DNA of 63,994 bases, counting the filler, from Candidatus Zhuqueibacterota bacterium (GTDB lineage: Bacteria; BS750m-G25), in assembly GCA_016783505.1 (NCBI GenBank). It is 3 parts of 3 records of this genome, joined end to end, with 100 filler letters (N's around TTAATTAATTAA, not from the genome) between each part and the next. Parts side by side here need not be neighbours in the genome. Positions count along the whole stretch, not along the records: positions 46,843 to 63,994 come from JADHWK010000047.1; 2 more parts are not named here. The stretch is one strand, 5' to 3'. The notes beneath the pieces were generated by a model. It searched no databases. It was given only the letters and a program-made list of their open reading frames with translations, and was not told the origin of the DNA. Shown piece after piece: positions 1-63,994 of the stretch. Position 1 is the stretch's first letter; each line of letters starts with the position of its first letter. A program made the translations under genes and the position numbers.

Positions 1-96
1 TGTTAAATAACCAGCATATCCCATCCGTCGTCAGCGATCTGATCTACCATTTCTAACTTGTTTCAAATAACGTTATCTGTTGATCTATTTAACAGG
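1..96. repeat. Palindromic element (tgttaaata ... tatttaacagg) interrupting a four-helix-bundle gene; left end cut by the window edge
   Basis: TGTTAAATA at 1-9 is the reverse complement of TATTTAACA at 86-94; a related ccccgttgagta...tactccacgggg palindrome lies at about 1213-1244. Confidence 0.55.
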
Positions 97-156
97 GCTG
101 GCTAACTTATAAACTTCAAGATCTTCAAAAGAACGAATAACTTTATTATCACCCAT
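97..156 (-). pseudogene. N-terminal relic of a four-helix-bundle (23S-IVP/bAvd-like) protein
   Basis: Hand translation from ATG 156: MGDNKVIRSFEDLEVYKLA, matching the family SF(E/K)DLxVY(K/Q)xA start; it then runs into the palindrome and a stop. Confidence 0.7.
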
Positions 157-175
157 TTTCAGAATTTTTTTCTTT

Positions 176-210
176 TAATGACTTAATAACCTAATGACTA
201 AATGACTAAA
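176..210. repeat. Degenerate 8-9-mer tandem array (taatgactt/taataacct)
   Basis: Same array at 2062-2096; reverse-complement array at 4519-4567; both orientations at 22163-22249. Confidence 0.8.
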
Positions 211-256
211 TCAGGATGATTTTTTTGTGTTTCATTTTGGGGCTATTTATTTATAC

Positions 257-286
257 GGTAATCGTAGCCAGTTTTTCCGTCAGGCG
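257..286 (+). repeat. 30-nt exact direct repeat, copy 1 (copy 2 at 1158-1187)
   Basis: ggtaatcgtagccagtttttccgtcaggcg occurs identically at both positions. Confidence 0.9.
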
Positions 287-344
287 TCAGTCAGGTTAGT
301 CAGTTCCGTCAGGCGCCGGACTGATTCGCGGCCTTTTTAACCCT

Positions 345-567
345 TTACAGTATTTTGTCAAAGAAATTCTCAATATCAGATCGGAATGCTTTGAAAACTG
401 TGTCAATATTCATGGAGAAAAGAGCCAATTGCAGCTTTATCCCTATGAGTAGGAATTGAGGTACCAATTTCCTTCAAAGCGACCTGTATTTCCTGAACAA
501 TAACATCCAGATCGGAAAGGTCCGATTCGATCTCCACCTTTAGCAGTGAAATGTCATTTCGCTTCAT
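345..567 (-). pseudogene. HepT-like HEPN toxin with an internal deletion
   Basis: ATG 567 overlaps the MNT stop. MKRNDISLLKVEIESDL...RDKAAIGSFLH stops at 403; a shifted frame gives NIDTVFKAFRSDIENFFDKIL* ending at 345. The central RxxxxH region is missing. Confidence 0.65.
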
Positions 568-877
568 AAAGCAGCATACCTTCTTTCACTATTCGTTTTC
601 GTAAAGTTTTCTTAACTTCCTTTAAGTCTACAAGGTCTACCCTTTTTCCCATCGTTGATAATAGTCTACCAAGAACCTTGAAGAATCTATCAGGTGATAT
701 GCCTTCACAGGCCAAGTCAATATCAGAAAGTCGATGGTGCCTCCCAGCAACTAATGACCCGAATAGAAACACCCTTTTCACCCCGTATTCCTTTAAGACA
801 TTCACCGCGTCCTGCACTTCACTGCGGTCTGAATCCGTAAGTTGATTCTGGATTTCCATATTTTTCAAGCCGTTCAT
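554..877 (-). CDS. Minimal nucleotidyltransferase (MNT/MntA-type antitoxin)
   Basis: FLFGS-x10-DID motif, VDLV strand, about 100 aa; start may be the second Met. Confidence 0.85.
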   Translation of the reverse strand: MNGLKNMEIQNQLTDSDRSEVQDAVNVLKEYGVKRVFLFGSLVAGRHHRLSDIDLACEGISPDRFFKVLGRLLSTMGKRVDLVDLKEVKKTLRKRIVKEGMLLYEAK

Positions 878-915
878 ACGCTAATCATTACTTAATAACT
901 TATTGACTTTATTGC

Positions 916-1137
916 TTAAAATACCACTTTGCACCAGGACATGCGGGAGTTGGTGCTGGTGGGGGAAAATTCAATTCTATTCCAGTCGCCGTGGGAGAGA
1001 GGATTGTTAATTGCTGATTGTCCCGAATGCTCGGGACTGACAGCTGAATCCATGATCCGTGATCCGGGATGAAATTGTGAGTTGAAAAATAATAAGAAAA
1101 GGCAACTAGAAAATAGGTATATTTTTTTGTTCTTCAT
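916..1137 (-). pseudogene. Relic of a secreted protein (signal peptide joined to a beta-helix-like fragment)
   Basis: MKNKKIYLFSSCLFLLFF signal-like start, a repeat-derived middle (gtcccgaatgctcgggac at 1020-1037), then GDWNRIEF...SRMSWCKV. Confidence 0.4.
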
Positions 1138-1329
1138 TTGTATCTGTTCAATCAGATGGTAATCGTAGCCAGTTTTTCCGTCAGGCGCCGGATTGATCGG
1201 TTACGCTGCCCGCCCCGTTGAGTAGTAAAACTTACTCCACGGGGCCCGTATCGGCTTTCGGTGTTCGACAAAACCGGGCAATAAACGACTATGGTGGACT
1301 GTTACAAAATTAATTATAGGTGTTGTGAT

Positions 1330-1683
1330 TTACCACTCTAATAATCCCAAGATCCTCAATAGCTTTAGGTTTATTTGGTTCATTATATCATGGCTTACGA
1401 CGCCAAGCCTCTTAACTAACGACGCTTTTGTAATCGCTGTCAATGCGCCTAGCATGACCTTGGAGTCTTCTTTCAGTCCTCCAACTCCCTTTGGTAAGAG
1501 AACATCTTGCTGGTAGATAGCCTTTAATTTTTTAGTAGTAATGGGTGCTATTAAAACGAAAGGATAGTATTTATTTTCATTATCATCATCGCACTGTAAT
1601 ACTATAACCAGACGTGCCTTATTCTTCACCTCATGCGGGAACGAGAAGGTCGCTAAATATGTCTCCCCTCTTTTAATCCTCAT
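1330..1683 (-). CDS. MazF/PemK family endoribonuclease toxin
   Basis: KRGETY start, KxRxVIVLQxD, IAPITT, GGLKEDSKV, RLGxV; 117 aa. Confidence 0.85.
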   Translation of the reverse strand: MRIKRGETYLATFSFPHEVKNKARLVIVLQCDDDNENKYYPFVLIAPITTKKLKAIYQQDVLLPKGVGGLKEDSKVMLGALTAITKASLVKRLGVVSHDIMNQINLKLLRILGLLEW

Positions 1684-1954
1684 CGTCTAAGCCTAAAGTT
1701 TTGGCAACTTCTTCCTGTGCAGACATCAGCTCCGGGTAAACCTCGGTTAGTTCCTTTCCGTATTCTCGATCAGCCTTGCGACCGAAGTCGAAACCTTTGG
1801 CTATCTTCTGATAATAATTTATAATGTTTTGTACTACCTTCTTCTCCATATCCTGCAAGAATACGATTACCACCTCTGATTCTGCTACATTTAACCTTTC
1901 ATGGGGCACAGCCACCCCATTTCTATAAAAACCCTTTACCGCCAGAATAGCCAT
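1673..1954 (-). CDS. Putative antitoxin (AF2212/DUF104-like N-terminus)
   Basis: AVKGFYRNGVAVP...VVIVF start; lies upstream of and overlaps the toxin. Confidence 0.6.
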   Translation of the reverse strand: MAILAVKGFYRNGVAVPHERLNVAESEVVIVFLQDMEKKVVQNIINYYQKIAKGFDFGRKADREYGKELTEVYPELMSAQEEVAKTLGLDDED

Positions 1955-2136
1955 TTAATTTCACCCCCTCTCCACGCATTTCTGCTTTCGTTTGCTTTCA
2001 ATTATCAATTTACAAAAATCAGTAGTAAACGTCAAGAGAATTTTCCTCATATTTATGTTTTTAATAACTTAATAACCTAATAACTAAATGACTAAAATCA
2101 CACCAATGAGCGTTCCGGATCGAAAAAGCTGGTCTG

Positions 2137-2841
2137 CTATTCGATATCCACCATCCCGTAACCTTTCATTTCTTCTTCGCTCAAGCCCACATTGGATGTA
2201 AAATTTATCCAGTTCAAACTGTCCCCCACCGCAATCAGGGTTCCTCTTACCTTCAGTTTATAAAATCCATCCCCGGACGGGTCTGTCGAAAACCTAATTA
2301 CCGCCCCCGGTTCTATGGTCAAGGTTACAGCTTCGGGAACTTCAACATCGCTGGTAACAATATAATGACGTCCAGACTCCCAGGTAGTATTTTCAGTTAA
2401 AGTACCACTTACTTGCCTCTCAGCTAACAAATTTACGGTTTGCAGTTCATAGTTGTTAGTTGATAGTGAAAGGTAGAAAATATAGTGGTAGCCAAAGCCG
2501 GATTTTTCGCAAACAACGATATAATCATTATAGGGAATATTTTCAAGTGAAAAGTTTCCGTTCTGCTCAGTAGTGGTCTCATATTCGGGGTAATGTGACC
2601 GATGATCGAATTCTGTTCGTTGAGAAATAATAACCCCGATGTTGGGGTATTCTTGATTTATGGCAACCATATCCGGATCGAGTCCAATGTGTTCGTAAAG
2701 GGAAATGGTAATTCCAGAATGGTTAGACATTTCTTCTAAGGTTACCTTTCCAGAAATGGTGCCTTCGTCGGTATCTGTATTGAATAATTTGGTACAGTTA
2801 AGAAATAGAATGAAGGTAAATGATATTAGAATTTTTCGCAT
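2137..2841 (-). CDS. Probable lipoprotein with a carboxypeptidase-regulatory-like domain and the start of a beta-helix; probably C-terminally truncated
   Basis: Signal peptide ending FLNC; GTISGKV...NGNFSLENIP; VSGTLTENTTW...TLTIEPGAVIRF; ends abruptly after FTS. Confidence 0.55.
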   Translation of the reverse strand: MRKILISFTFILFLNCTKLFNTDTDEGTISGKVTLEEMSNHSGITISLYEHIGLDPDMVAINQEYPNIGVIISQRTEFDHRSHYPEYETTTEQNGNFSLENIPYNDYIVVCEKSGFGYHYIFYLSLSTNNYELQTVNLLAERQVSGTLTENTTWESGRHYIVTSDVEVPEAVTLTIEPGAVIRFSTDPSGDGFYKLKVRGTLIAVGDSLNWINFTSNVGLSEEEMKGYGMVDIE

Positions 2842-3207
2842 TGATAAATAGGGTTAAAAGGGCTTGACAAGGTATCACAAGGCTTAACAGGGCTCGATAG
2901 GTCAATCCGCCTCAGGCGGACTCAATAAGGCAGAAAGGGCTCTGGTTTTTATTGTTAAGCCTTCTTTAGCCTTTTTTCAACTTTGTAGCCTTTTTTACCC
3001 ACTTCTTTTTTCTTGTTTTCCAATGAAAACCGTAGTCTATCAAACATATACATTGTTTGCATTGATAATTTATAAAAAATATGGCAGAATGCCGTCACTC
3101 GTGAGTAGCGGATGAGTGCCATCCGCTACGGGGGTTGTAGGGGACAGTGCCCCCTGCCCTGGGGTTTCCAAAGGGGATTTGTTTCCCTTTGGCCAACTGC
3201 ATATCAA

Positions 3208-3633
3208 TCAGGAATTGGCTTTTGTGTCACCTTGTGCTTCGATCAAATTATTTATAACAGTGCCAATTGCATCAATATATCCGGGTACAATAGAACTATA
3301 AATTTCATTAGCAACTTCATCGTTGTAAATATGTACAATATCATTCCTCTTTCGAACCATTTGTACAAAGGTGAGTTCAAGATTTTCAGGAATTAACCCA
3401 ACCTGAAATGCAAGTTTAAAACAATCCATCGGAGAAAAGCATTCCAACCCTTTTTCCTCAAGCAAGAATAATTTTATCGTTTTCCACATAACTTCATAAG
3501 TGTATTCAAACCGTTTGGCAGATAACTCGACATTATTGATATGGTCGAAATGAAATTCTTTACATTCCTTTAACCTACTATATGCCTTTAGAAGATCGCT
3601 GACTTTTTTCTTTAATATTTCACTGTATGCCAT
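3208..3633 (-). CDS. HEPN toxin (HI0074 / nucleotidyltransferase substrate-binding family)
   Basis: KRFEYTYEVMWK, SPxDCFKLAF, RNDIVHIY (Rx4HxY). Confidence 0.85.
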   Translation of the reverse strand: MAYSEILKKKVSDLLKAYSRLKECKEFHFDHINNVELSAKRFEYTYEVMWKTIKLFLLEEKGLECFSPMDCFKLAFQVGLIPENLELTFVQMVRKRNDIVHIYNDEVANEIYSSIVPGYIDAIGTVINNLIEAQGDTKANS

Positions 3634-3953
3634 AATTCAACCTTTTTCATAGCTATTTTTTTGAATTTATCATCAATGCGTGAAAAATCTACTAAATCAA
3701 TCTTTCTTAATGTATCCACTTCATAGTTTAGCCGTTCAACGAGTGATAGAAAGTTTTTGTCTTCAATTCCTGTATCATTAATAAGGCCAATATCAATATC
3801 CGAAAGACGTGATTTCTTTTCGCTAACCTGTGACCCAAATAGCAAAACGGTTGTTTCTTCTGGTGAAAGAACGCTGAATATTATATCCAGTATTTGTTTC
3901 TGAAGCATTGTTTTTATATAACGTGAAGGATTCATCCCAAAACCCCCTATCAT
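3612..3953 (-). CDS. Minimal nucleotidyltransferase antitoxin
   Basis: LFGS-x10-DID, KIDLVD; overlaps the HEPN start; true start probably a downstream Met. Confidence 0.85.
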   Translation of the reverse strand: MIGGFGMNPSRYIKTMLQKQILDIIFSVLSPEETTVLLFGSQVSEKKSRLSDIDIGLINDTGIEDKNFLSLVERLNYEVDTLRKIDLVDFSRIDDKFKKIAMKKVELWHTVKY

Positions 3954-4300
3954 TAAAAAACAAAATGCAAATGCGCATAAAGGATGTTCGAATTCCTATT
4001 CGAAATTCCTTCGTCATATTGAACCCCTTGGTAGTCCAAAACCAATTCTACATCTTTACTTATCCAATATCCTATCCCTATAATTTCCCTCAGGTGGGAA
4101 TCATTTTCTGTCTTTGTATCAGGATCAAACCAGTCCATTCTGCCAATGATAGTCCACTTAGAAGTAAGTTTGAAAACACTGAAGAAAGAATAGCCTAAAA
4201 ATTTGGTCTCTTGGCTGCCTATTTTATCATTCCCAGCCGAGAGCTCCGCACCAAGAGTTAATCGGTTGGATTCAAAGGTGGCAAAGCCCGTCCTCTCCGG
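3953..4300 (-). pseudogene. 5'-truncated outer-membrane porin (beta-barrel) fragment
   Basis: Frame open from about 4300 with no start codon there: GFATFESNRLTLGAE...GYSFFSVFKLTSKWTIIGRMDWFDP...ILYAHLHFVF*; alternating aromatic strands and a terminal Phe. Confidence 0.6.
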
Positions 4301-4638
4301 CTATTGCTTTAGCGTTTTTCATCATTAACAAATGCCCTCTATGAACAATATCTAACACGTAATACGATTAGACTACCTTCATCTTGTCCTCCTATCATAT
4401 TTTCTCTTAATTCTGAATGCCAGCACTATCAATCTCTGCTTCCTCAAAAGTAATATATTTTACAAATAATATAGGATATTCATAAAAATCATTTTCATCC
4501 CAGATCATTTCAAAATATTTAGTAATTAAGTAATTAAGTTATTGAGTCATTAAGTCGTTGGGTTATTCTCCGCACCGCTTAACTCCGCAACGGTTATTGA
4601 GTCATTTTTTGCGCCCCAATAATTAGAAATCTCACTCA

Positions 4639-4929
4639 TTACCCCTTTCTTAACCGCTGTCGTGCCTGTTTATAAATGTTCTCCCTCGTCCCAATGATCG
4701 TCACAGTGATAACTTCATTTTCAACGAAATAAACTATGCGATATTCAGGTTTGCGCCCGAAACGATAACAATGTTCGCCTCTTAGAGCCCCTTGCAAAGG
4801 TTTTCCAACTTCGAAGGGCTTCTCCTGAATCTTAGGGAGATATATAAACATAATTTTCTTCCGTATCTTCGGTGGTAACCTCTTCAAATCGCGTCTTGCC
4901 GCGGGTGACAGCTCAAGTGCAAAATCCAT
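4639..4929 (-). CDS. RelE/ParE family toxin
   Basis: LSPAARRDLKRL, GKPLQGAL, YRIVY, IGTRENIY. Confidence 0.85.
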   Translation of the reverse strand: MDFALELSPAARRDLKRLPPKIRKKIMFIYLPKIQEKPFEVGKPLQGALRGEHCYRFGRKPEYRIVYFVENEVITVTIIGTRENIYKQARQRLRKG

Positions 4930-4935
4930 AGGCTG

Positions 4936-5154
4936 TTATCCGACAAATTCCTTTTGGACCTCTTCAAGTGTATAGAATTTCTCCCCTTTTTCCCTAGCCT
5001 TTAAAGCCTCTTCGGTTCGTCCATTGACATAGGCTATAAATTCAGGGGATTCGCGAACGGAAAGGAATTCTACGAACAGCAACACTTCACGAAGATGATC
5101 CGGCGGCAGATTTTCAAGCTTTTCTGCAATTTTTCCCTTTAAGGCGACTGCCAT
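4936..5154 (-). CDS. Putative antitoxin (DUF2281-like)
   Basis: LENLPPDHLREVLLFVEFL; immediately upstream of relE. Confidence 0.65.
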   Translation of the reverse strand: MAVALKGKIAEKLENLPPDHLREVLLFVEFLSVRESPEFIAYVNGRTEEALKAREKGEKFYTLEEVQKEFVG

Positions 5155-5307
5155 GACTAACCTCCTATTTCGAATTTCTGTGTAACTTTATCGCATCTTT
5201 ATACTCTTAGACACCAAACTCGCCTTTCGCTATACGATCTACGCTTTACGCAGTTCCCCACTCCACAAATACACAGAGGATTTTTAGGATCATTCCCTTT
5301 CATTCCC

Positions 5308-5567
5308 ATCAGTCGGGCGGGCCTGTTGCAGAACTTCGATTCAAGCTTCTATTCCACCTAGGAAGATTTGAAACCAAGTTTTTTGAAAAAGTTGGTTTCT
5401 TGGCTATAAACCCCGAAGTTTCGGGGTAACTCCAATAAAAACAATTCTCGGAGTTACCCGTTTACGGGTTTATTTAACAACCACCCGGCCAGGGAGGATC
5501 CGCAACGTCGGAATTGAGTCTATTTTTGTAATGTTTGCCAGTAGTGCCACAGGCCCGCTCGACTGAT
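5308..5567. mobile_element. MITE-like element with terminal inverted repeats
   Basis: atcagtcgggcgggcctgttgc at 5308 versus gccacaggcccgctcgactgat at 5546-5567; no ORF inside; relatives at 26074-26293 and 34166-34383, a lone end at 7707-7731. Confidence 0.65.
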
Positions 5568-6218
5568 TTAAAGTCTCTTCAGACTTTTCAACCCTTTACA
5601 TTATATGGAAAAATTATCTTTATATAATATGCAAAAAATAGTTTGGAAAGTCAATAAAAAATTTGATTTTTAGAAGAAAAAGTTGGATGTGAAACTTGAC
5701 CTAATATATCAAAGCTGAAGCAAGTAAAGTGTGCTCAATAGCATAAAAAATGCATCAGCTTAATTTCAAGGCCAAACTTCACACGGCCATTATTCATAAA
5801 TAGACTTGCAAGTATTGAATTGGCACTGGCGAAAAAAAACCCATAGTCTCAACTACGGATTTTGAATTTTTTCACCTGTTATTAGACCACAGATTATCCC
5901 GATAGTGATCCCTTACGGGACACGGATTTATACAGATTTTTATACTGGGCTTATCCCAGCTCGATGGAATTAATCCTTGGGTTTCGGGATTCTAAAAGGC
6001 TAACGCTCCGATGGAGTCCTATACTTCGGACTCATACGGAGTTATCGGACCTTAACTCCAACAATTTCAAAATCGTGGAGTTAATCTGTAAAGATTTTCT
6101 TATATAGCTCAGAACAATAGAATCAATGCAACTATCCATTTATCCAACTATCCAAGAATAAATAATTTACATATTTTCATTTTCCTTTGTCCCGAATACT
6201 CGGGATGGAGGTTTCATT

Positions 6219-7517
6219 TTATCTGCCCATTCCCGTATATCGGAATCCCATTCTTCTAAGCTTTTCTGGTTCATAGATGTTTCTAAGATCAATAATATTT
6301 GGTTCCTTCAGTAGGGACTTTATCCGGTCCAGGTCCAAACTGCGGAACGGATTCCATTCCGTAACCAGAACCAGGGCATCCGCCCCTTGAACTACTCCGT
6401 AGGCATCGGTGGTATAAGTAATTCCACCCAGAACTTTTTTAGCCGCCTCTACGGCTACCGGGTCGTATGCTTTTATTTTTGCCCCCTTTTCCAGCAGCTT
6501 TTGGATGATGTAAATGGAGGGGGCATCCCGGACATCATCTGTGTTGGGTTTAAAAGAAAGGCCCAAAATTCCTATGGTCTTCCCTCGGACCCCATTCAGG
6601 AAGGAAACGATCTTTTCCACAGCCATATCTTTCTGTCTCCGGTTAACCCCCAGGACGGCCTCAGTGATCTTTAATTGAAGATTGACCTCCTTGGCAATAT
6701 GGCTGAGGGCGCTGACGTCTTTGGGAAAGCAAGATCCCCCAAAACCGGGCCCGGGATGGAGGAACTTGGGGCTGATGCGACCATCCAGCCCCATGGCCTT
6801 GGCCACCAAATGAACGTCGGCGCCAAACCTTTCGCAGAGGAGGGCTATTTCGTTGATGAAGGAGATTTTCGTGGCTAAGAAGGTATTGGAGGCGTATTTG
6901 ATCAGCTCAGCCGTTTCCAGATTGCCGATAACAAAGGGGGTTTCGATGAGATATAGGGGATGATAAAGTTCCTTCATGACCTGGATGGCCTTTTCGCTGT
7001 CGGCCCCGATGACTACCCGGTCGGGTCTCATAAAATCGTTAATGGATGACCCCTCCCGCAGGAATTCGGGATTGGAAACAATGTCAAAATCTATGGGTTT
7101 CCCCTGATTTTTTTTAATGATTTCTTTCACCTTTTTAGCCGTTCCCACGGTAACCGTGCTTTTGTTCACCACCACTTTATACTCATTCATCCATCGCCCC
7201 ACATCCCTGGCCACGGCGTAAAGTTGGCTTAAATCAGCCGATCCGTCGGCGTTGGCCGGAGTGCCCACGGCGATGAAGATAACCTTTGATTCTTCAACAG
7301 CCGTCCTTAAATCAGTGGTAAACTTTAGCCGATTCGCTTTCACATTTTTCGATACCAGTTCTTCCAACCCGGATTCATAAATGGGAATAACCCCGTGGTT
7401 CAGTTTGTCAATCTTCTCTTTATCAATGTCCACACAGATGACCAGATTACCAAATTCAGCAAAGCACGCCCCGGTTACCAACCCCACATACCCTGTTCCT
7501 ACCATGCATATATTCAT
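6219..7517 (-). CDS. ugd: UDP-glucose 6-dehydrogenase
   Basis: GTGYVG, NKSTV, SNPEFLREG, GFGGSCFPKD, FKPNTDDVR. Confidence 0.95.
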   Translation of the reverse strand: MNICMVGTGYVGLVTGACFAEFGNLVICVDIDKEKIDKLNHGVIPIYESGLEELVSKNVKANRLKFTTDLRTAVEESKVIFIAVGTPANADGSADLSQLYAVARDVGRWMNEYKVVVNKSTVTVGTAKKVKEIIKKNQGKPIDFDIVSNPEFLREGSSINDFMRPDRVVIGADSEKAIQVMKELYHPLYLIETPFVIGNLETAELIKYASNTFLATKISFINEIALLCERFGADVHLVAKAMGLDGRISPKFLHPGPGFGGSCFPKDVSALSHIAKEVNLQLKITEAVLGVNRRQKDMAVEKIVSFLNGVRGKTIGILGLSFKPNTDDVRDAPSIYIIQKLLEKGAKIKAYDPVAVEAAKKVLGGITYTTDAYGVVQGADALVLVTEWNPFRSLDLDRIKSLLKEPNIIDLRNIYEPEKLRRMGFRYTGMGR

Positions 7518-7735
7518 AGTCAGTAGCTCCCAATGACACTTAATATTTAAATTGCCAAAATTGCCTTAAGTTCAAAAATTGCCAAAATTATCCAAGTTTC
7601 GGCATTTTTTGAATTTTTTGAAATTTAGGCTGTTATAAGGATTAATGTTGACCCCGAAGTCTCGTGGTCACTCCAAGAGACGGGCATAGAAGCTTAAGAT
7701 ATAGGGTCTGCAACAGACCCGCCTAACTGATTTCT

Positions 7736-10117
7736 CTATTTCCTGTTTTGTTCTTTCCTGTTCTTCATAAACCAGTCAATTGTGGCTCGCAATCCTTTCT
7801 CCAGGTCTGTCTTCGGTTCCCAATTCAGGATCTCTTTTGCCCGGCTAATGTCGGGTTGCCGAATTTTAGGATCGTCCTGGGGCAGGGGTCTGAAGATTAT
7901 TTTTTTCTCGTTTCCAACCCATACAGGTCTACGGACAATTTCGGTGATCTTTTCCGCCAGTTCCAGAATGTTCATTTCCTGGGGGTTTCCCAGATTAACA
8001 GGGTCATTCTCTTCAGACGTCAATAGCCGATAGATCCCGTCAACCAGATCATCCACATAGCAGAAGCTGCGGGTCTGGGAGCCATCCCCGAAGACGGTAA
8101 TGGGTTTATTGTCCAGGACTTGATTTATAAATGTGGGCACGGCACGGCCGTCATAGGCCCGCATTCGGGGTCCGTAGGTGTTTTTGGCACATACCCCATT
8201 ACCCGCCACAAAATTCTCTACCTCTGGGACAGAAAAATCATAGACTAACTTTGTACTCTTGCATTTATTTATAGATCTAATTTGAACCCAAACTAGATCA
8301 CCCATTGAGGTTGCATTTAGCGTTTGGTGGACACCTTTATCCCACTGAAGAATATCAAAATTCGAGAGTTGACAGATGGTTATCCGGTAGAAAGGAAAAC
8401 GCCGTTCACCATATCTCTGTCGGAAGGTAGTCTTATAACAACCAACTGATGCTATAATACCGAAACGTAAGAGAAGTAAAGTTAGATCGGTAGCCAATTT
8501 ATCGCTGACAGTATTAAAACATAATTCGTTTCCCATCTTAGCCCCGCTGTGGGTGCCATCTCCTTGGCGGTAGCCCTCTAAAAAATACTTAAGACGAGAG
8601 AGGGGTAATTGAAAAACCCAAGGTGGAATCTGCTTGGTTTTAGAGCTGTGGGCCAGCCCAAAAAGCCTTTTGAAAACTAAGCAAAGGAGTTTCGAGTGAG
8701 CATATATTGATGGGCTGCGGTTAAGCGAAGGTTTAATAAAGCCCACTTTAACTCCAAAAATAGCTTGCAAGATCCGCTGAGCACGCTTAAGATAATCTGT
8801 ATCAGAGCTTAATGTTAAGAAATGGGTACCATGTTCATCGGAAGAGTAAACTGTCCCCTCGGCGACAAATAAGCCCAACAGCCACAAGACATCCGGGGTG
8901 ATTTTAATTTCGTTGTGAATCCAAACCCTTGCTCCTGCTTTATACATGCGCAATTTCCCCTTTCTGGGTAAGGGAATATTTTGCAGCTTTTTGAACACAT
9001 ATAGAGGTAAGAAGCTACCGTGCAGATATTTTCGATAGGCACAACCTGCACTGTTGTTCTTGCGGACGCCATGAAAATGATCCGACTGCCGTAAAAGTCT
9101 TTCGATCTCCGCTCTGTAATTTGAAATTAAGGGTCCTAACTCTGGCAAAGTCAGTGCATACTCCCATAACTCCTTCTCTGGGGTATTTTTTATGAGATAT
9201 TCTGTTACATTAATGTACTTTAAATCCTTTTCAACCACGGGCAACTTGCTAGGGATGGCAATATAATCCCCTACTCTTAAATGACGTACTGGCTCAGCTT
9301 CAGGCTTTCCATCTCTGGTGCGCCGGAATAGGCTGTGATCCCCTGTCACCCTGATCTTTCGGCCATACCGGGTGGTAACTTCGTAAGCATCCTTGCTATT
9401 GCCGGGATGACTGAACAATGCGCTCGCCTCATGCAAAGAGATACGCCCAGTCTGCGGATCAAAGGCAGGCACCCGAACAGTGCGGGGGCGCCATATTTTG
9501 GGGTTGGCTACTTCCTTTGCGTACTCTTCCACTGATTTAAGGTGGCACTGTTCGTCATTGAAAACAATGATCGTCTCATCGGCCAGAATGCTGTTGAAGA
9601 TACGAGCGATCCTTGTATCCACCCCATGAGTGCGATGATAGGCTAGGGTAATGGCTTCGGCATACCGTTTGGATTCATCATAGACTCCCCTGGGGCCGGT
9701 GGGATTGACGTTGCCCCAATAATCCTCAGTTTGGGGATGTACCAGGGGGTCCCCGTAAATTTCTGATGTGGAGGCTAAAAGAAAACGGGCTTTCTTTTCC
9801 TTGGCCAGGCCCAACGCTTTGTGAGTCCCCAGTGCATTTACCTTTAACGTTTGAATAGGATATTCTAAATAATCAATCGGGCTGGCCGGCGAGGCGAAAT
9901 GGAGGATGTAGTCTACCTCTCCTGGAATGTAAATATATTCGGTTACATCGTGCTTGATAAACTTGAAGTTTTCGTTTTCAATCAAATGGGCGATGTGATC
10001 AATCTTACCGGTCAGCAGATTGTCCATGCCGATCACTTTGAACCCCTTCGATAACAAATAATCGCAGAGATGGGAACCCAAAAATCCAGCAGCTCCGGTA
10101 ATGAGGGCGGTTTTCAT
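7736..10117 (-). CDS. UDP-glucuronate decarboxylase (extended SDR, UDP-xylose synthase-like) containing an intein
   Basis: [65 protein letters not shown]; the exteins total 322 aa. Confidence 0.9.
8180..9592 (-). mobile_element. Intein (471 aa) with LAGLIDADG homing endonuclease
   Basis: Starts SILADET; block [18 protein letters not shown] and [10 protein letters not shown]; block F VYDFSV...ENFVA; ends AKN with +1 Thr. Confidence 0.92.
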
Positions 10118-10363
10118 TAGTTCTTCCTTAGAAAATACGACCTAAAATTACGGAATTATTTTTAATATTTCAAGAAAAAAGTTACTCCGGTTTCGGAAAA
10201 TACCGTCGGAACGATCTTGGGAAATGACACTGAAACGATTGCTGATTGCTGCTGGAGCCTGGGTTTTAACAATTAGCAACCTGCCCGTCCCGAAGGTTCG
10301 GGACAGGCGGATTAACAATCAACAATTCAGTGGTTTTTCTCCACGGCGAACCTTCGGTCAGTG

Positions 10364-11470
10364 TTAAATCTTTGGATTTATGCTCATTATAACTTTGGCG
10401 ATTCTCTCCGCCGCTCTGCCTTCCCAAAACTCCGGGACCTTCCCCTTTTTTCCCCGGCCCGAAAGGATTTTTCGGGCTTCTCTCACAATATCTTCTCTAT
10501 TTACCCCTACCAACGTGTTCGTTCCCACCCTGATGGTAACCGGTCTTTCGGTATTCTTGCGAAGGGTCAGACAGGGAATTCCCATTACCGTGGTTTCCTC
10601 TTGCATTCCCCCAGAGTCGGTCATAACGAACCTGGAGTTGGCCTCTAACTTGATAAAATCCAGATAACCAAGGGGGTCGGTAATCTTTAGGTTTTTGGTC
10701 CGAGCCTGACTGATCCGGAATTTCCGGATCATCTTCTGGGTGCGGGGGTGGGCGGGGAAGATGATGGGAATTTCAGTTTGAATTTCCGCAAATGCATCCA
10801 GGAAATCCCCCAACTGCCCCTCCACATCCACATTGGCCGGCCGGTGCAGGGTGACCAGGGCGTATCCCTTGGGCTGTACCCCCAATTTTTCTAATATAGT
10901 GGATCTATCGGTCAGGGGCAGGTACTCCAGCAGTGAGTCAATCATGACGTTGCCTACCCGGTGGATTTGGTCGGGGGAATGGCCTTCCTTTAGTAAATTC
11001 TGGTCGGCGTCTTCACAGGTGGTAAAGAGCAGGTCGGATACGGTGTCAGTCACCAGCCGATTGATCTCTTCGGGCATCTCCCAATCGAAGCTTCGTAAAC
11101 CCGCCTCAATATGGGCGACCTTGATGTGGAGTTTAACCGCCGCTAGCGAGCAGGCTAGGGTCGAATTCACGTCCCCTACCACCAGCACCAAATCCGGTTT
11201 GTTTTCCCCATCTTTTAACAATGCCTCCTCATAAGCCATCATCACCTTGGCGGTCTGGACCCCATGAGTTCCGGATCCTACCCCCAGGTAAATATCTGGG
11301 TGGGGCAAATTCAGCTCTTGGAAGAATATCCGGGACATTTTATCATCGTAATGCTGTCCGGTATGAATGAGCCGGACCGAAAACCGCCCGGGCACCTTCT
11401 TCAATTCCCCGTAGACAGGGGCGGCCTTCATAAAGTTAGGTCGAGCACCGACAATTAGATCAATTCGCAT
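10364..11470 (-). CDS. wecB: Non-hydrolysing UDP-N-acetylglucosamine 2-epimerase family, copy 1
   Basis: VGARPNFMK, HTGQHYD, HIEAGLRS, PEEINR, TDSGGMQEE; start moved to ATG 11470 to match the paralog. Confidence 0.9.
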   Translation of the reverse strand: MRIDLIVGARPNFMKAAPVYGELKKVPGRFSVRLIHTGQHYDDKMSRIFFQELNLPHPDIYLGVGSGTHGVQTAKVMMAYEEALLKDGENKPDLVLVVGDVNSTLACSLAAVKLHIKVAHIEAGLRSFDWEMPEEINRLVTDTVSDLLFTTCEDADQNLLKEGHSPDQIHRVGNVMIDSLLEYLPLTDRSTILEKLGVQPKGYALVTLHRPANVDVEGQLGDFLDAFAEIQTEIPIIFPAHPRTQKMIRKFRISQARTKNLKITDPLGYLDFIKLEANSRFVMTDSGGMQEETTVMGIPCLTLRKNTERPVTIRVGTNTLVGVNREDIVREARKILSGRGKKGKVPEFWEGRAAERIAKVIMSINPKI

Positions 11471-11570
11471 GCTTCTATCATCCCAAATTCGGAAAACAAC
11501 GAATAATACTGAAATGATCGCTGATTGATGCTGGAGCCCAGGTTTTAACAATTGGCAATTAACAATCAAC

Positions 11571-11651
11571 AATATAAAGATTTATCGGCTATTTATCAAG
11601 ATTAATTTTAATCATTTTATTGTTGAAAAATTCATTTCATTCCCGTATATT
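11571..11651. promoter_or_regulatory. Back-to-back sigma70-type promoters between the two wecB genes
   Basis: Minus strand: TTGATA(11599-11594)-17-TATATT(11576-11571). Plus strand: TTGAAA(11623-11628)-17-TATATT(11646-11651), with the ATG at 11658. Confidence 0.6.
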
Positions 11652-11657
11652 TACTAT

Positions 11658-12863
11658 ATGAAGATTGACCTGGTTGTCGGGGCCCGGCCAAATTTTATGA
11701 AAGCGGCGCCGGTGGTTGAAGAACTGAGGGGGGATCCGGAATACTTTAGGGTCCGCCTGATACACACCGGACAGCACTACGACGTCCGGATGTCCCAGGT
11801 GTTCTTTCAGGACCTAAGCATGCCGGAGCCGGACATCTACCTGGGGGTGGGCTCGGGCACCCACGGGGTGCAGACGGCTAAGGTGATGATCGAATATGAG
11901 AAGGTTCTCCTTGGGGACAAACCCGACTTAGTGTTGGTCGTCGGGGATGTGAACTCCACCCTGGCCTGTTCCTTAGTCGCCGTGAAGCTCGGGGTCCGGG
12001 TGGGTCACATCGAGGCCGGGGTACGGAGCTTTGACTGGGAAATGCCGGAGGAAATTAACAGACTGGTGACGGATACCTTGTCGGAGTTTCTGTTTACCCC
12101 CACCGTGGATGCGGATCAGAACCTGCTGAAGGAAGGGCATTCCCCGGATCAGATCCACCGGGTAGGAAACGTGATGATCGATTCCCTCCTGAAACACCGG
12201 GAGAAGGCGGAGAAGTCCCCCATTCTGACCAAGATGGGTCTTGAACCTCAGGGGTATGTCCTGGTAACGCTGCACCGGCCCGCCAATGTGGACGCCCAGG
12301 AGCAGTTGAAAAAATTTATGGCAGCCTTTGCTGAGATTCAAGAGCGGATACCCATCGTCTTCCCCGTCCATCCCCGGACGCAGAAGATGATCCGGACTGC
12401 TCTGGGTGATCCTTCGGATCGGTCTGGCCCTGATAACCTTCAGAAAGGATCGCCCCTAACGGAGGGGACCATCAACCGCCTGAGAAATCTGAAGATGACG
12501 GATCCGGTAGGGTACCTTGATTTCATAAAACTGCAGGCCAACGCCCGGCTGGTGCTTACCGACTCCGGGGGGATTCAGGCGGAGACCACTGTGTTGAACG
12601 TCCCCTGTCTGACCTTAAGGAAAAACACGGAATGGCCTATCACCTTAGAGAGGGGTACGAATACCTTGGTGGGAGCGGAACCGGAAGGAATTGTTGGGGG
12701 GGTTCAGAAAATCCTGTCCCAGGAATTCCCCCCTGGCCGGGAAAAAGCGGGGGTGCCCGAACTCTGGGACGGAAAGACGGCCAAACGAATCGTAGGGATA
12801 CTTAAGAACTTAGCACTTCAGGGACAATTGTTTACCAACAGTATTCATCGGGGGAATTTTTGA
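11658..12863 (+). CDS. wecB: Non-hydrolysing UDP-N-acetylglucosamine 2-epimerase family, copy 2
   Basis: Same motifs as copy 1, plus about 20 extra aa after TQKMIR. Confidence 0.9.
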   Translation: MKIDLVVGARPNFMKAAPVVEELRGDPEYFRVRLIHTGQHYDVRMSQVFFQDLSMPEPDIYLGVGSGTHGVQTAKVMIEYEKVLLGDKPDLVLVVGDVNSTLACSLVAVKLGVRVGHIEAGVRSFDWEMPEEINRLVTDTLSEFLFTPTVDADQNLLKEGHSPDQIHRVGNVMIDSLLKHREKAEKSPILTKMGLEPQGYVLVTLHRPANVDAQEQLKKFMAAFAEIQERIPIVFPVHPRTQKMIRTALGDPSDRSGPDNLQKGSPLTEGTINRLRNLKMTDPVGYLDFIKLQANARLVLTDSGGIQAETTVLNVPCLTLRKNTEWPITLERGTNTLVGAEPEGIVGGVQKILSQEFPPGREKAGVPELWDGKTAKRIVGILKNLALQGQLFTNSIHRGNF

Positions 12864-13104
12864 GATATTCGGTTACGTCAAAGGGTTGCGGTTGCGAGGC
12901 TTGTTTCGTCTTTAGTGGAACGGTTGCGTTCAAGGTCTCAACACTTTATACCATTGACCTATTAATCTTTAACACGATAACCGAAAACCGTATGACGATA
13001 TCCCGAGGCTTCGGGACAACCGACAGACGTTATACGCAACCCATTAATTATGTTGAAATTAATTTTTAGAAATTTTGGGAAGTAAATTTAACTCAGGGGT
13101 TAAT

Positions 13105-14685
13105 ATGAAAGACATTGCAGTGGTTGGTGCCGGATATTGGGGTCAAAATCTGATTCGAAATTTTTACGAACTGGGGGTTTTAAAGACCGTATTTGATCAG
13201 AAAAAGGAGGCCTCCCTGAGTCAAAAAGAAAGGTTCCCGGGATTGAACCTAGCGGACAGTTGGGGACAGCTCTTATCCGATCCTGATATTATCGGGGTGG
13301 TGATTGCCACCCCGGCTGAGACCCATTATGAATTGGCCTCCGATTCCCTAAAGGCTGGCAAACACGTCTTTGTGGAAAAACCCTTAGCCTTATTCTCCCA
13401 TCAGGCAGGGGAGCTAATTCAAAAATCAAAAGAGGCCCAGAAGGTCTTGATGGTGGGTCATCTGTTGCTCTATCATCCGGCCGTTTTGAAGTTGAAGGAA
13501 TTAATCGCGGAAGGAAGGCTGGGGAAATTGGAATATATTTATTCTAATAGATTGAACCTGGGAAAGGTCCGTAAGGAGGAAAACATCCTGTGGAGCTTCG
13601 CCCCCCACGACATCTCTGTAATTCTGTTTTTATTGGAATCCGACCCCATTCTGGTTGAGGCCCTGGGGGGAACTTATCTGCAGCCCGGAATACAGGACGT
13701 TACCATGACGACGATGAAATTTCCCAACGGGGTAATGGCTCATATATATGTGAGTTGGCTGCACCCCTTCAAAGAACAGCGGTTGATGGTCATCGGGGAT
13801 AGAAGCATGGCGGTGTTTGAGGATTCCCTTCCCTCTGAGAAGCTGAGATTGTACGATCGCGGAATTGACTGGATCGGGGGGGAACCGGTGAAGCGTCTTA
13901 AGGAACCTGAAGTGATCCCTATCTCCCGCGAAGAGCCCCTCAAATTGGAATGCCAACATTTCCTGGATTGTATAAATAAAAATCAAAAACCCCGCACCGA
14001 CGGTGAAAACGGCCTTAAGGTACTTTCCATTCTAGAACAGGCTCAGCGGTCCATGGCCCAGAAAGAACGGATGGTTTTTCAGGCCCCATTCGTAGAACCC
14101 ACACAGGGAAAATACTTTGTTCATCCAACGGCGGTGGTGGATGAAAGCTGTGCCATCGGGGAGGGAACCAAGATCTGGCATTTTTCGCACATTCAGGGTG
14201 GCAGCCGCATCGGGTGGAACTGTTCCTTGGGTCAGAATGTGAACGTGGGCAACAACGTTACTATTGGAAATTACGTAAAAATTCAGAACAATGTGTCCGT
14301 GTATGAGGGGGTGGAGCTGGAAGATTACGTTTTTTGTGGTCCTTCGATGGTGTTTACCAATATCAAAAACCCCCGGAGCGAATTTCCCCAGAAGGGGTCC
14401 TACATTCGAACTTTGGTCAAACGGGGGACTTCCCTGGGGGCGAACGCTACCATCCTCTGCGGGATTACCATCGGCAAATATGCGTTTATCGGGGCCGGAG
14501 CCGTGGTCACCAAGGATGTGCCCGATTATGCCCTCCTTACCGGCAATCCGGCAAAAATAAGGGGGTGGATGTGTCGGTGTGGGACAAAATTACAATTACA
14601 ACGGAAAGAAGCTAACTGCTCAAGATGTGGTCGGCAGTTTCGGCTTAAGGATGGAAAAATAGCCCCGGTTTCTGGGGAAGAGTAA
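13105..14685 (+). CDS. Fusion of a Gfo/Idh/MocA oxidoreductase (WbpB-like) and a hexapeptide N-acetyltransferase (WbpD-like)
   Basis: GAGYWG, HVFVEKP, APHD in the N-part; [27 protein letters not shown] and a C-terminal CxC...CxxC in the C-part. Confidence 0.85.
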
Positions 14686-14748
14686 AGGAGGGACCGTCAC
14701 TGGGAGGGTTAGGTCGCTACGATAACAGGAGGGGAAAGGTTCATGGGG

Positions 14749-15288
14749 TTATTCAGGGATCGGCTTTAATAGTTTCTCATGATTAAAATTTATTAGGGTT
14801 TTGGCGAGGCAGTATTCGCCGAATTTGGTTACGATCTTTCCTTGACGATTATTGCTTAAGGATAAGAAATGATGGATAGCCGCGGCCGTGATATGGGCTC
14901 TTTTCAGGTTATTTTCCCCGCTAAAGTTTTCTAATCCATCAGCTAAATACTTGGGAACATAGAATTGAACAGGGATCCTTTTTTCTAATTTATTCCTTAT
15001 TGGGTAATAAATTTTTTTTGTTCTTAATGCCTTGGTTAAACTGATGTCACCGTATTTTACCAAGATTTTTTTCTGTCGGTTTTGATTAAGGGTCAAAAAG
15101 TGATGAAGTGTCGCGCCGACAAATTGATATGGTCTTCCCCCGTTATTCTTACAATATGATTCAAGATTAACTCTGAGGGATTTGGGGATGGTAATGCCTA
15201 TATGTCTATCCCTTTTCAATTTCACCTGAGAATACTTTTTTTCATTCTTCTTTGTGCCGAAAGGTCGGTATGTCTGTGTCATTTTCAA
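14749..15288 (-). CDS. Hypothetical protein with two internal ribbon-helix-helix-like repeats
   Basis: Repeat 1 IGITIPKSLRVNLESY...LHHFLTLNQNRQKKILVKYG; repeat 2 VQFYVPKYLADGLENF...IHHFLSLSNNRQGKIVTKFG. Confidence 0.55.
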   Translation of the reverse strand: MKMTQTYRPFGTKKNEKKYSQVKLKRDRHIGITIPKSLRVNLESYCKNNGGRPYQFVGATLHHFLTLNQNRQKKILVKYGDISLTKALRTKKIYYPIRNKLEKRIPVQFYVPKYLADGLENFSGENNLKRAHITAAAIHHFLSLSNNRQGKIVTKFGEYCLAKTLINFNHEKLLKPIPE

Positions 15289-15601
15289 TTTCCATTATGG
15301 ACTAACAATAATATAAAAATTTTTTGGGAAAAATCAAGTAAAAAAACGATCCCAAGGAATAAAAGTCAATATTTATGTAACAATATCGGTCAGGAGCCTG
15401 ACTGATGTCCGACTTAAAGATCGATTCTGCCAGAGCGAGACAAAAAGTGTTGTCAGATTAAAAGCTCAAAAGACTTGACTTTTCCTTCTAAATGTTGTAA
15501 ATTTACGATTAGAAAATGCAGAGATTTTATTTTCCAAATTTTCTCCATTTTTGGGTTATTCAGGCAGATATTTTTCACCAAATTATACCGTTTTTATAAC
15601 T

Positions 15602-15675
15602 GGCGGTGTAGCTCAGTTGGTTAGAGCAGCGGAATCATAATCCGCGTGTCCGGGGTTCGAGTCCCTGCACCGCTA
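15602..15675 (+). tRNA. tRNA-Met (CAT), elongator type; CCA not encoded
   Basis: GGCGGTG/CACCGCT acceptor stem, anticodon loop ATCATAA, GGTTCGAGTCC T-arm. Confidence 0.9.
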
Positions 15676-15753
15676 CTGTTTTTATGGATTCTGAATGATG
15701 AAACGGGTTGTTCAACGACCTTTCCAATGAAAGGTCATTTTTGTTTCTGAGGA

Positions 15754-17139
15754 GTGATGGATCTGGTAAGGGTTTTTGAAAAGGGGTTAAAAAGCAAAAA
15801 ATTGGTCGGTAGGGGGGACCATATCCTGCTGGCGGTATCCGGGGGCGTGGATTCGATGGTGTTGCTGGATTGTTTCCATCGGGTGGAAAAAAAATTCGGC
15901 CTGGCACTGGGGGTGGTCCATCTGAATCATGGGTTGCGGGGGGCAGAGTCAGACCAGGATGAGGAATTTGTCGCCCAACTGGTTAGGGAAAAGGGATATT
16001 CCATCTATGTCAAAAGGGTAGATGTTGGGGCTTATTGTCGGGAGAATAGGCTTTCCTGGCAAGATGGAGCCCATCGTTTGCGGCGGGCCTTTTTTATGGA
16101 GGTCCTCAGGAAAGAGGGGTACCACAAATTGGCCACCGGACACCATGCCGATGATCAGGCAGAGACGATCCTTATACATCTTTTAAAGGGGACAGGACTC
16201 CAGGGTTTGAAAGGGATGGCCTTTTGCGATCCCCCCCTTATCAGACCCCTGTTGGGCCTTTCCCGGGACGAGATCATTCGGTATGCGAATCAGAGAGGGC
16301 TGGTCTTTCGGGAAGACTCCAGCAACCGGGAGCGAAAATACCTTCGAAACCGCATTCGCTTGGATTTATTTCCCTTTCTGAAAAGCCAATTCAACCCCCA
16401 GGTTATCGAAGCGCTCAACCGCACGGCGATCGTTTTGAATGAATGTCAACAGCTGGTGGATCATTATGCCCGAAGAGCATGGGATAAGACCGTTCGATCG
16501 GTCAAAAAAGATGAAATAATTCTTGATAATAACAAATTTTTACATTATTTTAATATATTAAAGTTTCAGATTCTCACCCGGGCCTATATTCATGTTCACG
16601 GACAGCCGAATGGTCCCTCATTTTTACAATGCGAGGGAATTTTTAGATTGTCCGAACAGGGAGGAACGGGCCAGACCATTTCCCTGGGGGGTGGGGTCAG
16701 GGTGTTGAAGAATCGGGATGAATTGGTGGTGTTCAAAAAGAGCACCCCCTTTTTCCCCCAGGATGTGGTTATGGGGGAAAAAAAATCCTTTCTGGGGGGG
16801 AAATTCAGCTTTCTGGCGGAACCGGTAGCCAGAGGTGAAGTCCATTTTGATGGGAATCCCTGGGTGGAATATGTGGACGCTGATCGGGTCCACCCACCCC
16901 TCTGGCTCAGGGGTTGGCGCCCGGGGGACCGGTTTGTTCCCCTGGGGTTTAAGGTTTCCAAAAAGCTCTCCGACTTTTTTGTCAATTCCAAGGTGTCGCT
17001 AAGCCAAAAAGACCGCATTCCGCTGCTGGAAAGCCGGGGACGGATTGTATGGGTTTGCGGGCATAGGCTGAGTGAGGAGTTTAAAATTACCGAGGAGACC
17101 CAGAGGGTCTTACGGTTGAAACTGGAGATTAGAACTTAG
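15754..17139 (+). CDS. tilS: tRNA(Ile)-lysidine synthetase
   Basis: AVSGGVDS, HLNHGLRG, TGHHADDQAET, RNRIR, C-terminal TilS_C domain. Confidence 0.95.
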   Translation: MMDLVRVFEKGLKSKKLVGRGDHILLAVSGGVDSMVLLDCFHRVEKKFGLALGVVHLNHGLRGAESDQDEEFVAQLVREKGYSIYVKRVDVGAYCRENRLSWQDGAHRLRRAFFMEVLRKEGYHKLATGHHADDQAETILIHLLKGTGLQGLKGMAFCDPPLIRPLLGLSRDEIIRYANQRGLVFREDSSNRERKYLRNRIRLDLFPFLKSQFNPQVIEALNRTAIVLNECQQLVDHYARRAWDKTVRSVKKDEIILDNNKFLHYFNILKFQILTRAYIHVHGQPNGPSFLQCEGIFRLSEQGGTGQTISLGGGVRVLKNRDELVVFKKSTPFFPQDVVMGEKKSFLGGKFSFLAEPVARGEVHFDGNPWVEYVDADRVHPPLWLRGWRPGDRFVPLGFKVSKKLSDFFVNSKVSLSQKDRIPLLESRGRIVWVCGHRLSEEFKITEETQRVLRLKLEIRT

Positions 17140-17286
17140 CTACGAAGGTTCGGGACAACCGAAGGACGTTTTAGGCAACCTATCAGTCGTCAGGCGGTTG
17201 CCTGATGACCGATTCATTTTATCAAAGTCAATTCTTAGAAAATCCGATACGTTTATTTAAGTTTTTTGAGGAGGCGTTGATAAGAT

Positions 17287-19296
17287 ATGGGGGGGAATGC
17301 AAGAAATAAGCCCCGGTCACCCCGCCGGCCACGACCTGAGGGTGGGGGGCGGAAAAAGGGGCGTCCGCAAGGGAAATTTGAATGGCGTCGAGCTACCAAG
17401 ACGCTGACCTTCTGGATTCTGATATTCATGGGGATCTTCCTGTTGACCCAGGTGATCAAAGACAGAAAGCCGGATGAACCGGTGGTGGACTACACCCAGT
17501 ATCGGGAACTTCTCGAGGATGAGGGCAACCGTATCAAGCGGGCTGAAATCGTGGGACAGCGCACCCTTCACGGTGAGCTGGAGTATGAAAAGCAACTCCG
17601 AACTGGGGAGGGTAAGAAAAGCCGCCCTGTTACCTCCAAATACTTTCGGGTGATCCTGCCCCCGGACATCGAAAAAGACCGGGAGTTGTGGGATCAAAAG
17701 GGCATTTCTTATGAATTTAAAGAGGAATCAACCAGCATTCCCGGTTATATCCTGAGCACTATTTTGCCCTGGGTGGTTCTTCTGGGAATCTGGCTTCTGA
17801 TCATGCGTCGGATGCAGGGTGGTGGGGCCAAGGGGATCTTTTCGTTCGGCAAGAGCAAGGCCAAGCTGCTGTTGGAGGGTAGTCAAAAGGTAACCTTTGC
17901 GGATGTAGCCGGGGCCGATGAGGCCAAGGAGGAGTTGCAAGAAATCATTGATTTTTTGAAGGATCCTAAGAAATTCCAGCGGCTGGGGGGGAAGATCCCG
18001 AAAGGTGCCCTCCTTTTGGGCCCCCCGGGGACGGGGAAGACACTTCTGGCCCGGGCAGTGGCCGGGGAGGCGGGGGTGCCCTTCTTTTCCATCAGCGGGG
18101 CCGAATTTGTGGAGATGTTCGTGGGGGTCGGGGCCTCCCGGGTGCGTGATCTTTTCGATCAGGGGAAAAAGAACGCCCCCTGTATCGTCTTCATTGATGA
18201 GATTGATGCAGTAGGCAGGCATCGGGGGGCCGGTCTGGGGGGTGGCCATGACGAGCGAGAGCAAACCCTGAACCAACTGTTGGTGGAGATGGACGGGTTT
18301 GACACCAACGAGGGGGTAATTCTGCTCGCCGCCACCAACAGACCCGACGTGCTCGACCCCGCCCTCTTAAGGCCGGGGCGTTTCGACCGCCAGATCGTGG
18401 TTGACCGGCCGGATATCCGGGGTCGTGAAGGCATTCTAAAAGTCCATACCCGGAAGATCCCTTTAGCAAAGGACGTGGATCTCTCCGTGCTGGCTAAGGG
18501 GACGCCAGGGCTGGCGGGGGCGGAACTGGCCAATCTGGTCAACGAAGCGGCCCTGCTGGCGGCCAAGTACGACTCTAAGTCCGTCACCATGAAGGATCTG
18601 GAGGAAGCCAAGGACAAGGTTATGATGGGGGTGGAGCGCAAATCTATCCTCATCAGCGATGAGGAGAAGAGGAATACCGCCTACCACGAGGCCGGGCATG
18701 TGCTGGTGGCCAAGCTCACTCCAGGTTCGGATTCCGTCCACAAGGTGACCATCATCCCCCGAGGGAGGGCGTTGGGTCTTACCAGTTACCTTCCCATTGA
18801 CGAGAAGCACAACTATTCCCGGTCCTATCTGGAGACCCTGTTGGCCCAGCTTTTAGGGGGGCGGGCGGCCGAGAAACTGGTTTTAAAAGACTTCACCACT
18901 GGTGCGGGAAACGACATCGAGCGGGCCACTGACATCGCTCGAAAGATGGTCTGCGAATGGGGGATGAGCGAGCGCATGGGACCTTTAACCTTTGGAAAGA
19001 AAGAGGAGGAGATATTTCTGGGTCGGGAGATCGCCAAGCATCGGGACTACAGTGAGCATACGGCTGAGGAGATTGACAGGGAAGTCCGGGAGATCGTGGT
19101 GGGGGCGGAGACCCGGGCCGAGTCCCTCATCAGGGGACATGTTGATAAACTTCATCGTCTAGCGGAGGCCCTTCTGGAGAAGGAAATATTAGATGGAGAA
19201 GAGATTGACCGCCTTTTGCGTGGGGCCAAATTGCCAGCCCCAAAGAAGAGAAAGAGAGTGGCTCGTAAAAAGGTTACCCCGGCGGAGGCGGCGTAG
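17287..19296 (+). CDS. ftsH: ATP-dependent zinc metalloprotease FtsH
   Basis: Two TM helices, [13 protein letters not shown], second region of homology, HEAGH. Confidence 0.97.
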
Positions 19297-19344
19297 GTCA
19301 ACGTAAGAAAAACATTTTTCCCCATTATATTTCAGGAATAACCT

Positions 19345-20010
19345 TTGGATCAGGAAAAGGAACTCAGGGAGAAGATTCGCCGGGAGCTCGAGGAGCAAGA
19401 GAAAACCCGGAGCCTATCGGCAAAGGAGCGAAAGGAACTGGAGCAGCGAAAAAAGGAAGAGGAACGCCGCAGACGCATCCTGACCGAAGAGAGGGAAAAG
19501 TTCTTCAGGGAGAAGAAAGGCTACATCAGGTACGTAAACGAGCTGGGCGAAGAGGAGTGGCTGACAGAGGAGGAGATCAAGCAAAGGGAAGGATATTTTA
19601 AACTTGAGGATGATCTGGGGGATTTGGATAGGAAGAAGTGGTTGGTGAGCCTGAGGCTGGTGCTGGGAGCCGTGGCTTTTTTCCTCTTCTTGGGACTTTT
19701 GTATTTAATCCTTACGGAGAAAACGGGATCGCTGGAGGTGACCAGTTCCCTTCCCGGGGCGCACATTTTCGTGGATGGGGAGAAGACAGAATATGTGACT
19801 GACCATGTGCTGGAGGGTATCCCTGGGGGATACCATCTTATCGAGGTGAAAAAGGAAGGCTACCGGTCGGAACCCCGGACAGCCCCGGTTAAGGTGTCGG
19901 CACGCAAGCAGAAACAGGTTCATTTTGTCCTGAGGGCTGTTACTGAAGGAATGGCCGATGAGGCCCGGTCAAGGGAGGGTCCGGCGACCGGGGGAAATGA
20001 GCGGGATTAA
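19345..20010 (+). CDS. Membrane protein with charged coiled coil, one TM helix and a PEGA domain
   Basis: GSLEVTSSLPGAHIFVDG...GYHLIEVKKEGY. Confidence 0.7.
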   Translation: MDQEKELREKIRRELEEQEKTRSLSAKERKELEQRKKEEERRRRILTEEREKFFREKKGYIRYVNELGEEEWLTEEEIKQREGYFKLEDDLGDLDRKKWLVSLRLVLGAVAFFLFLGLLYLILTEKTGSLEVTSSLPGAHIFVDGEKTEYVTDHVLEGIPGGYHLIEVKKEGYRSEPRTAPVKVSARKQKQVHFVLRAVTEGMADEARSREGPATGGNERD

Positions 20011-20023
20011 TTTGCTTCGGGAA

Positions 20024-20578
20024 ATGGATTTAAAAAAGATTGAAGGGGCGGTGATCTCCCTCTTAGAGGCGATCGGTGAGGATCCCAAACGGGAGGGTTT
20101 GGCCCGGACTCCCCAGCGTATCGCCCGGATGTACAAGGAGATATTCGCCGGGGTTTCAGTCGAGCCTAAGGAAAAAATTCAGATTTATTCCACCGAGAAT
20201 CAGGACGAAATGATTATCATACGGGATATACCCTTCTACTCCATGTGTGAACACCACCTGCTACCTTTTTCAGGAAAGGTCTCTATCGCCTATATTCCGA
20301 ATAATAACCAGATAACCGGCTTCAGTAATTTAGTTGAGGTGGTGGAGCTATATTCGAAAAGGCCCCAGCTTCAGGAGAGGATGACCACCCAGATTGCCGA
20401 ATCTATAATGGAGGTTCTGAAGCCTAAGGGTGTTTTGGTGGTGGTAAAAGCCAGGCATATGTGTCTTGAGATGCGGGGGGTCAAGAAGCCCGAGGCGAGG
20501 ACCGTTACCTCAGCAATGAGGGGCATCCTGCGCCAGACCCCTACCCGGATGGAGGCCTTTTCGTTGATTGGAGGCTAA
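20024..20578 (+). CDS. folE: GTP cyclohydrolase I
   Basis: GEDPKREGLARTP, SMCEHHLLPF, RPQLQER, HMCLEMRG; start chosen at MDLKK. Confidence 0.95.
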   Translation: MDLKKIEGAVISLLEAIGEDPKREGLARTPQRIARMYKEIFAGVSVEPKEKIQIYSTENQDEMIIIRDIPFYSMCEHHLLPFSGKVSIAYIPNNNQITGFSNLVEVVELYSKRPQLQERMTTQIAESIMEVLKPKGVLVVVKARHMCLEMRGVKKPEARTVTSAMRGILRQTPTRMEAFSLIGG

Positions 20579-20935
20579 TAGTCTAACTAAACTGTGGCAA
20601 ATTAAAATCCAGAAGGTTCGGGACCAATAACCATCAGTCCGGCGCCTGACGGAAGCACCAAGTTCCTCTGGCCGGGCAGGCAAAGAATCTCCAACAACTA
20701 AAATTCCAATTACCAAAATGAAATTGTTTTTAGACATTTGGTAATTAGGAATTAGGATTTGTTTGTCCCGAACCTTCGGGATGGGATTTGGTGGTTGTAA
20801 TTTATAATTTTTGATCATTTTGCTAGAGTTTAGAATCTAATTTTCGATGTATCTTGATGAGGACCATTGATCGCTGATGCTATTTGCAGATCCCCACCGG
20901 ATTTCGTTCCAGGATGAAGGAGGGGATTTTTTATA

Positions 20936-22153
20936 TTGGAGGGCATGGTGGGTCATCCGCGAATTCTGGAACTGAAGACCCCGGCTGAGGTTCAAGAAGA
21001 GTTCGAAAGAATCGGGGTTTCCCAAAGCGGCATTCGGATTATGGCTCCACGAGCCCGTTTCCTGAACGTGAAAGTGGAGGGCGTAAAGACGCCGGCCGCC
21101 CTCATCTTGAAGCAAGAAATGCTGTCAGGGGGCGGGGAATGTGCGGTTCATGAGGGGGTCATTACCCATCAGGTGGGCCAATCCGACCTCGTCCTTATGG
21201 GTCGGCGGGACCATTTTGATGAACTGATCCAGAAAATTTCCACCCAGGATTTTGGCTTACATGAAATTGGGGAGGGGTTAAAAAAGCTTCTGTCCAATGT
21301 CTTTGATTATCAGGGGTTCCTTATTGATTGTGGGGGGAGGATTCTGAACCTGAAGGGGCGTACCGGGGTGATGGGGGTGTTGAACGTGACCCCCGATTCC
21401 TTCTCGGATGGGGGCTCATTTCTCGATCCCAGCGCGGCCATTGATCGTGCCATTCAAATGGAAGATGAAGGGGCCGACATCATTGACATCGGGGGGGAGT
21501 CCACCCGACCGGGGTCGAAGTCCGTTTCTATCCAGGAGGAGTTGAACCGGATTTTGCCGGTCATCGAGGGCCTTCAGGGAAGGTTGACCATTCCCATTTC
21601 CGTAGACACCTGTAAGGCAAAGGTGGTCCCCAGGGCGCTTAAGGCCGGTGCCGGGATGGTCAATGACATCAGCGGACTGGGCTTTGACAAGGAAATGGCG
21701 GATACCGTGGCCCATCATGAGGTGCCCTTGGTGATCATGCACATCAAGGGAATCCCAAAAAATATGCAAGAAAATCCCACCTATAATGACGTTATGGGGG
21801 AGATCATTTCCTACTTGGACGAGAGAACCCAGCAGGCCCTTAAGGCCGGGGTTTCACCCCATAAGGTCATTGTAGACCCAGGAATTGGTTTCGGGAAGAT
21901 GGTTGAGGATAACTTTACCATCCTGCGCCGTCTGGGCGAGCTTAAAGGATTGGGATTTCCCATACTGGTGGGCCCCTCGAGAAAGTCGTTCATCGGGATT
22001 ACCCTTGATCTTCCCGTTGAGGAGCGTCTGGAGGGGACGGCGGCCTCAGTGGCCGCGGCGGTGCTTAATGGGGCCAACCTGGTGCGGGTGCACGACGTCA
22101 AGGAGATGGTGCGGGTGGTGCGGATCGCTGATGCGATTAAATATCAAAGCTAA
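20936..22153 (+). CDS. folP: Dihydropteroate synthase with an N-terminal extension of about 130 aa
   Basis: MGVLNVTPDSFSDGG, GGESTRPG, DPGIGFGK, SRKSF, RVHDV. Confidence 0.95.
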   Translation: MEGMVGHPRILELKTPAEVQEEFERIGVSQSGIRIMAPRARFLNVKVEGVKTPAALILKQEMLSGGGECAVHEGVITHQVGQSDLVLMGRRDHFDELIQKISTQDFGLHEIGEGLKKLLSNVFDYQGFLIDCGGRILNLKGRTGVMGVLNVTPDSFSDGGSFLDPSAAIDRAIQMEDEGADIIDIGGESTRPGSKSVSIQEELNRILPVIEGLQGRLTIPISVDTCKAKVVPRALKAGAGMVNDISGLGFDKEMADTVAHHEVPLVIMHIKGIPKNMQENPTYNDVMGEIISYLDERTQQALKAGVSPHKVIVDPGIGFGKMVEDNFTILRRLGELKGLGFPILVGPSRKSFIGITLDLPVEERLEGTAASVAAAVLNGANLVRVHDVKEMVRVVRIADAIKYQS

Positions 22154-22162
22154 AGGATAAAA

Positions 22163-22249
22163 TTGGTCATTAAGTCATTGGGTAATTAACTTATTGACCC
22201 TAACTAATTATATTTTAATGACTTAATAACCTAATAACTTAATGACTAA
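22163..22249. repeat. Inverted pair of 9-mer tandem arrays with an empty centre
   Basis: (agtcatt)-type left arm and (aatgact/aataact)-type right arm. Confidence 0.7.
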
Positions 22250-22258
22250 GGGATTATT

Positions 22259-23098
22259 ATGGATTGGTTTAAAAGGGCTACAACCGGGCTGAGGACCCAG
22301 AAAAAAAGGGAGATGCCCGACGGATTATGGATTAAATGCGACTCCTGCGGCGAGATCATCTTTAAAAAGGAGCTGGCACGACACCTTTACGTCTGTCCCA
22401 AATGTGGTAATCACTTCCGCATCAGCAGCGCCAACTATCTCGCCATCCTACTGGATGAAGGGACGTTTGAGGAGATAGATTCAAATTTGAAGTCCACCGA
22501 CCCGCTGGGGTTTAAGGATACCAAAAGATATGTGGATCGTTTAAAGGAAGCGACCCTGAAAACGGGTATGACCGAGGCGGTACGCACCGGTTACGGGCAG
22601 ATTTTTTCCCGAAAAGTGGTCTTCGGGGTGATGGATTTTTCCCACCTGGGTGGTAGCGTGGGTTCCGTAGTGGGCGAAAAGATAGGCCGAGCGGTGGACC
22701 GGGCCTATCAAGGGCGACTGCCCCTCATTGTGGTCTCTGCCTCGGGGGGGATGCGGATGCAGGAGGGGGTGGTCTCCCTGATGCAGATGGCTAAAACCTC
22801 GGCCAAGCTCGCCCGGATGGCCGAGAGCAGGGTTCCCTACATTTCCGTGCTCACCAATCCCACTACCGGGGGCACCACCGCCAGCTTTGCCATGCTGGGG
22901 GACATCATCATCGCCGAGCCCAAAGCGTTGATCGGATTTGCCGGTCCCCGGGTTATCAAGCAGACCATCGGCCAGGACCTCCCCGAAGGATTTCAGCGCT
23001 CGGAGTTTCTCTTAGAACACGGCTTTATTGACTTTATCGTGGAGAGAAAAGGGCTGAAGAAAAAGCTGGGGGAATTGCTTAATTTTTTTGATCATTAA
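22259..23098 (+). CDS. accD: Acetyl-CoA carboxylase carboxyltransferase beta subunit
   Basis: LWIKCDSC...CPKC zinc ribbon, SGGMRMQEG, PTTGG, FAGPRVI, FQRSEFL. Confidence 0.95.
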   Translation: MDWFKRATTGLRTQKKREMPDGLWIKCDSCGEIIFKKELARHLYVCPKCGNHFRISSANYLAILLDEGTFEEIDSNLKSTDPLGFKDTKRYVDRLKEATLKTGMTEAVRTGYGQIFSRKVVFGVMDFSHLGGSVGSVVGEKIGRAVDRAYQGRLPLIVVSASGGMRMQEGVVSLMQMAKTSAKLARMAESRVPYISVLTNPTTGGTTASFAMLGDIIIAEPKALIGFAGPRVIKQTIGQDLPEGFQRSEFLLEHGFIDFIVERKGLKKKLGELLNFFDH

Positions 23099-23263
23099 GA
23101 AATGCCTTGTGTCATAATTTGGTTTGACAATTAAACCCCGAAGTTTCGGAGTAACTCCTCCACTCTCCCGAAGTTACCCGTTTATGGGTTTATTTGGGCA
23201 GAGTCTTCAAATTATTACAGGACACCAGGGAAGACGTTAAGACATAAAAAAATAGACTTTGAT

Positions 23264-23676
23264 GTGTTGAAGGATAAGATAAATATCCTCCTGACGAATG
23301 ATGACGGTATCGCTGCTCCGGGGCTTTTTGCCCTCTGCAAAGAGATGAAAAAGCTGGGAGGGGTGACCATCGTGGCTCCAGACTCGGAACAGTCGGCGGT
23401 GGGACATGCCATCACCCTATCCGATCCCCTGAGGGTATGGGAATTTTACCGTGACGATGAGCTTTATGGCTACGCCGTGAACGGCACCCCGGCCGACTCT
23501 GTTAAATTGGCCCTGAAGGCGATCCTGAAAGAGAGGCCGCGGCTCATCGTCTCCGGGATCAACCAGGGGGTGAATACCGGGATCAATGTCATCTATTCCG
23601 GTACGGTGTCGGCGGCCACCGAGGGGACCATCAACGAAATCCCCTCCATCGCTGTATCCTTAGCCTCCTTTACCGA
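23264..23676 (+). CDS. surE: 5'/3'-nucleotidase SurE (3' end lost at the gap)
   Basis: ILLTNDDG, GTPADSV, SGINQG, YSGTVSAA. Confidence 0.93.
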
Positions 23677-23776
23677 NNNNNNNNNNNNNNNNNNNNNNNN
23701 NNNNNNNNNNNNNNNNNNNNTTAATTAATTAANNNNNNNNNNNNNNNNNNNNNNNNNNNNNNNNNNNNNNNNNNNN
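23677..23776. other. Artificial contig linker
   Basis: N-run with a central TTAATTAATTAA (stops in all frames). Confidence 0.97.
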
Positions 23777-23911
23777 ACCAACCCGGTGATCACCTCTCCC
23801 ATCATTGGGGCAAACACCGTGGCCCAGCTTCATGAAAGCCTGGGGGCAGTAGGGTTTAGGTTGACTGCTGAGGAACGGAAAATATTAAATGAAGTAAGTG
23901 GGTGGAAATAG
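23777..23911 (+). CDS. C-terminal fragment of an aldo/keto reductase
   Basis: NPVITSPIIGANTVAQLHESLGAVGFRLTAEERKILNEVS. Confidence 0.8.
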   Translation, partial: TNPVITSPIIGANTVAQLHESLGAVGFRLTAEERKILNEVSGWK

Positions 23912-24238
23912 TGGGGGTAAGTGTCCGTTCTTTAGTTTATTTGAAACCTCTGAAAAATCACCCTATTAGATAGGTTGACATCGGTTTTTAGCTACAAAAA
24001 CAAGGTCAATTTTCCCAAAATCCCCCCTTTTTATTGAAAAAAGGCCCATTCATTCATCTTGAGTAGGCCTTTTGTTTTTCCTTAAATATCTGGCTGTTCC
24101 CAAAAATTGTGATTAGATAAATTCAGAAAGTACCTTATTAAAGACTTGACTTTTCCTAATAAAAGACTTAAATTATTGTTGTTATAGTTCGAATTAAAAA
24201 ATTTAATTATTCATCAAAACATTAAAGGGGGTGTTATT

Positions 24239-24961
24239 ATGAGACTGTCTACAAATATTTTCTTAATTGTGTCCTTGTTATCAATTTTATTTCCCCTGGA
24301 AGGTTTTGCTCAAGCTGACTCACCGCAAGAGGATCGATCTGAACCACATTTTAGAAAAGGTAGTCGAGCGTTACAATTTTATTTAATAAATGAAATATCA
24401 GCTGCAATCAAAAAACATTATACAAATCGAACAGCTCTTCGTCTAAAGTTTGATATATCGGGTATGTTTAGCGATGAACAGGGTGACTATGATACTAAAT
24501 TTGAAAGTGTTTATGATACGACAACGATAAAAAAAGATAGGGATTCCAAACTAAACATTCAAGGCATTGATATTTCCTTACAGTATCTTTTTTATCCACA
24601 TCCAAATAAGAGGATAAACATATTTGTTGGAACAGGGCCTTTTGTTGGTTTTCATCGTAGCAAATCTGAATATGAAGATGAAGAAAAAAATGGGACATTA
24701 CGTAAACATACGTATGATATATTAACTTATACATGGTCGTTTGGAATTACAGGAATAGGTGGTGTTGAAAGTTTTATTACCAAACAAATTAGTTTATTTG
24801 CTGATTATAGGATTTTTTTAAGCTACAATTGGCAACATGGTGAATCCACCAGTAAATCATTGTATAATTCTGACTGGAGTGAATTTACATCTACTTACAA
24901 TGGCCGATTTTGGGAATTAAACCTTAGTTCTCTAAGGGTGGGTATATCTATATATTTTTAA
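24239..24961 (+). CDS. Outer-membrane beta-barrel protein (AT-rich)
   Basis: Signal peptide ending GFA, amphipathic strands, GGVESFITKQISLFADY, C-terminal GISIYF. Confidence 0.75.
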   Translation: MRLSTNIFLIVSLLSILFPLEGFAQADSPQEDRSEPHFRKGSRALQFYLINEISAAIKKHYTNRTALRLKFDISGMFSDEQGDYDTKFESVYDTTTIKKDRDSKLNIQGIDISLQYLFYPHPNKRINIFVGTGPFVGFHRSKSEYEDEEKNGTLRKHTYDILTYTWSFGITGIGGVESFITKQISLFADYRIFLSYNWQHGESTSKSLYNSDWSEFTSTYNGRFWELNLSSLRVGISIYF

Positions 24962-25137
24962 TCATCAGTATTGTGCTGCAACTTTGTCGTATACTTACAT
25001 TTCATAATTGATAATAAGATTAAGAAATAAAGGACTTGACTTTTTGCAAAATAATTCTCCCAAAATTCTCCCATTTTAGGTAATTCAGATAGACAAATTT
25101 CCACAAATTAGACACTTTTTAAGGGTATTTTAGCTAC

Positions 25138-25215
25138 GCCCCTGTAGCTCAGTCAGGATAGAGCAGCGGTTTCCTAAACCGTTGGTCGGGTGTTCGAGTC
25201 ACCCCAGGGGTACCA
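25138..25215 (+). tRNA. tRNA-Arg (CCT)
   Basis: GCCCCTG/CAGGGGT acceptor stem, loop TTCCTAA, GTTCGAGTC, encoded CCA. Confidence 0.93.
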
Positions 25216-25393
25216 ACAAGATCGTAGCACTTTAATTGTTTGAAGTTGAGAAAAAGCGGGGCAAGGGAGCAGGGGGGATGAGGAGAAGGGGAAAAAAGGG
25301 GAGGGGAAGAAAAGCCGACAAGGAGAAAAAACTTCTCGTTGCCCGCCTTGTGGGTTAGCCCAAAGATAGGTAAATTTGTTGTAGGAGAAAATT

Positions 25394-26062
25394 ATGTTAA
25401 AACCGAGGAAGAAATTAACCAAGCAGCAGTTGAAAGAGGATAAGCTGGTCACCACTACGTATAAGGTGAATGAATTTATCACCCAGCATTCCCGATTGAT
25501 CACTTATGGGGCAGTCGCCGTAGCTGCAATCGTCCTGTTCAGCGTCTTATGTGTCCGCAGCGGGCGCCAGGCTAGCCGCAACGCCGCCACCGAGACCACC
25601 ATGTCCAAATTCGAATTTTATACCGGGAGATATGAAGCGGCCATCGAAAAATTCAAATCTATTCTCGATCAATACGAGGGGACCAGGGGCGCCGGTGAGG
25701 CGGCCTATTACCTGGCCCTAAGCCATCTGGCCTTGGGGAATAGGGAGGAGGCAGAAGCTACTTTTAAGCTCTTTTTAAAATCCTATGGGAAGGATAGGAT
25801 TTTGGTCAGCGCCGCCCATACCGGTTTGGGAACTATCTTGGAAGATCAGGGCCAATTTGAAAAGGCGGCTGACCAATATATCGCTGCCTATAAGGTGGGC
25901 AAGGATCTCTTTTCGGCCCCTCAAAATCTGATCAATGCAGGGCGATGCTTCCAGTCAGCAGGCCTTGCTGGTCAGGCCAGAGAGATTTATCAGTCCGTGT
26001 TAGACCATTATGCATACTCCCCCTTAAGGGCCGATGCGGAAAACCGGTTGGCCGGACTGTAA
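25394..26062 (+). CDS. Membrane-anchored tetratricopeptide repeat protein (YfgM-like)
   Basis: KLTKQQLKEDKLV N-terminus, one TM helix, TPR helices. Confidence 0.75.
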   Translation: MLKPRKKLTKQQLKEDKLVTTTYKVNEFITQHSRLITYGAVAVAAIVLFSVLCVRSGRQASRNAATETTMSKFEFYTGRYEAAIEKFKSILDQYEGTRGAGEAAYYLALSHLALGNREEAEATFKLFLKSYGKDRILVSAAHTGLGTILEDQGQFEKAADQYIAAYKVGKDLFSAPQNLINAGRCFQSAGLAGQAREIYQSVLDHYAYSPLRADAENRLAGL

Positions 26063-26073
26063 TATCTGTAAGG

Positions 26074-26293
26074 TCAGTCAGGCGCCCTGGCCTGTTGCAG
26101 AACTATCGCAATTGATAATTTAGGGGTTATGTTTAGAACCGCTCTAAAGAGCGGTTCTGGTTAAATAGTTGTTAAAGAAAGTCTTAACCAGAACCTTATC
26201 CCGATGTTTCGGGGTAGGTTTTGGCCCTTGCTGAGCAGGCAAGATCTTCATACGGAAAATCAAGGATCTCTGGGTTGTGACCCGCCTGACTGA
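26074..26293. mobile_element. MITE-like element, same family as 5308-5567 and 34166-34383
   Basis: tcagtcaggcg..ggcctgttgcagaact left end; gggttgtgacccgcctgactga right end; internal palindromes. Confidence 0.55.
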
Positions 26294-26320
26294 CACCCGA
26301 CTGAAAAAATAATTTTTCTC

Positions 26321-26383
26321 TTGCAATTAAGAGAAAAAAATTGTATATTTATTCGAAGGTGGGTTGACAAGACCCACTTTTTT
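26321..26383 (+). promoter_or_regulatory. rimP operon promoter and leader hairpin
   Basis: TTGCAA(26321)-17-TATATT(26344); aaggtgggtt-gacaa-gacccacttt followed by a T-run, like the GTGGG/CCCAC rimP leader. Confidence 0.65.
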
Positions 26384-26388
26384 GTTAT

Positions 26389-26835
26389 ATGGATTTAAAA
26401 GATAAACTACAGAAACTTTTTTTGCCGATCATAGAGGGTCGCGGGGCCTTCCTGGTGGATATTCAAATCTCGGGCGGCCCCCGAAAGCCTTTTCTGTCCG
26501 TATTCCTGGACACCCCTTCTGGAATATCTTTAGGGGAATGTGCTTCCTTCAGCCGGCAGTTTTCTGATATGCTGGATATGGAAAACCTGTTGGAGGAATA
26601 TCGGCTAGTGGTATCCTCTCCGGGTCTCAATCGTCCCCTAAAGAGTAAGGAAGACTTTGCTCGAAAGATTGGAAAGCAAGTAGAAATAGTGGTTCAGGAA
26701 GGGGAGAAGACCATTCATCTGGAGGGATCCCTTCACTCGGTCACCCAAGAGGAGGTCTTTATCGAAACCAGGGGGGGGATTAGTAGAATAAAATTAGGGG
26801 TCATTAAAACGGCCCATTTAAAAATAGTACTCTAA
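26389..26835 (+). CDS. rimP: Ribosome maturation factor RimP
   Basis: YRLVVSSPGLNRPL; position upstream of nusA. Confidence 0.9.
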   Translation: MDLKDKLQKLFLPIIEGRGAFLVDIQISGGPRKPFLSVFLDTPSGISLGECASFSRQFSDMLDMENLLEEYRLVVSSPGLNRPLKSKEDFARKIGKQVEIVVQEGEKTIHLEGSLHSVTQEEVFIETRGGISRIKLGVIKTAHLKIVL

Positions 26836-26884
26836 GAAATTATTTCTTGTAATTATATAGATTTAGGGTTGAAGCGAGGACACC

Positions 26885-28120
26885 ATGAACCATGAAATCG
26901 TTGATGCCGTCTCCCAGCTCATGAGGGAAAAAAACATCGACCGGGACATCCTTCAGGAAATTATTGAGGGTGTTTTTAAGACCATCCTTAAGAAAAAGTA
27001 CGGATCATCTGATAATTTTGAAATCATCTTCAATATGGACAAAGGTGATATCGAGATTTATTGTGAAAAAGTGATAATGGAAGATGGGGGGATAACGGAT
27101 CCTCTTCGGGAGATTGAGCTGGGGGTTGCCCGCACGGAAGACCCTGATCTGGAGGTAGGGGATGAATATGTGGAAATTATTAATTATAAGGACTTTGGTC
27201 GCCGGCTGATCATCTCGGCCAAGCAAAACCTTATTCAAAAGATTAAGGAGATTGAAAAAGAAAATATTTACAATGAATTTAAAGACCGAGTGGGGGAAAT
27301 CGTCATTGGGGACATTCATCAGGTCAATCGCCGGGAGGTCAAGCTGAATGTAGAGCGCATTGAGGTCATTATGCCACGGGGAGAGCAGGTATATAATGAG
27401 CGGTATCGGCGTGGGGATTCACTGAGGGTATTGGTTAAAGAGGTCAACCGCACCACCCGCGAGCCCGAAATTACCGTTTCCAGAAGTGACCCCGATTTTC
27501 TTCGCCGGCTGTTTGAACTGGAGGTGCCGGAGATCTTCGACGGCATTATTGAGATTCAGAAAATTGTTCGTGCACCCGGTGATCGCGCTAAGGTTGCTGT
27601 CATCTCCAATGACAAGCGCATTGATCCGGTTGGGGCCTGTGTGGGGATGAAAGGGGTTCGTATTCAGGCTATCGTACGTGAGCTGAACAACGAAAAGGTG
27701 GATATCGTCAAATGGGACGAGGATCCCAAACACAACATCCGACGAGCCTTAGGCTCTTTGATTGAGGCCCGGGAAATTCTGCTAAATGAGGAGGAGAAAA
27801 AGGCCCAGGTTGTCCTTCCCGACGACCAAATGTCCCTGGCAATCGGCCGCCGTGGACATAACCTGAGGCTGGCCTCAGAGCTGACCGGATATGACATAGA
27901 ACCAATTAAGGAATCCGAATACCATGCGACGGAAGAGGAACTGGAGCTGGCAGAGGTAGAGGGTCTGGGAAAAGCCACCTTAAAACGGCTGTTGGACGCC
28001 GGATATCAGTATGCTGAAGAAGTTCTCGATGAAGGCAGGGAAAAGCTGCTGTCTATTCCAGGCATCGGCGAGAAAAAGTCCCGGAAGATTATTCAAATAC
28101 TGGAAAACTATTACGAATAG
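26885..28120 (+). CDS. nusA: Transcription termination/antitermination factor NusA
   Basis: FELEVPEI, DPVGACVGMKG, SLAIGRRGHN, C-terminal HhH. Confidence 0.97.
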   Translation: MNHEIVDAVSQLMREKNIDRDILQEIIEGVFKTILKKKYGSSDNFEIIFNMDKGDIEIYCEKVIMEDGGITDPLREIELGVARTEDPDLEVGDEYVEIINYKDFGRRLIISAKQNLIQKIKEIEKENIYNEFKDRVGEIVIGDIHQVNRREVKLNVERIEVIMPRGEQVYNERYRRGDSLRVLVKEVNRTTREPEITVSRSDPDFLRRLFELEVPEIFDGIIEIQKIVRAPGDRAKVAVISNDKRIDPVGACVGMKGVRIQAIVRELNNEKVDIVKWDEDPKHNIRRALGSLIEAREILLNEEEKKAQVVLPDDQMSLAIGRRGHNLRLASELTGYDIEPIKESEYHATEEELELAEVEGLGKATLKRLLDAGYQYAEEVLDEGREKLLSIPGIGEKKSRKIIQILENYYE

Positions 28121-28122
28121 AT

Positions 28123-30660
28123 ATGGCAAGAACAACCAAAATATTCCAACTGGCCAAGGAGATCAATCTAGGATCGGGGACAATTATCGAATTCCTCCAG
28201 GAACGAGGCTATGAAGTCTTAAGAAAGCATATGAGCCCCCTGAACGAGGAGATGGTCGAAGAGGTCATCAAGAAATTCGATCACGATAAATGGAACAAAC
28301 TGATCGAACAGCGCCAGCGGGAAAAGGAGGAGGAGAAACGGAGGGAAGAGGAAAGATTACGGGAAGAACAGCTGGCGAAAATCCTCCATGAACGCCGGGA
28401 GAAAAAGAAAGGGGTAACCAGAGAAATTACTGAAAAAGAAAAAGCCGAGAAGGCGAAGCCCACTATTCCGGTTACCACTAAACCCAGAGCCGTCAAAGAG
28501 GGAAAACCAGTCATCGGAATGGAGGTGGAACCGGCTAAGATTTCTCCCCCAACACCTACTACCCCCCCAGCCGCAAAACCTGAATCCCAAAAACCCCTCG
28601 TTGAAAAAAAACCCAAGCTTAAACCAAAGCCTAAAGAAGAGAAAGAGGAGGAGAAACCACACCCCAAGCGGAAACGTAAGAAGCGTTGGTTAAAACGCAG
28701 AAAAAGGGATGAAAAATACCGGGCTGAAGTGCTGGCCGGACCGCAGAGGTTACCCCGGCGCAAGCGAAGGCGTAAGCGTAAGGAGATCCTCCCCGCAGAG
28801 GTTGATGCAGCCATCAAAGAAACTATGGCCAGCCTGCTGGGAAGAAGAAAGGTCAAGCGCAGAAAGAAAAAAACAAAGACGGGTGAGATAGTTGAGGAGC
28901 AGGTCAATGTTATAGAAACGACCGAGTTTATATCCACGGCTGATCTGGCCAATTTACTCGACGTAGGGGTTCAGGACTTCATCAAGAAGTGCCTCGAAAT
29001 GGGCCAACTCCTCACCATCAACCAGAGATTAGACAAAGATCTTATCGTCCTGCTCGCCGCTGAGTATGGCTATGAGGTAGAATTCCTCAGCGACTTTTTT
29101 GAGGAGGAAATGGCGGCTACGGAAAGGGCTATGGGCGATGTGAACCTTCAGCTTCGGCCCCCGGTAGTCACTATCATGGGTCATGTAGATCATGGCAAGA
29201 CTTCACTTCTGGATCATATCCGACAGAGTAACATTGTGGCCGGTGAATCCGGGGGCATTACCCAGCATATCGGGGCTTATGAGATCACCCACAACGGAGA
29301 ACATATCACCTTTCTGGACACGCCTGGGCACGAGGCGTTTACCGCCATGAGGGCCCGGGGAGCCCAGATCACCGATATTGTCGTCCTGGTGGTGGCCGCA
29401 GATGATAAGGTCATGCCCCAGACCTTAGAGGCCATTGATCACGCCCGTGCAGCCGTGGTTCCCATTATCGTCGCCATCAATAAAATTGATAAGGCTAATG
29501 CCGACGTTGAGGGGACCAAAAAGCAACTGGCCGATCATAATGTTCTCATCGAGGAGTGGGGAGGAAAAATTCAGGCGATAGAAATCTCAGCCAAGTTGGG
29601 TACCGGCGTGGACACACTTCTGGAAAAGATTTCCCTCGAGGCAGAGCTAATGGAACTCAAGGCCAATCCGGACAGCCGGGCCCAGGGGGTGGTTCTTGAG
29701 GGTAAACTGGAGCGGGGAAGGGGTCCCATAGCGACCCTGCTCGTCCAGGAGGGTACTTTACACATAGGTGATAACCTGGTGGCCGGTAGCCATTTTGGTA
29801 AGGTGCGTGCCATGTTCAATGAGCGAGGAAATTTGAAAAAGGAAGCATCTCCCTCCACCCCGGTTCAGATTCTCGGATTTAACGGCACCCCCCAGGCTGG
29901 GGACCGGTTCTTCGTCCTTGAAGATGAAAAGCAAGCCAAAGAACTTACCCTCAGACGTCAGCAGATCCGCAGGGAACAGGATTTAAAACAGGTTAAATTT
30001 GTCACTCTGGATCAGATATCCGATCGCATCCGACACGGCGAAGTCAAAGAACTCCCCCTCATTATCAAAGCGGATGCGGATGGGTCCATCGAGGCCCTGA
30101 GCGACGCCCTTATGAAGATCCCCAATGAAGACGTCTCCCTCCAAATCATTCATAAAGGGGTAGGGGCCATATCGGAATCGGATGTGCTGCTCGCTTCCGC
30201 TTCCAGGGCGATCATCCTGGGTTTTCACGTGAGGCCTAACGCCAAGGCCCGGGAGCTGGCCAAAAAGGAAAAAGTGGACATGCGTCTCTATAAAGTCATC
30301 TATGAAGCCATCTCTGAGATCAGGGATGCCCTCGAAGGATTGCTGGAGCCTGAGAGGACAGAAGAAATTCTCGGCAGCCTGGAGGTCAGAGAAACCTACA
30401 GGATTTCGCAAATTGGCACCGTTGCCGGCTGTTATGTCAAGGTCGGGAAGGTGAGCCGAAAGTATCGGGTTCGTTTAATCAGGGACGATGTGGGGGTATA
30501 TGACGGCAGCATTGCTACCCTGAAGAGGTTCAAAGACGACGCTAAGGAGGTGAAAGAGGGTCTCGAATGCGGGTTAACCCTGGAAAATTATAATGATATC
30601 AAGGTGGGGGATGTCCTGGAGGTCTATCAGATCCAACACAAGAAACGTACCCTGGATTAA
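28123..30660 (+). CDS. infB: Translation initiation factor IF-2
   Basis: [26 protein letters not shown]. Confidence 0.97.
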
Positions 30661-30692
30661 AACAGTTGGCAGCAGGCAATAGGCAATAATAA

Positions 30693-30827
30693 ATGAACAA
30701 CGTTAAGATATAATATTTTGCTGCCGAGTTTTAAAGATCTAATTGTTTTATAGATAAGGCTTAAGAAGTCGGTCGTATGTTAAACCATATTACAGAGAAT
30801 CCCGAGAAATATCGCTGGAAGAGTTGA
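30693..30827 (+). pseudogene. Internally deleted four-helix-bundle gene relic between inverted 7-mer arrays
   Basis: SFKDLIV (30727-30747) joined out of frame to IDKA*EVGRMLNHITENPEKY (30750-30827); cagttgg/caatagg units on the left, gcccact/gtcaact units on the right. Confidence 0.6.
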
Positions 30828-30959
30828 ATAGATAATATTTTGGTTTAAAGGGGTTCAGATTGCCCACTGTCAACTGGTTATTGTCAACTTTAAATTTCTA
30901 ACTATAATTCTTTAATTATAAGTTATTTACAGAAATTCCGATATGTTTAGTTAATACCC

Positions 30960-31241
30960 ATGCGAGTGGGCGTCTTATCATTAGAAATATTGATTCCTGG
31001 CAGTAGTTCTTTGAAGGAAAAGCGTTTTGTCCTACGGAGTCTGAAGGATAGGATACGGAAGAAGTTTAACGTCTCAATGGCAGAGGTGGGCTACCAGGAC
31101 AAGTGGCAGCGGAGCCAGATAGCGATAGCCCTGGTCTCCGGGGACGGAAAATCCATTGACCGTAGTTTTTCCCTCCTGTTAAATTTTATTGAAACCGATA
31201 GTCATATACAGATCATTCATTATGACACCCACCGTTTTTAG
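30960..31241 (+). CDS. DUF503 (YlxP-like) protein
   Basis: SSSLKEKRFVLRSLKDRIRKKFNVS, QDKWQR; usual position between infB and rbfA. Confidence 0.9.
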   Translation: MRVGVLSLEILIPGSSSLKEKRFVLRSLKDRIRKKFNVSMAEVGYQDKWQRSQIAIALVSGDGKSIDRSFSLLLNFIETDSHIQIIHYDTHRF

Positions 31242-31272
31242 TTAAATTCAATCATATCAATTACATTTTTTT

Positions 31273-31638
31273 ATGGATTCCAAACGGGTCAGGAGGGTTG
31301 CCAACCTTATCCAGAAGGGCATCAGTGAGGTCATTCAACGGGACATCCGGGATCCCCGGATGCGTCGGCTAACCATCACCCGGGTAAAGCTAACCGCAGA
31401 TTTGAAATCGGCCCGGATCTTTTACAGCGTGTTGGGCGACCAGAAACAGAGGGATCAGACCCAGTTGGCCATGGAACGGTCGTCTTCTTACATCAGGGGT
31501 CGGCTGGCCGAAAAGATGGTCATCCGTTACCTGCCCAAGCTAACTTTTATGCCCGACGAAACCTTAGACTATGTGGATCGGATCGAGCACTTACTGGCCC
31601 AAATCAAAGAAAATGGGGATGGACTTACGCCGCCTTGA
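31273..31638 (+). CDS. rbfA: 30S ribosome-binding factor A
   Basis: RVRRVA, IRDPR, DLKSARIF, RYLPKLTF. Confidence 0.93.
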   Translation: MDSKRVRRVANLIQKGISEVIQRDIRDPRMRRLTITRVKLTADLKSARIFYSVLGDQKQRDQTQLAMERSSSYIRGRLAEKMVIRYLPKLTFMPDETLDYVDRIEHLLAQIKENGDGLTPP

Positions 31639-32575
31639 AGAGTTTTTGCTTGCCAACGATGACTTCCTCATCACCACCCACGTCAATCCGGACGGGGATG
31701 CCCTTTGCTCAGTGTTGATCTTCCACGGGCTCCTATTGGCCCTGGGCAAACGGGCCCGCGTGATTATTAATGACCGGGTATTTCCTAAATACCGCTTTCT
31801 GCCCAACAGCCATCTCATTCAACCGGTAGGTAAGCTTCCCAAGGGGGTTCAAAAGAAATTTAAACATGCGGTCATTTTAGATTGCGGGGAACTTGATCGT
31901 ATCGGCAGGGTATCCGAACTTTTAGAACCCCAGGTGAAGGTTCTGAACATTGATCACCACACCAGCAACGGTCAATTCGGGGCTTTAAACTGGGTTGACC
32001 CACAGAAGAGCTCCACTGCTGAAATGCTCTATTATCTTTTAAAGGCCCTCGGGGTGACTATTGATCGGGGTTTAGCCGAGCTTATTTTTGTGGGTGTCAT
32101 GACCGATACCGGCCGATTTCGGTTTTCAAATACCACCCAGGCCGTTTTCCAAATCGCCGGTGAGATGGTAGAATTAGGGGTTAATCCCCAACAAGCAGCC
32201 GAAAAGGTGTATTTTGAACGTTCCATCCGTGAATTAAAGGCACTGGGGAATTTCTTCCTCTCTCTGGAGCCTTTTTTCGAAGGAAGGGTATATTTGGGCT
32301 ATCTTAAAGAAGGTGAGAAGGCGATTGACACCGAGGGGTTCGCCAATTTCGCCATCACTATCAAGGGGGCGGACATGGCCGGGCTTATCCGGGGGGTGAA
32401 GCCCAACCAATTTCGGGTTAGTCTCCGGGCCCGTGATAGGCTCAGCGTCAGTCGGATTGCCGAAGCCCTGGGCGGTGGCGGACATCCCAATGCCGCCGGT
32501 TACCTGACCGAGGGTACATTGGATCAGGTCCGAAAGACCCTGCTGAAAGAAGTGGAGAAACATCTTAACCTATGA
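31613..32575 (+). CDS. nrnA: DHH family oligoribonuclease/PAP phosphatase
   Basis: HVNPDGDA, IDHH, TDTGRF, GGGGHPNAAG. Confidence 0.9.
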   Translation: MGMDLRRLEEFLLANDDFLITTHVNPDGDALCSVLIFHGLLLALGKRARVIINDRVFPKYRFLPNSHLIQPVGKLPKGVQKKFKHAVILDCGELDRIGRVSELLEPQVKVLNIDHHTSNGQFGALNWVDPQKSSTAEMLYYLLKALGVTIDRGLAELIFVGVMTDTGRFRFSNTTQAVFQIAGEMVELGVNPQQAAEKVYFERSIRELKALGNFFLSLEPFFEGRVYLGYLKEGEKAIDTEGFANFAITIKGADMAGLIRGVKPNQFRVSLRARDRLSVSRIAEALGGGGHPNAAGYLTEGTLDQVRKTLLKEVEKHLNL

Positions 32576-32677
32576 ACTCAGATTCAAAATTTCATTTTTT
32601 AGCAACCCACGAATCAATCGGGCGCCTGACCTATTTATTCGTGGGCCTTTATTAGCGACAATTCTATTTTTCACGAG

Positions 32678-32926
32678 GTGAATATGAAGAGAAAATTGAC
32701 ACTTCGTCTCGAAGAAAGCCTAATTCAACGTGCAACATCTTATTCGGAAAAGAATGGCAAGTCGGTCTCTCAAATTATTGCCAACTATTTTGCACTAATT
32801 GGTGAAGAGACATCAGAAGCGGTATCTGAACTTACTCCAGTAGTTCGCTCACTAAAGGGAGCGCTTAGAGGCGGTCAAGTTGATGAAGACGAGTACAGAC
32901 GACATCTTGAAGAGAAATACCTGTGA
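32678..32926 (+). CDS. DUF6364-like antitoxin
   Basis: KLTLRLEESLI, SVSQII.NYF, LTPVVRSLKG, YRRHLEEKY. Confidence 0.75.
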   Translation: MNMKRKLTLRLEESLIQRATSYSEKNGKSVSQIIANYFALIGEETSEAVSELTPVVRSLKGALRGGQVDEDEYRRHLEEKYL

Positions 32927-33378
32927 AAGTGCTTTTTGACACTAATGTTTTACTCGATGTGATGTTGGATCGTGAGCCTTTTGCCAATACAGAGGCACAG
33001 TTATTCTCGAGGGCGGAAGCTGGAGAAATAACCGGTTTCCTTTATGCAACGACAGTAACGACAATCCACTACCTCGCCACTAAAATTGTAGGAGCAGACC
33101 AAGCACAACTTGAGGTTGGAAAGCTATTTAAGCTTTTCGAGATTGCTCCACTCAATCGTGTTATTTTGGAGGATGCCACAAAGTTTAATTTCTCGGACTT
33201 AGAGGACGCAGTTTTGTATGAGGCAGCCCGTCACGTTGGTGCTCATGCAATTGTCACTCGGGGGGGATCTCGATGGCTTCAAGCGAGCGGTTCTACCTGT
33301 CTATTCCCCTTAAGGATTGGCCAAAATGCTCAATGCGCTCAAGGAAACTTTCAGATAAATATGTCATATAAACCTTAA
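32923..33378 (+). pseudogene. PIN-domain (VapC-like) toxin frameshifted at a G7 run
   Basis: VLFDTNVLLD, EDA, AIVTR then G7 (33260-33266); the expected DLDGFK...PVYSP tail is in another frame. Confidence 0.7.
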
Positions 33379-33384
33379 CGAACT

Positions 33385-34083
33385 TTGATCGTCACTATCA
33401 GGAATAGAAATTATGATTTCGTGGTCGGTCAGGTTTTCCCTGTTTACAAAACCCGAGGTTGGACTTCCTTCGATGTGGTCAAAAAGGTCCGATCCCTGTT
33501 AAGACTTAAAAAAGTCGGCCACGGGGGAACGTTGGATCCCCTCGCTGAGGGGGTACTGGTGGTGATGACCGGGGATGCTACCAAGCAGGCTGACCGCATT
33601 TCTGCGGGCCTGAAAGAATATATTGCCGAAATAGAGCTAGGAATAACCACCGATACCTGGGATGGGGAAGGCAAAATTCTGCAAAGAAAGGACCCTACTG
33701 GACTTTCGAAGAAACTGATCGAGAGGACCTGCCTTACCTTCCAGGGCCCTATCAAGCAACTGCCGCCCATGTACTCGGCGGTCAAAATAGGGGGACAGCG
33801 GCTCTATAAATTAGCCCGAAGGGGTCAAACGGTTGACCGGAAACCCCGATGGGTAACCATTCATGAGATTAAAATAATTGATATTGATCTTCCCACCATA
33901 AAGCTGTGGGTACGCTGCTCACGGGGGACCTACATCCGGACCTTAGCTTGGGATATAGGTCAGAAACTGGGATGTGGGGCTTTCTTAAAAGCCCTGAAGC
34001 GAACCCGGGTGGGGGATTTTTTTATAGAGGATGCTTTAACCATTGGAGAGATTGAAGCCGCTCTCAAGCGGGCTTCATCTTAA
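33385..34083 (+). CDS. truB: tRNA pseudouridine(55) synthase
   Basis: KVGHGGTLDPLAEG, PPMYSA, CSRGTYIR. Confidence 0.95.
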   Translation: MIVTIRNRNYDFVVGQVFPVYKTRGWTSFDVVKKVRSLLRLKKVGHGGTLDPLAEGVLVVMTGDATKQADRISAGLKEYIAEIELGITTDTWDGEGKILQRKDPTGLSKKLIERTCLTFQGPIKQLPPMYSAVKIGGQRLYKLARRGQTVDRKPRWVTIHEIKIIDIDLPTIKLWVRCSRGTYIRTLAWDIGQKLGCGAFLKALKRTRVGDFFIEDALTIGEIEAALKRASS

Positions 34084-34165
34084 AGAACATAGCTTTGTAA
34101 ATAAACCGCTAAAGCGGTAACTCCGCTTTCAATATGAGGGTGTTTTGGAGTGCATCGTCCGTCTT

Positions 34166-34383
34166 ATCAGTCGGGTGGGCCTGTGGCACAACTCTGAGGT
34201 TGCTGATTTCCCCTTTGTGTGATAATAAATTATCACGTTATCTCAAAGAAAGTCCGGTAACTTTGGGATTGATTACAGTATGTTTCAACATACTTTCTTA
34301 GAGTTAAGATAGGAATTTATTCCTATCAGTAGGGCGCCTGACCGATGCGATAATTCTGCAACAGGCTCGGTCACCTGACCGAT
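34166..34383. mobile_element. MITE-like element, inverted relative to 26074-26293
   Basis: atcagtcgggtgggcctgtggcacaact ... ttctgcaacaggc..cctgaccgat. Confidence 0.6.
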
Positions 34384-34572
34384 GATCATTTATCGTTTAG
34401 CGTCAACGAAGCCCGTATCGATGCCCGGTATTAGGTGTTCGTAGCCCGGTTTTGCCGAATACCGAACACCGTTATCCCAAGATGAGTCCGCACCGAAATC
34501 CCATACGGTCAGCGTCACCAATAAAACAGCTACGATTGTTGTCTAACTAGGAAAATTCCAAAACGTCCAATC

Positions 34573-35508
34573 ATGGAAATTATTACCAACTTGGATCAAC
34601 TAAGTGGATTATCGGGGACCATCGTCACCGTGGGTACCTTTGATGGGGTTCACCTGGGCCATCAGGGGGTCATCCAGCGCCTGATAACCCAGGCCTGGAA
34701 GAATGGCAGCCCCAGCGCAGTTTTGACCTTTTCACCCCATCCCCAGATGGTTATTAAATCCCGCCGCCGACCCATCAAGATCCTTACCAGCCCCGAAGAG
34801 AAAGCGAATTATCTGAAGGATGCCGGGGTGGACAAAGTGGTTATACTTCCCTTTGATGAGAAGTTCGCCCGGCTTAAGGCGGAGGATTTCGTTCGAGAAA
34901 TCCTGGTCAAAAGGATGGGAATGAAGTGCATTGTCTTAGGACCCGATCACGCTTTTGGCCGGGATCGATCAGGGGATACCCAAATGCTGAAGGATTTAAG
35001 CCAACAATATGGGTTTGAACTGGACATCCTTGATCCGGTTATGACGGAGGGGGGACGAATATCCAGCACCAAAATCCGCCATCTATTGGAGGAGGGTAAA
35101 GTGGCCCAGGCGTCCGCGTTCCTGGGACGCTTTTACTCCCTCTCCGGCAGGGTGGTAAAAAGCGAAGGCCGGGGCCGGAGACTTCAGTTCCCAACCGCTA
35201 ATTTTGAGCCCATCTGTCCTGATAAACTTATCCCCGGGGATGGGGTATATGCGGTGTGGGTGCTTTATAAAGGGGTAAAATACAAGGGCGTGGCGAATAT
35301 CGGAAGACGCCCCACTTTCAATGGGAAGGATCGGACCCTCGAAGTCCACATTCTGGATTTTGACCGGAACATTTACTGGGAAACGCTGACCATAGAATTT
35401 GTCCATTATCTGCGACCAGAAAGGAAATTCCCCTCAGAGGATCAATTAATCGAGCAAATGAAAAAAGACCGTATGGCGGCTAAAAAAATCCTCGACGAGC
35501 ATAGTTGA
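34573..35508 (+). CDS. ribF: Bifunctional riboflavin kinase/FAD synthetase
   Basis: GTFDGVHLGH, ISSTKIR, FPTAN, EVHILDF. Confidence 0.96.
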   Translation: MEIITNLDQLSGLSGTIVTVGTFDGVHLGHQGVIQRLITQAWKNGSPSAVLTFSPHPQMVIKSRRRPIKILTSPEEKANYLKDAGVDKVVILPFDEKFARLKAEDFVREILVKRMGMKCIVLGPDHAFGRDRSGDTQMLKDLSQQYGFELDILDPVMTEGGRISSTKIRHLLEEGKVAQASAFLGRFYSLSGRVVKSEGRGRRLQFPTANFEPICPDKLIPGDGVYAVWVLYKGVKYKGVANIGRRPTFNGKDRTLEVHILDFDRNIYWETLTIEFVHYLRPERKFPSEDQLIEQMKKDRMAAKKILDEHS

Positions 35509-35788
35509 AAACCGGATGATTTCGCGTTCACCCATCTCCAAATGTAACGCACCTTAGTAATATTAAGAAATTGTCTTGGTTTTTCCAACATATTTTCAAA
35601 GCAATTTATTGATATTATTTAATTTGCAATTAATTTTGAAGGCATCGCATCAATACATAGTCAGCTGAGTAAAAAAACCACCATAGTCTTATTGATATGA
35701 TATTATTGGGTTTAATGCTGTAAGACACTGTTAATATCTATACTCATTCAAGTGAATAATAGTTTAGCCTTAAAGAATAGGTAACAAA

Positions 35789-36823
35789 ATGATTAATAAA
35801 AAAAATAAAAAGAAGCCAATCTTGAAGTATTCTCTTCTTGGTTGTGGAACGCTTATAATTGCTGGAGTATTGATCTTAACTTGGTTTATTCTATCATTAT
35901 TTTCGGAATCCGACACAATAGAACTATCGCCATCTCACCCTTTTCGATCAGTTAAAGCAAAAGAAAAATATCTAAAATATTATGAAAGGAAATCGCAGAA
36001 ATGGCCAATCGATTATGAAGATCAAATGATAAAAACATCTCAAGGTGAAACTTTTGTACGTATCAGTGGACAAGACGATGCACCACCATTGGTACTTTTA
36101 GCTTCTGGAGGTGCGCCATCACTGATTTGGATACCGAATGTTAAAATGTTATCTGAAAGTTTTAAAGTATATGCGATAGACAATATTTATGATTTTGGTC
36201 GAAGTAGACATACCCAGGTCTTCAAAACACCTAATGACCTAATGATCTGGTTAGATGAGTTATTTGGCGCTCTTGAACTTGGGAATAATATCAACCTTAT
36301 GGGATTATCATATGGAGGTTGGTTAGCAAGCCAATATGCACTCCATTCTCCAGAAAAACTTCAAAAAGTTGTGTTAATAGCACCAGCAGCTACAATATTT
36401 GACCTTCCAAGTGATTGGGCATGGCGTGGAATTTTATCAGCAATTCCGATTAAAATTATAATGAAAAAAGTAATGATAGATTGGGCGTTCAAAGATTTAG
36501 TAGAAAAGGGAGATGAAGCCAGCCAAATAGTAATAAATGATATTATGAATGATGCCTTAATGGCACTAAAATGTTTTAAATTTAAGATGCCTATTCATCC
36601 AACCGTATTAAGTGACGATGAATTACATGGTATAAGCATACCCACACTTTTTTTAGTTGGTGAAAACGAAGTAATCTATTCAGCGCATGAAGCTATTGGT
36701 CGTTTAAATTCGGTGGCTCCTCAAATCAAAACAGAGATCATTCCCGATGCTGGTCATGACCTTACTATTATACAGGCAGAGTTGGTGAATAAAAAAGTTA
36801 TAGAATTTTTAAAACAACCGTAA
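35789..36823 (+). CDS. Alpha/beta hydrolase with an N-terminal membrane anchor (AT-rich, cassette-like)
   Basis: GLSYGG nucleophile elbow, GENE, AGHDL. Confidence 0.85.
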   Translation: MINKKNKKKPILKYSLLGCGTLIIAGVLILTWFILSLFSESDTIELSPSHPFRSVKAKEKYLKYYERKSQKWPIDYEDQMIKTSQGETFVRISGQDDAPPLVLLASGGAPSLIWIPNVKMLSESFKVYAIDNIYDFGRSRHTQVFKTPNDLMIWLDELFGALELGNNINLMGLSYGGWLASQYALHSPEKLQKVVLIAPAATIFDLPSDWAWRGILSAIPIKIIMKKVMIDWAFKDLVEKGDEASQIVINDIMNDALMALKCFKFKMPIHPTVLSDDELHGISIPTLFLVGENEVIYSAHEAIGRLNSVAPQIKTEIIPDAGHDLTIIQAELVNKKVIEFLKQP

Positions 36824-36939
36824 AATTCAGAGTGATGCAGAGCCACGATTTCTAAAATAGTATAGTATAAAATATTTAGTTTACTCAAAACATAAGGATC
36901 TACATGAATATAATTACTTAGAAATCTTTAATTGTAATA

Positions 36940-37070
36940 GCCTAACTTTGCATTAAGCTGACTGAAACCGCCCTGTACAAATTCGAATTTCTGGATGTCC
37001 GCAGGCAGTTTATTTAAAAGCCAATGGTCAGGTGCTCCGCAGGTTTCAGCAGCTTATGCTATCGTTATCC
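36940..37070 (+). mobile_element. Integron attC site
   Basis: GCCTAAC ... GTTATCC ends; gcattaagctgactgaaacc pairs with ggtttcagcagcttatgc, leaving extra unpaired bases. Confidence 0.75.
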
Positions 37071-37090
37071 CTCTGAAAAATGGGATCATA

Positions 37091-37465
37091 ATGCTTCAGG
37101 AGATACATCAAACCAGACAGATTCCGGGCGATCCCTTTCGAAGATGGTTCTCAGACAAAATGTTCGATTTAATCGTGTGGTACAAATCGGACAACAGCAT
37201 CCTTGGTTTTCAACTTTGCTATCGCGATGGGCCAGAGGAAAAGGCTTTGACGTGGTTGGAGGGAAAAGGTTTCGCGCACAACAGGATTGACAATGGCTAA
37301 GACCGACCTGCGCGTCACAAGATGACCCCGATCCTGGTGTCAGACGGTACCTTTGAGAAAAAACGCATTCTTGCCACATTCGAGGACAAAGCCAAAGCCA
37401 TTGATCCAGAAATCATGCGGTTTGTCATCAACGCGATTCGGAAGTATCCTTTATTCAAAGGATGA
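37091..37465 (+). pseudogene. Hypothetical cassette gene with an in-frame TAA at 37298
   Basis: MLQEIHQTRQIPGDPFRRWF...IDNG*DRPARHKMTPILVSDG...RKYP; the frame stays open after the stop. Confidence 0.7.
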
Positions 37466-37466
37466 G

Positions 37467-37539
37467 GGATAAACAAGCTTTGCCAGCGACTGCCGATTCC
37501 GCGCGCCAAATCAACAGCGCCTGAAGGCCGCCGTTAATC
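37467..37539 (+). mobile_element. Degenerate attC site
   Basis: GGATAAAC (near-complement of the upstream GTTATCC) ... GTTAATC just before the GNAT start. Confidence 0.55.
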
Positions 37540-37548
37540 ATATTTAAA

Positions 37549-38028
37549 ATGAAACTAAGACCAGCTATATCAAAAGATCAAGATTTAATCATAAACCTTA
37601 TTGACTCCGTTTATGAAGAGTATGGCGACAGGATATTTTTAGAAGGTGCCGATAAAGATTTAACTGATGTTAATTCATTTTATCGTGAAAAAGGTGGAGA
37701 ATTTATTGTTTTAGTCTGCAATGGGGAAATTTCGGGTACCCATGCAGTATTACCTAATCAAGAGAATAAAGAAGTAGTGAATTTTCGTAGGCTTTATTTA
37801 AAGCCTGAATTTCGTGGTAGACAATATGGAGAAGAACTAATGAAGTGGGCCATAGATTGGACGATTAAGCATGGTTTTAAGAAAGTCGAATTATGGTCTG
37901 ATGTGAGATTTAAAAGGGCACACAATTTTTATAAAAGATATGGTTTTAAAAAGGGTAAACATCCTCGAAAAATGTTTGATGGTGCCATGCCTTATGAGGA
38001 ATTTTTCTTCCACCTCGATCTAAAATAA
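37549..38028 (+). CDS. GNAT family N-acetyltransferase (cassette)
   Basis: RRLYLKPEFRGRQYG, AHNFYKRYGF; followed by GGTTAAC at 38047. Confidence 0.88.
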   Translation: MKLRPAISKDQDLIINLIDSVYEEYGDRIFLEGADKDLTDVNSFYREKGGEFIVLVCNGEISGTHAVLPNQENKEVVNFRRLYLKPEFRGRQYGEELMKWAIDWTIKHGFKKVELWSDVRFKRAHNFYKRYGFKKGKHPRKMFDGAMPYEEFFFHLDLK

Positions 38029-38194
38029 AATATTGTATTTAATTACGGTTAACATGGCTATCAGTAGTTCCACCCGACAAAAACCATTTTAATTTCAGAT
38101 TATATTTCTAGGCTTTGTACATACGGTTTTTGCAGATAATCGCCAAATCGTTATTTACTAATAGAAAAAATTTTTTAACAAAAGGAGGAACGTC

Positions 38195-38461
38195 GTGATC
38201 ACAAAGGAGAAAAAGGCGCAAATCATCAAGGAATATGGGGGCGGGGCTGAGAACAGCGGTGCCACCGCAGCACAGGTGGCCCTGTTGACTGAAAGAATCT
38301 GGGATCTCACTGAGCATCTGAAGATTCATAAAAAGGACCATCATACCCGCCGTGGATTACTGAAAATGGTGGGTCAAAGGAAAAGATTGCTCAAGTATTT
38401 ACAGGGAAAGGATCTTAAGTCCTATCGGGATTTAATAAAAAAGTTAAAAATTAGGGGGTAA
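38195..38461 (+). CDS. rpsO: 30S ribosomal protein S15
   Basis: [25 protein letters not shown]. Confidence 0.97.
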
Positions 38462-38473
38462 ACCCCATTTAAT

Positions 38474-40600
38474 ATGGAGAGAAAAATGTTATACCGCAAA
38501 GAATTAGAAGTTGCTCAAAGACCCTTAATAGTAGAAACAGGGAAAGTAGCCAAGCAGGCCGACGGGGCCGTCTGGGTTCAGTACGGGGGAACGGTGATCC
38601 TGTCGGCGGTGGTCTCAGGGACAGAGGCCGTTGAAGGACAGGACTTTTTCCCTTTGACGGTGGATTACCGGGAAAAGTCGTATGCCGCCGGTAAAATCCC
38701 AGGAGGATTTTTTAAGCGAGAGGGACGTCCCCGGGACAAGGAAATCCTCAGTGCCCGGCTGATTGACCGACCCATCCGACCCCTGTTTCCCGATAACTAC
38801 ATGTGCCCAACCATGGTCGCTGTCACCGTACTCTCGTCGGACCAGGAGAATGACGCCGATATACTGGGTATTATCGGATCATCGGCAGCCCTCACCATCT
38901 CTGACATCCCATTCGATGGACCTATAGGGGCGGTTCGGTTAGGCAAAATCGGGGGTGAGTATGTAGTTAATCCTACTTTCCAGCAACTGGAAGAGAGCAC
39001 CCTGGACATCATCATCGCCGGTACCGCTGATTCCATCAATATGGTCGAGGGGGAGGCCAAGGAAATCGGGGAAGAGGAGATGTTAAAGGTCCTGAAACTG
39101 GGTCATGAGGAAATCCGACGCCTGGTGGAAATGCAAGTGGCCTTAAGGAATGAATGCGGCCAGCCCAAACGAAGCGTAGTTCAGAAAAGCCGGGACCAGG
39201 AGTTTGAGCAAAAAGTCATTGACCTTACCCTGTCTGGAATCAAGGAAGCAATCCAATTAACTGAAAGGAAGGATAGGAAGGAAAAATTGGATCTTCTGTT
39301 GCAGGAGGCTCAGGAAAAGTTAGCCCCGGATTATCCTGATAGCGAAAAGCTGGTTGAGGAGGTTTTTACTGATCTGCTACACAGTGAATTAAGGCGGTTG
39401 ATTTTAAAGGATGGTCTTCGACCCGATGGCCGGAGGGCTGATGAGATTCGGCCCATAACCTGCGAAGTGGGTGTTTTGCCCCGTACGCATGGGTCGGCCC
39501 TGTTCACCCGGGGACAGACCCAGGCCCTGACGGTGACCACCCTGGGAACCAAGCTGGACGAGCAAAAGATTGATGACCTTGAGGGGAAATCCTGGAAGGC
39601 TTACATGCTTCACTACAATTTTCCCCCGTTTAGCGTTGGTGAAGTGCGGCCCATTCGGGGCCCCGGACGTCGGGAGGTCGGACACGGCTATCTGGCCGAA
39701 AGGGCCTTAGAGCCTATCATCCCCCAAGAGGAATCCTTTCCTTACACCATTCGGGTGGTCTCCGATATTCTGGAATCCAACGGATCCTCCTCTATGGCCA
39801 CCGTCTGCGCCGGGTCGCTGTCCCTGATGGATGCCGGGGTGCCCGTTAAGGCGGCGGTAGCTGGAATCGCTATGGGTCTGGTGAAAGAGGATGACCAAGT
39901 GGCTATTCTGACGGACATCTTAGGGGATGAAGACCACATCGGCGATATGGACTTTAAGGTGGCGGGAACCCGACAGGGAATCACCGCCTTTCAGATGGAC
40001 GTTAAAGTAAAAGGAATCTCAAACGATATTCTAAAGGAGGCCCTGGAAAGGGCGAAGAAGGCCCGGCTATTCGTCCTCGATATGATGGAGCAGACGATCA
40101 GCCACTCCCGACCCCAACTTTCACCCTATGCCCCCCGGATCGTATCCTTCAAAGTGAATCCGGAAAAGATAGGCAGCATCATCGGCCCCGGGGGTAGAAC
40201 CATTCGGGAGATCACCGGCAAGACAGACGTAAACATCGAGATTGATGACGACGGCACCGTTTACATCTGGGGATCCGATGAGGACAACGTCCACAAGGCC
40301 AAGGAGCTCGTCAATTACATGGTCCAGGAGCCCGAAGTGGGTAAAGTGTATGCGGGAAAAGTAATCAAGATTATGGAATTCGGGGCCTTCGTGGAGATCC
40401 TTCCCGGGCAGGAGGGCCTGCTCCATATCTCCCAGATTGACAACCACCGCATCGGTAAGGTGACCGACGTACTCCAGGTGGGGGATGAGGTGAAGGTCAA
40501 GCTCCTGAAGATTGACCGGGACGGAAAGCTGGACCTGTCCCGCAAGGTTCTCTTAAGGGAAGAAGAAAAAAAGTCATCTGGCCGTGAACACCGGTATTAG
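38474..40600 (+). CDS. pnp: Polyribonucleotide nucleotidyltransferase
   Basis: FFPLTVDY, RTHGSALFTRG, ESNGSSSMA, KH and S1 domains. Confidence 0.97.
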   Translation: MERKMLYRKELEVAQRPLIVETGKVAKQADGAVWVQYGGTVILSAVVSGTEAVEGQDFFPLTVDYREKSYAAGKIPGGFFKREGRPRDKEILSARLIDRPIRPLFPDNYMCPTMVAVTVLSSDQENDADILGIIGSSAALTISDIPFDGPIGAVRLGKIGGEYVVNPTFQQLEESTLDIIIAGTADSINMVEGEAKEIGEEEMLKVLKLGHEEIRRLVEMQVALRNECGQPKRSVVQKSRDQEFEQKVIDLTLSGIKEAIQLTERKDRKEKLDLLLQEAQEKLAPDYPDSEKLVEEVFTDLLHSELRRLILKDGLRPDGRRADEIRPITCEVGVLPRTHGSALFTRGQTQALTVTTLGTKLDEQKIDDLEGKSWKAYMLHYNFPPFSVGEVRPIRGPGRREVGHGYLAERALEPIIPQEESFPYTIRVVSDILESNGSSSMATVCAGSLSLMDAGVPVKAAVAGIAMGLVKEDDQVAILTDILGDEDHIGDMDFKVAGTRQGITAFQMDVKVKGISNDILKEALERAKKARLFVLDMMEQTISHSRPQLSPYAPRIVSFKVNPEKIGSIIGPGGRTIREITGKTDVNIEIDDDGTVYIWGSDEDNVHKAKELVNYMVQEPEVGKVYAGKVIKIMEFGAFVEILPGQEGLLHISQIDNHRIGKVTDVLQVGDEVKVKLLKIDRDGKLDLSRKVLLREEEKKSSGREHRY

Positions 40601-40770
40601 AAGACATTGAAATCCTTCATTCGGTTTTGAATATCAAAGTCTCTCGATACATCGGGATAAAATCAAATCCAAAATCCCTGCCAGCAGCAGACAGGCAAAT
40701 ACCAAAAAGAGAATAGTCCACGATCTAAATAACCAAAGTACCAGAGTTTTAGATATGGTAGCACAATCTG

Positions 40771-40793
40771 GTGGCACAGGCTTCCAGCCTGTG
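40771..40793 (+). repeat. REP-like palindrome
   Basis: GTGG + cacaggc-ttcca-gcctgtg, the tetranucleotide-plus-hairpin layout of REP elements. Confidence 0.5.
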
Positions 40794-40875
40794 AAAGAAT
40801 TCAAAATCTACACCAGGAATCTCCCTCATTGGCAATCTCCCGGAAGTGTATATTTTATTACTTTCAGAATATCCA

Positions 40876-42120
40876 ATGGATTCAATTTATACTAAAACAA
40901 TCCTTGATAACGGAATCCGGGTGGTCACCGAACGAATGCCTAATGTGCGATCGGTTTCCATCGGGGTGTGGGTGAATGTGGGAGCACGGAATGAAAAGCG
41001 CAGCAATAACGGCATCTCCCACTTCATCGAACACATGGCCTTCAAGGGGACCGAAACCCGGAGTGCTTATCAGATCGCCAGGGAGATCGAATCGGTAGGG
41101 GGACAGTTGAACGCCTTCACCAGCAGGGAGCAAACCTGTTTTTATGCCCACTTGCTGGATGAGAACCTACCCCAGGCCATTGATGTTCTGGCTGACATCA
41201 CCGCCCATTCGCTGTTTCGGGATGAAGACATCGAAAGGGAAAAAGGGGTGGTTTTGGAAGAGATTCGCAACATGAAGGATACCCCGGACGAGCTGATCTT
41301 CGAATATTTTCTGGAGAATATCTTTCCCCATCATCCCTTGGGCTATCCCATCCTGGGCACGGAGAAAAACGTATCCCGTTTTACCAGGGAAACAGTGGTC
41401 CAATTTATTGAGGAAAACTACACCCTGAACAACGTTGTCATCGCCGCCGCCGGCAATCTGGAGCATAAAGCAGTGGTGGCCTCTATCAATGACAAATTCA
41501 TCTTTGCCAATGACCATCCTCGGCGGGGAAACAGAAAGCCGTTCGCCCCGATGGCCGGGCTGAAGGTATATGAGGACGACATCTCCCAGGCCCACATCTG
41601 TCTCGGTGGACGGGGGCTACCCTACGGAAATCCCCAAAAGTATGCCCTGCTGGTGCTGAATACAATCCTGGGCGGGGGGATGAGTTCCAGGCTTTTCCAA
41701 ACTATCCGGGAAAAGTTAGGACTGGCCTACTCCATCTATTCTTTCCTCGACTTGATGGCCGATACCGGGCTTTTCGGGGTCTATCTGGCCACTAACCCCA
41801 ATCAGATCGAAAAATGCATTGATCTCGTCCGGCGAGAGCTATGGAAACTGAAAAAACAACCGGTTGGTAAAAAAGAGCTCCAACAGACCAAAAACCAACT
41901 CAAGGGAAACCTTATGCTGGGGCTTGAGAAGACCTCCAGCCGCATGAACCGCATAGCCAAGATGGAGATTTATCAGGGGGAATTTGAGACCCTGGATGGG
42001 GTATTGGACAACATCAACCGGGTGTCTCCGGAACACATAATGGAGATCGCCCGAATACTGTTCGATGAAGTGAAGTTATATACGACCATATTAAAATCAA
42101 ACAGGAGGAGCCATTCATGA
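40876..42120 (+). CDS. M16 family zinc peptidase
   Basis: HFIEH inverted zincin motif, NAFTS, SSRLFQTIRE. Confidence 0.93.
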   Translation: MDSIYTKTILDNGIRVVTERMPNVRSVSIGVWVNVGARNEKRSNNGISHFIEHMAFKGTETRSAYQIAREIESVGGQLNAFTSREQTCFYAHLLDENLPQAIDVLADITAHSLFRDEDIEREKGVVLEEIRNMKDTPDELIFEYFLENIFPHHPLGYPILGTEKNVSRFTRETVVQFIEENYTLNNVVIAAAGNLEHKAVVASINDKFIFANDHPRRGNRKPFAPMAGLKVYEDDISQAHICLGGRGLPYGNPQKYALLVLNTILGGGMSSRLFQTIREKLGLAYSIYSFLDLMADTGLFGVYLATNPNQIEKCIDLVRRELWKLKKQPVGKKELQQTKNQLKGNLMLGLEKTSSRMNRIAKMEIYQGEFETLDGVLDNINRVSPEHIMEIARILFDEVKLYTTILKSNRRSHS

Positions 42121-43235
42121 TTGTCGGTGTGCCCAAAGAAATCAAGGAGGATGAAAACCGGGTAGCATTACTGCCGGTAGGGTCGGAATTGTTAAAGCGT
42201 AACGGCCACCGGGTGCTGGTGGAGGATGGGGCCGGTGAGGGGAGCGGTTTTGCCAACGATGATTACCAGGCGGCAGGGGCCGATGTTCTCGGTTCGGCCC
42301 GGGAGGTGTTTTCAGGGTCAGATATGATCATCAAAGTAAAGGAGCCCCTTCCCGGTGAATATGGACTGCTGAAGGAAGATCAGATCCTTTTCACCTACTT
42401 TCATTTTGCCTCTTCCGAGTCATTGACCAGGGCCATGATGGAGGCCGGGATCATCGCTATTGCCTACGAGACGGTCCAGAAGGCCAATGGAGAACTGCCC
42501 CTGCTAATTCCCATGAGCGAGGTGGCCGGACGGATGGCTGTCCAGGAGGGTGCCAAATATCTGGAAAAACTAATGGGGGGTCGGGGCATTCTTCTTGGTG
42601 GTGTTCCCGGGGTGGAACCGGCGACAGTAGTAATTATCGGCGGGGGGGTGGTGGGAACCAACGCCGCCAAGATGGCGGCCGGGCTTGGGGCCAGGGTCAT
42701 CATCATGGACATTAATTTAGAACGCCTCCGCTATCTGGATGATATTATGCCTAAAAACGTCATCACCATGGCTTCTGATCCTGGAGCCTTAAGGCACTGG
42801 CTGCCCCATACCGATCTTTTAGTGGGAGCCGTGCTCATCCCGGGGGCCAAGGCGCCCAAGCTGGTAACCCGGGATATGGTCAGGCTGATGAAAGCAGGGT
42901 CGGTGATCGTGGATGTGGCCATTGATCAGGGGGGATGTATTGAAACCTGCGATCGACCTACCACCCACAAGGATCCTATCTACGTGGTGGATGGGGTGAT
43001 CCACTACACCGTTGCCAACATGCCGGGAGCCGTGCCCTTCACCTCGACCATCGCCCTCACCAATGCCACCCTGCCTTATGCCATAGAAATAGCCAATCGG
43101 GATTATGTCAATGCTATTAAGGAAAATGCTGAAATCCGGAAAGGGGTGAACATTATTCACGGTAAGGTCACCCATCGAGGGGTGGCCGAAGCCTTCGGTC
43201 TGGATTATACCCCCATCGAAGAGGTTATCACTTAA
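42117..43235 (+). CDS. ald: Alanine dehydrogenase
   Basis: VPKEIK, KVKEP, PMSEVAG, GGGVVG, DVAIDQGG, VANMPGAV. Confidence 0.96.
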   Translation: MIVGVPKEIKEDENRVALLPVGSELLKRNGHRVLVEDGAGEGSGFANDDYQAAGADVLGSAREVFSGSDMIIKVKEPLPGEYGLLKEDQILFTYFHFASSESLTRAMMEAGIIAIAYETVQKANGELPLLIPMSEVAGRMAVQEGAKYLEKLMGGRGILLGGVPGVEPATVVIIGGGVVGTNAAKMAAGLGARVIIMDINLERLRYLDDIMPKNVITMASDPGALRHWLPHTDLLVGAVLIPGAKAPKLVTRDMVRLMKAGSVIVDVAIDQGGCIETCDRPTTHKDPIYVVDGVIHYTVANMPGAVPFTSTIALTNATLPYAIEIANRDYVNAIKENAEIRKGVNIIHGKVTHRGVAEAFGLDYTPIEEVIT

Positions 43236-43823
43236 TACCGTTTACATTTTCCTATTAGAAGTTTTGCCAAATTTATGTTGTTTCTCTTCTCGTCGGGTTG
43301 CCTGTCCGGTACGCCGTGCCCGGTCCCCCTGGCCACAGCCCAACGGGCAGGCAAGATCGCTTTGCGACTAGGGTAGGAGGCTACGCTCCCAGGGGGGCGA
43401 AGCTTCACTAGCATAGAGCCATCTAGTAATGATGGCTCTTTCGTTACCGTAGGCAAAGCCGGTCCCCAACACATCAATACAGGGGATTTTTCTATCAGGG
43501 ATCGGCTGGTCGCCCATCGGGAGGTAATCAAATTTCAGTGGAGGGAAACCCATTATTTTCCGGGAGAATTGACCGGTGAATCCCTACCCGCTTATGGAAG
43601 GGAAATATGAAGCTGTAAAAAATTTCCGGGAAAGAAAATCATATTGTACGGTACAAGGGAATAGACGAATTTATTGAAAATAAAGAAGGTAAAATCGGCA
43701 AGTAAATAGAAGATAATAAAAAATGGTCAACTGTTTGATGGAAAAAACCCCTTTAGCTGACCACATTACTCACCGAGCGGACTTCCCAAAAGCCCACCCG
43801 AAAAAGCCTAGCAACCCGTGTTG

Positions 43824-43907
43824 TGCCGGGGGCGGGACTCGAACCCGCATGCCCTGACGGGCGGGGGATTTTGAGTCCCCTGCGTCTACCTGTTTCACCA
43901 CCCCGGC
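43824..43907 (-). tRNA. tRNA-Leu (CAA)
   Basis: Reverse complement GCCGGGGTGGTGAAACAGGTAGAC...GACTCAAAATC..., long variable arm, GGTTCGAGTCC. Confidence 0.93.
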
Positions 43908-43973
43908 TTTTCATTAATATAATAAATTAAATCTCAAAATTCAATAAAAATTGTGAGAAATTAAAAATTTTAA

Positions 43974-44002
43974 TTGCTTTTAAGTTAAAAAATTGTTATA
44001 AT
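43974..44002 (+). promoter_or_regulatory. Sigma70-type promoter for the acyl-CoA ligase
   Basis: TTGCTT-17-TATAAT with an extended TG; GGAGG ribosome-binding site before ATG 44042. Confidence 0.6.
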
Positions 44003-44041
44003 AATATGTCATTTTTAAGTATAATCTAAAGGGAGGAAAAA

Positions 44042-45835
44042 ATGTCAGCAGAAACCATCAATGGGATGTTTGCAGAGACCTGCGGGAAGTTTTCCGACAG
44101 AACGTCGTTGATGAGCAAAAGAGAGGGAAAATACGAGGGAATTACCTATGGTGAGCTATACCAGAGGGTCAAGGACTTTGCCTTGGGGTTGACCTCCATG
44201 GGCGTGGGCAAGGGGGACCGGGTGGCTATCCTGTCCAATAACCGGGAGGAATGGGCGGTGGGCGACCTGGCTATCCTTTCCCTGGGGGCCACCGATACCC
44301 CGGTTTATCCCACCTTGCTTCCCAAGCAGATCGAATTTATCCTCAAGGACTGCGGCGCCAAGATGGTGCTGGTGGAGGACGAAGGGCAGTTGGCCAAAAT
44401 TGATGAAATTCATAAAAATCTTCCCAAACTGGACACGGTTATCATCTTCGGCCAAAAGCCCCCCGGTGCCAAAGAGCACTTGTATTCCTATGGTGAAGTG
44501 ATGGAGAAGGGGAAGGAATACGGAGAGGGTCGGGAAGGCTTCTTTGAGGGTGCCGCTAAGTCGGTGAAGGGGGATGATCAGGCCACTATTATCTACACCT
44601 CAGGCACCACCGGCCTGCCTAAAGGGACGATACTTACCCATCACAATTTCATGTCTAACGTCTGGGCGGCCAAGGAGGCTATCCCCGTAGACGAGAACGA
44701 CGTGCTCCTATCCTTTCTGCCCCTAAGCCACGTCTTCGAGCGCATGGCCGGTTACTACATCGCCCTGGCCAGTGGGGCGGCCATTGCCTACGCCGAGAGC
44801 ATTGATACGGTGGGGGATAACATGGTAGAGGTCAAACCTACCCTGATGGTCTCCGTGCCCCGGCTTTACGAAAAGATCTACGGCAGGATTATTGACGCCG
44901 TGGAATCGGGGTCATCCCTGAAGAAAAAAATCTTCTACTGGGGGTTGAAAGTGGGGGAGGAGGCAGGGGAAAAGACCCAGGCCGGTCAGGAACTGAGGGG
45001 CATGCTAAAATTTAAACGGGGGATCGCAGACAAACTGGTCTTCAGCAAACTCCGGGCTAGAACAGGGGGCGGGCTTCGCTTCTTTGTTTCCGGAGGAGCC
45101 CCCCTGTCCAAAGAGATCGGGGAATTTTTCTATTCAGCCGGAATACTGATACTGGAAGGTTACGGCCTGACCGAGACCTCGCCGGTAATTACAGTAAACC
45201 GATTGGACGACTTCAAGTTCGGCACCGTCGGCAAGGTCGTTCAAGGGGTGGAGGTAAAAATTGCTGAGGATGGGGAGATCCTCACCCGGGGTCCCCATAT
45301 CATGAAGGGATATTTTAACAATCCCGAGGCCACCGCCGAGGCGATTGATAAGGAGGACTGGTTCCATACCGGGGACATCGGGCTTTTTGATCATGACGGC
45401 TTTTTGCGTATTACCGACCGCAAGAAGAATCTCATCGTTACTTCAGGGGGTAAGAATATCGCCCCCGGGCCTATCGAAAACCTGCTTATTACCTCCCGTT
45501 ACATCGAACAGGTGATGCTCATCGGGGACCGACGGAATTTTCTTTCGGCCCTCATAGTTCCCGGTTTCGAAAACCTGGAACAATACGCCGGAGAACAAGG
45601 AATTTCTTATACCGATAGGCACGACCTGATCAAGAAGGCCGAAATCTATAGGCTCGTCGAAGGAGAAATCGAACGGCTCTCAGGGGAGCTGGCCCCCTTT
45701 GAAAGGGTAAAGAAATTTATACTACTGCCCCAGGAATTTAGCATTGAAGGGGGAGAACTGACCCCGACCCTGAAGATACGCAAATCCGTAGTTATGGAGA
45801 AATTCCTCGAGCAGGTTGAAACGATGTATCGCTGA
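44042..45835 (+). CDS. fadD: Long-chain fatty-acid--CoA ligase
   Basis: YTSGTTGLPKG, LPLSHVFER, EGYGLTE, FHTGDIG, ELTPTLK. Confidence 0.9.
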   Translation: MSAETINGMFAETCGKFSDRTSLMSKREGKYEGITYGELYQRVKDFALGLTSMGVGKGDRVAILSNNREEWAVGDLAILSLGATDTPVYPTLLPKQIEFILKDCGAKMVLVEDEGQLAKIDEIHKNLPKLDTVIIFGQKPPGAKEHLYSYGEVMEKGKEYGEGREGFFEGAAKSVKGDDQATIIYTSGTTGLPKGTILTHHNFMSNVWAAKEAIPVDENDVLLSFLPLSHVFERMAGYYIALASGAAIAYAESIDTVGDNMVEVKPTLMVSVPRLYEKIYGRIIDAVESGSSLKKKIFYWGLKVGEEAGEKTQAGQELRGMLKFKRGIADKLVFSKLRARTGGGLRFFVSGGAPLSKEIGEFFYSAGILILEGYGLTETSPVITVNRLDDFKFGTVGKVVQGVEVKIAEDGEILTRGPHIMKGYFNNPEATAEAIDKEDWFHTGDIGLFDHDGFLRITDRKKNLIVTSGGKNIAPGPIENLLITSRYIEQVMLIGDRRNFLSALIVPGFENLEQYAGEQGISYTDRHDLIKKAEIYRLVEGEIERLSGELAPFERVKKFILLPQEFSIEGGELTPTLKIRKSVVMEKFLEQVETMYR

Positions 45836-45845
45836 GGATTAAAGA

Positions 45846-46382
45846 ATGGGAAAGATTTCAGACCCTCAGCCGGCTAAACTTTTTACAGCTATTACATATA
45901 ATGATACGGGATTATTAGATAGACTTAAACATATACTTGAAAGACATTTTGGTACTTCTGATTACCAATCCCCCTCCTATCCCTTTAAGCACACCGATTA
46001 TTATCGAAAGGAGATGGGGGGTGGATTGGAGAAGTACTTCATCAGTTTTGAGCCCCTTGTTGATCCCGGTAGGCTGGCTGAAATTAAACTCACTACCAAC
46101 GAAATAGAGGGGGATTTTTCAGGGAAGGGGAAGCGAAGGGTAAACCTCGATCCTGGGTTTCTGGAGATGTCCAAAGTCGTCATGGCCACAACCAAAAATT
46201 TCGGCCATCGAATCTATCTGGGTCGGGGAGTCTATGGGGATTTGCATTTACGGTATCTGGGGGGGAAATTTAATCCCATGGCCTGGACCTATCCCGACTA
46301 CCGGGAAAAGATCGCCCTATCATTTTTCAGCGAAATTCGAAGGATCTATCTGGAGCAACTGAAGGGTCTATCTAAAAAATAA
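45846..46382 (+). CDS. DUF4416 family protein
   Basis: TDYYRKEMG, RRVNLDPG, ATTKNFGHRIYL, WTYPDY. Confidence 0.8.
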   Translation: MGKISDPQPAKLFTAITYNDTGLLDRLKHILERHFGTSDYQSPSYPFKHTDYYRKEMGGGLEKYFISFEPLVDPGRLAEIKLTTNEIEGDFSGKGKRRVNLDPGFLEMSKVVMATTKNFGHRIYLGRGVYGDLHLRYLGGKFNPMAWTYPDYREKIALSFFSEIRRIYLEQLKGLSKK

Positions 46383-46540
46383 ACCCGGGAAAAAGCCTGA
46401 TCTGTTAACCTTTTTCCAAGGATACGGAGTATTGGAGTACTGGAATGTTGGAGTGTTGAAATGTTGTACCCATTATTCCATTGTCGTACCGACATTATTC
46501 GTTAAGAACTTCTTTTGAGCTGTTATCTTCATCGTTTATT

Positions 46541-46742
46541 ATGACCAAGATTACCTATAAAGATGTGGGGGTGGACATTCAGGCCGGGGAGGAGGCGGTA
46601 AGGTCTATCCGGAAAAAAGTCAGATCCACCTTTAATGGCCAGGTTTTAACCGACCTCGGCACCTTCGGCGCCCTCTTCCAGCCCAACTTGGAGGGTTACA
46701 GGGAACCGGTTCTGGTCGCCAGTGTGGACGGGGTGGGGACGA
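46541..46742 (+). CDS. purM: Phosphoribosylaminoimidazole synthetase (N-terminal part, cut by the gap)
   Basis: TYKDVGVDI, LGTFGALF, PVLVASVDGVGT. Confidence 0.9.
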
Positions 46743-46842
46743 NNNNNNNNNNNNNNNNNNNNNNNNNNNNNNNNNNNNNNNNNNNNTTAATTAATTAANN
46801 NNNNNNNNNNNNNNNNNNNNNNNNNNNNNNNNNNNNNNNNNN
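46743..46842. other. Artificial contig linker
   Basis: N-run with a central TTAATTAATTAA. Confidence 0.97.
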
Positions 46843-46843
46843 C

Positions 46844-48556
46844 CGGATTCCGGATTCCGGGGGGGATGTTATCTCGGCGGCCTGTGAATTGCTGAAGCAG
46901 GGGAGAATCCTCGCCGTCAAGGGGTTGGGGGGTTTTCATCTGGCCTGTGATGCATTGAACGAAGATGCGGTTCAGAGGTTGCGGTCAAGGAAATTCCGGG
47001 AGGATAAGCCCTTCGCCCTGATGATGAAGGATATAAATACTATTAAAAAGCTCTGCTATGTTAATCATGTGGAAGAGGAATTACTGAACTCTGTTAACCG
47101 CCCCATTGTTCTTCTAAAGAGACGCAAAGAATGTCCAGTGGCTGAAGCAGTGGCACCGGAATATCCCAATTTAGGGGTGATGCTTCCCTATTCCCCCCTT
47201 CACCACCTGTTGCTCAAAGAGTCAGGTTTGGTTTTGGTGATGACCTCGGGGAATATCAGTGATGAGCCCATCGCCTATCAGAACGATGAGGCCAAGGATA
47301 GGTTAAAGGACATTGCCGACTATTTTTTGATCCATGACCGGGACATTCACATCCGCAGCGACGATTCGGTAATCCGGGTGGTGAATGGGAGGGAGATGAT
47401 CCTCAGGCGATCGCGGGGCTATGTTCCCGAGCCCATCAGATTGCACTTTCGTTTCCAAAAACCCGTTCTGGCCTGCGGACCGGAGTTGAAAAATACCTTT
47501 TGCCTGGCCCGGGAGGATCTGGCTCTTGTTGGTCATCATATAGGAGATCTGGAAAATTTGGAGACCCTGAAATCGTTTGAGGAGGGCATCAACCATTTTC
47601 AGAAGATTTTCTATACCAAACCCCAAGTTATCGCCTATGATCTGCATCCCAATTATTTGAGTACCAAGTATGCCCTCGATCTTGCTTCTCGCCACCCGCA
47701 ACTGATAACCATCGGCGTCCAGCACCACCACGCCCATATCGTTAGTTGTATGGCTGAGAACGGTGTCCAGGAAAGAGTCATCGGCATCGCCTTAGATGGA
47801 ACCGGATACGGCCCCGATGGGACGGTCTGGGGGGGTGAGATTTTGCTCGCAGATCTTAAGTCCTACGTGAGGGTAGGCCATTTCGATTACGTCCCCATGC
47901 CCGGGGGGGAAAGGGCCATCAAAGAGCCCTGGCGGATGGCGGTAAGCTATCTTTATCAAATATTCGGCAGGGATTTTATGGATTTAGACATTCCTTTCAA
48001 TCATCATCTTGACAGAAGAAAATTAAATGTTATCCTTAAGATGATCGAAAGCGAGGTGAACTGTCCCCTTACCTCCTCCTGCGGCAGGCTATTCGACGGG
48101 GTCGCCTCTTTGATCGGGCTTCGGAATGAGGTACATTACGAAGGGCAGGCGGCGGTGGAATTGGAGAACGTGATTAGTGATTCGGGATCCGTGATTCGTG
48201 ATCCCTATTCTTTTAAGATTGATAAGTCAGCCAGGAAACTCATTATCTTAACGGGACCGATTATCAAACAGGTAGTGCAGGATTTGCAAAAAGGTTCTGG
48301 GATAGGGATAATCAGTCAGAAATTCCATGATGTTTTAGTCCGGATTTTTGAAGAGGTCGCCGAAGAACTTCGGCTAAGGACCCGGATTGACAAAATTGCT
48401 CTAAGCGGTGGATGCTTTCAGAATATTTATTTGTTGACCCATTTAAAGGAAAAGTTAGAAGGGTCGGGTTTTACCGTCTATACCCATTCTAAGGTGCCCC
48501 CCAATGACGGAGGTATCTCATTGGGGCAGGCGGTTGTGGCTAATTTCAATCCCTAA
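46844..48556 (+). CDS. hypF: Carbamoyltransferase HypF (5' part missing at the gap)
   Basis: KGLGGFHL, MLPYSPLH, RRSRGY, QHHHAH, DGTGYG, PPNDGGISLGQ. Confidence 0.95.
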   Translation, partial: RIPDSGGDVISAACELLKQGRILAVKGLGGFHLACDALNEDAVQRLRSRKFREDKPFALMMKDINTIKKLCYVNHVEEELLNSVNRPIVLLKRRKECPVAEAVAPEYPNLGVMLPYSPLHHLLLKESGLVLVMTSGNISDEPIAYQNDEAKDRLKDIADYFLIHDRDIHIRSDDSVIRVVNGREMILRRSRGYVPEPIRLHFRFQKPVLACGPELKNTFCLAREDLALVGHHIGDLENLETLKSFEEGINHFQKIFYTKPQVIAYDLHPNYLSTKYALDLASRHPQLITIGVQHHHAHIVSCMAENGVQERVIGIALDGTGYGPDGTVWGGEILLADLKSYVRVGHFDYVPMPGGERAIKEPWRMAVSYLYQIFGRDFMDLDIPFNHHLDRRKLNVILKMIESEVNCPLTSSCGRLFDGVASLIGLRNEVHYEGQAAVELENVISDSGSVIRDPYSFKIDKSARKLIILTGPIIKQVVQDLQKGSGIGIISQKFHDVLVRIFEEVAEELRLRTRIDKIALSGGCFQNIYLLTHLKEKLEGSGFTVYTHSKVPPNDGGISLGQAVVANFNP

Positions 48557-48773
48557 TGCAAAAGACATTAAAACACACTTGAAAAGTTAATCTTTTAGGA
48601 TTTTAAAAGGCTAACGCCTTAACTCCAAGATTTTTTGGGCTAAATCGAGTAGAAGTAAAAAGGAAGGTTCGAGTATTACCTCTCAAGAATTGATCCTGTG
48701 TCATCCTGTTTATCCTGTCTACTAAGATTTCTTAATTATGTGGACGGTTAGTTTTAAAAAGATGGAGAGGTAG

Positions 48774-49001
48774 ATGTGCTTAGCGGTGCCAATGAAGGTG
48801 ATCAAGATTGATGGGCAGGATGGACTGGTGGAGATAGGGGGGGTTAGGGGGGGTGTAAACCTTCAATTGGTGGAAAATATAAAAGTAGGGGATTATGTAA
48901 TCGTCCACGCCGGGTTTGCCATCGAAAAGCTGGATGAGGAAGAGGCGCAAAAGACAATCGCTATGTTTAAAGAAATGGAAAGGATGGCGTCCCGGTGCTA
49001 A
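48774..49001 (+). CDS. hypC: Hydrogenase maturation chaperone HypC
   Basis: MCLAVP, VGDYVIVHAGFA. Confidence 0.97.
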   Translation: MCLAVPMKVIKIDGQDGLVEIGGVRGGVNLQLVENIKVGDYVIVHAGFAIEKLDEEEAQKTIAMFKEMERMASRC

Positions 49002-49237
49002 GTGTGAAGTTCGAAGTTTGAAGTTTGAAGTGAGAAATCGGAAGCTTGAAATTGGTGAGTGATAATTGCTGATTGTTGATTGATAATTGCTGCACTAGCC
49101 GTAGTGATCCATGTTTTCGTGATTTCAATTCCTGAACCCCTGGGCCTGGCTAGGGACATGCCCCTGATCTAATCAGGGGCAGGCTCTGTCAGGAACAGGT
49201 TTTAAACTTCGCACTCCGAACTCCGCACCTCGCACTT
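49000..49237. repeat. Inverted 7-mer tandem arrays enclosing nested palindromes
   Basis: gaagttc/gaagttt/gaagtga left arm; cgcactc/cgaactc/cgcactt right arm; gcccctgatctaatcaggggc inside. Confidence 0.7.
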
Positions 49238-49340
49238 GCTCGGTGAGGACACCTTTGCCCTAGTTACCTAATCAGGCCCAGGCCTCTTAACAATTTACAA
49301 TAATTATTTGTATCTATACTATTACAATGATTATAAAACC

Positions 49341-50423
49341 ATGAAATACGTTGATGAATTTCGGAATAATCGTGTCGCCCAACGCCTTTCCGAGGAGATA
49401 AAATCCCTTGCCAGGGATAGGGAAATGACCTTCATGGAGGTCTGCGGGGGGCACACCATTGCCATATTTAAATATGGGTTGAGGGACTTTCTGCCTCCGG
49501 GGATTCATCTGATCTCCGGTCCTGGATGCCCGGTCTGCGTGACCCCCACCGGGTTCATTGACCGGGCGGTGGCCCTGTCACGACGGAAAGAGGTGATCAT
49601 CGCCACCTTTGGGGATATGATCCGGGTCCCCGGGTCATCGTCCAGCCTCCGGGAGGAAAAGGCCCAGGGAGCAGATGTCTGGGTGGTCTATTCAGCCATG
49701 GATGCCATACCTGTTGCCAGAGACAATCCGGACAAAAAGGTGGTGTTTTTAGGCATAGGGTTTGAAACCACCGCTCCCACCATTGCCGCTACCATCCTGC
49801 AAGCTGACCGTTTAAGATTATCCAATTTCTTCGTCCTCAGCACCCTGAAGACCATGCCCAACGCCTTAAAAGCCCTGCTGGAGGGCGATGATATGGGGAT
49901 TCAGGGGTTCATTTGTCCAGGACACGTGAGCACCATCACCGGTCTGGGAATCTACGAATTCATCGCCCGGGACTATGGAGTGCCCTGCGTCATATCGGGC
50001 TTTGAACCCACTGACATTTTGCAAACCCTTTACATGTTGACCCGACAGGTGGGGGACGGAGTTGCTAAAGTAGAAAGCCAATACACCCGAACGGTGAAGC
50101 GGGAAGGGAACCCCTTGGCTCAGAAGACAATGATGGCTGTGTTCGAGCCCTGTGATATGGAATGGAGGGGGCTGGGAATCATTCCGGGCAGCGGGCTTAA
50201 AATCAGGGATGAATTTGTCCGGTTCAACGCGCTTCAACATTTTGATGTGGAAGTGGAACCGACCCGGCAGGAGCCGGGTTGCATCTGCGGGGACGTGATG
50301 AGGGGGGCCAAGACCCCCCTGGACTGTAAGTTGTTCAAGAAAACCTGTACCCCGGCTAATCCAGCCGGGGCCTGCATGGTTTCCGAGGAAGGGACGTGTG
50401 CTACGTATTTTAAGTACACCTAA
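49341..50423 (+). CDS. hypD: Hydrogenase maturation protein HypD
   Basis: MEVCGGHT, GPGCPVC, GFETT, PGHVS, GACMVSEEGTC. Confidence 0.97.
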   Translation: MKYVDEFRNNRVAQRLSEEIKSLARDREMTFMEVCGGHTIAIFKYGLRDFLPPGIHLISGPGCPVCVTPTGFIDRAVALSRRKEVIIATFGDMIRVPGSSSSLREEKAQGADVWVVYSAMDAIPVARDNPDKKVVFLGIGFETTAPTIAATILQADRLRLSNFFVLSTLKTMPNALKALLEGDDMGIQGFICPGHVSTITGLGIYEFIARDYGVPCVISGFEPTDILQTLYMLTRQVGDGVAKVESQYTRTVKREGNPLAQKTMMAVFEPCDMEWRGLGIIPGSGLKIRDEFVRFNALQHFDVEVEPTRQEPGCICGDVMRGAKTPLDCKLFKKTCTPANPAGACMVSEEGTCATYFKYT

Positions 50424-50424
50424 A

Positions 50425-51438
50425 ATGAAAACGGACGAAAAAATCACCCTGGCCCACGGCGGTGGGGGAAGGCTATCACGGGACTTTATCAAGAAAGTCC
50501 TGCTGCGATATTTTGGCAATCCCATTCTTTCCGAACTTCAGGATTCGGCCACATTTGACCTGACTGGAAACCGGGTCGCCTTCACCACTGACTCCTACGT
50601 GGTCAAACCCCTCTTCTTCCCGGGTGGAGACATCGGAAAGCTGGCGGTGGCGGGAACCATCAATGACCTGGCGGTGGTGGGTGCTCAGCCCCTCTATCTT
50701 TCCTGTGGGTTGATTATAGAAGAGGGGTTCGAACTGGGTCAATTGGAACGGATATTGGGGTCAATGCAGGAGACGGCCCGAAAAGCCGGGGTGAAGGTGG
50801 TGGCCGGGGATACCAAGGTGGTGGAGAAAAAAGGGGCCGATCAGCTTTTTATCAACACTGCTGGAATAGGGTTAATCAGGAAGGACCGATGCTTAAGCCC
50901 AGTCGGGCCTGGGATCGGGGACAAGATTATTATCAATGGGGGTTTGGGTGAACACGAAGCAGCGGTGATTTCTAGCCGGGAGGGGTTTGACTTCGAGACC
51001 GAAGTTGTCAGCGACTGCGTCCCTTTAAATGACTTGATTCAGGGCATTTTGAAGGTTTCCCCAAACGTGAAGTGGATGCGGGACCCTACCCGGGGGGGGC
51101 TGGCCGCCATCCTCAACGAGCTGGTTGAAGGAAAGCCCTTTGGGATCCGGATCGAAGAAGCCCAAATCCCGGTCAAAGAGGCGGTTAAGGGGATTTGTGA
51201 GCTGCTGGGGTTTGATCCCCTTTACATGGTGAACGAAGGAAAGGTAGTACTGGTTGTGGCCTGGGAAGACGCCGATCGGGTCCTGAAGATTATGCAGAAA
51301 CATCCTCTGGGTGGGGAGAGCCGCATCATCGGGGAGATCGTTCCCGAACCGGAAGGCAAGGTGGTTTTGAAGACGGGGGTTGGGGGGCATCGGGTAGTGG
51401 ATATGATGGTGGGGGAAATGCTGCCGCGGATCTGTTAG
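50425..51438 (+). CDS. hypE: Hydrogenase maturation protein HypE
   Basis: HGGGG, FFPGGDIG, RDPTRGG, C-terminal PRIC. Confidence 0.97.
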   Translation: MKTDEKITLAHGGGGRLSRDFIKKVLLRYFGNPILSELQDSATFDLTGNRVAFTTDSYVVKPLFFPGGDIGKLAVAGTINDLAVVGAQPLYLSCGLIIEEGFELGQLERILGSMQETARKAGVKVVAGDTKVVEKKGADQLFINTAGIGLIRKDRCLSPVGPGIGDKIIINGGLGEHEAAVISSREGFDFETEVVSDCVPLNDLIQGILKVSPNVKWMRDPTRGGLAAILNELVEGKPFGIRIEEAQIPVKEAVKGICELLGFDPLYMVNEGKVVLVVAWEDADRVLKIMQKHPLGGESRIIGEIVPEPEGKVVLKTGVGGHRVVDMMVGEMLPRIC

Positions 51439-51577
51439 ATGGGAATAATAGAATGATGGAATAATGGATGAATGGAACAATGGATGGTTGGGTTCAACAT
51501 TCTCCACGGCTATAAGACAGGATTCCATAGTTTGACCTGATTAGGGGGTTCTTTAGAAAAAAAACCCTCTTTTTCAC

Positions 51578-51627
51578 TTGACAAAAATGTTTTTATTCTT
51601 TATCTTTATATGTTAAAAATTTAACGA
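51578..51627 (+). promoter_or_regulatory. Promoter with an overlapping Rex-box-like palindrome
   Basis: TTGACA(51578)-17-TATCTT(51601); ATGTTAA-aaat-TTAACGA at 51610-51627. Confidence 0.65.
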
Positions 51628-51631
51628 TCTT

Positions 51632-52261
51632 TTGTTGACCAAGAAGAAAATTCCCCAGAGTACCGTCTGGAGACTCTCCCAGTATCTGAATTGTCTCAGC
51701 TTACTTTCCTCCGAGAAATGCCGGGAAATCTCCTCCCATGAATTGGCTGAAAGGGTGGGCGTAAAGTCCACCCAGATCAGGCAGGATTTCCATTATTTTG
51801 GGGGATTCGGCCAGCCCGGATGCCGTTATAATGTGGGCCAGTTGATCGGGGAACTGGAGGCCATCTTAGGTCTTGACAAACCCCAGAACATGATCATCGT
51901 GGGAGCGGGAAATATCGGCCAGGCCCTGGCCCATTACGATAAATTTGAGCCCCTGGGCTTTAGGCTGAAGGGAATCTTTGATGTTAACCCCAGATTGTTC
52001 GGGCTTAAGATCAGGGGTGTTGGGGTCAGGGATGTGAAAGAGCTGCCCCGATTTGTCAAAGATCACCACATTAGAATTGGCATCATCACCACCCCGGCCC
52101 GGGTGGCTCAGTCGGTGGCTGATCTTTTGGTTCGCATAAAGATAAAGGGAATCTGGAATTTTTCGCCGATGAATGTCACCGCCCCGGAAGGGGTTTCCAT
52201 GGTAAACGAGAACCTTTCGGTGGGTTTAATGACCCTATCCCATAAGATCAAAGGAGGTTGA
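51632..52261 (+). CDS. rex: Redox-sensing transcriptional repressor Rex
   Basis: RLSQY, QIRQDF..FGGFG, VGAGNIG, IWNF. Confidence 0.93.
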   Translation: MLTKKKIPQSTVWRLSQYLNCLSLLSSEKCREISSHELAERVGVKSTQIRQDFHYFGGFGQPGCRYNVGQLIGELEAILGLDKPQNMIIVGAGNIGQALAHYDKFEPLGFRLKGIFDVNPRLFGLKIRGVGVRDVKELPRFVKDHHIRIGIITTPARVAQSVADLLVRIKIKGIWNFSPMNVTAPEGVSMVNENLSVGLMTLSHKIKGG

Positions 52262-52265
52262 TGGA

Positions 52266-52841
52266 ATGAAAGTCGAAAGGGTTATCAAATACGAAGCGGA
52301 GTTGGACAAAGATTTTTCCCAATGGGTAGTTTCCGTCCCAGGGGGCGAGCAGATACGGGATTGTATCCAGTGCGGTACCTGTAGTGCCACCTGTCCCCTG
52401 AGTATCTATATGGACTATACCCCGAGGAAGATTATCCTCATGGCCCATCAAGGGTTCAAAGAGGAAGTTTTAAGGAGTTTTACCCCCTGGCTGTGCGCTT
52501 CTTGTTATGCCTGTATGGTCAACTGCCCCCGGGAGATAAAGATTACCGAGATTATGTATATTTTGAAGGAAAAGGCGATAGAAGAGGGGATGTATCCTAA
52601 GAGATTTCCCATACCCGTCTTGGCCCGAGAGTTCACCCGTATGATCGTAAAGAAGGGTCGAAACCCGGAGACAAAACTGATCATTGCCCTGGCCCTGAGG
52701 ACCAACCCGTTGAACCTGCTGAAAATGGCCCCGCTGGGTCTTCGGTTGATGAAAGCAGGTCGGTTGGAAATAATGACTAAGTCTATCAAGGGTAAGGACC
52801 AGCTTAAGACCATGTTGCAATCCCTGGAGGCGACGACATGA
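52266..52841 (+). CDS. hdrC: Heterodisulfide reductase subunit C
   Basis: CIQCGTCSATCP and WLCASCYACMVNCP. Confidence 0.9.
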   Translation: MKVERVIKYEAELDKDFSQWVVSVPGGEQIRDCIQCGTCSATCPLSIYMDYTPRKIILMAHQGFKEEVLRSFTPWLCASCYACMVNCPREIKITEIMYILKEKAIEEGMYPKRFPIPVLAREFTRMIVKKGRNPETKLIIALALRTNPLNLLKMAPLGLRLMKAGRLEIMTKSIKGKDQLKTMLQSLEATT

Positions 52842-53704
52842 AAGAATATGCCTACTATCCCGGCTGTTCGGTAAAGGGGACAGCCAAGCATTACGAGGAA
52901 TCTTTACTGACGGCTTTTGATGTCTTAGGATTGAACCTAACCGAGCTTGAGGACTGGAACTGCTGCGGGGCGACTCTTGCCCTTGCGGTGAACGAATTAA
53001 AATCATTTACCATGGTATCGAGGAATCTGGCGCTGGCTGAAAAAACGGGTCTCGACATAGTGACTCCCTGCAGTGCTTGCTATCTGGTGCTCCTCAAAAC
53101 CCAGGATTATATCCGGCGTTATCCCGATATTAAGGCAAAAATAGATAGGGCGCTGAAGTCGGTGGGGATGGAATACCGGGGAACGGTGCGGGTGAAACAT
53201 ACCTTAGAAGCCCTGGTGAACGATGTAAAACTGGAAGAGGTTAAAAATAGGGTGACCCGACCCCTGAAGGGGTTTAAGGTGGCCCCCTACTACGGCTGCC
53301 AGATTGTGAGGCCCTATAAGGAGTTTGATCACCCCTTCTATCCCGATTCTATGGACAGGCTTCTTAAAGCCTTGGGAGCCGAGGTGGTGGATTATCCTCT
53401 GAAGACCGACTGCTGTGGGGCTGCCATTGCCGGGACTATGGAGGAGGTGGGGGTGAGGCTCAATTATGTCCTCCTGAAAGAGGCCCAGAAAAGGGGGGCC
53501 AATTGTGTGGTTACGGTCTGTCCCCTGTGCCAGCTTAATCTCGAACAGTATCAGGGAAAGATAAATAAACGCTTTAATTCGGATATATCCCTTCCCATAC
53601 TTTATTTCACCCAGCTATTGGGTCTGGCCCTGGGGGTCCCCGAAGAACGGTTGGGCTTTAACCGGGCGATGGTATCTGCCGATTCGCTTCTGGAGGCTGC
53701 TTAG
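52838..53704 (+). CDS. hdrB: Heterodisulfide reductase subunit B
   Basis: Two CCG domains: YYPGC, WNCCG, CSAC; YYGC, DCCG, CPLC. Confidence 0.92.
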   Translation: MKEYAYYPGCSVKGTAKHYEESLLTAFDVLGLNLTELEDWNCCGATLALAVNELKSFTMVSRNLALAEKTGLDIVTPCSACYLVLLKTQDYIRRYPDIKAKIDRALKSVGMEYRGTVRVKHTLEALVNDVKLEEVKNRVTRPLKGFKVAPYYGCQIVRPYKEFDHPFYPDSMDRLLKALGAEVVDYPLKTDCCGAAIAGTMEEVGVRLNYVLLKEAQKRGANCVVTVCPLCQLNLEQYQGKINKRFNSDISLPILYFTQLLGLALGVPEERLGFNRAMVSADSLLEAA

Positions 53705-53716
53705 ATAGGAGGTAAT

Positions 53717-54571
53717 ATGAATAAAAGGTTGAACGGAAGACCAAAAATCGGGGTATATATTTGCCACTGTGGAACGAACATTGCCAAGACGGTGAACATG
53801 GGTGAACTCGTCGGGTTCGCTTCCGGCCTGAACAGTGTAGGAGTAGCCCGAGAATATAAATATATGTGCTCAGACCCGGGCCAGGAAATGATTAAGAAGG
53901 ACATTAAGGAATTGGAACTGAACCGGGTTGTGGTTGCCTCCTGTTCCCCATTGCTCCATGAGCATACCTTCAGACGGGCCTGCGAAGACGCCGGATTAAA
54001 TCCTTATCTTTTTCAAATGGCCAACATCAGGGAGCACTGTTCCTGGGTGACCCCGGACCCGGCCCAGGCCACGGCCAAGGCCAAAAGGATCGTGGCGGCG
54101 GCAGTTGTACGGGTTGTTTATCAGGAACCCCTGGAGGTGAAGAAGGTACCGGTGAATCCCAATGTCGTGGTGGTGGGGGGAGGGATCACGGGTATTGAAA
54201 CTGCCCTGAGACTGGCCCAGTCAGGACGAAAGGTGTACCTGGTGGAACGGGAGCCCTCCATCGGGGGCCATATGGCCGAGTTAGACAAGACCTTTCCCAC
54301 CCTGGACTGCGCCGCCTGTATCCTCACCCCCAAGATGGGCGCCGTGGGGCAAGAACCCAACATTGAGCTTTTGACATATAGTGAGGTAGAAGATATTTCG
54401 GGATATGTGGGGAATTTCAAGGTCAAAATTCACAAAAAGCCCCGATATGTTGATCTAGAAAAATGTACCGGCTGCGGGCTGTGCTGGACTAACTGTCCCA
54501 CTAACATTGTTCCCTCAAAACGGGTGATTAGAAGGGGCGATTTGATCATCAATCAAACGGAGGTAGGTTGA
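53717..54571 (+). CDS. hdrA: Heterodisulfide reductase subunit A, N-terminal half
   Basis: ICHCG, YMCS, ASCSP, REHCSW, VVGGGITG, DKTFPTLDCAAC; ends after CTGCGLCWTNCP. Confidence 0.9.
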   Translation: MNKRLNGRPKIGVYICHCGTNIAKTVNMGELVGFASGLNSVGVAREYKYMCSDPGQEMIKKDIKELELNRVVVASCSPLLHEHTFRRACEDAGLNPYLFQMANIREHCSWVTPDPAQATAKAKRIVAAAVVRVVYQEPLEVKKVPVNPNVVVVGGGITGIETALRLAQSGRKVYLVEREPSIGGHMAELDKTFPTLDCAACILTPKMGAVGQEPNIELLTYSEVEDISGYVGNFKVKIHKKPRYVDLEKCTGCGLCWTNCPTNIVPSKRVIRRGDLIINQTEVG

Positions 54572-54924
54572 CCCTTAAGGAGATCGTAAAAATTCTCGGT
54601 TGTCAGGTGGTGGTGGGCAAGGAGACCCTGGATACTGAGGTGAGGGCCGGATGCGGCTGCGATCTGATGAGCGATGTATTAGCCTTTATTAAGCCCGACG
54701 CCCTGCTGTTGACCGGACTGAATAATCCCCAGGCGGTTCGCACCGCAGAGATATCCGAAATAAAGGTCATCTGCTTTGTCAGGGGTAAACAGCCCAGCGA
54801 AGCTATGATCGCCCTGGCCCGGGAAAAGGAGATCGCCATTTTAACTACCTCCCTGCCCATGTTCGAGGCCTGCGGTAGATTGTTTAAGAACGGTCTGATA
54901 GGCTGTTCTGAATATGATGAATAA
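54568..54924 (+). CDS. DRTGG domain protein
   Basis: CGCDLMSDVL, LLTGL, FVRGK, MFEACGRL. Confidence 0.8.
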   Translation: MTLKEIVKILGCQVVVGKETLDTEVRAGCGCDLMSDVLAFIKPDALLLTGLNNPQAVRTAEISEIKVICFVRGKQPSEAMIALAREKEIAILTTSLPMFEACGRLFKNGLIGCSEYDE

Positions 54925-54931
54925 AATTTAA

Positions 54932-55891
54932 GTGGGCACTTCCGTGGTTGATGAAAAGGAAATCACTAAGGTCCAGGAATTAGTCTATGAGTTGAAAGTA
55001 GGGCAGGTTATGGTTAAGGACGTTATTACGGTAACTCCCCATAATCTGATGAGTGAACTCCGGGACCTGTTACGTGATAAACGTATTTCTGGCGTTCCCG
55101 TAGTAGATAAAGGCAGATTGGTCGGTTTGGTCAGCATTGAGGACTTTATCAAATGTCTGACTGACGGCAAGATGGGCAGTCCCGTTGAAGAGAGAATGAA
55201 CCGGAACGTTAAAACCCTGTATGATAATGAGCCGTTGGTCCATGCGGTGAAAGAGTTTGACCGGATGGGTTACGGGCGTTTTCCGGTGGTGGATCGGGAA
55301 AGCGGAAAATTAATGGGGATAATCACCAAGGGGGACATCATTCGGGGTCTGCTCAAAAAGATGGAAATAGATTACCAGGAAGAGGAGATTCATCGCTATC
55401 GGGCCAGCCATTTCTTCGAAGACATTGTAGCTGATAAAACCACCCTCATATTCCAATATAACGTCATCGGCAAAGATTTTGATCGGGCCGGGGAGACATC
55501 CAGTGGACTCAAAAAGACCCTGAGAAGGATGGGGATCTCCCCAAAGGCTATCCGTCGGCTCGCCATAGCGACCTATGAAGCCGAGATGAACATCGTTGTT
55601 TTTACCGACGGGGGGGAGATAACCGCCCGGGTAACCCCACAGGAGGTCAGGGTGGAGGTGGTGGACTCTGGGCCGGGGATTCCTGATATTAAAAAGGCCA
55701 TGGAGCCCGGATTTTCAACGGCACCGGATTGGATCAGGGAGTTGGGTTTCGGTGCCGGCATGGGCCTGGCGAACATTAGGAAGTGTGCTGATGCGATGCA
55801 TCTTGAGTCCACCGTGGGCAAGGGAACCCGGCTGGAAATCACCGTTTATTTAAACGAGAAAGAGAAGCATGGTTCTGGGAACGATAGTTGA
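54932..55891 (+). CDS. CBS-pair plus HATPase (anti-sigma/serine kinase-like) protein
   Basis: ISGVPVVD and FPVVD CBS motifs; YEAEMN, DSGPGI, GFGAGMGL. Confidence 0.85.
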   Translation: MGTSVVDEKEITKVQELVYELKVGQVMVKDVITVTPHNLMSELRDLLRDKRISGVPVVDKGRLVGLVSIEDFIKCLTDGKMGSPVEERMNRNVKTLYDNEPLVHAVKEFDRMGYGRFPVVDRESGKLMGIITKGDIIRGLLKKMEIDYQEEEIHRYRASHFFEDIVADKTTLIFQYNVIGKDFDRAGETSSGLKKTLRRMGISPKAIRRLAIATYEAEMNIVVFTDGGEITARVTPQEVRVEVVDSGPGIPDIKKAMEPGFSTAPDWIRELGFGAGMGLANIRKCADAMHLESTVGKGTRLEITVYLNEKEKHGSGNDS

Positions 55892-56207
55892 AAAATTAGG
55901 TCTTGGGGTGAAGACCGCCCCGAGAGATCTCACCAGCGAGGTAACCGGGGCCTACGTCAGTGACCTGTTGAGCGACGTGATGGCCAACTCAAAAGAGGGG
56001 AACCTCTGGGTGACCCTTCAAGTTCATCCCAACATCGTAGCGGTAGCCACCCTTAAGGATCTTTCTGGTATTATCTTGGTGAACGGCCGCCAGCCCGCGG
56101 AGGAGACCCTTAAAAAGGCGGAGGAGGAGCAGATCCCCCTCATGACCACCGGGTTGCCGACCTTCCAACTGGTGGGAAAGTTGTACAATTTAATCGGGGA
56201 ATGCTGA
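55869..56207 (+). CDS. DRTGG-like protein
   Basis: YVSDLLSDVM, WVTLQVHPNIVAVA. Confidence 0.75.
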   Translation: MVLGTIVEKLGLGVKTAPRDLTSEVTGAYVSDLLSDVMANSKEGNLWVTLQVHPNIVAVATLKDLSGIILVNGRQPAEETLKKAEEEQIPLMTTGLPTFQLVGKLYNLIGEC

Positions 56208-56935
56208 GGGAATTCGAGGCCGACCTTCACATCCATACCTGCCTTTCCCCCTGTGGGGATCTGAAGATGTCCCCGGGAGGGATCGTGAAAGAGGCGGTAA
56301 AGGAAGGTATTGATCTTATTGCCATCTGCGATCATAACTCTTCCGAAAATGCCGGTGCTGTCATCAAGGCATCGGAGGGGAAAGGGGTTGCGGTTTTGCC
56401 GGGAATCGAGATCACATCAAAAGAGGAAGTCCACATTTCCGCCCTGTTTGACCATTTTGATGATGCCCTTAAGCTGCAGATGTTGATCTACGAAAATCTG
56501 GATGGTGAAAACGACGAGGAAGTTTTTGGCATGCAGGTGGTGGTGAATGAGAAAGGTGAAGTATTGGGGTTTAATAAAAAGCTTTTAATCGGGGCCACCA
56601 ACCTTTCCGTTGAAGAGATAGTCAATGCCATCCATTCCTTTCATGGACTGGCGATCGCTGCCCACATTGACCGGGAAGGGTTCGGGATCATCGGACAGTT
56701 GGGATTCATTCCCCCTGAATTGGGATTGGACGCCCTGGAAATTTCCCCTAAAATGGAAATGGAAGAAGCCCGAACGAGATTCAGCGAATATCATAAATAT
56801 CCCTTCCTGTGTTCTTCCGATGCCCATTATTTGGATGATATTGGCAAGGGGACGACCACCTTTCTGTTGGAGGAGGCGTCGCTTAAAGAACTCAGAATGG
56901 CCCTAAAGGGGGAAGGGGGTAGGGGAATTTGCTGA
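56201..56935 (+). CDS. PHP domain phosphoesterase
   Basis: DLHIHTCLSPC, CDHN, AHIDR, SSDAH. Confidence 0.88.
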   Translation: MLREFEADLHIHTCLSPCGDLKMSPGGIVKEAVKEGIDLIAICDHNSSENAGAVIKASEGKGVAVLPGIEITSKEEVHISALFDHFDDALKLQMLIYENLDGENDEEVFGMQVVVNEKGEVLGFNKKLLIGATNLSVEEIVNAIHSFHGLAIAAHIDREGFGIIGQLGFIPPELGLDALEISPKMEMEEARTRFSEYHKYPFLCSSDAHYLDDIGKGTTTFLLEEASLKELRMALKGEGGRGIC

Positions 56936-56957
56936 TAGCTGATAGCTGATTGCTGTT

Positions 56958-57491
56958 ATGGAAGACCTTTCCCTGCATATTTTGGATGTGGTTGAAAATT
57001 CCATAGACGCTGGTGCCCGAAAAGTTGAGATTAAGATTTACGAGGATTTGAAGAAGGACTTGCTTGAGATCGAAATTATTGACGATGGAAAGGGCATGGA
57101 CGAGGGGACTTTAGAAAAGGCTCTGGATCCATTTTTCACCACGAAGACGGTCCGAAAGGTGGGGCTGGGACTCTCCCTGTTCAGGGAAGCGGCTAGAATG
57201 GCAAACGGAGACCTTTCCATTCGATCGGAAGCTGGGCGGGGAACCACGATAAGGGCCACCTTTCAACACAGCCATATTGACCGCAAACCAATGGGAGATT
57301 TAGAAGAAACGCTTTTCACGTTAATCATTGGAAATCCGGAAGTAGTTTTTTCTTTCGCCTATTTAAAAAATGGAAAAATGTTTAACATGAATACAACGGG
57401 GCTAAAGAAAAAACTTCCAGGTAATTACTTCAGTTCATCGGAGGGAATTAAGGTTTTAAGAAATGAATTAAACAAACTGGATGGCTTTTAG
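56958..57491 (+). CDS. Stand-alone histidine-kinase-like ATPase
   Basis: ENSIDA, DDGKGM, DPFFTT, GLGL, HIDRKPMG. Confidence 0.85.
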   Translation: MEDLSLHILDVVENSIDAGARKVEIKIYEDLKKDLLEIEIIDDGKGMDEGTLEKALDPFFTTKTVRKVGLGLSLFREAARMANGDLSIRSEAGRGTTIRATFQHSHIDRKPMGDLEETLFTLIIGNPEVVFSFAYLKNGKMFNMNTTGLKKKLPGNYFSSSEGIKVLRNELNKLDGF

Positions 57492-57601
57492 GAAAAAGTG
57501 TTTCCGTGTTTCCATGTTTTGCCGAGGAGTTAATTTTAATTCTCTACAAATTTTAAGAATTACCCAGGAAGCTATAAAAGCCAAATTATCAAATTTACAG
57601 A

Positions 57602-58072
57602 ATGGAGGTAATGAAAATGGTAGTTGAAAAAGTCTTTGAAATAATTGAAGAATACAATCATGACCCAGGGGCTATATTCGAAGTACTTATTGATATTCAA
57701 AATGAGTTTAGTTATTTACCTGAGGAGGGGCTCGAGAAAGTTTCTAGAGAGTTAGAGATTCCCCTGAGTAGATTATATAGTTTAGCTACTTTTTATAAAG
57801 CTTTTAGCCTCACTCCCAAGGGAAGATATCCGATTCAAGTTTGTATAGGTACAGCCTGTCATGTCCGAGGAGGGCAGCGGATTTTAGAGAAACTTGAAAA
57901 GGAATTAGATTTAAAAACCGGAGAAACTACGGAAGATTTGAATCTCAGCTTAGACGCTATTAGATGTTTAGGAAGTTGTTGCTTGGCCCCAGTGGTCAAA
58001 GTTGGAGACGAGGTTTACGCTAATTTGACGCAGACCAGGATACCAGAATTATTGAAAAAATATAAAAAATAA
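57602..58072 (+). CDS. NuoE/HydC-like [2Fe-2S] subunit
   Basis: ATFYKAF, CIGTAC, CLGSC. Confidence 0.9.
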   Translation: MEVMKMVVEKVFEIIEEYNHDPGAIFEVLIDIQNEFSYLPEEGLEKVSRELEIPLSRLYSLATFYKAFSLTPKGRYPIQVCIGTACHVRGGQRILEKLEKELDLKTGETTEDLNLSLDAIRCLGSCCLAPVVKVGDEVYANLTQTRIPELLKKYKK

Positions 58073-58090
58073 AATTTAACGGAGGGAAAA

Positions 58091-58480
58091 ATGCCGAAAT
58101 TAACTTTAAAAGATTTAGAAAAAATCAGAGAAAAAGCAAGAAGGTCAACTATTCTTAGAGAAGGAGCCGGAAAAGCTAAAATTACAGTTCATATGGGAAC
58201 ATGCGGTATTGCAGCTGGAGCCAGAAATATTATGCGAGCTCTAGTGGAAGAGGTGGAAAGAGGAGGAGTAGAAGATGTAATACTTACTAATTCTGGATGC
58301 GCTGGACTCTGTAGTCATGAGCCCATGATGACTGTTCAAATTGTGGGGGGACCACCAGTTAAGTATGTTGACTTGACAGAAGAAAAAGCTAAGGAAATTT
58401 TTAAAAGTCACGTGATGGGTAGAGAAATTGTGAAAGAGTATGCCCTAGCAATAGGAAGTGAGCAAACATCAACTAAATAA
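58091..58480 (+). CDS. Thioredoxin-like [2Fe-2S] ferredoxin (HydD-like)
   Basis: MGTCGIAAGAR, GCAGLCSHEP. Confidence 0.85.
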   Translation: MPKLTLKDLEKIREKARRSTILREGAGKAKITVHMGTCGIAAGARNIMRALVEEVERGGVEDVILTNSGCAGLCSHEPMMTVQIVGGPPVKYVDLTEEKAKEIFKSHVMGREIVKEYALAIGSEQTSTK

Positions 58481-58709
58481 CTAAGCTATTCTAATTTTGA
58501 ATATGTGATGTTGTTGGAATGCATCCCCAAGCTTCAGGATGCATGCATTGATATGGTCAATCCACTCCAGACAGAAATGAAGAATATAGGTTACAAAACG
58601 GTTGGGACGATTCATATCAGTCGGGTCAGTTAGGCGCCTGAATGACATCTGATCGAAGCAAATATCTTATGTTTCAATAGCTTATTTAATAAATCGAAAG
58701 GAAAGATAA

Positions 58710-61700
58710 ATGGTTGAAAAGGCATATCGTTTACACGTGATGGTTTGCGCAGGCACTGACTGCGTTACTAATCGGTCTTTTGAAGTTCTAGAAGCATTAG
58801 AACGAGAAATTGAAAAACACAATCTTGAGGATGAAGTTTTAGTAGTCACCACCGGATGTAATGGCTTTTGCGCTGAGGGACCAATTCTTATTGTTCGTCC
58901 CGATGGTATTTTCTATCAAAGGGTGAAAAAAGAGGACATATCTTTTTTAGTTGAGGAGCATTTCCTAAAGGGGAGACCGGTTAAAAAATTGATGTACACG
59001 CCACCCGAGGCCGAACCAATTCCTAAGCTCAGTGAAATAAAGTTCTTTGGTAAACAGATTCTTATAGCCATGAGAAATCGAGGTTTAATCGATCCTGACA
59101 ATATAGAAGATTACATTGCTCGAGATGGTTATGCCGCCTTAGCGAAAGCTTTAGCCTCAATGACTCCAGAAGGGATTATTAAGGAAATAAAAGCATCGGG
59201 ATTGCGAGGGAGAGGAGGGGCTGGTTTTCCCACAGGGATAAAATGGGAGTTAGCAAGAAAAGCAGATGGTGAAACAAAATATATAATTTGTAACGCTGAT
59301 GAAGGTGATCCAGGAGCTTTTATGGATAGAAGTATAATGGAATCTGATCCTCATGCTGTAATTGAAGGAATGATTATTGGAGCCAATGCAATTGGTGCTC
59401 AAGAAGGTTTTATTTATGTCAGAAACGAATACCCAATGGCAAGAGAAAAATTAGCGAGAGCGATTGAGCAAGCAAGGGAGTATGGCCTCTTAGGAGAAAA
59501 TATTTTAGACTTAGGCTTTAACTTTGATGTTCATCTTCATCGGGGAGCAGGAGCCTTCGTTTGCGGAGAAGAAACAGCCTTGATCAATTCAATAGAGGGA
59601 AAGCCGGGAGAACCTCAAACAAGGCCTCCGTATCCAGTAGAAAGTGGGCTGTGGAAAAGACCAACTGTAATCAATAATGTTGAAACGTGGGCTAATGTTG
59701 CTGTAATCATCAATCGCGGAGCTAAATGGTATTCAAAAATTGGTACTGTAGGAAGTAAAGGAACGAAAGTGTTCTCCGTGGTAGGGAAAGTAATTGACAC
59801 AGGGCTTGTAGAGGTGCCAATGGGGACCACACTTGGAGAAATCATTTTTGATATTTGTGGTGGAATTCCAGGAGATAGAAAATACAAAGCTGTCCAGATT
59901 GGGGGACCCTCCGGAGGATGTTTATCAGCGAGTCACTTAAATTATCCAGTAGATTATGAAAGTTTAATTGAAGCTGGTTCAATTATGGGATCTGGTGGAA
60001 TGGTGGTAACTGACGAGAATACCTGTATGGTGGATTTAGCGAAATTTTTTCTCACTTTTACCAAAGACGAATCCTGCGGAAAGTGTACACCCTGTCGTGA
60101 AGGTATCCCCAGGATGCTTGAAATCCTTGCTAAAATCACAGAAGGCCGTGGTGAGATGGATGATCTAACAATGCTTGAGGTTTTAGCAACAACCATCAAA
60201 GCAACCGCCCTCTGCGGTCTTGGAAACACTGCTCCAAACCCTGTTCTTTCTACCCTTAGATATTTCAGAAACGAATATGAAAATCACATCAAATACAAAA
60301 AATGTGATGCAGCAGTCTGTAAGCAAATTATATCTTCACCCTGTCATCATACCTGCCCGATTGGAACAGACGTGCCATCGTATATCGCGCTCATTGCTCA
60401 AGGGCATTTCGATGAAGCGTTTGACGTCATCTGGGAAGAAAATCCTTTGCCCAGCATCTGCGGACGTGTCTGCAACCATCCCTGCGAGGTGAGATGTCGC
60501 TCCGGGGATATTGATAAACCCATTGCCATCAGAGACCTAAAACGTTTTGTCTGTGATCACAAAAATGGCCGAATAAGAAGTTTTCCGACACCCACCAAGA
60601 AATACGAGAAGGTGGCCATCATTGGTTCCGGTCCTGCTGGACTTGTCTGCGGATGGGAACTAGCGAAATTGGGTTACAAACCGACCATTTTTGAAGCGCT
60701 TCCAGTCGCTGGCGGTATGCTTGCTGTAGCAATTCCCGAATACAGATTACCCAAAGACATTTTGAATGAGGAAATCGAAGGCATCAAAAAGGCAGGTGTT
60801 GAAATTATTACTAACTTAAAAATCGGTAAAGACAAATCGATTGACGACCTTTTTAATGAGAGCTACAAAGCTGTCTTCATCGCAACGGGTGCTCATAACA
60901 ATCTGAAGCTGAAAATTCCCGGTGAGGATGCTGAAGGTGTTATTGACCCGATTGAGTTTCTCCGAAAGGTTGCCCTTGGTGAGGATGTAAAAATCGGTAA
61001 AAAGGTTGTGGTGATCGGTGGCGGTGATACGGCAATTGATTCTGCCCGGGCCGTTTTACGAATGGGCGCAGATGTCACCATCGTGTATCGCCGTACACGC
61101 ATTGAGATGCCCGCAGCTGCAGAAGAAATTGAAGCGGCGATGGAAGAAGGAATTCAGATGCACTTCCTCGCTACACCGGTTGAGGTAATCTCAAAGAATG
61201 GAAGACTTGCCAAAATCAAATGCGTCAATATGTCCCTTGGTGAATTTGATAAAGGGGGAAGGAGAAGACCAATCCCAGAAAAAGGCACAGAATTTGAAAT
61301 TGAGTGTGATACGTTCATCCCTGCCATTGGACAGAAACCCGACCTTTCATTTGTGAAAAACGGTAAACTTAAAACTTCGAAGTGGAATACGCTTGTAGTT
61401 AATTCTGAAACTCTGGAGACAGATCAACCTAGAATTTTTGCTGGCGGGGATGTTGTCAGTGGTCCTGCTACAGTGATTGAAGCCATGGCTGCCGGGAAAA
61501 AAGCTGCGGTTTCCATCCATAAATACCTGCGTGGAGAAAGTCTCGAGAGAACCTATGAAGTGACAAAACCAACCCGGGAAATCCCGGCGGTAGCGCTTAC
61601 TGAAGATGAATTGGTGACACTGAAACGACCGACAATGCCTTTTCTTTCAATGGACGAACGGAAAAGCAATTTCAAAGAAGTAGAACAGGGATTCACAAAA

Positions 61701-61751
61701 GAAATAGCAATCCAGGAAGCAAAACGCTGCTTGCGATGTGATTTGGAATAA
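58710..61751 (+). CDS. NuoF/HydB-like FMN-NADH subunit fused to a GltD/NfnB-like FAD-NAD(P)H domain
   Basis: GRGGAGFPTG, DEGDPGAFMDR, CGEET, GGPSG, CGKCTPC; then PCHHTCP, CGRVCNHPC, GSGPAG, GGGDTAID, YRRT, EAKRCLRC. Confidence 0.9.
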   Translation: MVEKAYRLHVMVCAGTDCVTNRSFEVLEALEREIEKHNLEDEVLVVTTGCNGFCAEGPILIVRPDGIFYQRVKKEDISFLVEEHFLKGRPVKKLMYTPPEAEPIPKLSEIKFFGKQILIAMRNRGLIDPDNIEDYIARDGYAALAKALASMTPEGIIKEIKASGLRGRGGAGFPTGIKWELARKADGETKYIICNADEGDPGAFMDRSIMESDPHAVIEGMIIGANAIGAQEGFIYVRNEYPMAREKLARAIEQAREYGLLGENILDLGFNFDVHLHRGAGAFVCGEETALINSIEGKPGEPQTRPPYPVESGLWKRPTVINNVETWANVAVIINRGAKWYSKIGTVGSKGTKVFSVVGKVIDTGLVEVPMGTTLGEIIFDICGGIPGDRKYKAVQIGGPSGGCLSASHLNYPVDYESLIEAGSIMGSGGMVVTDENTCMVDLAKFFLTFTKDESCGKCTPCREGIPRMLEILAKITEGRGEMDDLTMLEVLATTIKATALCGLGNTAPNPVLSTLRYFRNEYENHIKYKKCDAAVCKQIISSPCHHTCPIGTDVPSYIALIAQGHFDEAFDVIWEENPLPSICGRVCNHPCEVRCRSGDIDKPIAIRDLKRFVCDHKNGRIRSFPTPTKKYEKVAIIGSGPAGLVCGWELAKLGYKPTIFEALPVAGGMLAVAIPEYRLPKDILNEEIEGIKKAGVEIITNLKIGKDKSIDDLFNESYKAVFIATGAHNNLKLKIPGEDAEGVIDPIEFLRKVALGEDVKIGKKVVVIGGGDTAIDSARAVLRMGADVTIVYRRTRIEMPAAAEEIEAAMEEGIQMHFLATPVEVISKNGRLAKIKCVNMSLGEFDKGGRRRPIPEKGTEFEIECDTFIPAIGQKPDLSFVKNGKLKTSKWNTLVVNSETLETDQPRIFAGGDVVSGPATVIEAMAAGKKAAVSIHKYLRGESLERTYEVTKPTREIPAVALTEDELVTLKRPTMPFLSMDERKSNFKEVEQGFTKEIAIQEAKRCLRCDLE

Positions 61752-61793
61752 AAACGAAATGATATGATTTAATTTGGGAATGGGGAGAAAGAT

Positions 61794-63542
61794 ATGATAC
61801 AATTAGAAATAGACGGTCATATCGTCGAAGTTGAAGAGGGCACCACAATCCTGAAAGCGGCTGAAAAGCTGGATATCAAAATTCCCACTCTATGTTACCA
61901 TCCCCTTTTGGAGCCGTATGCTGCCTGCCGGATTTGCACCGTAGAAGTAATAGCAGAGGGCGTTTCCGAACTGGTCACTTCCTGCAATACCCAGGTTCAG
62001 GAGGGAATGGTCGTTCAGACCCAGTCAGAGAAATCCCTAAACGCCAGGCGGATAAACCTGGAGCTGTTGATGGCTCAGGCTCCGGCAGCCAGGGTCGTTC
62101 AGGAGCTGGCGGCAGAACTCGGGGTTGAAAAAACCAGGTTTACCATCGAAAAACCCGAAGAAAAGTGCATCCTCTGCGGATTATGCGTGCGAACTTGCGA
62201 GCAGGTGGTGGGGGTATCCGCTATCAGTTTTGTCAACCGGGGGCGTGACAGGGAGGTGTCTACCCCCTTTGAGAAGTCCTCGGAGGCTTGTATCGCCTGC
62301 GGGGCCTGCGCCTATTTCTGTCCCACCGAGGCCATTACTATGGAGGATGCGCTGGGCCGAGAGGTGCTCCACGATCAACTCTACTTAGGTCCCACCACTG
62401 CCATCCGTGTTCCTTTCCTCCAGGCAATTCCTAATGTGCCCTGCATTGACACTGAAGCCTGTATTCACTTCAAGACAGAGGAGTGCAAGCTCTGCGAGAA
62501 AGTCTGCGAGCCAGAGGCGATAAATCATGAAGCAACCGATGAATATGAAGAGATCGAGGTGGGGGCCGTTGTGGTGGCCACCGGATACGAACTCTTGGAA
62601 ATGAATGCGCTCCAAAGCTATGGATACGGTAAACTTCCTAATGTATTGACATCCCTGGAGTTTGAGCACCTGTGCCATGCCTCAGGACCTACCGGGGGTA
62701 AGGTACTGCTTCAGGACGGCCGGGAACCGGAAACGGTCGGTATTATTCACTGCGTGGGTTCACGGGATGAGAACTACAAATCCTACTGCTCCCGGGTCTG
62801 CTGTATGTATGCCCTGAAATTCTCCCACCTGGTAAAAGAGAAGACTTCCGCCGGGGTGTATGAGTTTTACATTGACATTCGGGCCCCGGGGAAGGGTTAT
62901 GAGGAATTCTACAACCGCATGCTGGAGGAGGACGTAATCTTCATTCGGGGTAAAGTGGCTGAGGTTAGCGATGTGGCCCTGATACCGGAGGAGGAGGGAA
63001 AACTGGTCCTCCGCTGTGAGGACACCTTGCTGGGAATTGTCCGTCGCATCCCGGTGGATATGGTGATACTCTGCCCGGCCATGGTGCCCCGGAAGGACGC
63101 CGGAGAACTGGCGCGACTGTTCGGCATTAGCTGCGGCGAAGACGATTTCTTCCGGGAGCTTCACCCCAAGTTGGCCCCCATCAATACTGCGGCAGATGGT
63201 ATCTTCGTAGCCGGGGCCTGCCAGGCGCCCAAGGACATCCCGGATTCGGTGGCCCAGGGGGCCGGAGCCGCCGGGGCTGTTCTTTCGCTCGGGGATACTT
63301 TTTCTATGGAACCCATCTATGGTGTAATTGACGAAGATTTGTGCGCCGGGTGTAAGGTCTGCATCGCTGTCTGCCCCTATGAGGCCATCATTTTCAATGA
63401 AGAGAAAAAGATAAGCGAGATCCAGGAAATGCTGTGCAAGGGGTGCGGGGCCTGCGTAGCCGCCTGTCCTTCGGGGGCCAGTTATCAAAAAGGCTTTAGG
63501 GACGAACAGATCATTGCTGAGCTGGAGGGAGCGCTCGTTTAA
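61794..63542 (+). CDS. Fusion of a HydA/NuoG-type N-terminal Fe-S domain and the HdrA C-terminal half
   Basis: PTLC...CRIC...C [2Fe-2S], CILCGLC, CIACGAC; then PFLQAIP, ATGY, HCVGSRD, CSRVCCMY, PKDIPDSV and two C-terminal [4Fe-4S] motifs. Confidence 0.88.
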   Translation: MIQLEIDGHIVEVEEGTTILKAAEKLDIKIPTLCYHPLLEPYAACRICTVEVIAEGVSELVTSCNTQVQEGMVVQTQSEKSLNARRINLELLMAQAPAARVVQELAAELGVEKTRFTIEKPEEKCILCGLCVRTCEQVVGVSAISFVNRGRDREVSTPFEKSSEACIACGACAYFCPTEAITMEDALGREVLHDQLYLGPTTAIRVPFLQAIPNVPCIDTEACIHFKTEECKLCEKVCEPEAINHEATDEYEEIEVGAVVVATGYELLEMNALQSYGYGKLPNVLTSLEFEHLCHASGPTGGKVLLQDGREPETVGIIHCVGSRDENYKSYCSRVCCMYALKFSHLVKEKTSAGVYEFYIDIRAPGKGYEEFYNRMLEEDVIFIRGKVAEVSDVALIPEEEGKLVLRCEDTLLGIVRRIPVDMVILCPAMVPRKDAGELARLFGISCGEDDFFRELHPKLAPINTAADGIFVAGACQAPKDIPDSVAQGAGAAGAVLSLGDTFSMEPIYGVIDEDLCAGCKVCIAVCPYEAIIFNEEKKISEIQEMLCKGCGACVAACPSGASYQKGFRDEQIIAELEGALV

Positions 63543-63777
63543 GAAGCAGAGGAGCAAGGGGGCAGAGGTGCAGAGGGGAGAAGAGATTTAAAACCATTGT
63601 CCATAGCTCCCCAGTAAAAGAGGATTGGCGAAAGTTTGTTCTTAAATCCATTAGTTAGCCGAAATGCTTGCAGAAAAGAGGCGATAATTATGACCAATTT
63701 AGAGAATTTGAGAATAAGATTCTTATCAAACAACAGAATTAGTAGTATACTTTACAACAATACGGAGGCTTAGATTC

Positions 63778-63994
63778 ATGGCCAACAACAATTTCGAACC
63801 AAAACTGGTGGGATTTTTATGCCGCTGGTGTTCTTACCAGGGGGCCGATCTGGCCGGCACCAGCCGTATTGAATATCCCCCCAACCTGGTTCCCATACGG
63901 GTGATGTGCTCCGGTCGGGTGGACCCCGTCTTTGTGCTGAAGGCCTTCTCCCGGGGGGCGGATGGGGTCATCGTCTTCGGCTGTCATCCTGGGG
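63778..63994 (+). CDS. mvhD: MvhD/FlpD [2Fe-2S] subunit (runs off the window)
   Basis: Hand translation [27 protein letters not shown]...[10 protein letters not shown]...[13 protein letters not shown]. Confidence 0.92.

Follow-up and report, generated by a model that had tools for sequence, protein, structure and literature searches.

A split HdrA joined to a HydBC/Bfu-type NAD(H) module in a candidate hybrid Mvh–Hdr complex of a bacterial genome

Several described enzymes connect HdrA-type flavoproteins with other redox modules. In the methanogen MvhAGD–HdrABC complex (5ODC, 8RVU, 7BKB), the inserted ferredoxin domain of HdrA faces free ferredoxin, and passages of PMC9012536 and of the preprint 10.64898/2026.04.10.717634 describe this domain as the low-potential outlet. 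Parts of the same preprint describe the class II benzoyl-CoA reductase BamBCDEFGHI, in which electrons from BamI pass through the MvhD-like BamF into BamE on its input side, the C-terminal ferredoxin domain, and the inserted ferredoxin domain leads to the tungsten enzyme. In the Bfu family (HydABC, NiFe-HydABCSL, NfnABC/Stn; Schut et al. 2022, PMC9304861; Li et al. 2025, PMC11829005), the clusters of BfuA lead to the B1–FMN–C1 site and the C-terminal domain of HydB is the ferredoxin side, according to sections of PMC11829005 and PMC12018979; the 2022 survey, in a portion of its text, counts this C-terminal ferredoxin domain among the components that all true Bfu cores have (PMC9304861). HdrA9-11 of ANME-1 carry an NfnB-like insertion (Chadwick et al. 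2022; excerpts of PMC9012536).

We analysed a window of 63,994 nucleotides from a Candidatus Zhuqueibacterota bacterium, calling genes from ORFs and Pfam domains and adding NCBIfam models and matches to solved structures. A cluster encoded entirely on the + strand can be read as one hybrid complex of a [NiFe] Mvh hydrogenase, HdrABC and a HydBC/Bfu-type NAD(H) module, a reading to which we give a probability of roughly 0.55. Upstream of the hdr genes, Pfam places the [NiFe]-hydrogenase maturation genes (46889–51438) where a sequence-only reading had put them: a 5′-truncated hypF that starts directly after masked N runs (46889–48556; HypF_C_2/Sua5/HypF_C), hypC (48774–49001; HupF_HypC), hypD (49308–50423; HypD) and hypE (50398–51438; AIRS/AIRS_C). 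The gene for the two-[4Fe-4S] subunit, hdrC (52266–52841), falls in Fer4 dicluster families of Pfam, and its product matches the HdrC and QmoC models of NCBIfam at about 1e-22, under their cut-offs. It is followed by hdrB (52838–53704; two stretches of Pfam CCG, for two CCG domains), the product of which aligns at full length with solved HdrB 8RVU_b (E 3.1e-52, residues 3–286 on 2–289). The locus resembles the methanogen complex in its full-length HdrB and HdrC, adjacent mvhD, all four HdrA domains with their cysteine motifs and nearby hyp genes, as well as in the mvhG and mvhA of its closest relatives. In contrast to that complex, the host is bacterial, and HdrA consists of two polypeptides, broken within the inserted ferredoxin domain, which is here fused to a BfuA-type Fe-S domain.

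The N-terminal half of HdrA (53717–54571; 284 aa) aligns with residues 3–260 of solved HdrA 5ODC_A (E 4.9e-101), and the remainder follows in a Fer2_4/Fer4 plus HdrA C-part fusion (61794–63542; 582 aa), residues 198–581 of which align with residues 276–653 of 8RVU_a (E 2e-107). Because the HdrA2 model of NCBIfam is tiled by the N-half (1–257), the fusion (264–639) and mvhD (643–711), almost no HdrA is lost at the break. Four elements can be read in the N-half: an N-terminal cluster domain; the opening part of the FAD (thioredoxin-reductase-like) domain, including the GGGxxG loop; motif 1 of the inserted ferredoxin domain (CxxCxxCxxxCP, C250–C260); and a 24-aa tail. The inserted ferredoxin domain has two cysteine motifs, and the break falls between them. 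Three motifs are found in the ferredoxin region of the fusion (C125–C135, C166–C176 and C223-x7-C231-C234-C238), and intact bacterial HdrAs combine motif 1 with an identical C-x7-C-x2-C-x3-C motif 2. Judged from these alignments, the cysteine motifs of HdrA are complete only when both halves combine.

Searching other genomes for the gene order and the fusion, we found the full-length fusion encoded in 5 of 20 related loci, in two unclassified bacterial MAGs, Aminicenantes and Dehalococcoidia, always downstream of hdrC, hdrB, the hdrA N-half, nuoE and nuoF. HdrA is split at the same alignment position in these five other genomes. Throughout the six split genomes, window included, C16, C18, C51, C76, C198, C201, C250, C253, C256, C260 and P261 of the N-half are invariant, as are all 24 motif cysteines of the fusion. 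Four masked N runs in the window and a break in composition at about 57.3–61.8 kb would suit an artefact, whether hdrA is decaying or carries a frameshift or the metagenome assembly is chimeric. We regard this as very improbable: five independent assemblies from different lineages share the gene order, the break point and the fusion, both halves are open with invariant motifs, and high-GC parts, away from the composition boundaries, contain both the break and the fusion junction. Recurrence in 5 of 20 loci with invariant cysteines in 6 of 6 genomes argues against both decay and artefact, and the earlier view that the split is not decay holds; the split is real and conserved.

The relatives also extend the locus beyond its end. 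The window stops inside mvhD (FlpD), after its first 72 codons (63778–63993; PF02662, E 2.6e-29), so its mvhG and mvhA, about which the sequence-only reading had asked, are inferred from relatives: mvhD is followed by both genes in three of the five fusion loci (L001, L002 and L003), the closest to the window. No mvhD follows the fusion in the other two (L004 and L005), so the link to a hydrogenase is not universal. HdrA trees do not group the split forms together; the architecture may therefore have arisen repeatedly or been overwritten by recombination.

A structure model of the N-half and the fusion with FAD scored 0.87, compared with 0.00 for the best of three controls; in the calibration of the tool, 58 of 80 solved complexes attained the 0.87 mark, as against 2 of 110 mismatched pairs. 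Model runs agreed in at least 98% of contacts, with partner pLDDT of at least 90. In the model, strand 256–263 of the fusion pairs with strand 149–159 of the N-half, and the N-half motif and tail (249–283) contact the second HdrA motif (222–245) and the BfuA ferredoxin domain (160–175) of the fusion. In this prediction the FAD domain is rebuilt from both halves, as had been anticipated; HdrA has been solved as one chain, however, and the pass may stem from the likeness to those known structures.

Between the HdrA halves lie the eight genes that had been listed before, and ORF and Pfam calls recover each of them. The first five form a regulator block (54568–57491) of DRTGG (54568–54924), a CBS pair with SpoIIAB-like HATPase (54932–55891; NCBIfam spIIAB-like match), a second DRTGG (55869–56207), a PHP phosphoesterase (56201–56935) and a HATPase (56958–57491). 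This block recurs in L002 and L003, where it includes an Fe_hyd_lg_C (sensory [FeFe]-hydrogenase-like) gene that is missing from the window. The NuoE/HydC/BfuC-like [2Fe-2S] subunit (57602–58072; PF01257, E 1.9e-47) has as its best solved matches HydC of bifurcating hydrogenases, 8A6T_C (1.3e-42), 7P5H_C and 7T2R_C. A small thioredoxin-like [2Fe-2S] protein (58091–58480; PF01257, E 6.9e-06), which we take to be HydD-like, matches N-terminal domains of HydB-type 8OH5_B (1e-14) and 9BOV_B. In the 1013-aa NuoF+GltD fusion (58710–61751; Pfam Complex1_51K, NADH_4Fe-4S, Fer4_20, Pyr_redox_2), residues 1–540 are NuoF/HydB/BfuB-like (7T2R_B, E 2.2e-224 over residues 5–542), and residues 541–1013 are NfnB/GltD-like, with two [4Fe-4S], FAD and NAD(P)H (9BOV_A matches residues 543–1011, NfnA 9N5U_A residues 543–967). 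By sequence, the NuoE and NuoF parts are closest to subunits of bifurcating hydrogenases. Residues 1–195 of the HdrA C-part fusion form a HydA/NuoG/BfuA/HoxU-type N-terminal Fe-S domain that has motifs for one [2Fe-2S] cluster and two [4Fe-4S] clusters and lacks the His-ligated cluster domain (residues 1–185 on 8A6T_A, E 1.7e-37; fusion on 9MQX_A, E 3.7e-35). Pfam and solved matches, together with the sensory gene in the relatives' block, agree with the proposal of a HydABC/Bfu-type diaphorase with its usual regulators, and the character of these 195 residues makes replacement of the H-cluster domain of HydA by HdrA a fair description.

Likenesses to the Bfu family, as portrayed in parts of PMC9304861 and PMC11829005, include HydC-like and HydB-like subunits, the FMN/NADH domain, the B1 cluster and the N-terminal [2Fe-2S] domain, and, with Type 1 enzymes, a BfuA-type N-terminal domain attached to a different 'catalytic' part. 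Here, however, the partner of BfuA is two thirds of HdrA, a partner listed neither in Table 1 of PMC9304861, with its 12 third-reaction types, nor in the text of section 5. Whereas NfnABC has its GltD-like domain in subunit A, alignment places the GltD module of the window copy where HydB has its C-terminal ferredoxin domain, so that, by the cofactors that the 2022 survey requires, this copy is not a Bfu core. GC3 of nuoE, the 2Fe-2S gene and nuoF::gltD is 0.24–0.42, compared with 0.56–0.69 in flanking genes, and we interpret the nuoE-to-gltD cassette as acquired recently or, with lower probability, as a chimera of the assembly.

A cassette whose composition differs from that of its neighbours might also belong to a separate enzyme: an independent NuoEF/GltD transhydrogenase-like enzyme, its genes interleaved with those of an Mvh–Hdr-type enzyme that makes do with the C-terminal piece of HdrA, with the N-half a leftover. 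NuoF::GltD fusions of about 1000–1100 aa are indeed common alone (10 Atlas clusters among the matches listed, with 55–139 members and scores of 0.94–0.99). We nonetheless consider two enzymes improbable, given that the BfuA adaptor is covalently joined to the HdrA C-part in 6 of 6 genomes and that this C-part has neither the GGGxxG FAD loop nor the N-terminal cluster domain. The supposed leftover is 63–72% identical across phyla with every ligand cysteine retained, and its end shares 4 bases with the beginning of the DRTGG gene, which has a TTG start codon preceded by GGAGG; the overlap suggests translational coupling.

The single hybrid complex also has precedents. Like the locus, the benzoyl-CoA reductase leads from a HydBC-type module through a BfuA-like component to an HdrA-type flavoprotein with an HdrBC-like subunit (parts of 10.64898/2026.04.10.717634; proposal in PMC9304861); in contrast, the BfuA domain here is fused to the outlet domain, mvhD and the hydrogenase are on the input side and there is no tungsten subunit. 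In ANME-1, too, an additional flavin module sits within the inserted ferredoxin domain of HdrA (sections of PMC9012536), but HdrA-NfnB is one polypeptide with a GltD/NfnB module only, whereas here HdrA is split by a NuoE/NuoF(+GltD)/BfuA set plus regulators. Bacterial HdrAs with an NfnB insertion in a single ORF occur in the Chloroflexota loci L006, L010 and L012 (1117, 1114 and 1123 aa), followed in L006 by mvhD, mvhG and mvhA. In sulfate reducers, FlxABCD–HdrABC joins an NAD(P)H-linked module to bacterial HdrABC; Flx is unrelated to NuoEF and probably enters via the MvhD-like FlxD rather than the inserted ferredoxin domain. Genes resembling flxDCBA lie near hdrA in L004 and L010. We found no published description of the split-HdrA/BfuA-fusion architecture in the literature searched, in line with the novelty first suggested for it, but that novelty is narrower than assumed, because coupling of HydBC to HdrA is established in benzoyl-CoA reductase and NfnB insertion at the same site in ANME-1. 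What recurs is a putative connection between two known energy-coupling machines, of a kind previously undescribed as far as searched.

The sequences show which genes are present, where their domains begin and end, what is conserved and how often the arrangement recurs; from this we infer how the hybrid complex would be assembled and wired, with which substrates and in which direction. HdrA would be made as two polypeptides and then reassembled, with the FAD domain built from both and the inserted ferredoxin domain formed in trans, motif 1 from the N-half and motif 2 from the fusion. The outlet domain, which normally feeds free ferredoxin, would be continued covalently by the BfuA-type [2Fe-2S]/[4Fe-4S] chain, so that the 'uphill' electron from the HdrA flavin would be wired to the NuoE/NuoF (HydC/HydB-type) FMN–cluster core. 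In the window and L001, this core has an NfnB/GltD NADP(H)–FAD module at the position that the ferredoxin-docking domain takes in relatives. MvhAG, which by synteny should be encoded immediately past the window end, would oxidise H2 to reduce a disulfide at HdrBC, and the coupled low-potential electrons would reduce NAD+ and NADP+, as well as ferredoxin in relatives with canonical HydB, all presumably reversibly. The Bfu module joins the inserted ferredoxin domain, not the HdrA flavin in general as first proposed, and in place of two flavin centres there are three sites, the HdrA FAD, NuoF FMN and GltD FAD.

Bfu enzymes are reversible, and the same complex could run the other way, with NAD(P)H (and ferredoxin in relatives) as donor to HdrA through the inserted ferredoxin domain and on to a disulfide and/or, through Mvh, to H2, making it an NAD(P)H-driven disulfide reductase or a hydrogen-evolving valve. 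This direction is possible, if rather unlikely. The HydBC-type module of class II benzoyl-CoA reductase is, in the available accounts, a confurcating input to an HdrA-type module; the operon is probably headed by rex (51632–52261; NCBIfam Rex NF003990, E 8.3e-72, above cut-off), an NADH/NAD+-sensing repressor; and in L004 and L005, which have no adjacent mvhD, NAD(P)H may be the sole donor. However, the same accounts direct the benzoyl-CoA reductase input to the C-terminal ferredoxin domain of HdrA via an MvhD-like adaptor, a side taken here by mvhD (mvhGA in relatives), with the Bfu adaptor on the outlet domain, and Rex operators were not found above chance (6 matches, 3.72 expected; 16 of 100 shuffles reached 6). 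A hybrid complex that oxidises H2 is the reading we prefer. The rex gene is an addition to the gene list of the sequence-only reading; the operon probably begins with it, it lies 4 bases upstream of hdrC, and no promoter-like site in the region is better than the one at 51578–51606.

The cluster lies on the plus strand near the right end of the window, and we assigned its genes from open reading frames (ORFs), Pfam and NCBIfam. From 46.9 kb, a 5′-truncated hypF is followed by hypC, hypD and hypE, and then by rex, hdrC, hdrB (52838–53704) and an ORF of 284 amino acids that encodes the N-terminal part of HdrA (the N-half; 53717–54571). 3′ of the N-half are genes for a DRTGG protein, a CBS-pair and HATPase protein (54932–55891), a second DRTGG protein, a PHP protein and a further HATPase, then a NuoE-like gene, a small thioredoxin-like [2Fe–2S] gene and a NuoF–GltD fusion of 1013 amino acids. 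The next ORF (the HdrA fusion, 582 amino acids; 61794–63542) starts with Fer2_4 and Fer4 and runs on as HdrA, and is followed by the first 72 codons of mvhD, up to the window end. HdrB gave its best NCBIfam score with the 'membrane anchor' SdhE of methylmenaquinol:fumarate reductase (1.9e-65; HdrB, 2.3e-60), both below the cut-offs. A scan of 51.3–64 kb returned 17 promoter and 12 terminator sites where 15.6 and 13.6 were expected, and is uninformative on operon limits. One promoter-like site 5′ of rex matched 10 of 12 consensus positions. A Rex operator upstream of the rex and hdr genes was dropped as a candidate: a consensus with up to 3 mismatches had 6 matches against 3.72 expected, little above expectation, and none of them fell in the promoter region.

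The sequence-only reading had held that hdrA occurs in two halves. This split is real and conserved, with clean alignments, invariant cysteines and recurrence in other loci. The N-half aligns to residues 3–260 of the solved methanogen HdrA 5ODC_A (E 4.9e-101) and residues 198–581 of the fusion to residues 276–653 of a second, 8RVU_a (E 2e-107). The NCBIfam model HdrA2, which represents an HdrA–MvhD fusion, is tiled by the N-half (1–257), the fusion (264–639) and mvhD (643–711). Of the N-half cysteines, aligned to 5ODC_A, C16, C18, C51, C76 and C198/C201 (FPTLDCAAC) do not vary among 6 of 6 sequences, from the window and from five related loci with a full-length fusion; Cys197 of solved HdrA is the cysteine supplied by the partner protomer (PMC9012536). 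On the fusion, C320, C332, C336 and C337 of the CxGSRD...CSxxCC cluster motif are invariant, as are C517–C527 and C548–C558 of the C-terminal 2×[4Fe–4S] ferredoxin domain of HdrA. The glycine loop of the FAD domain, GGGITG, is on the N-half, and the thioredoxin-reductase-like FAD domain is spread over two polypeptides.

We then modelled the fusion with FAD and the N-half, using 6-row alignments, and the strands of the two halves paired to rebuild the FAD domain. The complex scored 0.87 and the best of 3 controls 0.00, at a mark that the tool reached for 58/80 solved complexes and 2/110 mismatched pairs; because HdrA has been solved as one chain, this pass may be a memory of that fold. Model runs shared at least 98% of contacts, with a partner pLDDT of at least 90. 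The lowest-error contacts were between strand 256–263 of the fusion and strand 149–159 of the N-half, in the Rossmann sheet of the FAD domain, and N-half residues 249–283 contacted fusion residues 222–245 and 160–175. The halves are compatible in the model, which does not itself demonstrate binding.

The start of the fusion belongs to another enzyme family. Residues 1–195 match the N-terminal Fe–S part of HydA of a bifurcating [FeFe]-hydrogenase (8A6T_A, E 1.7e-37), a 247-amino-acid NuoG-like chain (9MQX_A, E 3.7e-35), HoxU and group A6 hydrogenase models. They thus carry a chain of the type of BfuA, the HydA/NuoG-like subunit of the HydABC-type bifurcating (Bfu) family, with Fer2_4 at residues 1–78 and two Fer4 motifs. 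PF10588 was unmatched and residues 79–124 contain no Cys or His, so the His-ligated cluster is absent and the adaptor consists of one [2Fe–2S] and two [4Fe–4S] motifs. Intact bacterial HdrAs of the related loci have, in their inserted 2×[4Fe–4S] ferredoxin domain, a motif 1 (CxGCGxCxxxC) followed ~47 residues on by motif 2 (C-x7-C-x2-C-x3-C). In the window this domain is not within one chain. The N-half ends with motif 1 (C250–C260) and a tail of 24 amino acids; the fusion has the BfuA motifs C125... and C166..., 41 residues apart, then an HdrA-type linker (LGPTTAIRVPF...) and motif 2 (C223–C238). A phmmer alignment had placed C166–C176 of the fusion as HdrA motif 1. We rejected this assignment because neither BfuA motif can be spared from its own domain (9MQX_A covers 2–195), because three motifs on one chain cannot form whole clusters and because the N-half retains an invariant fourth motif. 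Four motifs make four clusters only if the N-half motif pairs with motif 2 of the fusion, and we infer from these sequences that the inserted ferredoxin domain is probably assembled in trans from the N-half and the fusion.

The NuoE and NuoF genes had been taken for a Hyd-type diaphorase, and their closest solved matches bear this out. The NuoE-like protein is closest over its full length to HydC of bifurcating hydrogenases (8A6T_C, 1.3e-42; NfnC 9N5U_C, 6e-37), and a BfuC (HydC/NuoE-like) subunit with its C-terminal [2Fe–2S] domain is predicted from its sequence. Residues 5–542 of NuoF::GltD are closest to HydB of bifurcating NiFe- and FeFe-hydrogenases (2.2e-224 and 2.2e-214); the FMN/NADH domain and B1 [4Fe–4S] cluster of BfuB, the HydB/NuoF-like subunit, are present (Complex1_51K, NADH_4Fe-4S), with C456, C459, C462 and C502 invariant in 8/8 sequences. 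Residues 543–1011 match both the NfnI large subunit (5JCA_L, 4.2e-99) and the NfnB-like domain that NfnABC-type enzymes have within subunit A, and this NfnB/GltD-type module has its N-terminal two-cluster domain and its FAD and NAD(P)H Rossmann domains (Fer4_20 at 531–618, Pyr_redox_2 at 634–929 in Pfam). In the Bfu core, ferredoxin is served by the C-terminal domain of BfuB (B3, B4), and the minimal bifurcation site is B1–FMN–C1 (PMC11829005, PMC12018979). In an alignment of eight BfuB-type sequences, that domain is absent from the window and from one relative, L001, in which the GltD Fer4_20 follows the conserved pair C532/C537 instead; a two-motif ferredoxin domain stands at exactly that place in the 6 other rows (L002, L003, two copies in L004, L005 and L012). 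NuoF::GltD fusions are common: among the Atlas clusters listed, 10 of 55–139 members scored 0.94–0.99, as look-alikes rather than alignments. The best Atlas look-alike of the HdrA fusion was a 54-member Fer2_4 and Fer4 cluster, mostly Chloroflexota, at 0.97, again a lead and not an alignment.

We scanned species-representative genomes once with the fusion protein and obtained 20 loci. The scan reaches only fairly close relatives, and locus counts are therefore lower bounds. A full-length fusion, at 52–68% identity, was found in at least 5 of the 20: L001 and L002 (unclassified bacteria), L003 (Aminicenantes), and L004 and L005 (Dehalococcoidia). In each, hdrC, hdrB, the hdrA N-half, nuoE and nuoF lie upstream of the fusion, so that both the gene order and the Fer2_4–HdrA fusion, proposed earlier as the things to look for, do recur. 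The regulator block is present in L002 and L003, where it includes a gene, missing from the window, for a protein with an [FeFe]-hydrogenase large-subunit domain; in L001 the NuoF::GltD fusion is present and regulators are absent. Regarding hydrogenase genes downstream, mvhD is followed by mvhG (Oxidored_q6) and mvhA (NiFeSe_Hases) in L001–L003; L004 and L005 have no adjoining mvhD, mvhG or mvhA. Four loci carry a GltD/NfnB-like module between the HdrA parts, as one ORF in L006, L010 and L012 (1117, 1114 and 1123 amino acids) and in the same HdrA–NfnB–HdrA order with a broken ORF call in L011. HdrA is intact in 4 copies (L007, L008, L009 and a second copy in L010). Among the remaining loci, L013 and L014 are short pieces, L015–L019 match the BfuA-like part only and L020 matches a ferredoxin motif only.

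The SpoIIAB-like kinase of the window (54932–55891) has an N-terminal CBS pair, whereas L002 (3820–5610) and L003 (3848–5670) have the sensory [FeFe]-hydrogenase-like gene that is absent here; the regulator block seems to have changed its sensor input. In L012:11057–22084, 3′ of the NfnB-inserted hdrA, we observed a sigma-54 gene, a histidine kinase fused to an [FeFe]-hydrogenase-like domain, and a sigma-54 activator, then nuoE, nuoF, a free BfuA-like gene, mvhD and the gene for a NiFe small subunit; this set resembles a group 3c hydrogenase that is linked to Bfu and accompanied by a two-component system for sensing H2. Directly after the split-HdrA cluster of L004 (8849–13656) are a free BfuA-like gene (with PF10588), nuoE, nuoF, a metV-like gene (DUF5981) and metF, a candidate Bfu-linked methylene-tetrahydrofolate reductase. 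L010:9221–17961 has an intact and an NfnB-inserted hdrA in tandem, then mvhD and flxCBA-like genes; the tandem copies are sisters in the N-part tree (99/96), which suggests recent duplication or gene conversion.

HdrA trees were built from 13 rows, leaving out the partial loci L011, L013 and L014. The window, L001 and L002 form one group (C-part support, 100/99; N-part support, 99/98), and the clade of 7 that holds both Dehalococcoidia split forms also contains intact and NfnB-inserted ones (99/95; 97/97). An approximately unbiased (AU) test of the 6 split rows as one clade, a group named after the first tree had been seen, rejected it (C-part, p 1.05e-06; N-part, p 0.042). On this test and the Dehalococcoidia placement in the 13-row trees we rejected a single origin of the split as the simple reading; the split may have arisen more than once, or paralogues may recombine. 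The GC content at third codon positions (GC3) of nuoE, the [2Fe–2S] gene and nuoF::gltD was 0.33, 0.24, 0.31 and 0.42, against 0.56–0.69 for flanking cluster genes including both fusion parts. Composition breaks at ~57.3 kb and 61.8 kb coincide with gene boundaries, and the same clusters in L001–L004 are homogeneous. The break in the window may reflect a chimeric assembly; set against the homogeneous relatives, it points to a nuoE-to-gltD cassette recently swapped in.

Many anaerobes live at the thermodynamic limit by means of flavin-based electron bifurcation, and how its modules can combine is an active question. The window cluster relates to Mvh–Hdr, Bfu and Nfn-like systems. A 2022 survey of Bfu enzymes gives 12 third reactions, and in its available text the only HdrA-linked enzymes are Bam-Bfu (PMC9304861). 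The first structure of a two-module enzyme is that of class II benzoyl-CoA reductase, in which, according to a 2026 preprint, a HydBC-type module feeds an HdrA-type module through a C-terminal ferredoxin domain and an MvhD-like adaptor (10.64898/2026.04.10.717634). In contrast, the window adaptor is on the other HdrA arm and the BfuA domain is fused before motif 2 of the inserted domain; that enzyme has a tungsten subunit, whereas Pfam found no AOR/tungsten subunit in the window cluster. With the NfnAB/NfnSL transhydrogenase the cluster shares the NfnB/GltD module, but the domain set of the NfnA/S partner (FAD and [2Fe–2S]) is absent from the 18 cluster proteins scanned with Pfam. ANME-1 HdrAs carry a 500-amino-acid NfnB-like insertion in the same ferredoxin domain (Chadwick et al., PMC9012536), and the NfnB-inserted Chloroflexota ORFs found here are their bacterial counterparts. 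Neither a BfuA::HdrA fusion, an hdrA split by nuoEF nor a characterised complex of this architecture was found in the literature searched, although the supplementary tables of PMC9304861 could list the gene order.

The earlier interpretation, that a HydA catalytic domain was replaced by HdrA to wire NAD(P)H sites into the HdrA flavin, is partly supported and now sharpened: a HydA-type Fe–S domain is covalently joined to the HdrA C-part, and the join is at the inserted ferredoxin domain rather than at the flavin. One HdrA electron would leave through HdrC and HdrB to the disulfide. The HdrA outlet domain runs on covalently into the BfuA chain, whose clusters lead to B1–FMN–C1 in Bfu enzymes (PMC11829005). 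We therefore propose a wire that takes the low-potential electron into the HydBC-type core, where it would reduce NAD+. The GltD module of the window copy would pass electrons to NADP+, and relatives with a canonical HydB would reduce ferredoxin. In the window version both usual ferredoxin-docking places are occupied or replaced. We infer direction, substrates and the number of bifurcating sites (one, two or three), and a serious alternative is that the module works in reverse and NAD(P)H is the donor. We give about a one-in-four chance to a natural three-flavin cascade without free-ferredoxin docking, with two or three bifurcation-competent sites (HdrA FAD, HydB-type FMN–cluster and NfnB-type FAD) in series through their low-potential arms, linked by an inter-subunit 2×[4Fe–4S] domain from two polypeptides. 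If this were true, bacteria of H2-poor sediments could use H2 to reduce NAD+ and NADP+, with disulfide reduction meeting the cost; relatives that keep the HydB ferredoxin domain could push ferredoxin well below −500 mV; and the inserted ferredoxin domain of HdrA would be a general 'socket', plugged repeatedly (by NfnB alone, BfuABC, and BfuABC with GltD). On the wiring proposed as the main reading, with or without such a cascade, the operon is a second, differently wired natural combination, with the HdrA outlet plugged into a HydBC-type core and a hydrogenase at the inlet. It would also be a natural experiment on HdrA, whose flavin and ferredoxin domains, to judge from motifs and model, would each come from two chains. 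The lineages that share the architecture are uncultured ones of sediments and the subsurface (Aminicenantes, Dehalococcoidia and unclassified bacteria). Their 'MvhADG–HdrABC' and 'NuoEF' genes are usually assigned to separate enzymes, so the metabolism reconstructed for these groups may be mis-wired.

The remainder of the window is ordinary bacterial chromosome, with nusA, infB, pnp, ftsH, tilS and ribF, and an Rfam scan of the whole window found 3 tRNAs only. In the region 46460–46900, the hypF ORF begins within the Sua5/YrdC domain, without the acylphosphatase and zinc-finger parts, and directly upstream, beyond two 44-base N runs, are the ~67 first codons of a purM-like gene, a junction that by itself may be a rearrangement or an assembly join. 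The window has four N runs of exactly 44 N each, arranged as two pairs with 12 bases between the members of a pair (23677–23776 and 46743–46842); they had appeared masked or unresolved, and their positions are those of the filler between joined records, which places the hypF and purM-like genes on different records. On the minus strand at 7736–10117, an intein that carries a LAGLIDADG domain interrupts a 793-amino-acid ORF resembling an epimerase/GDP-mannose dehydratase.
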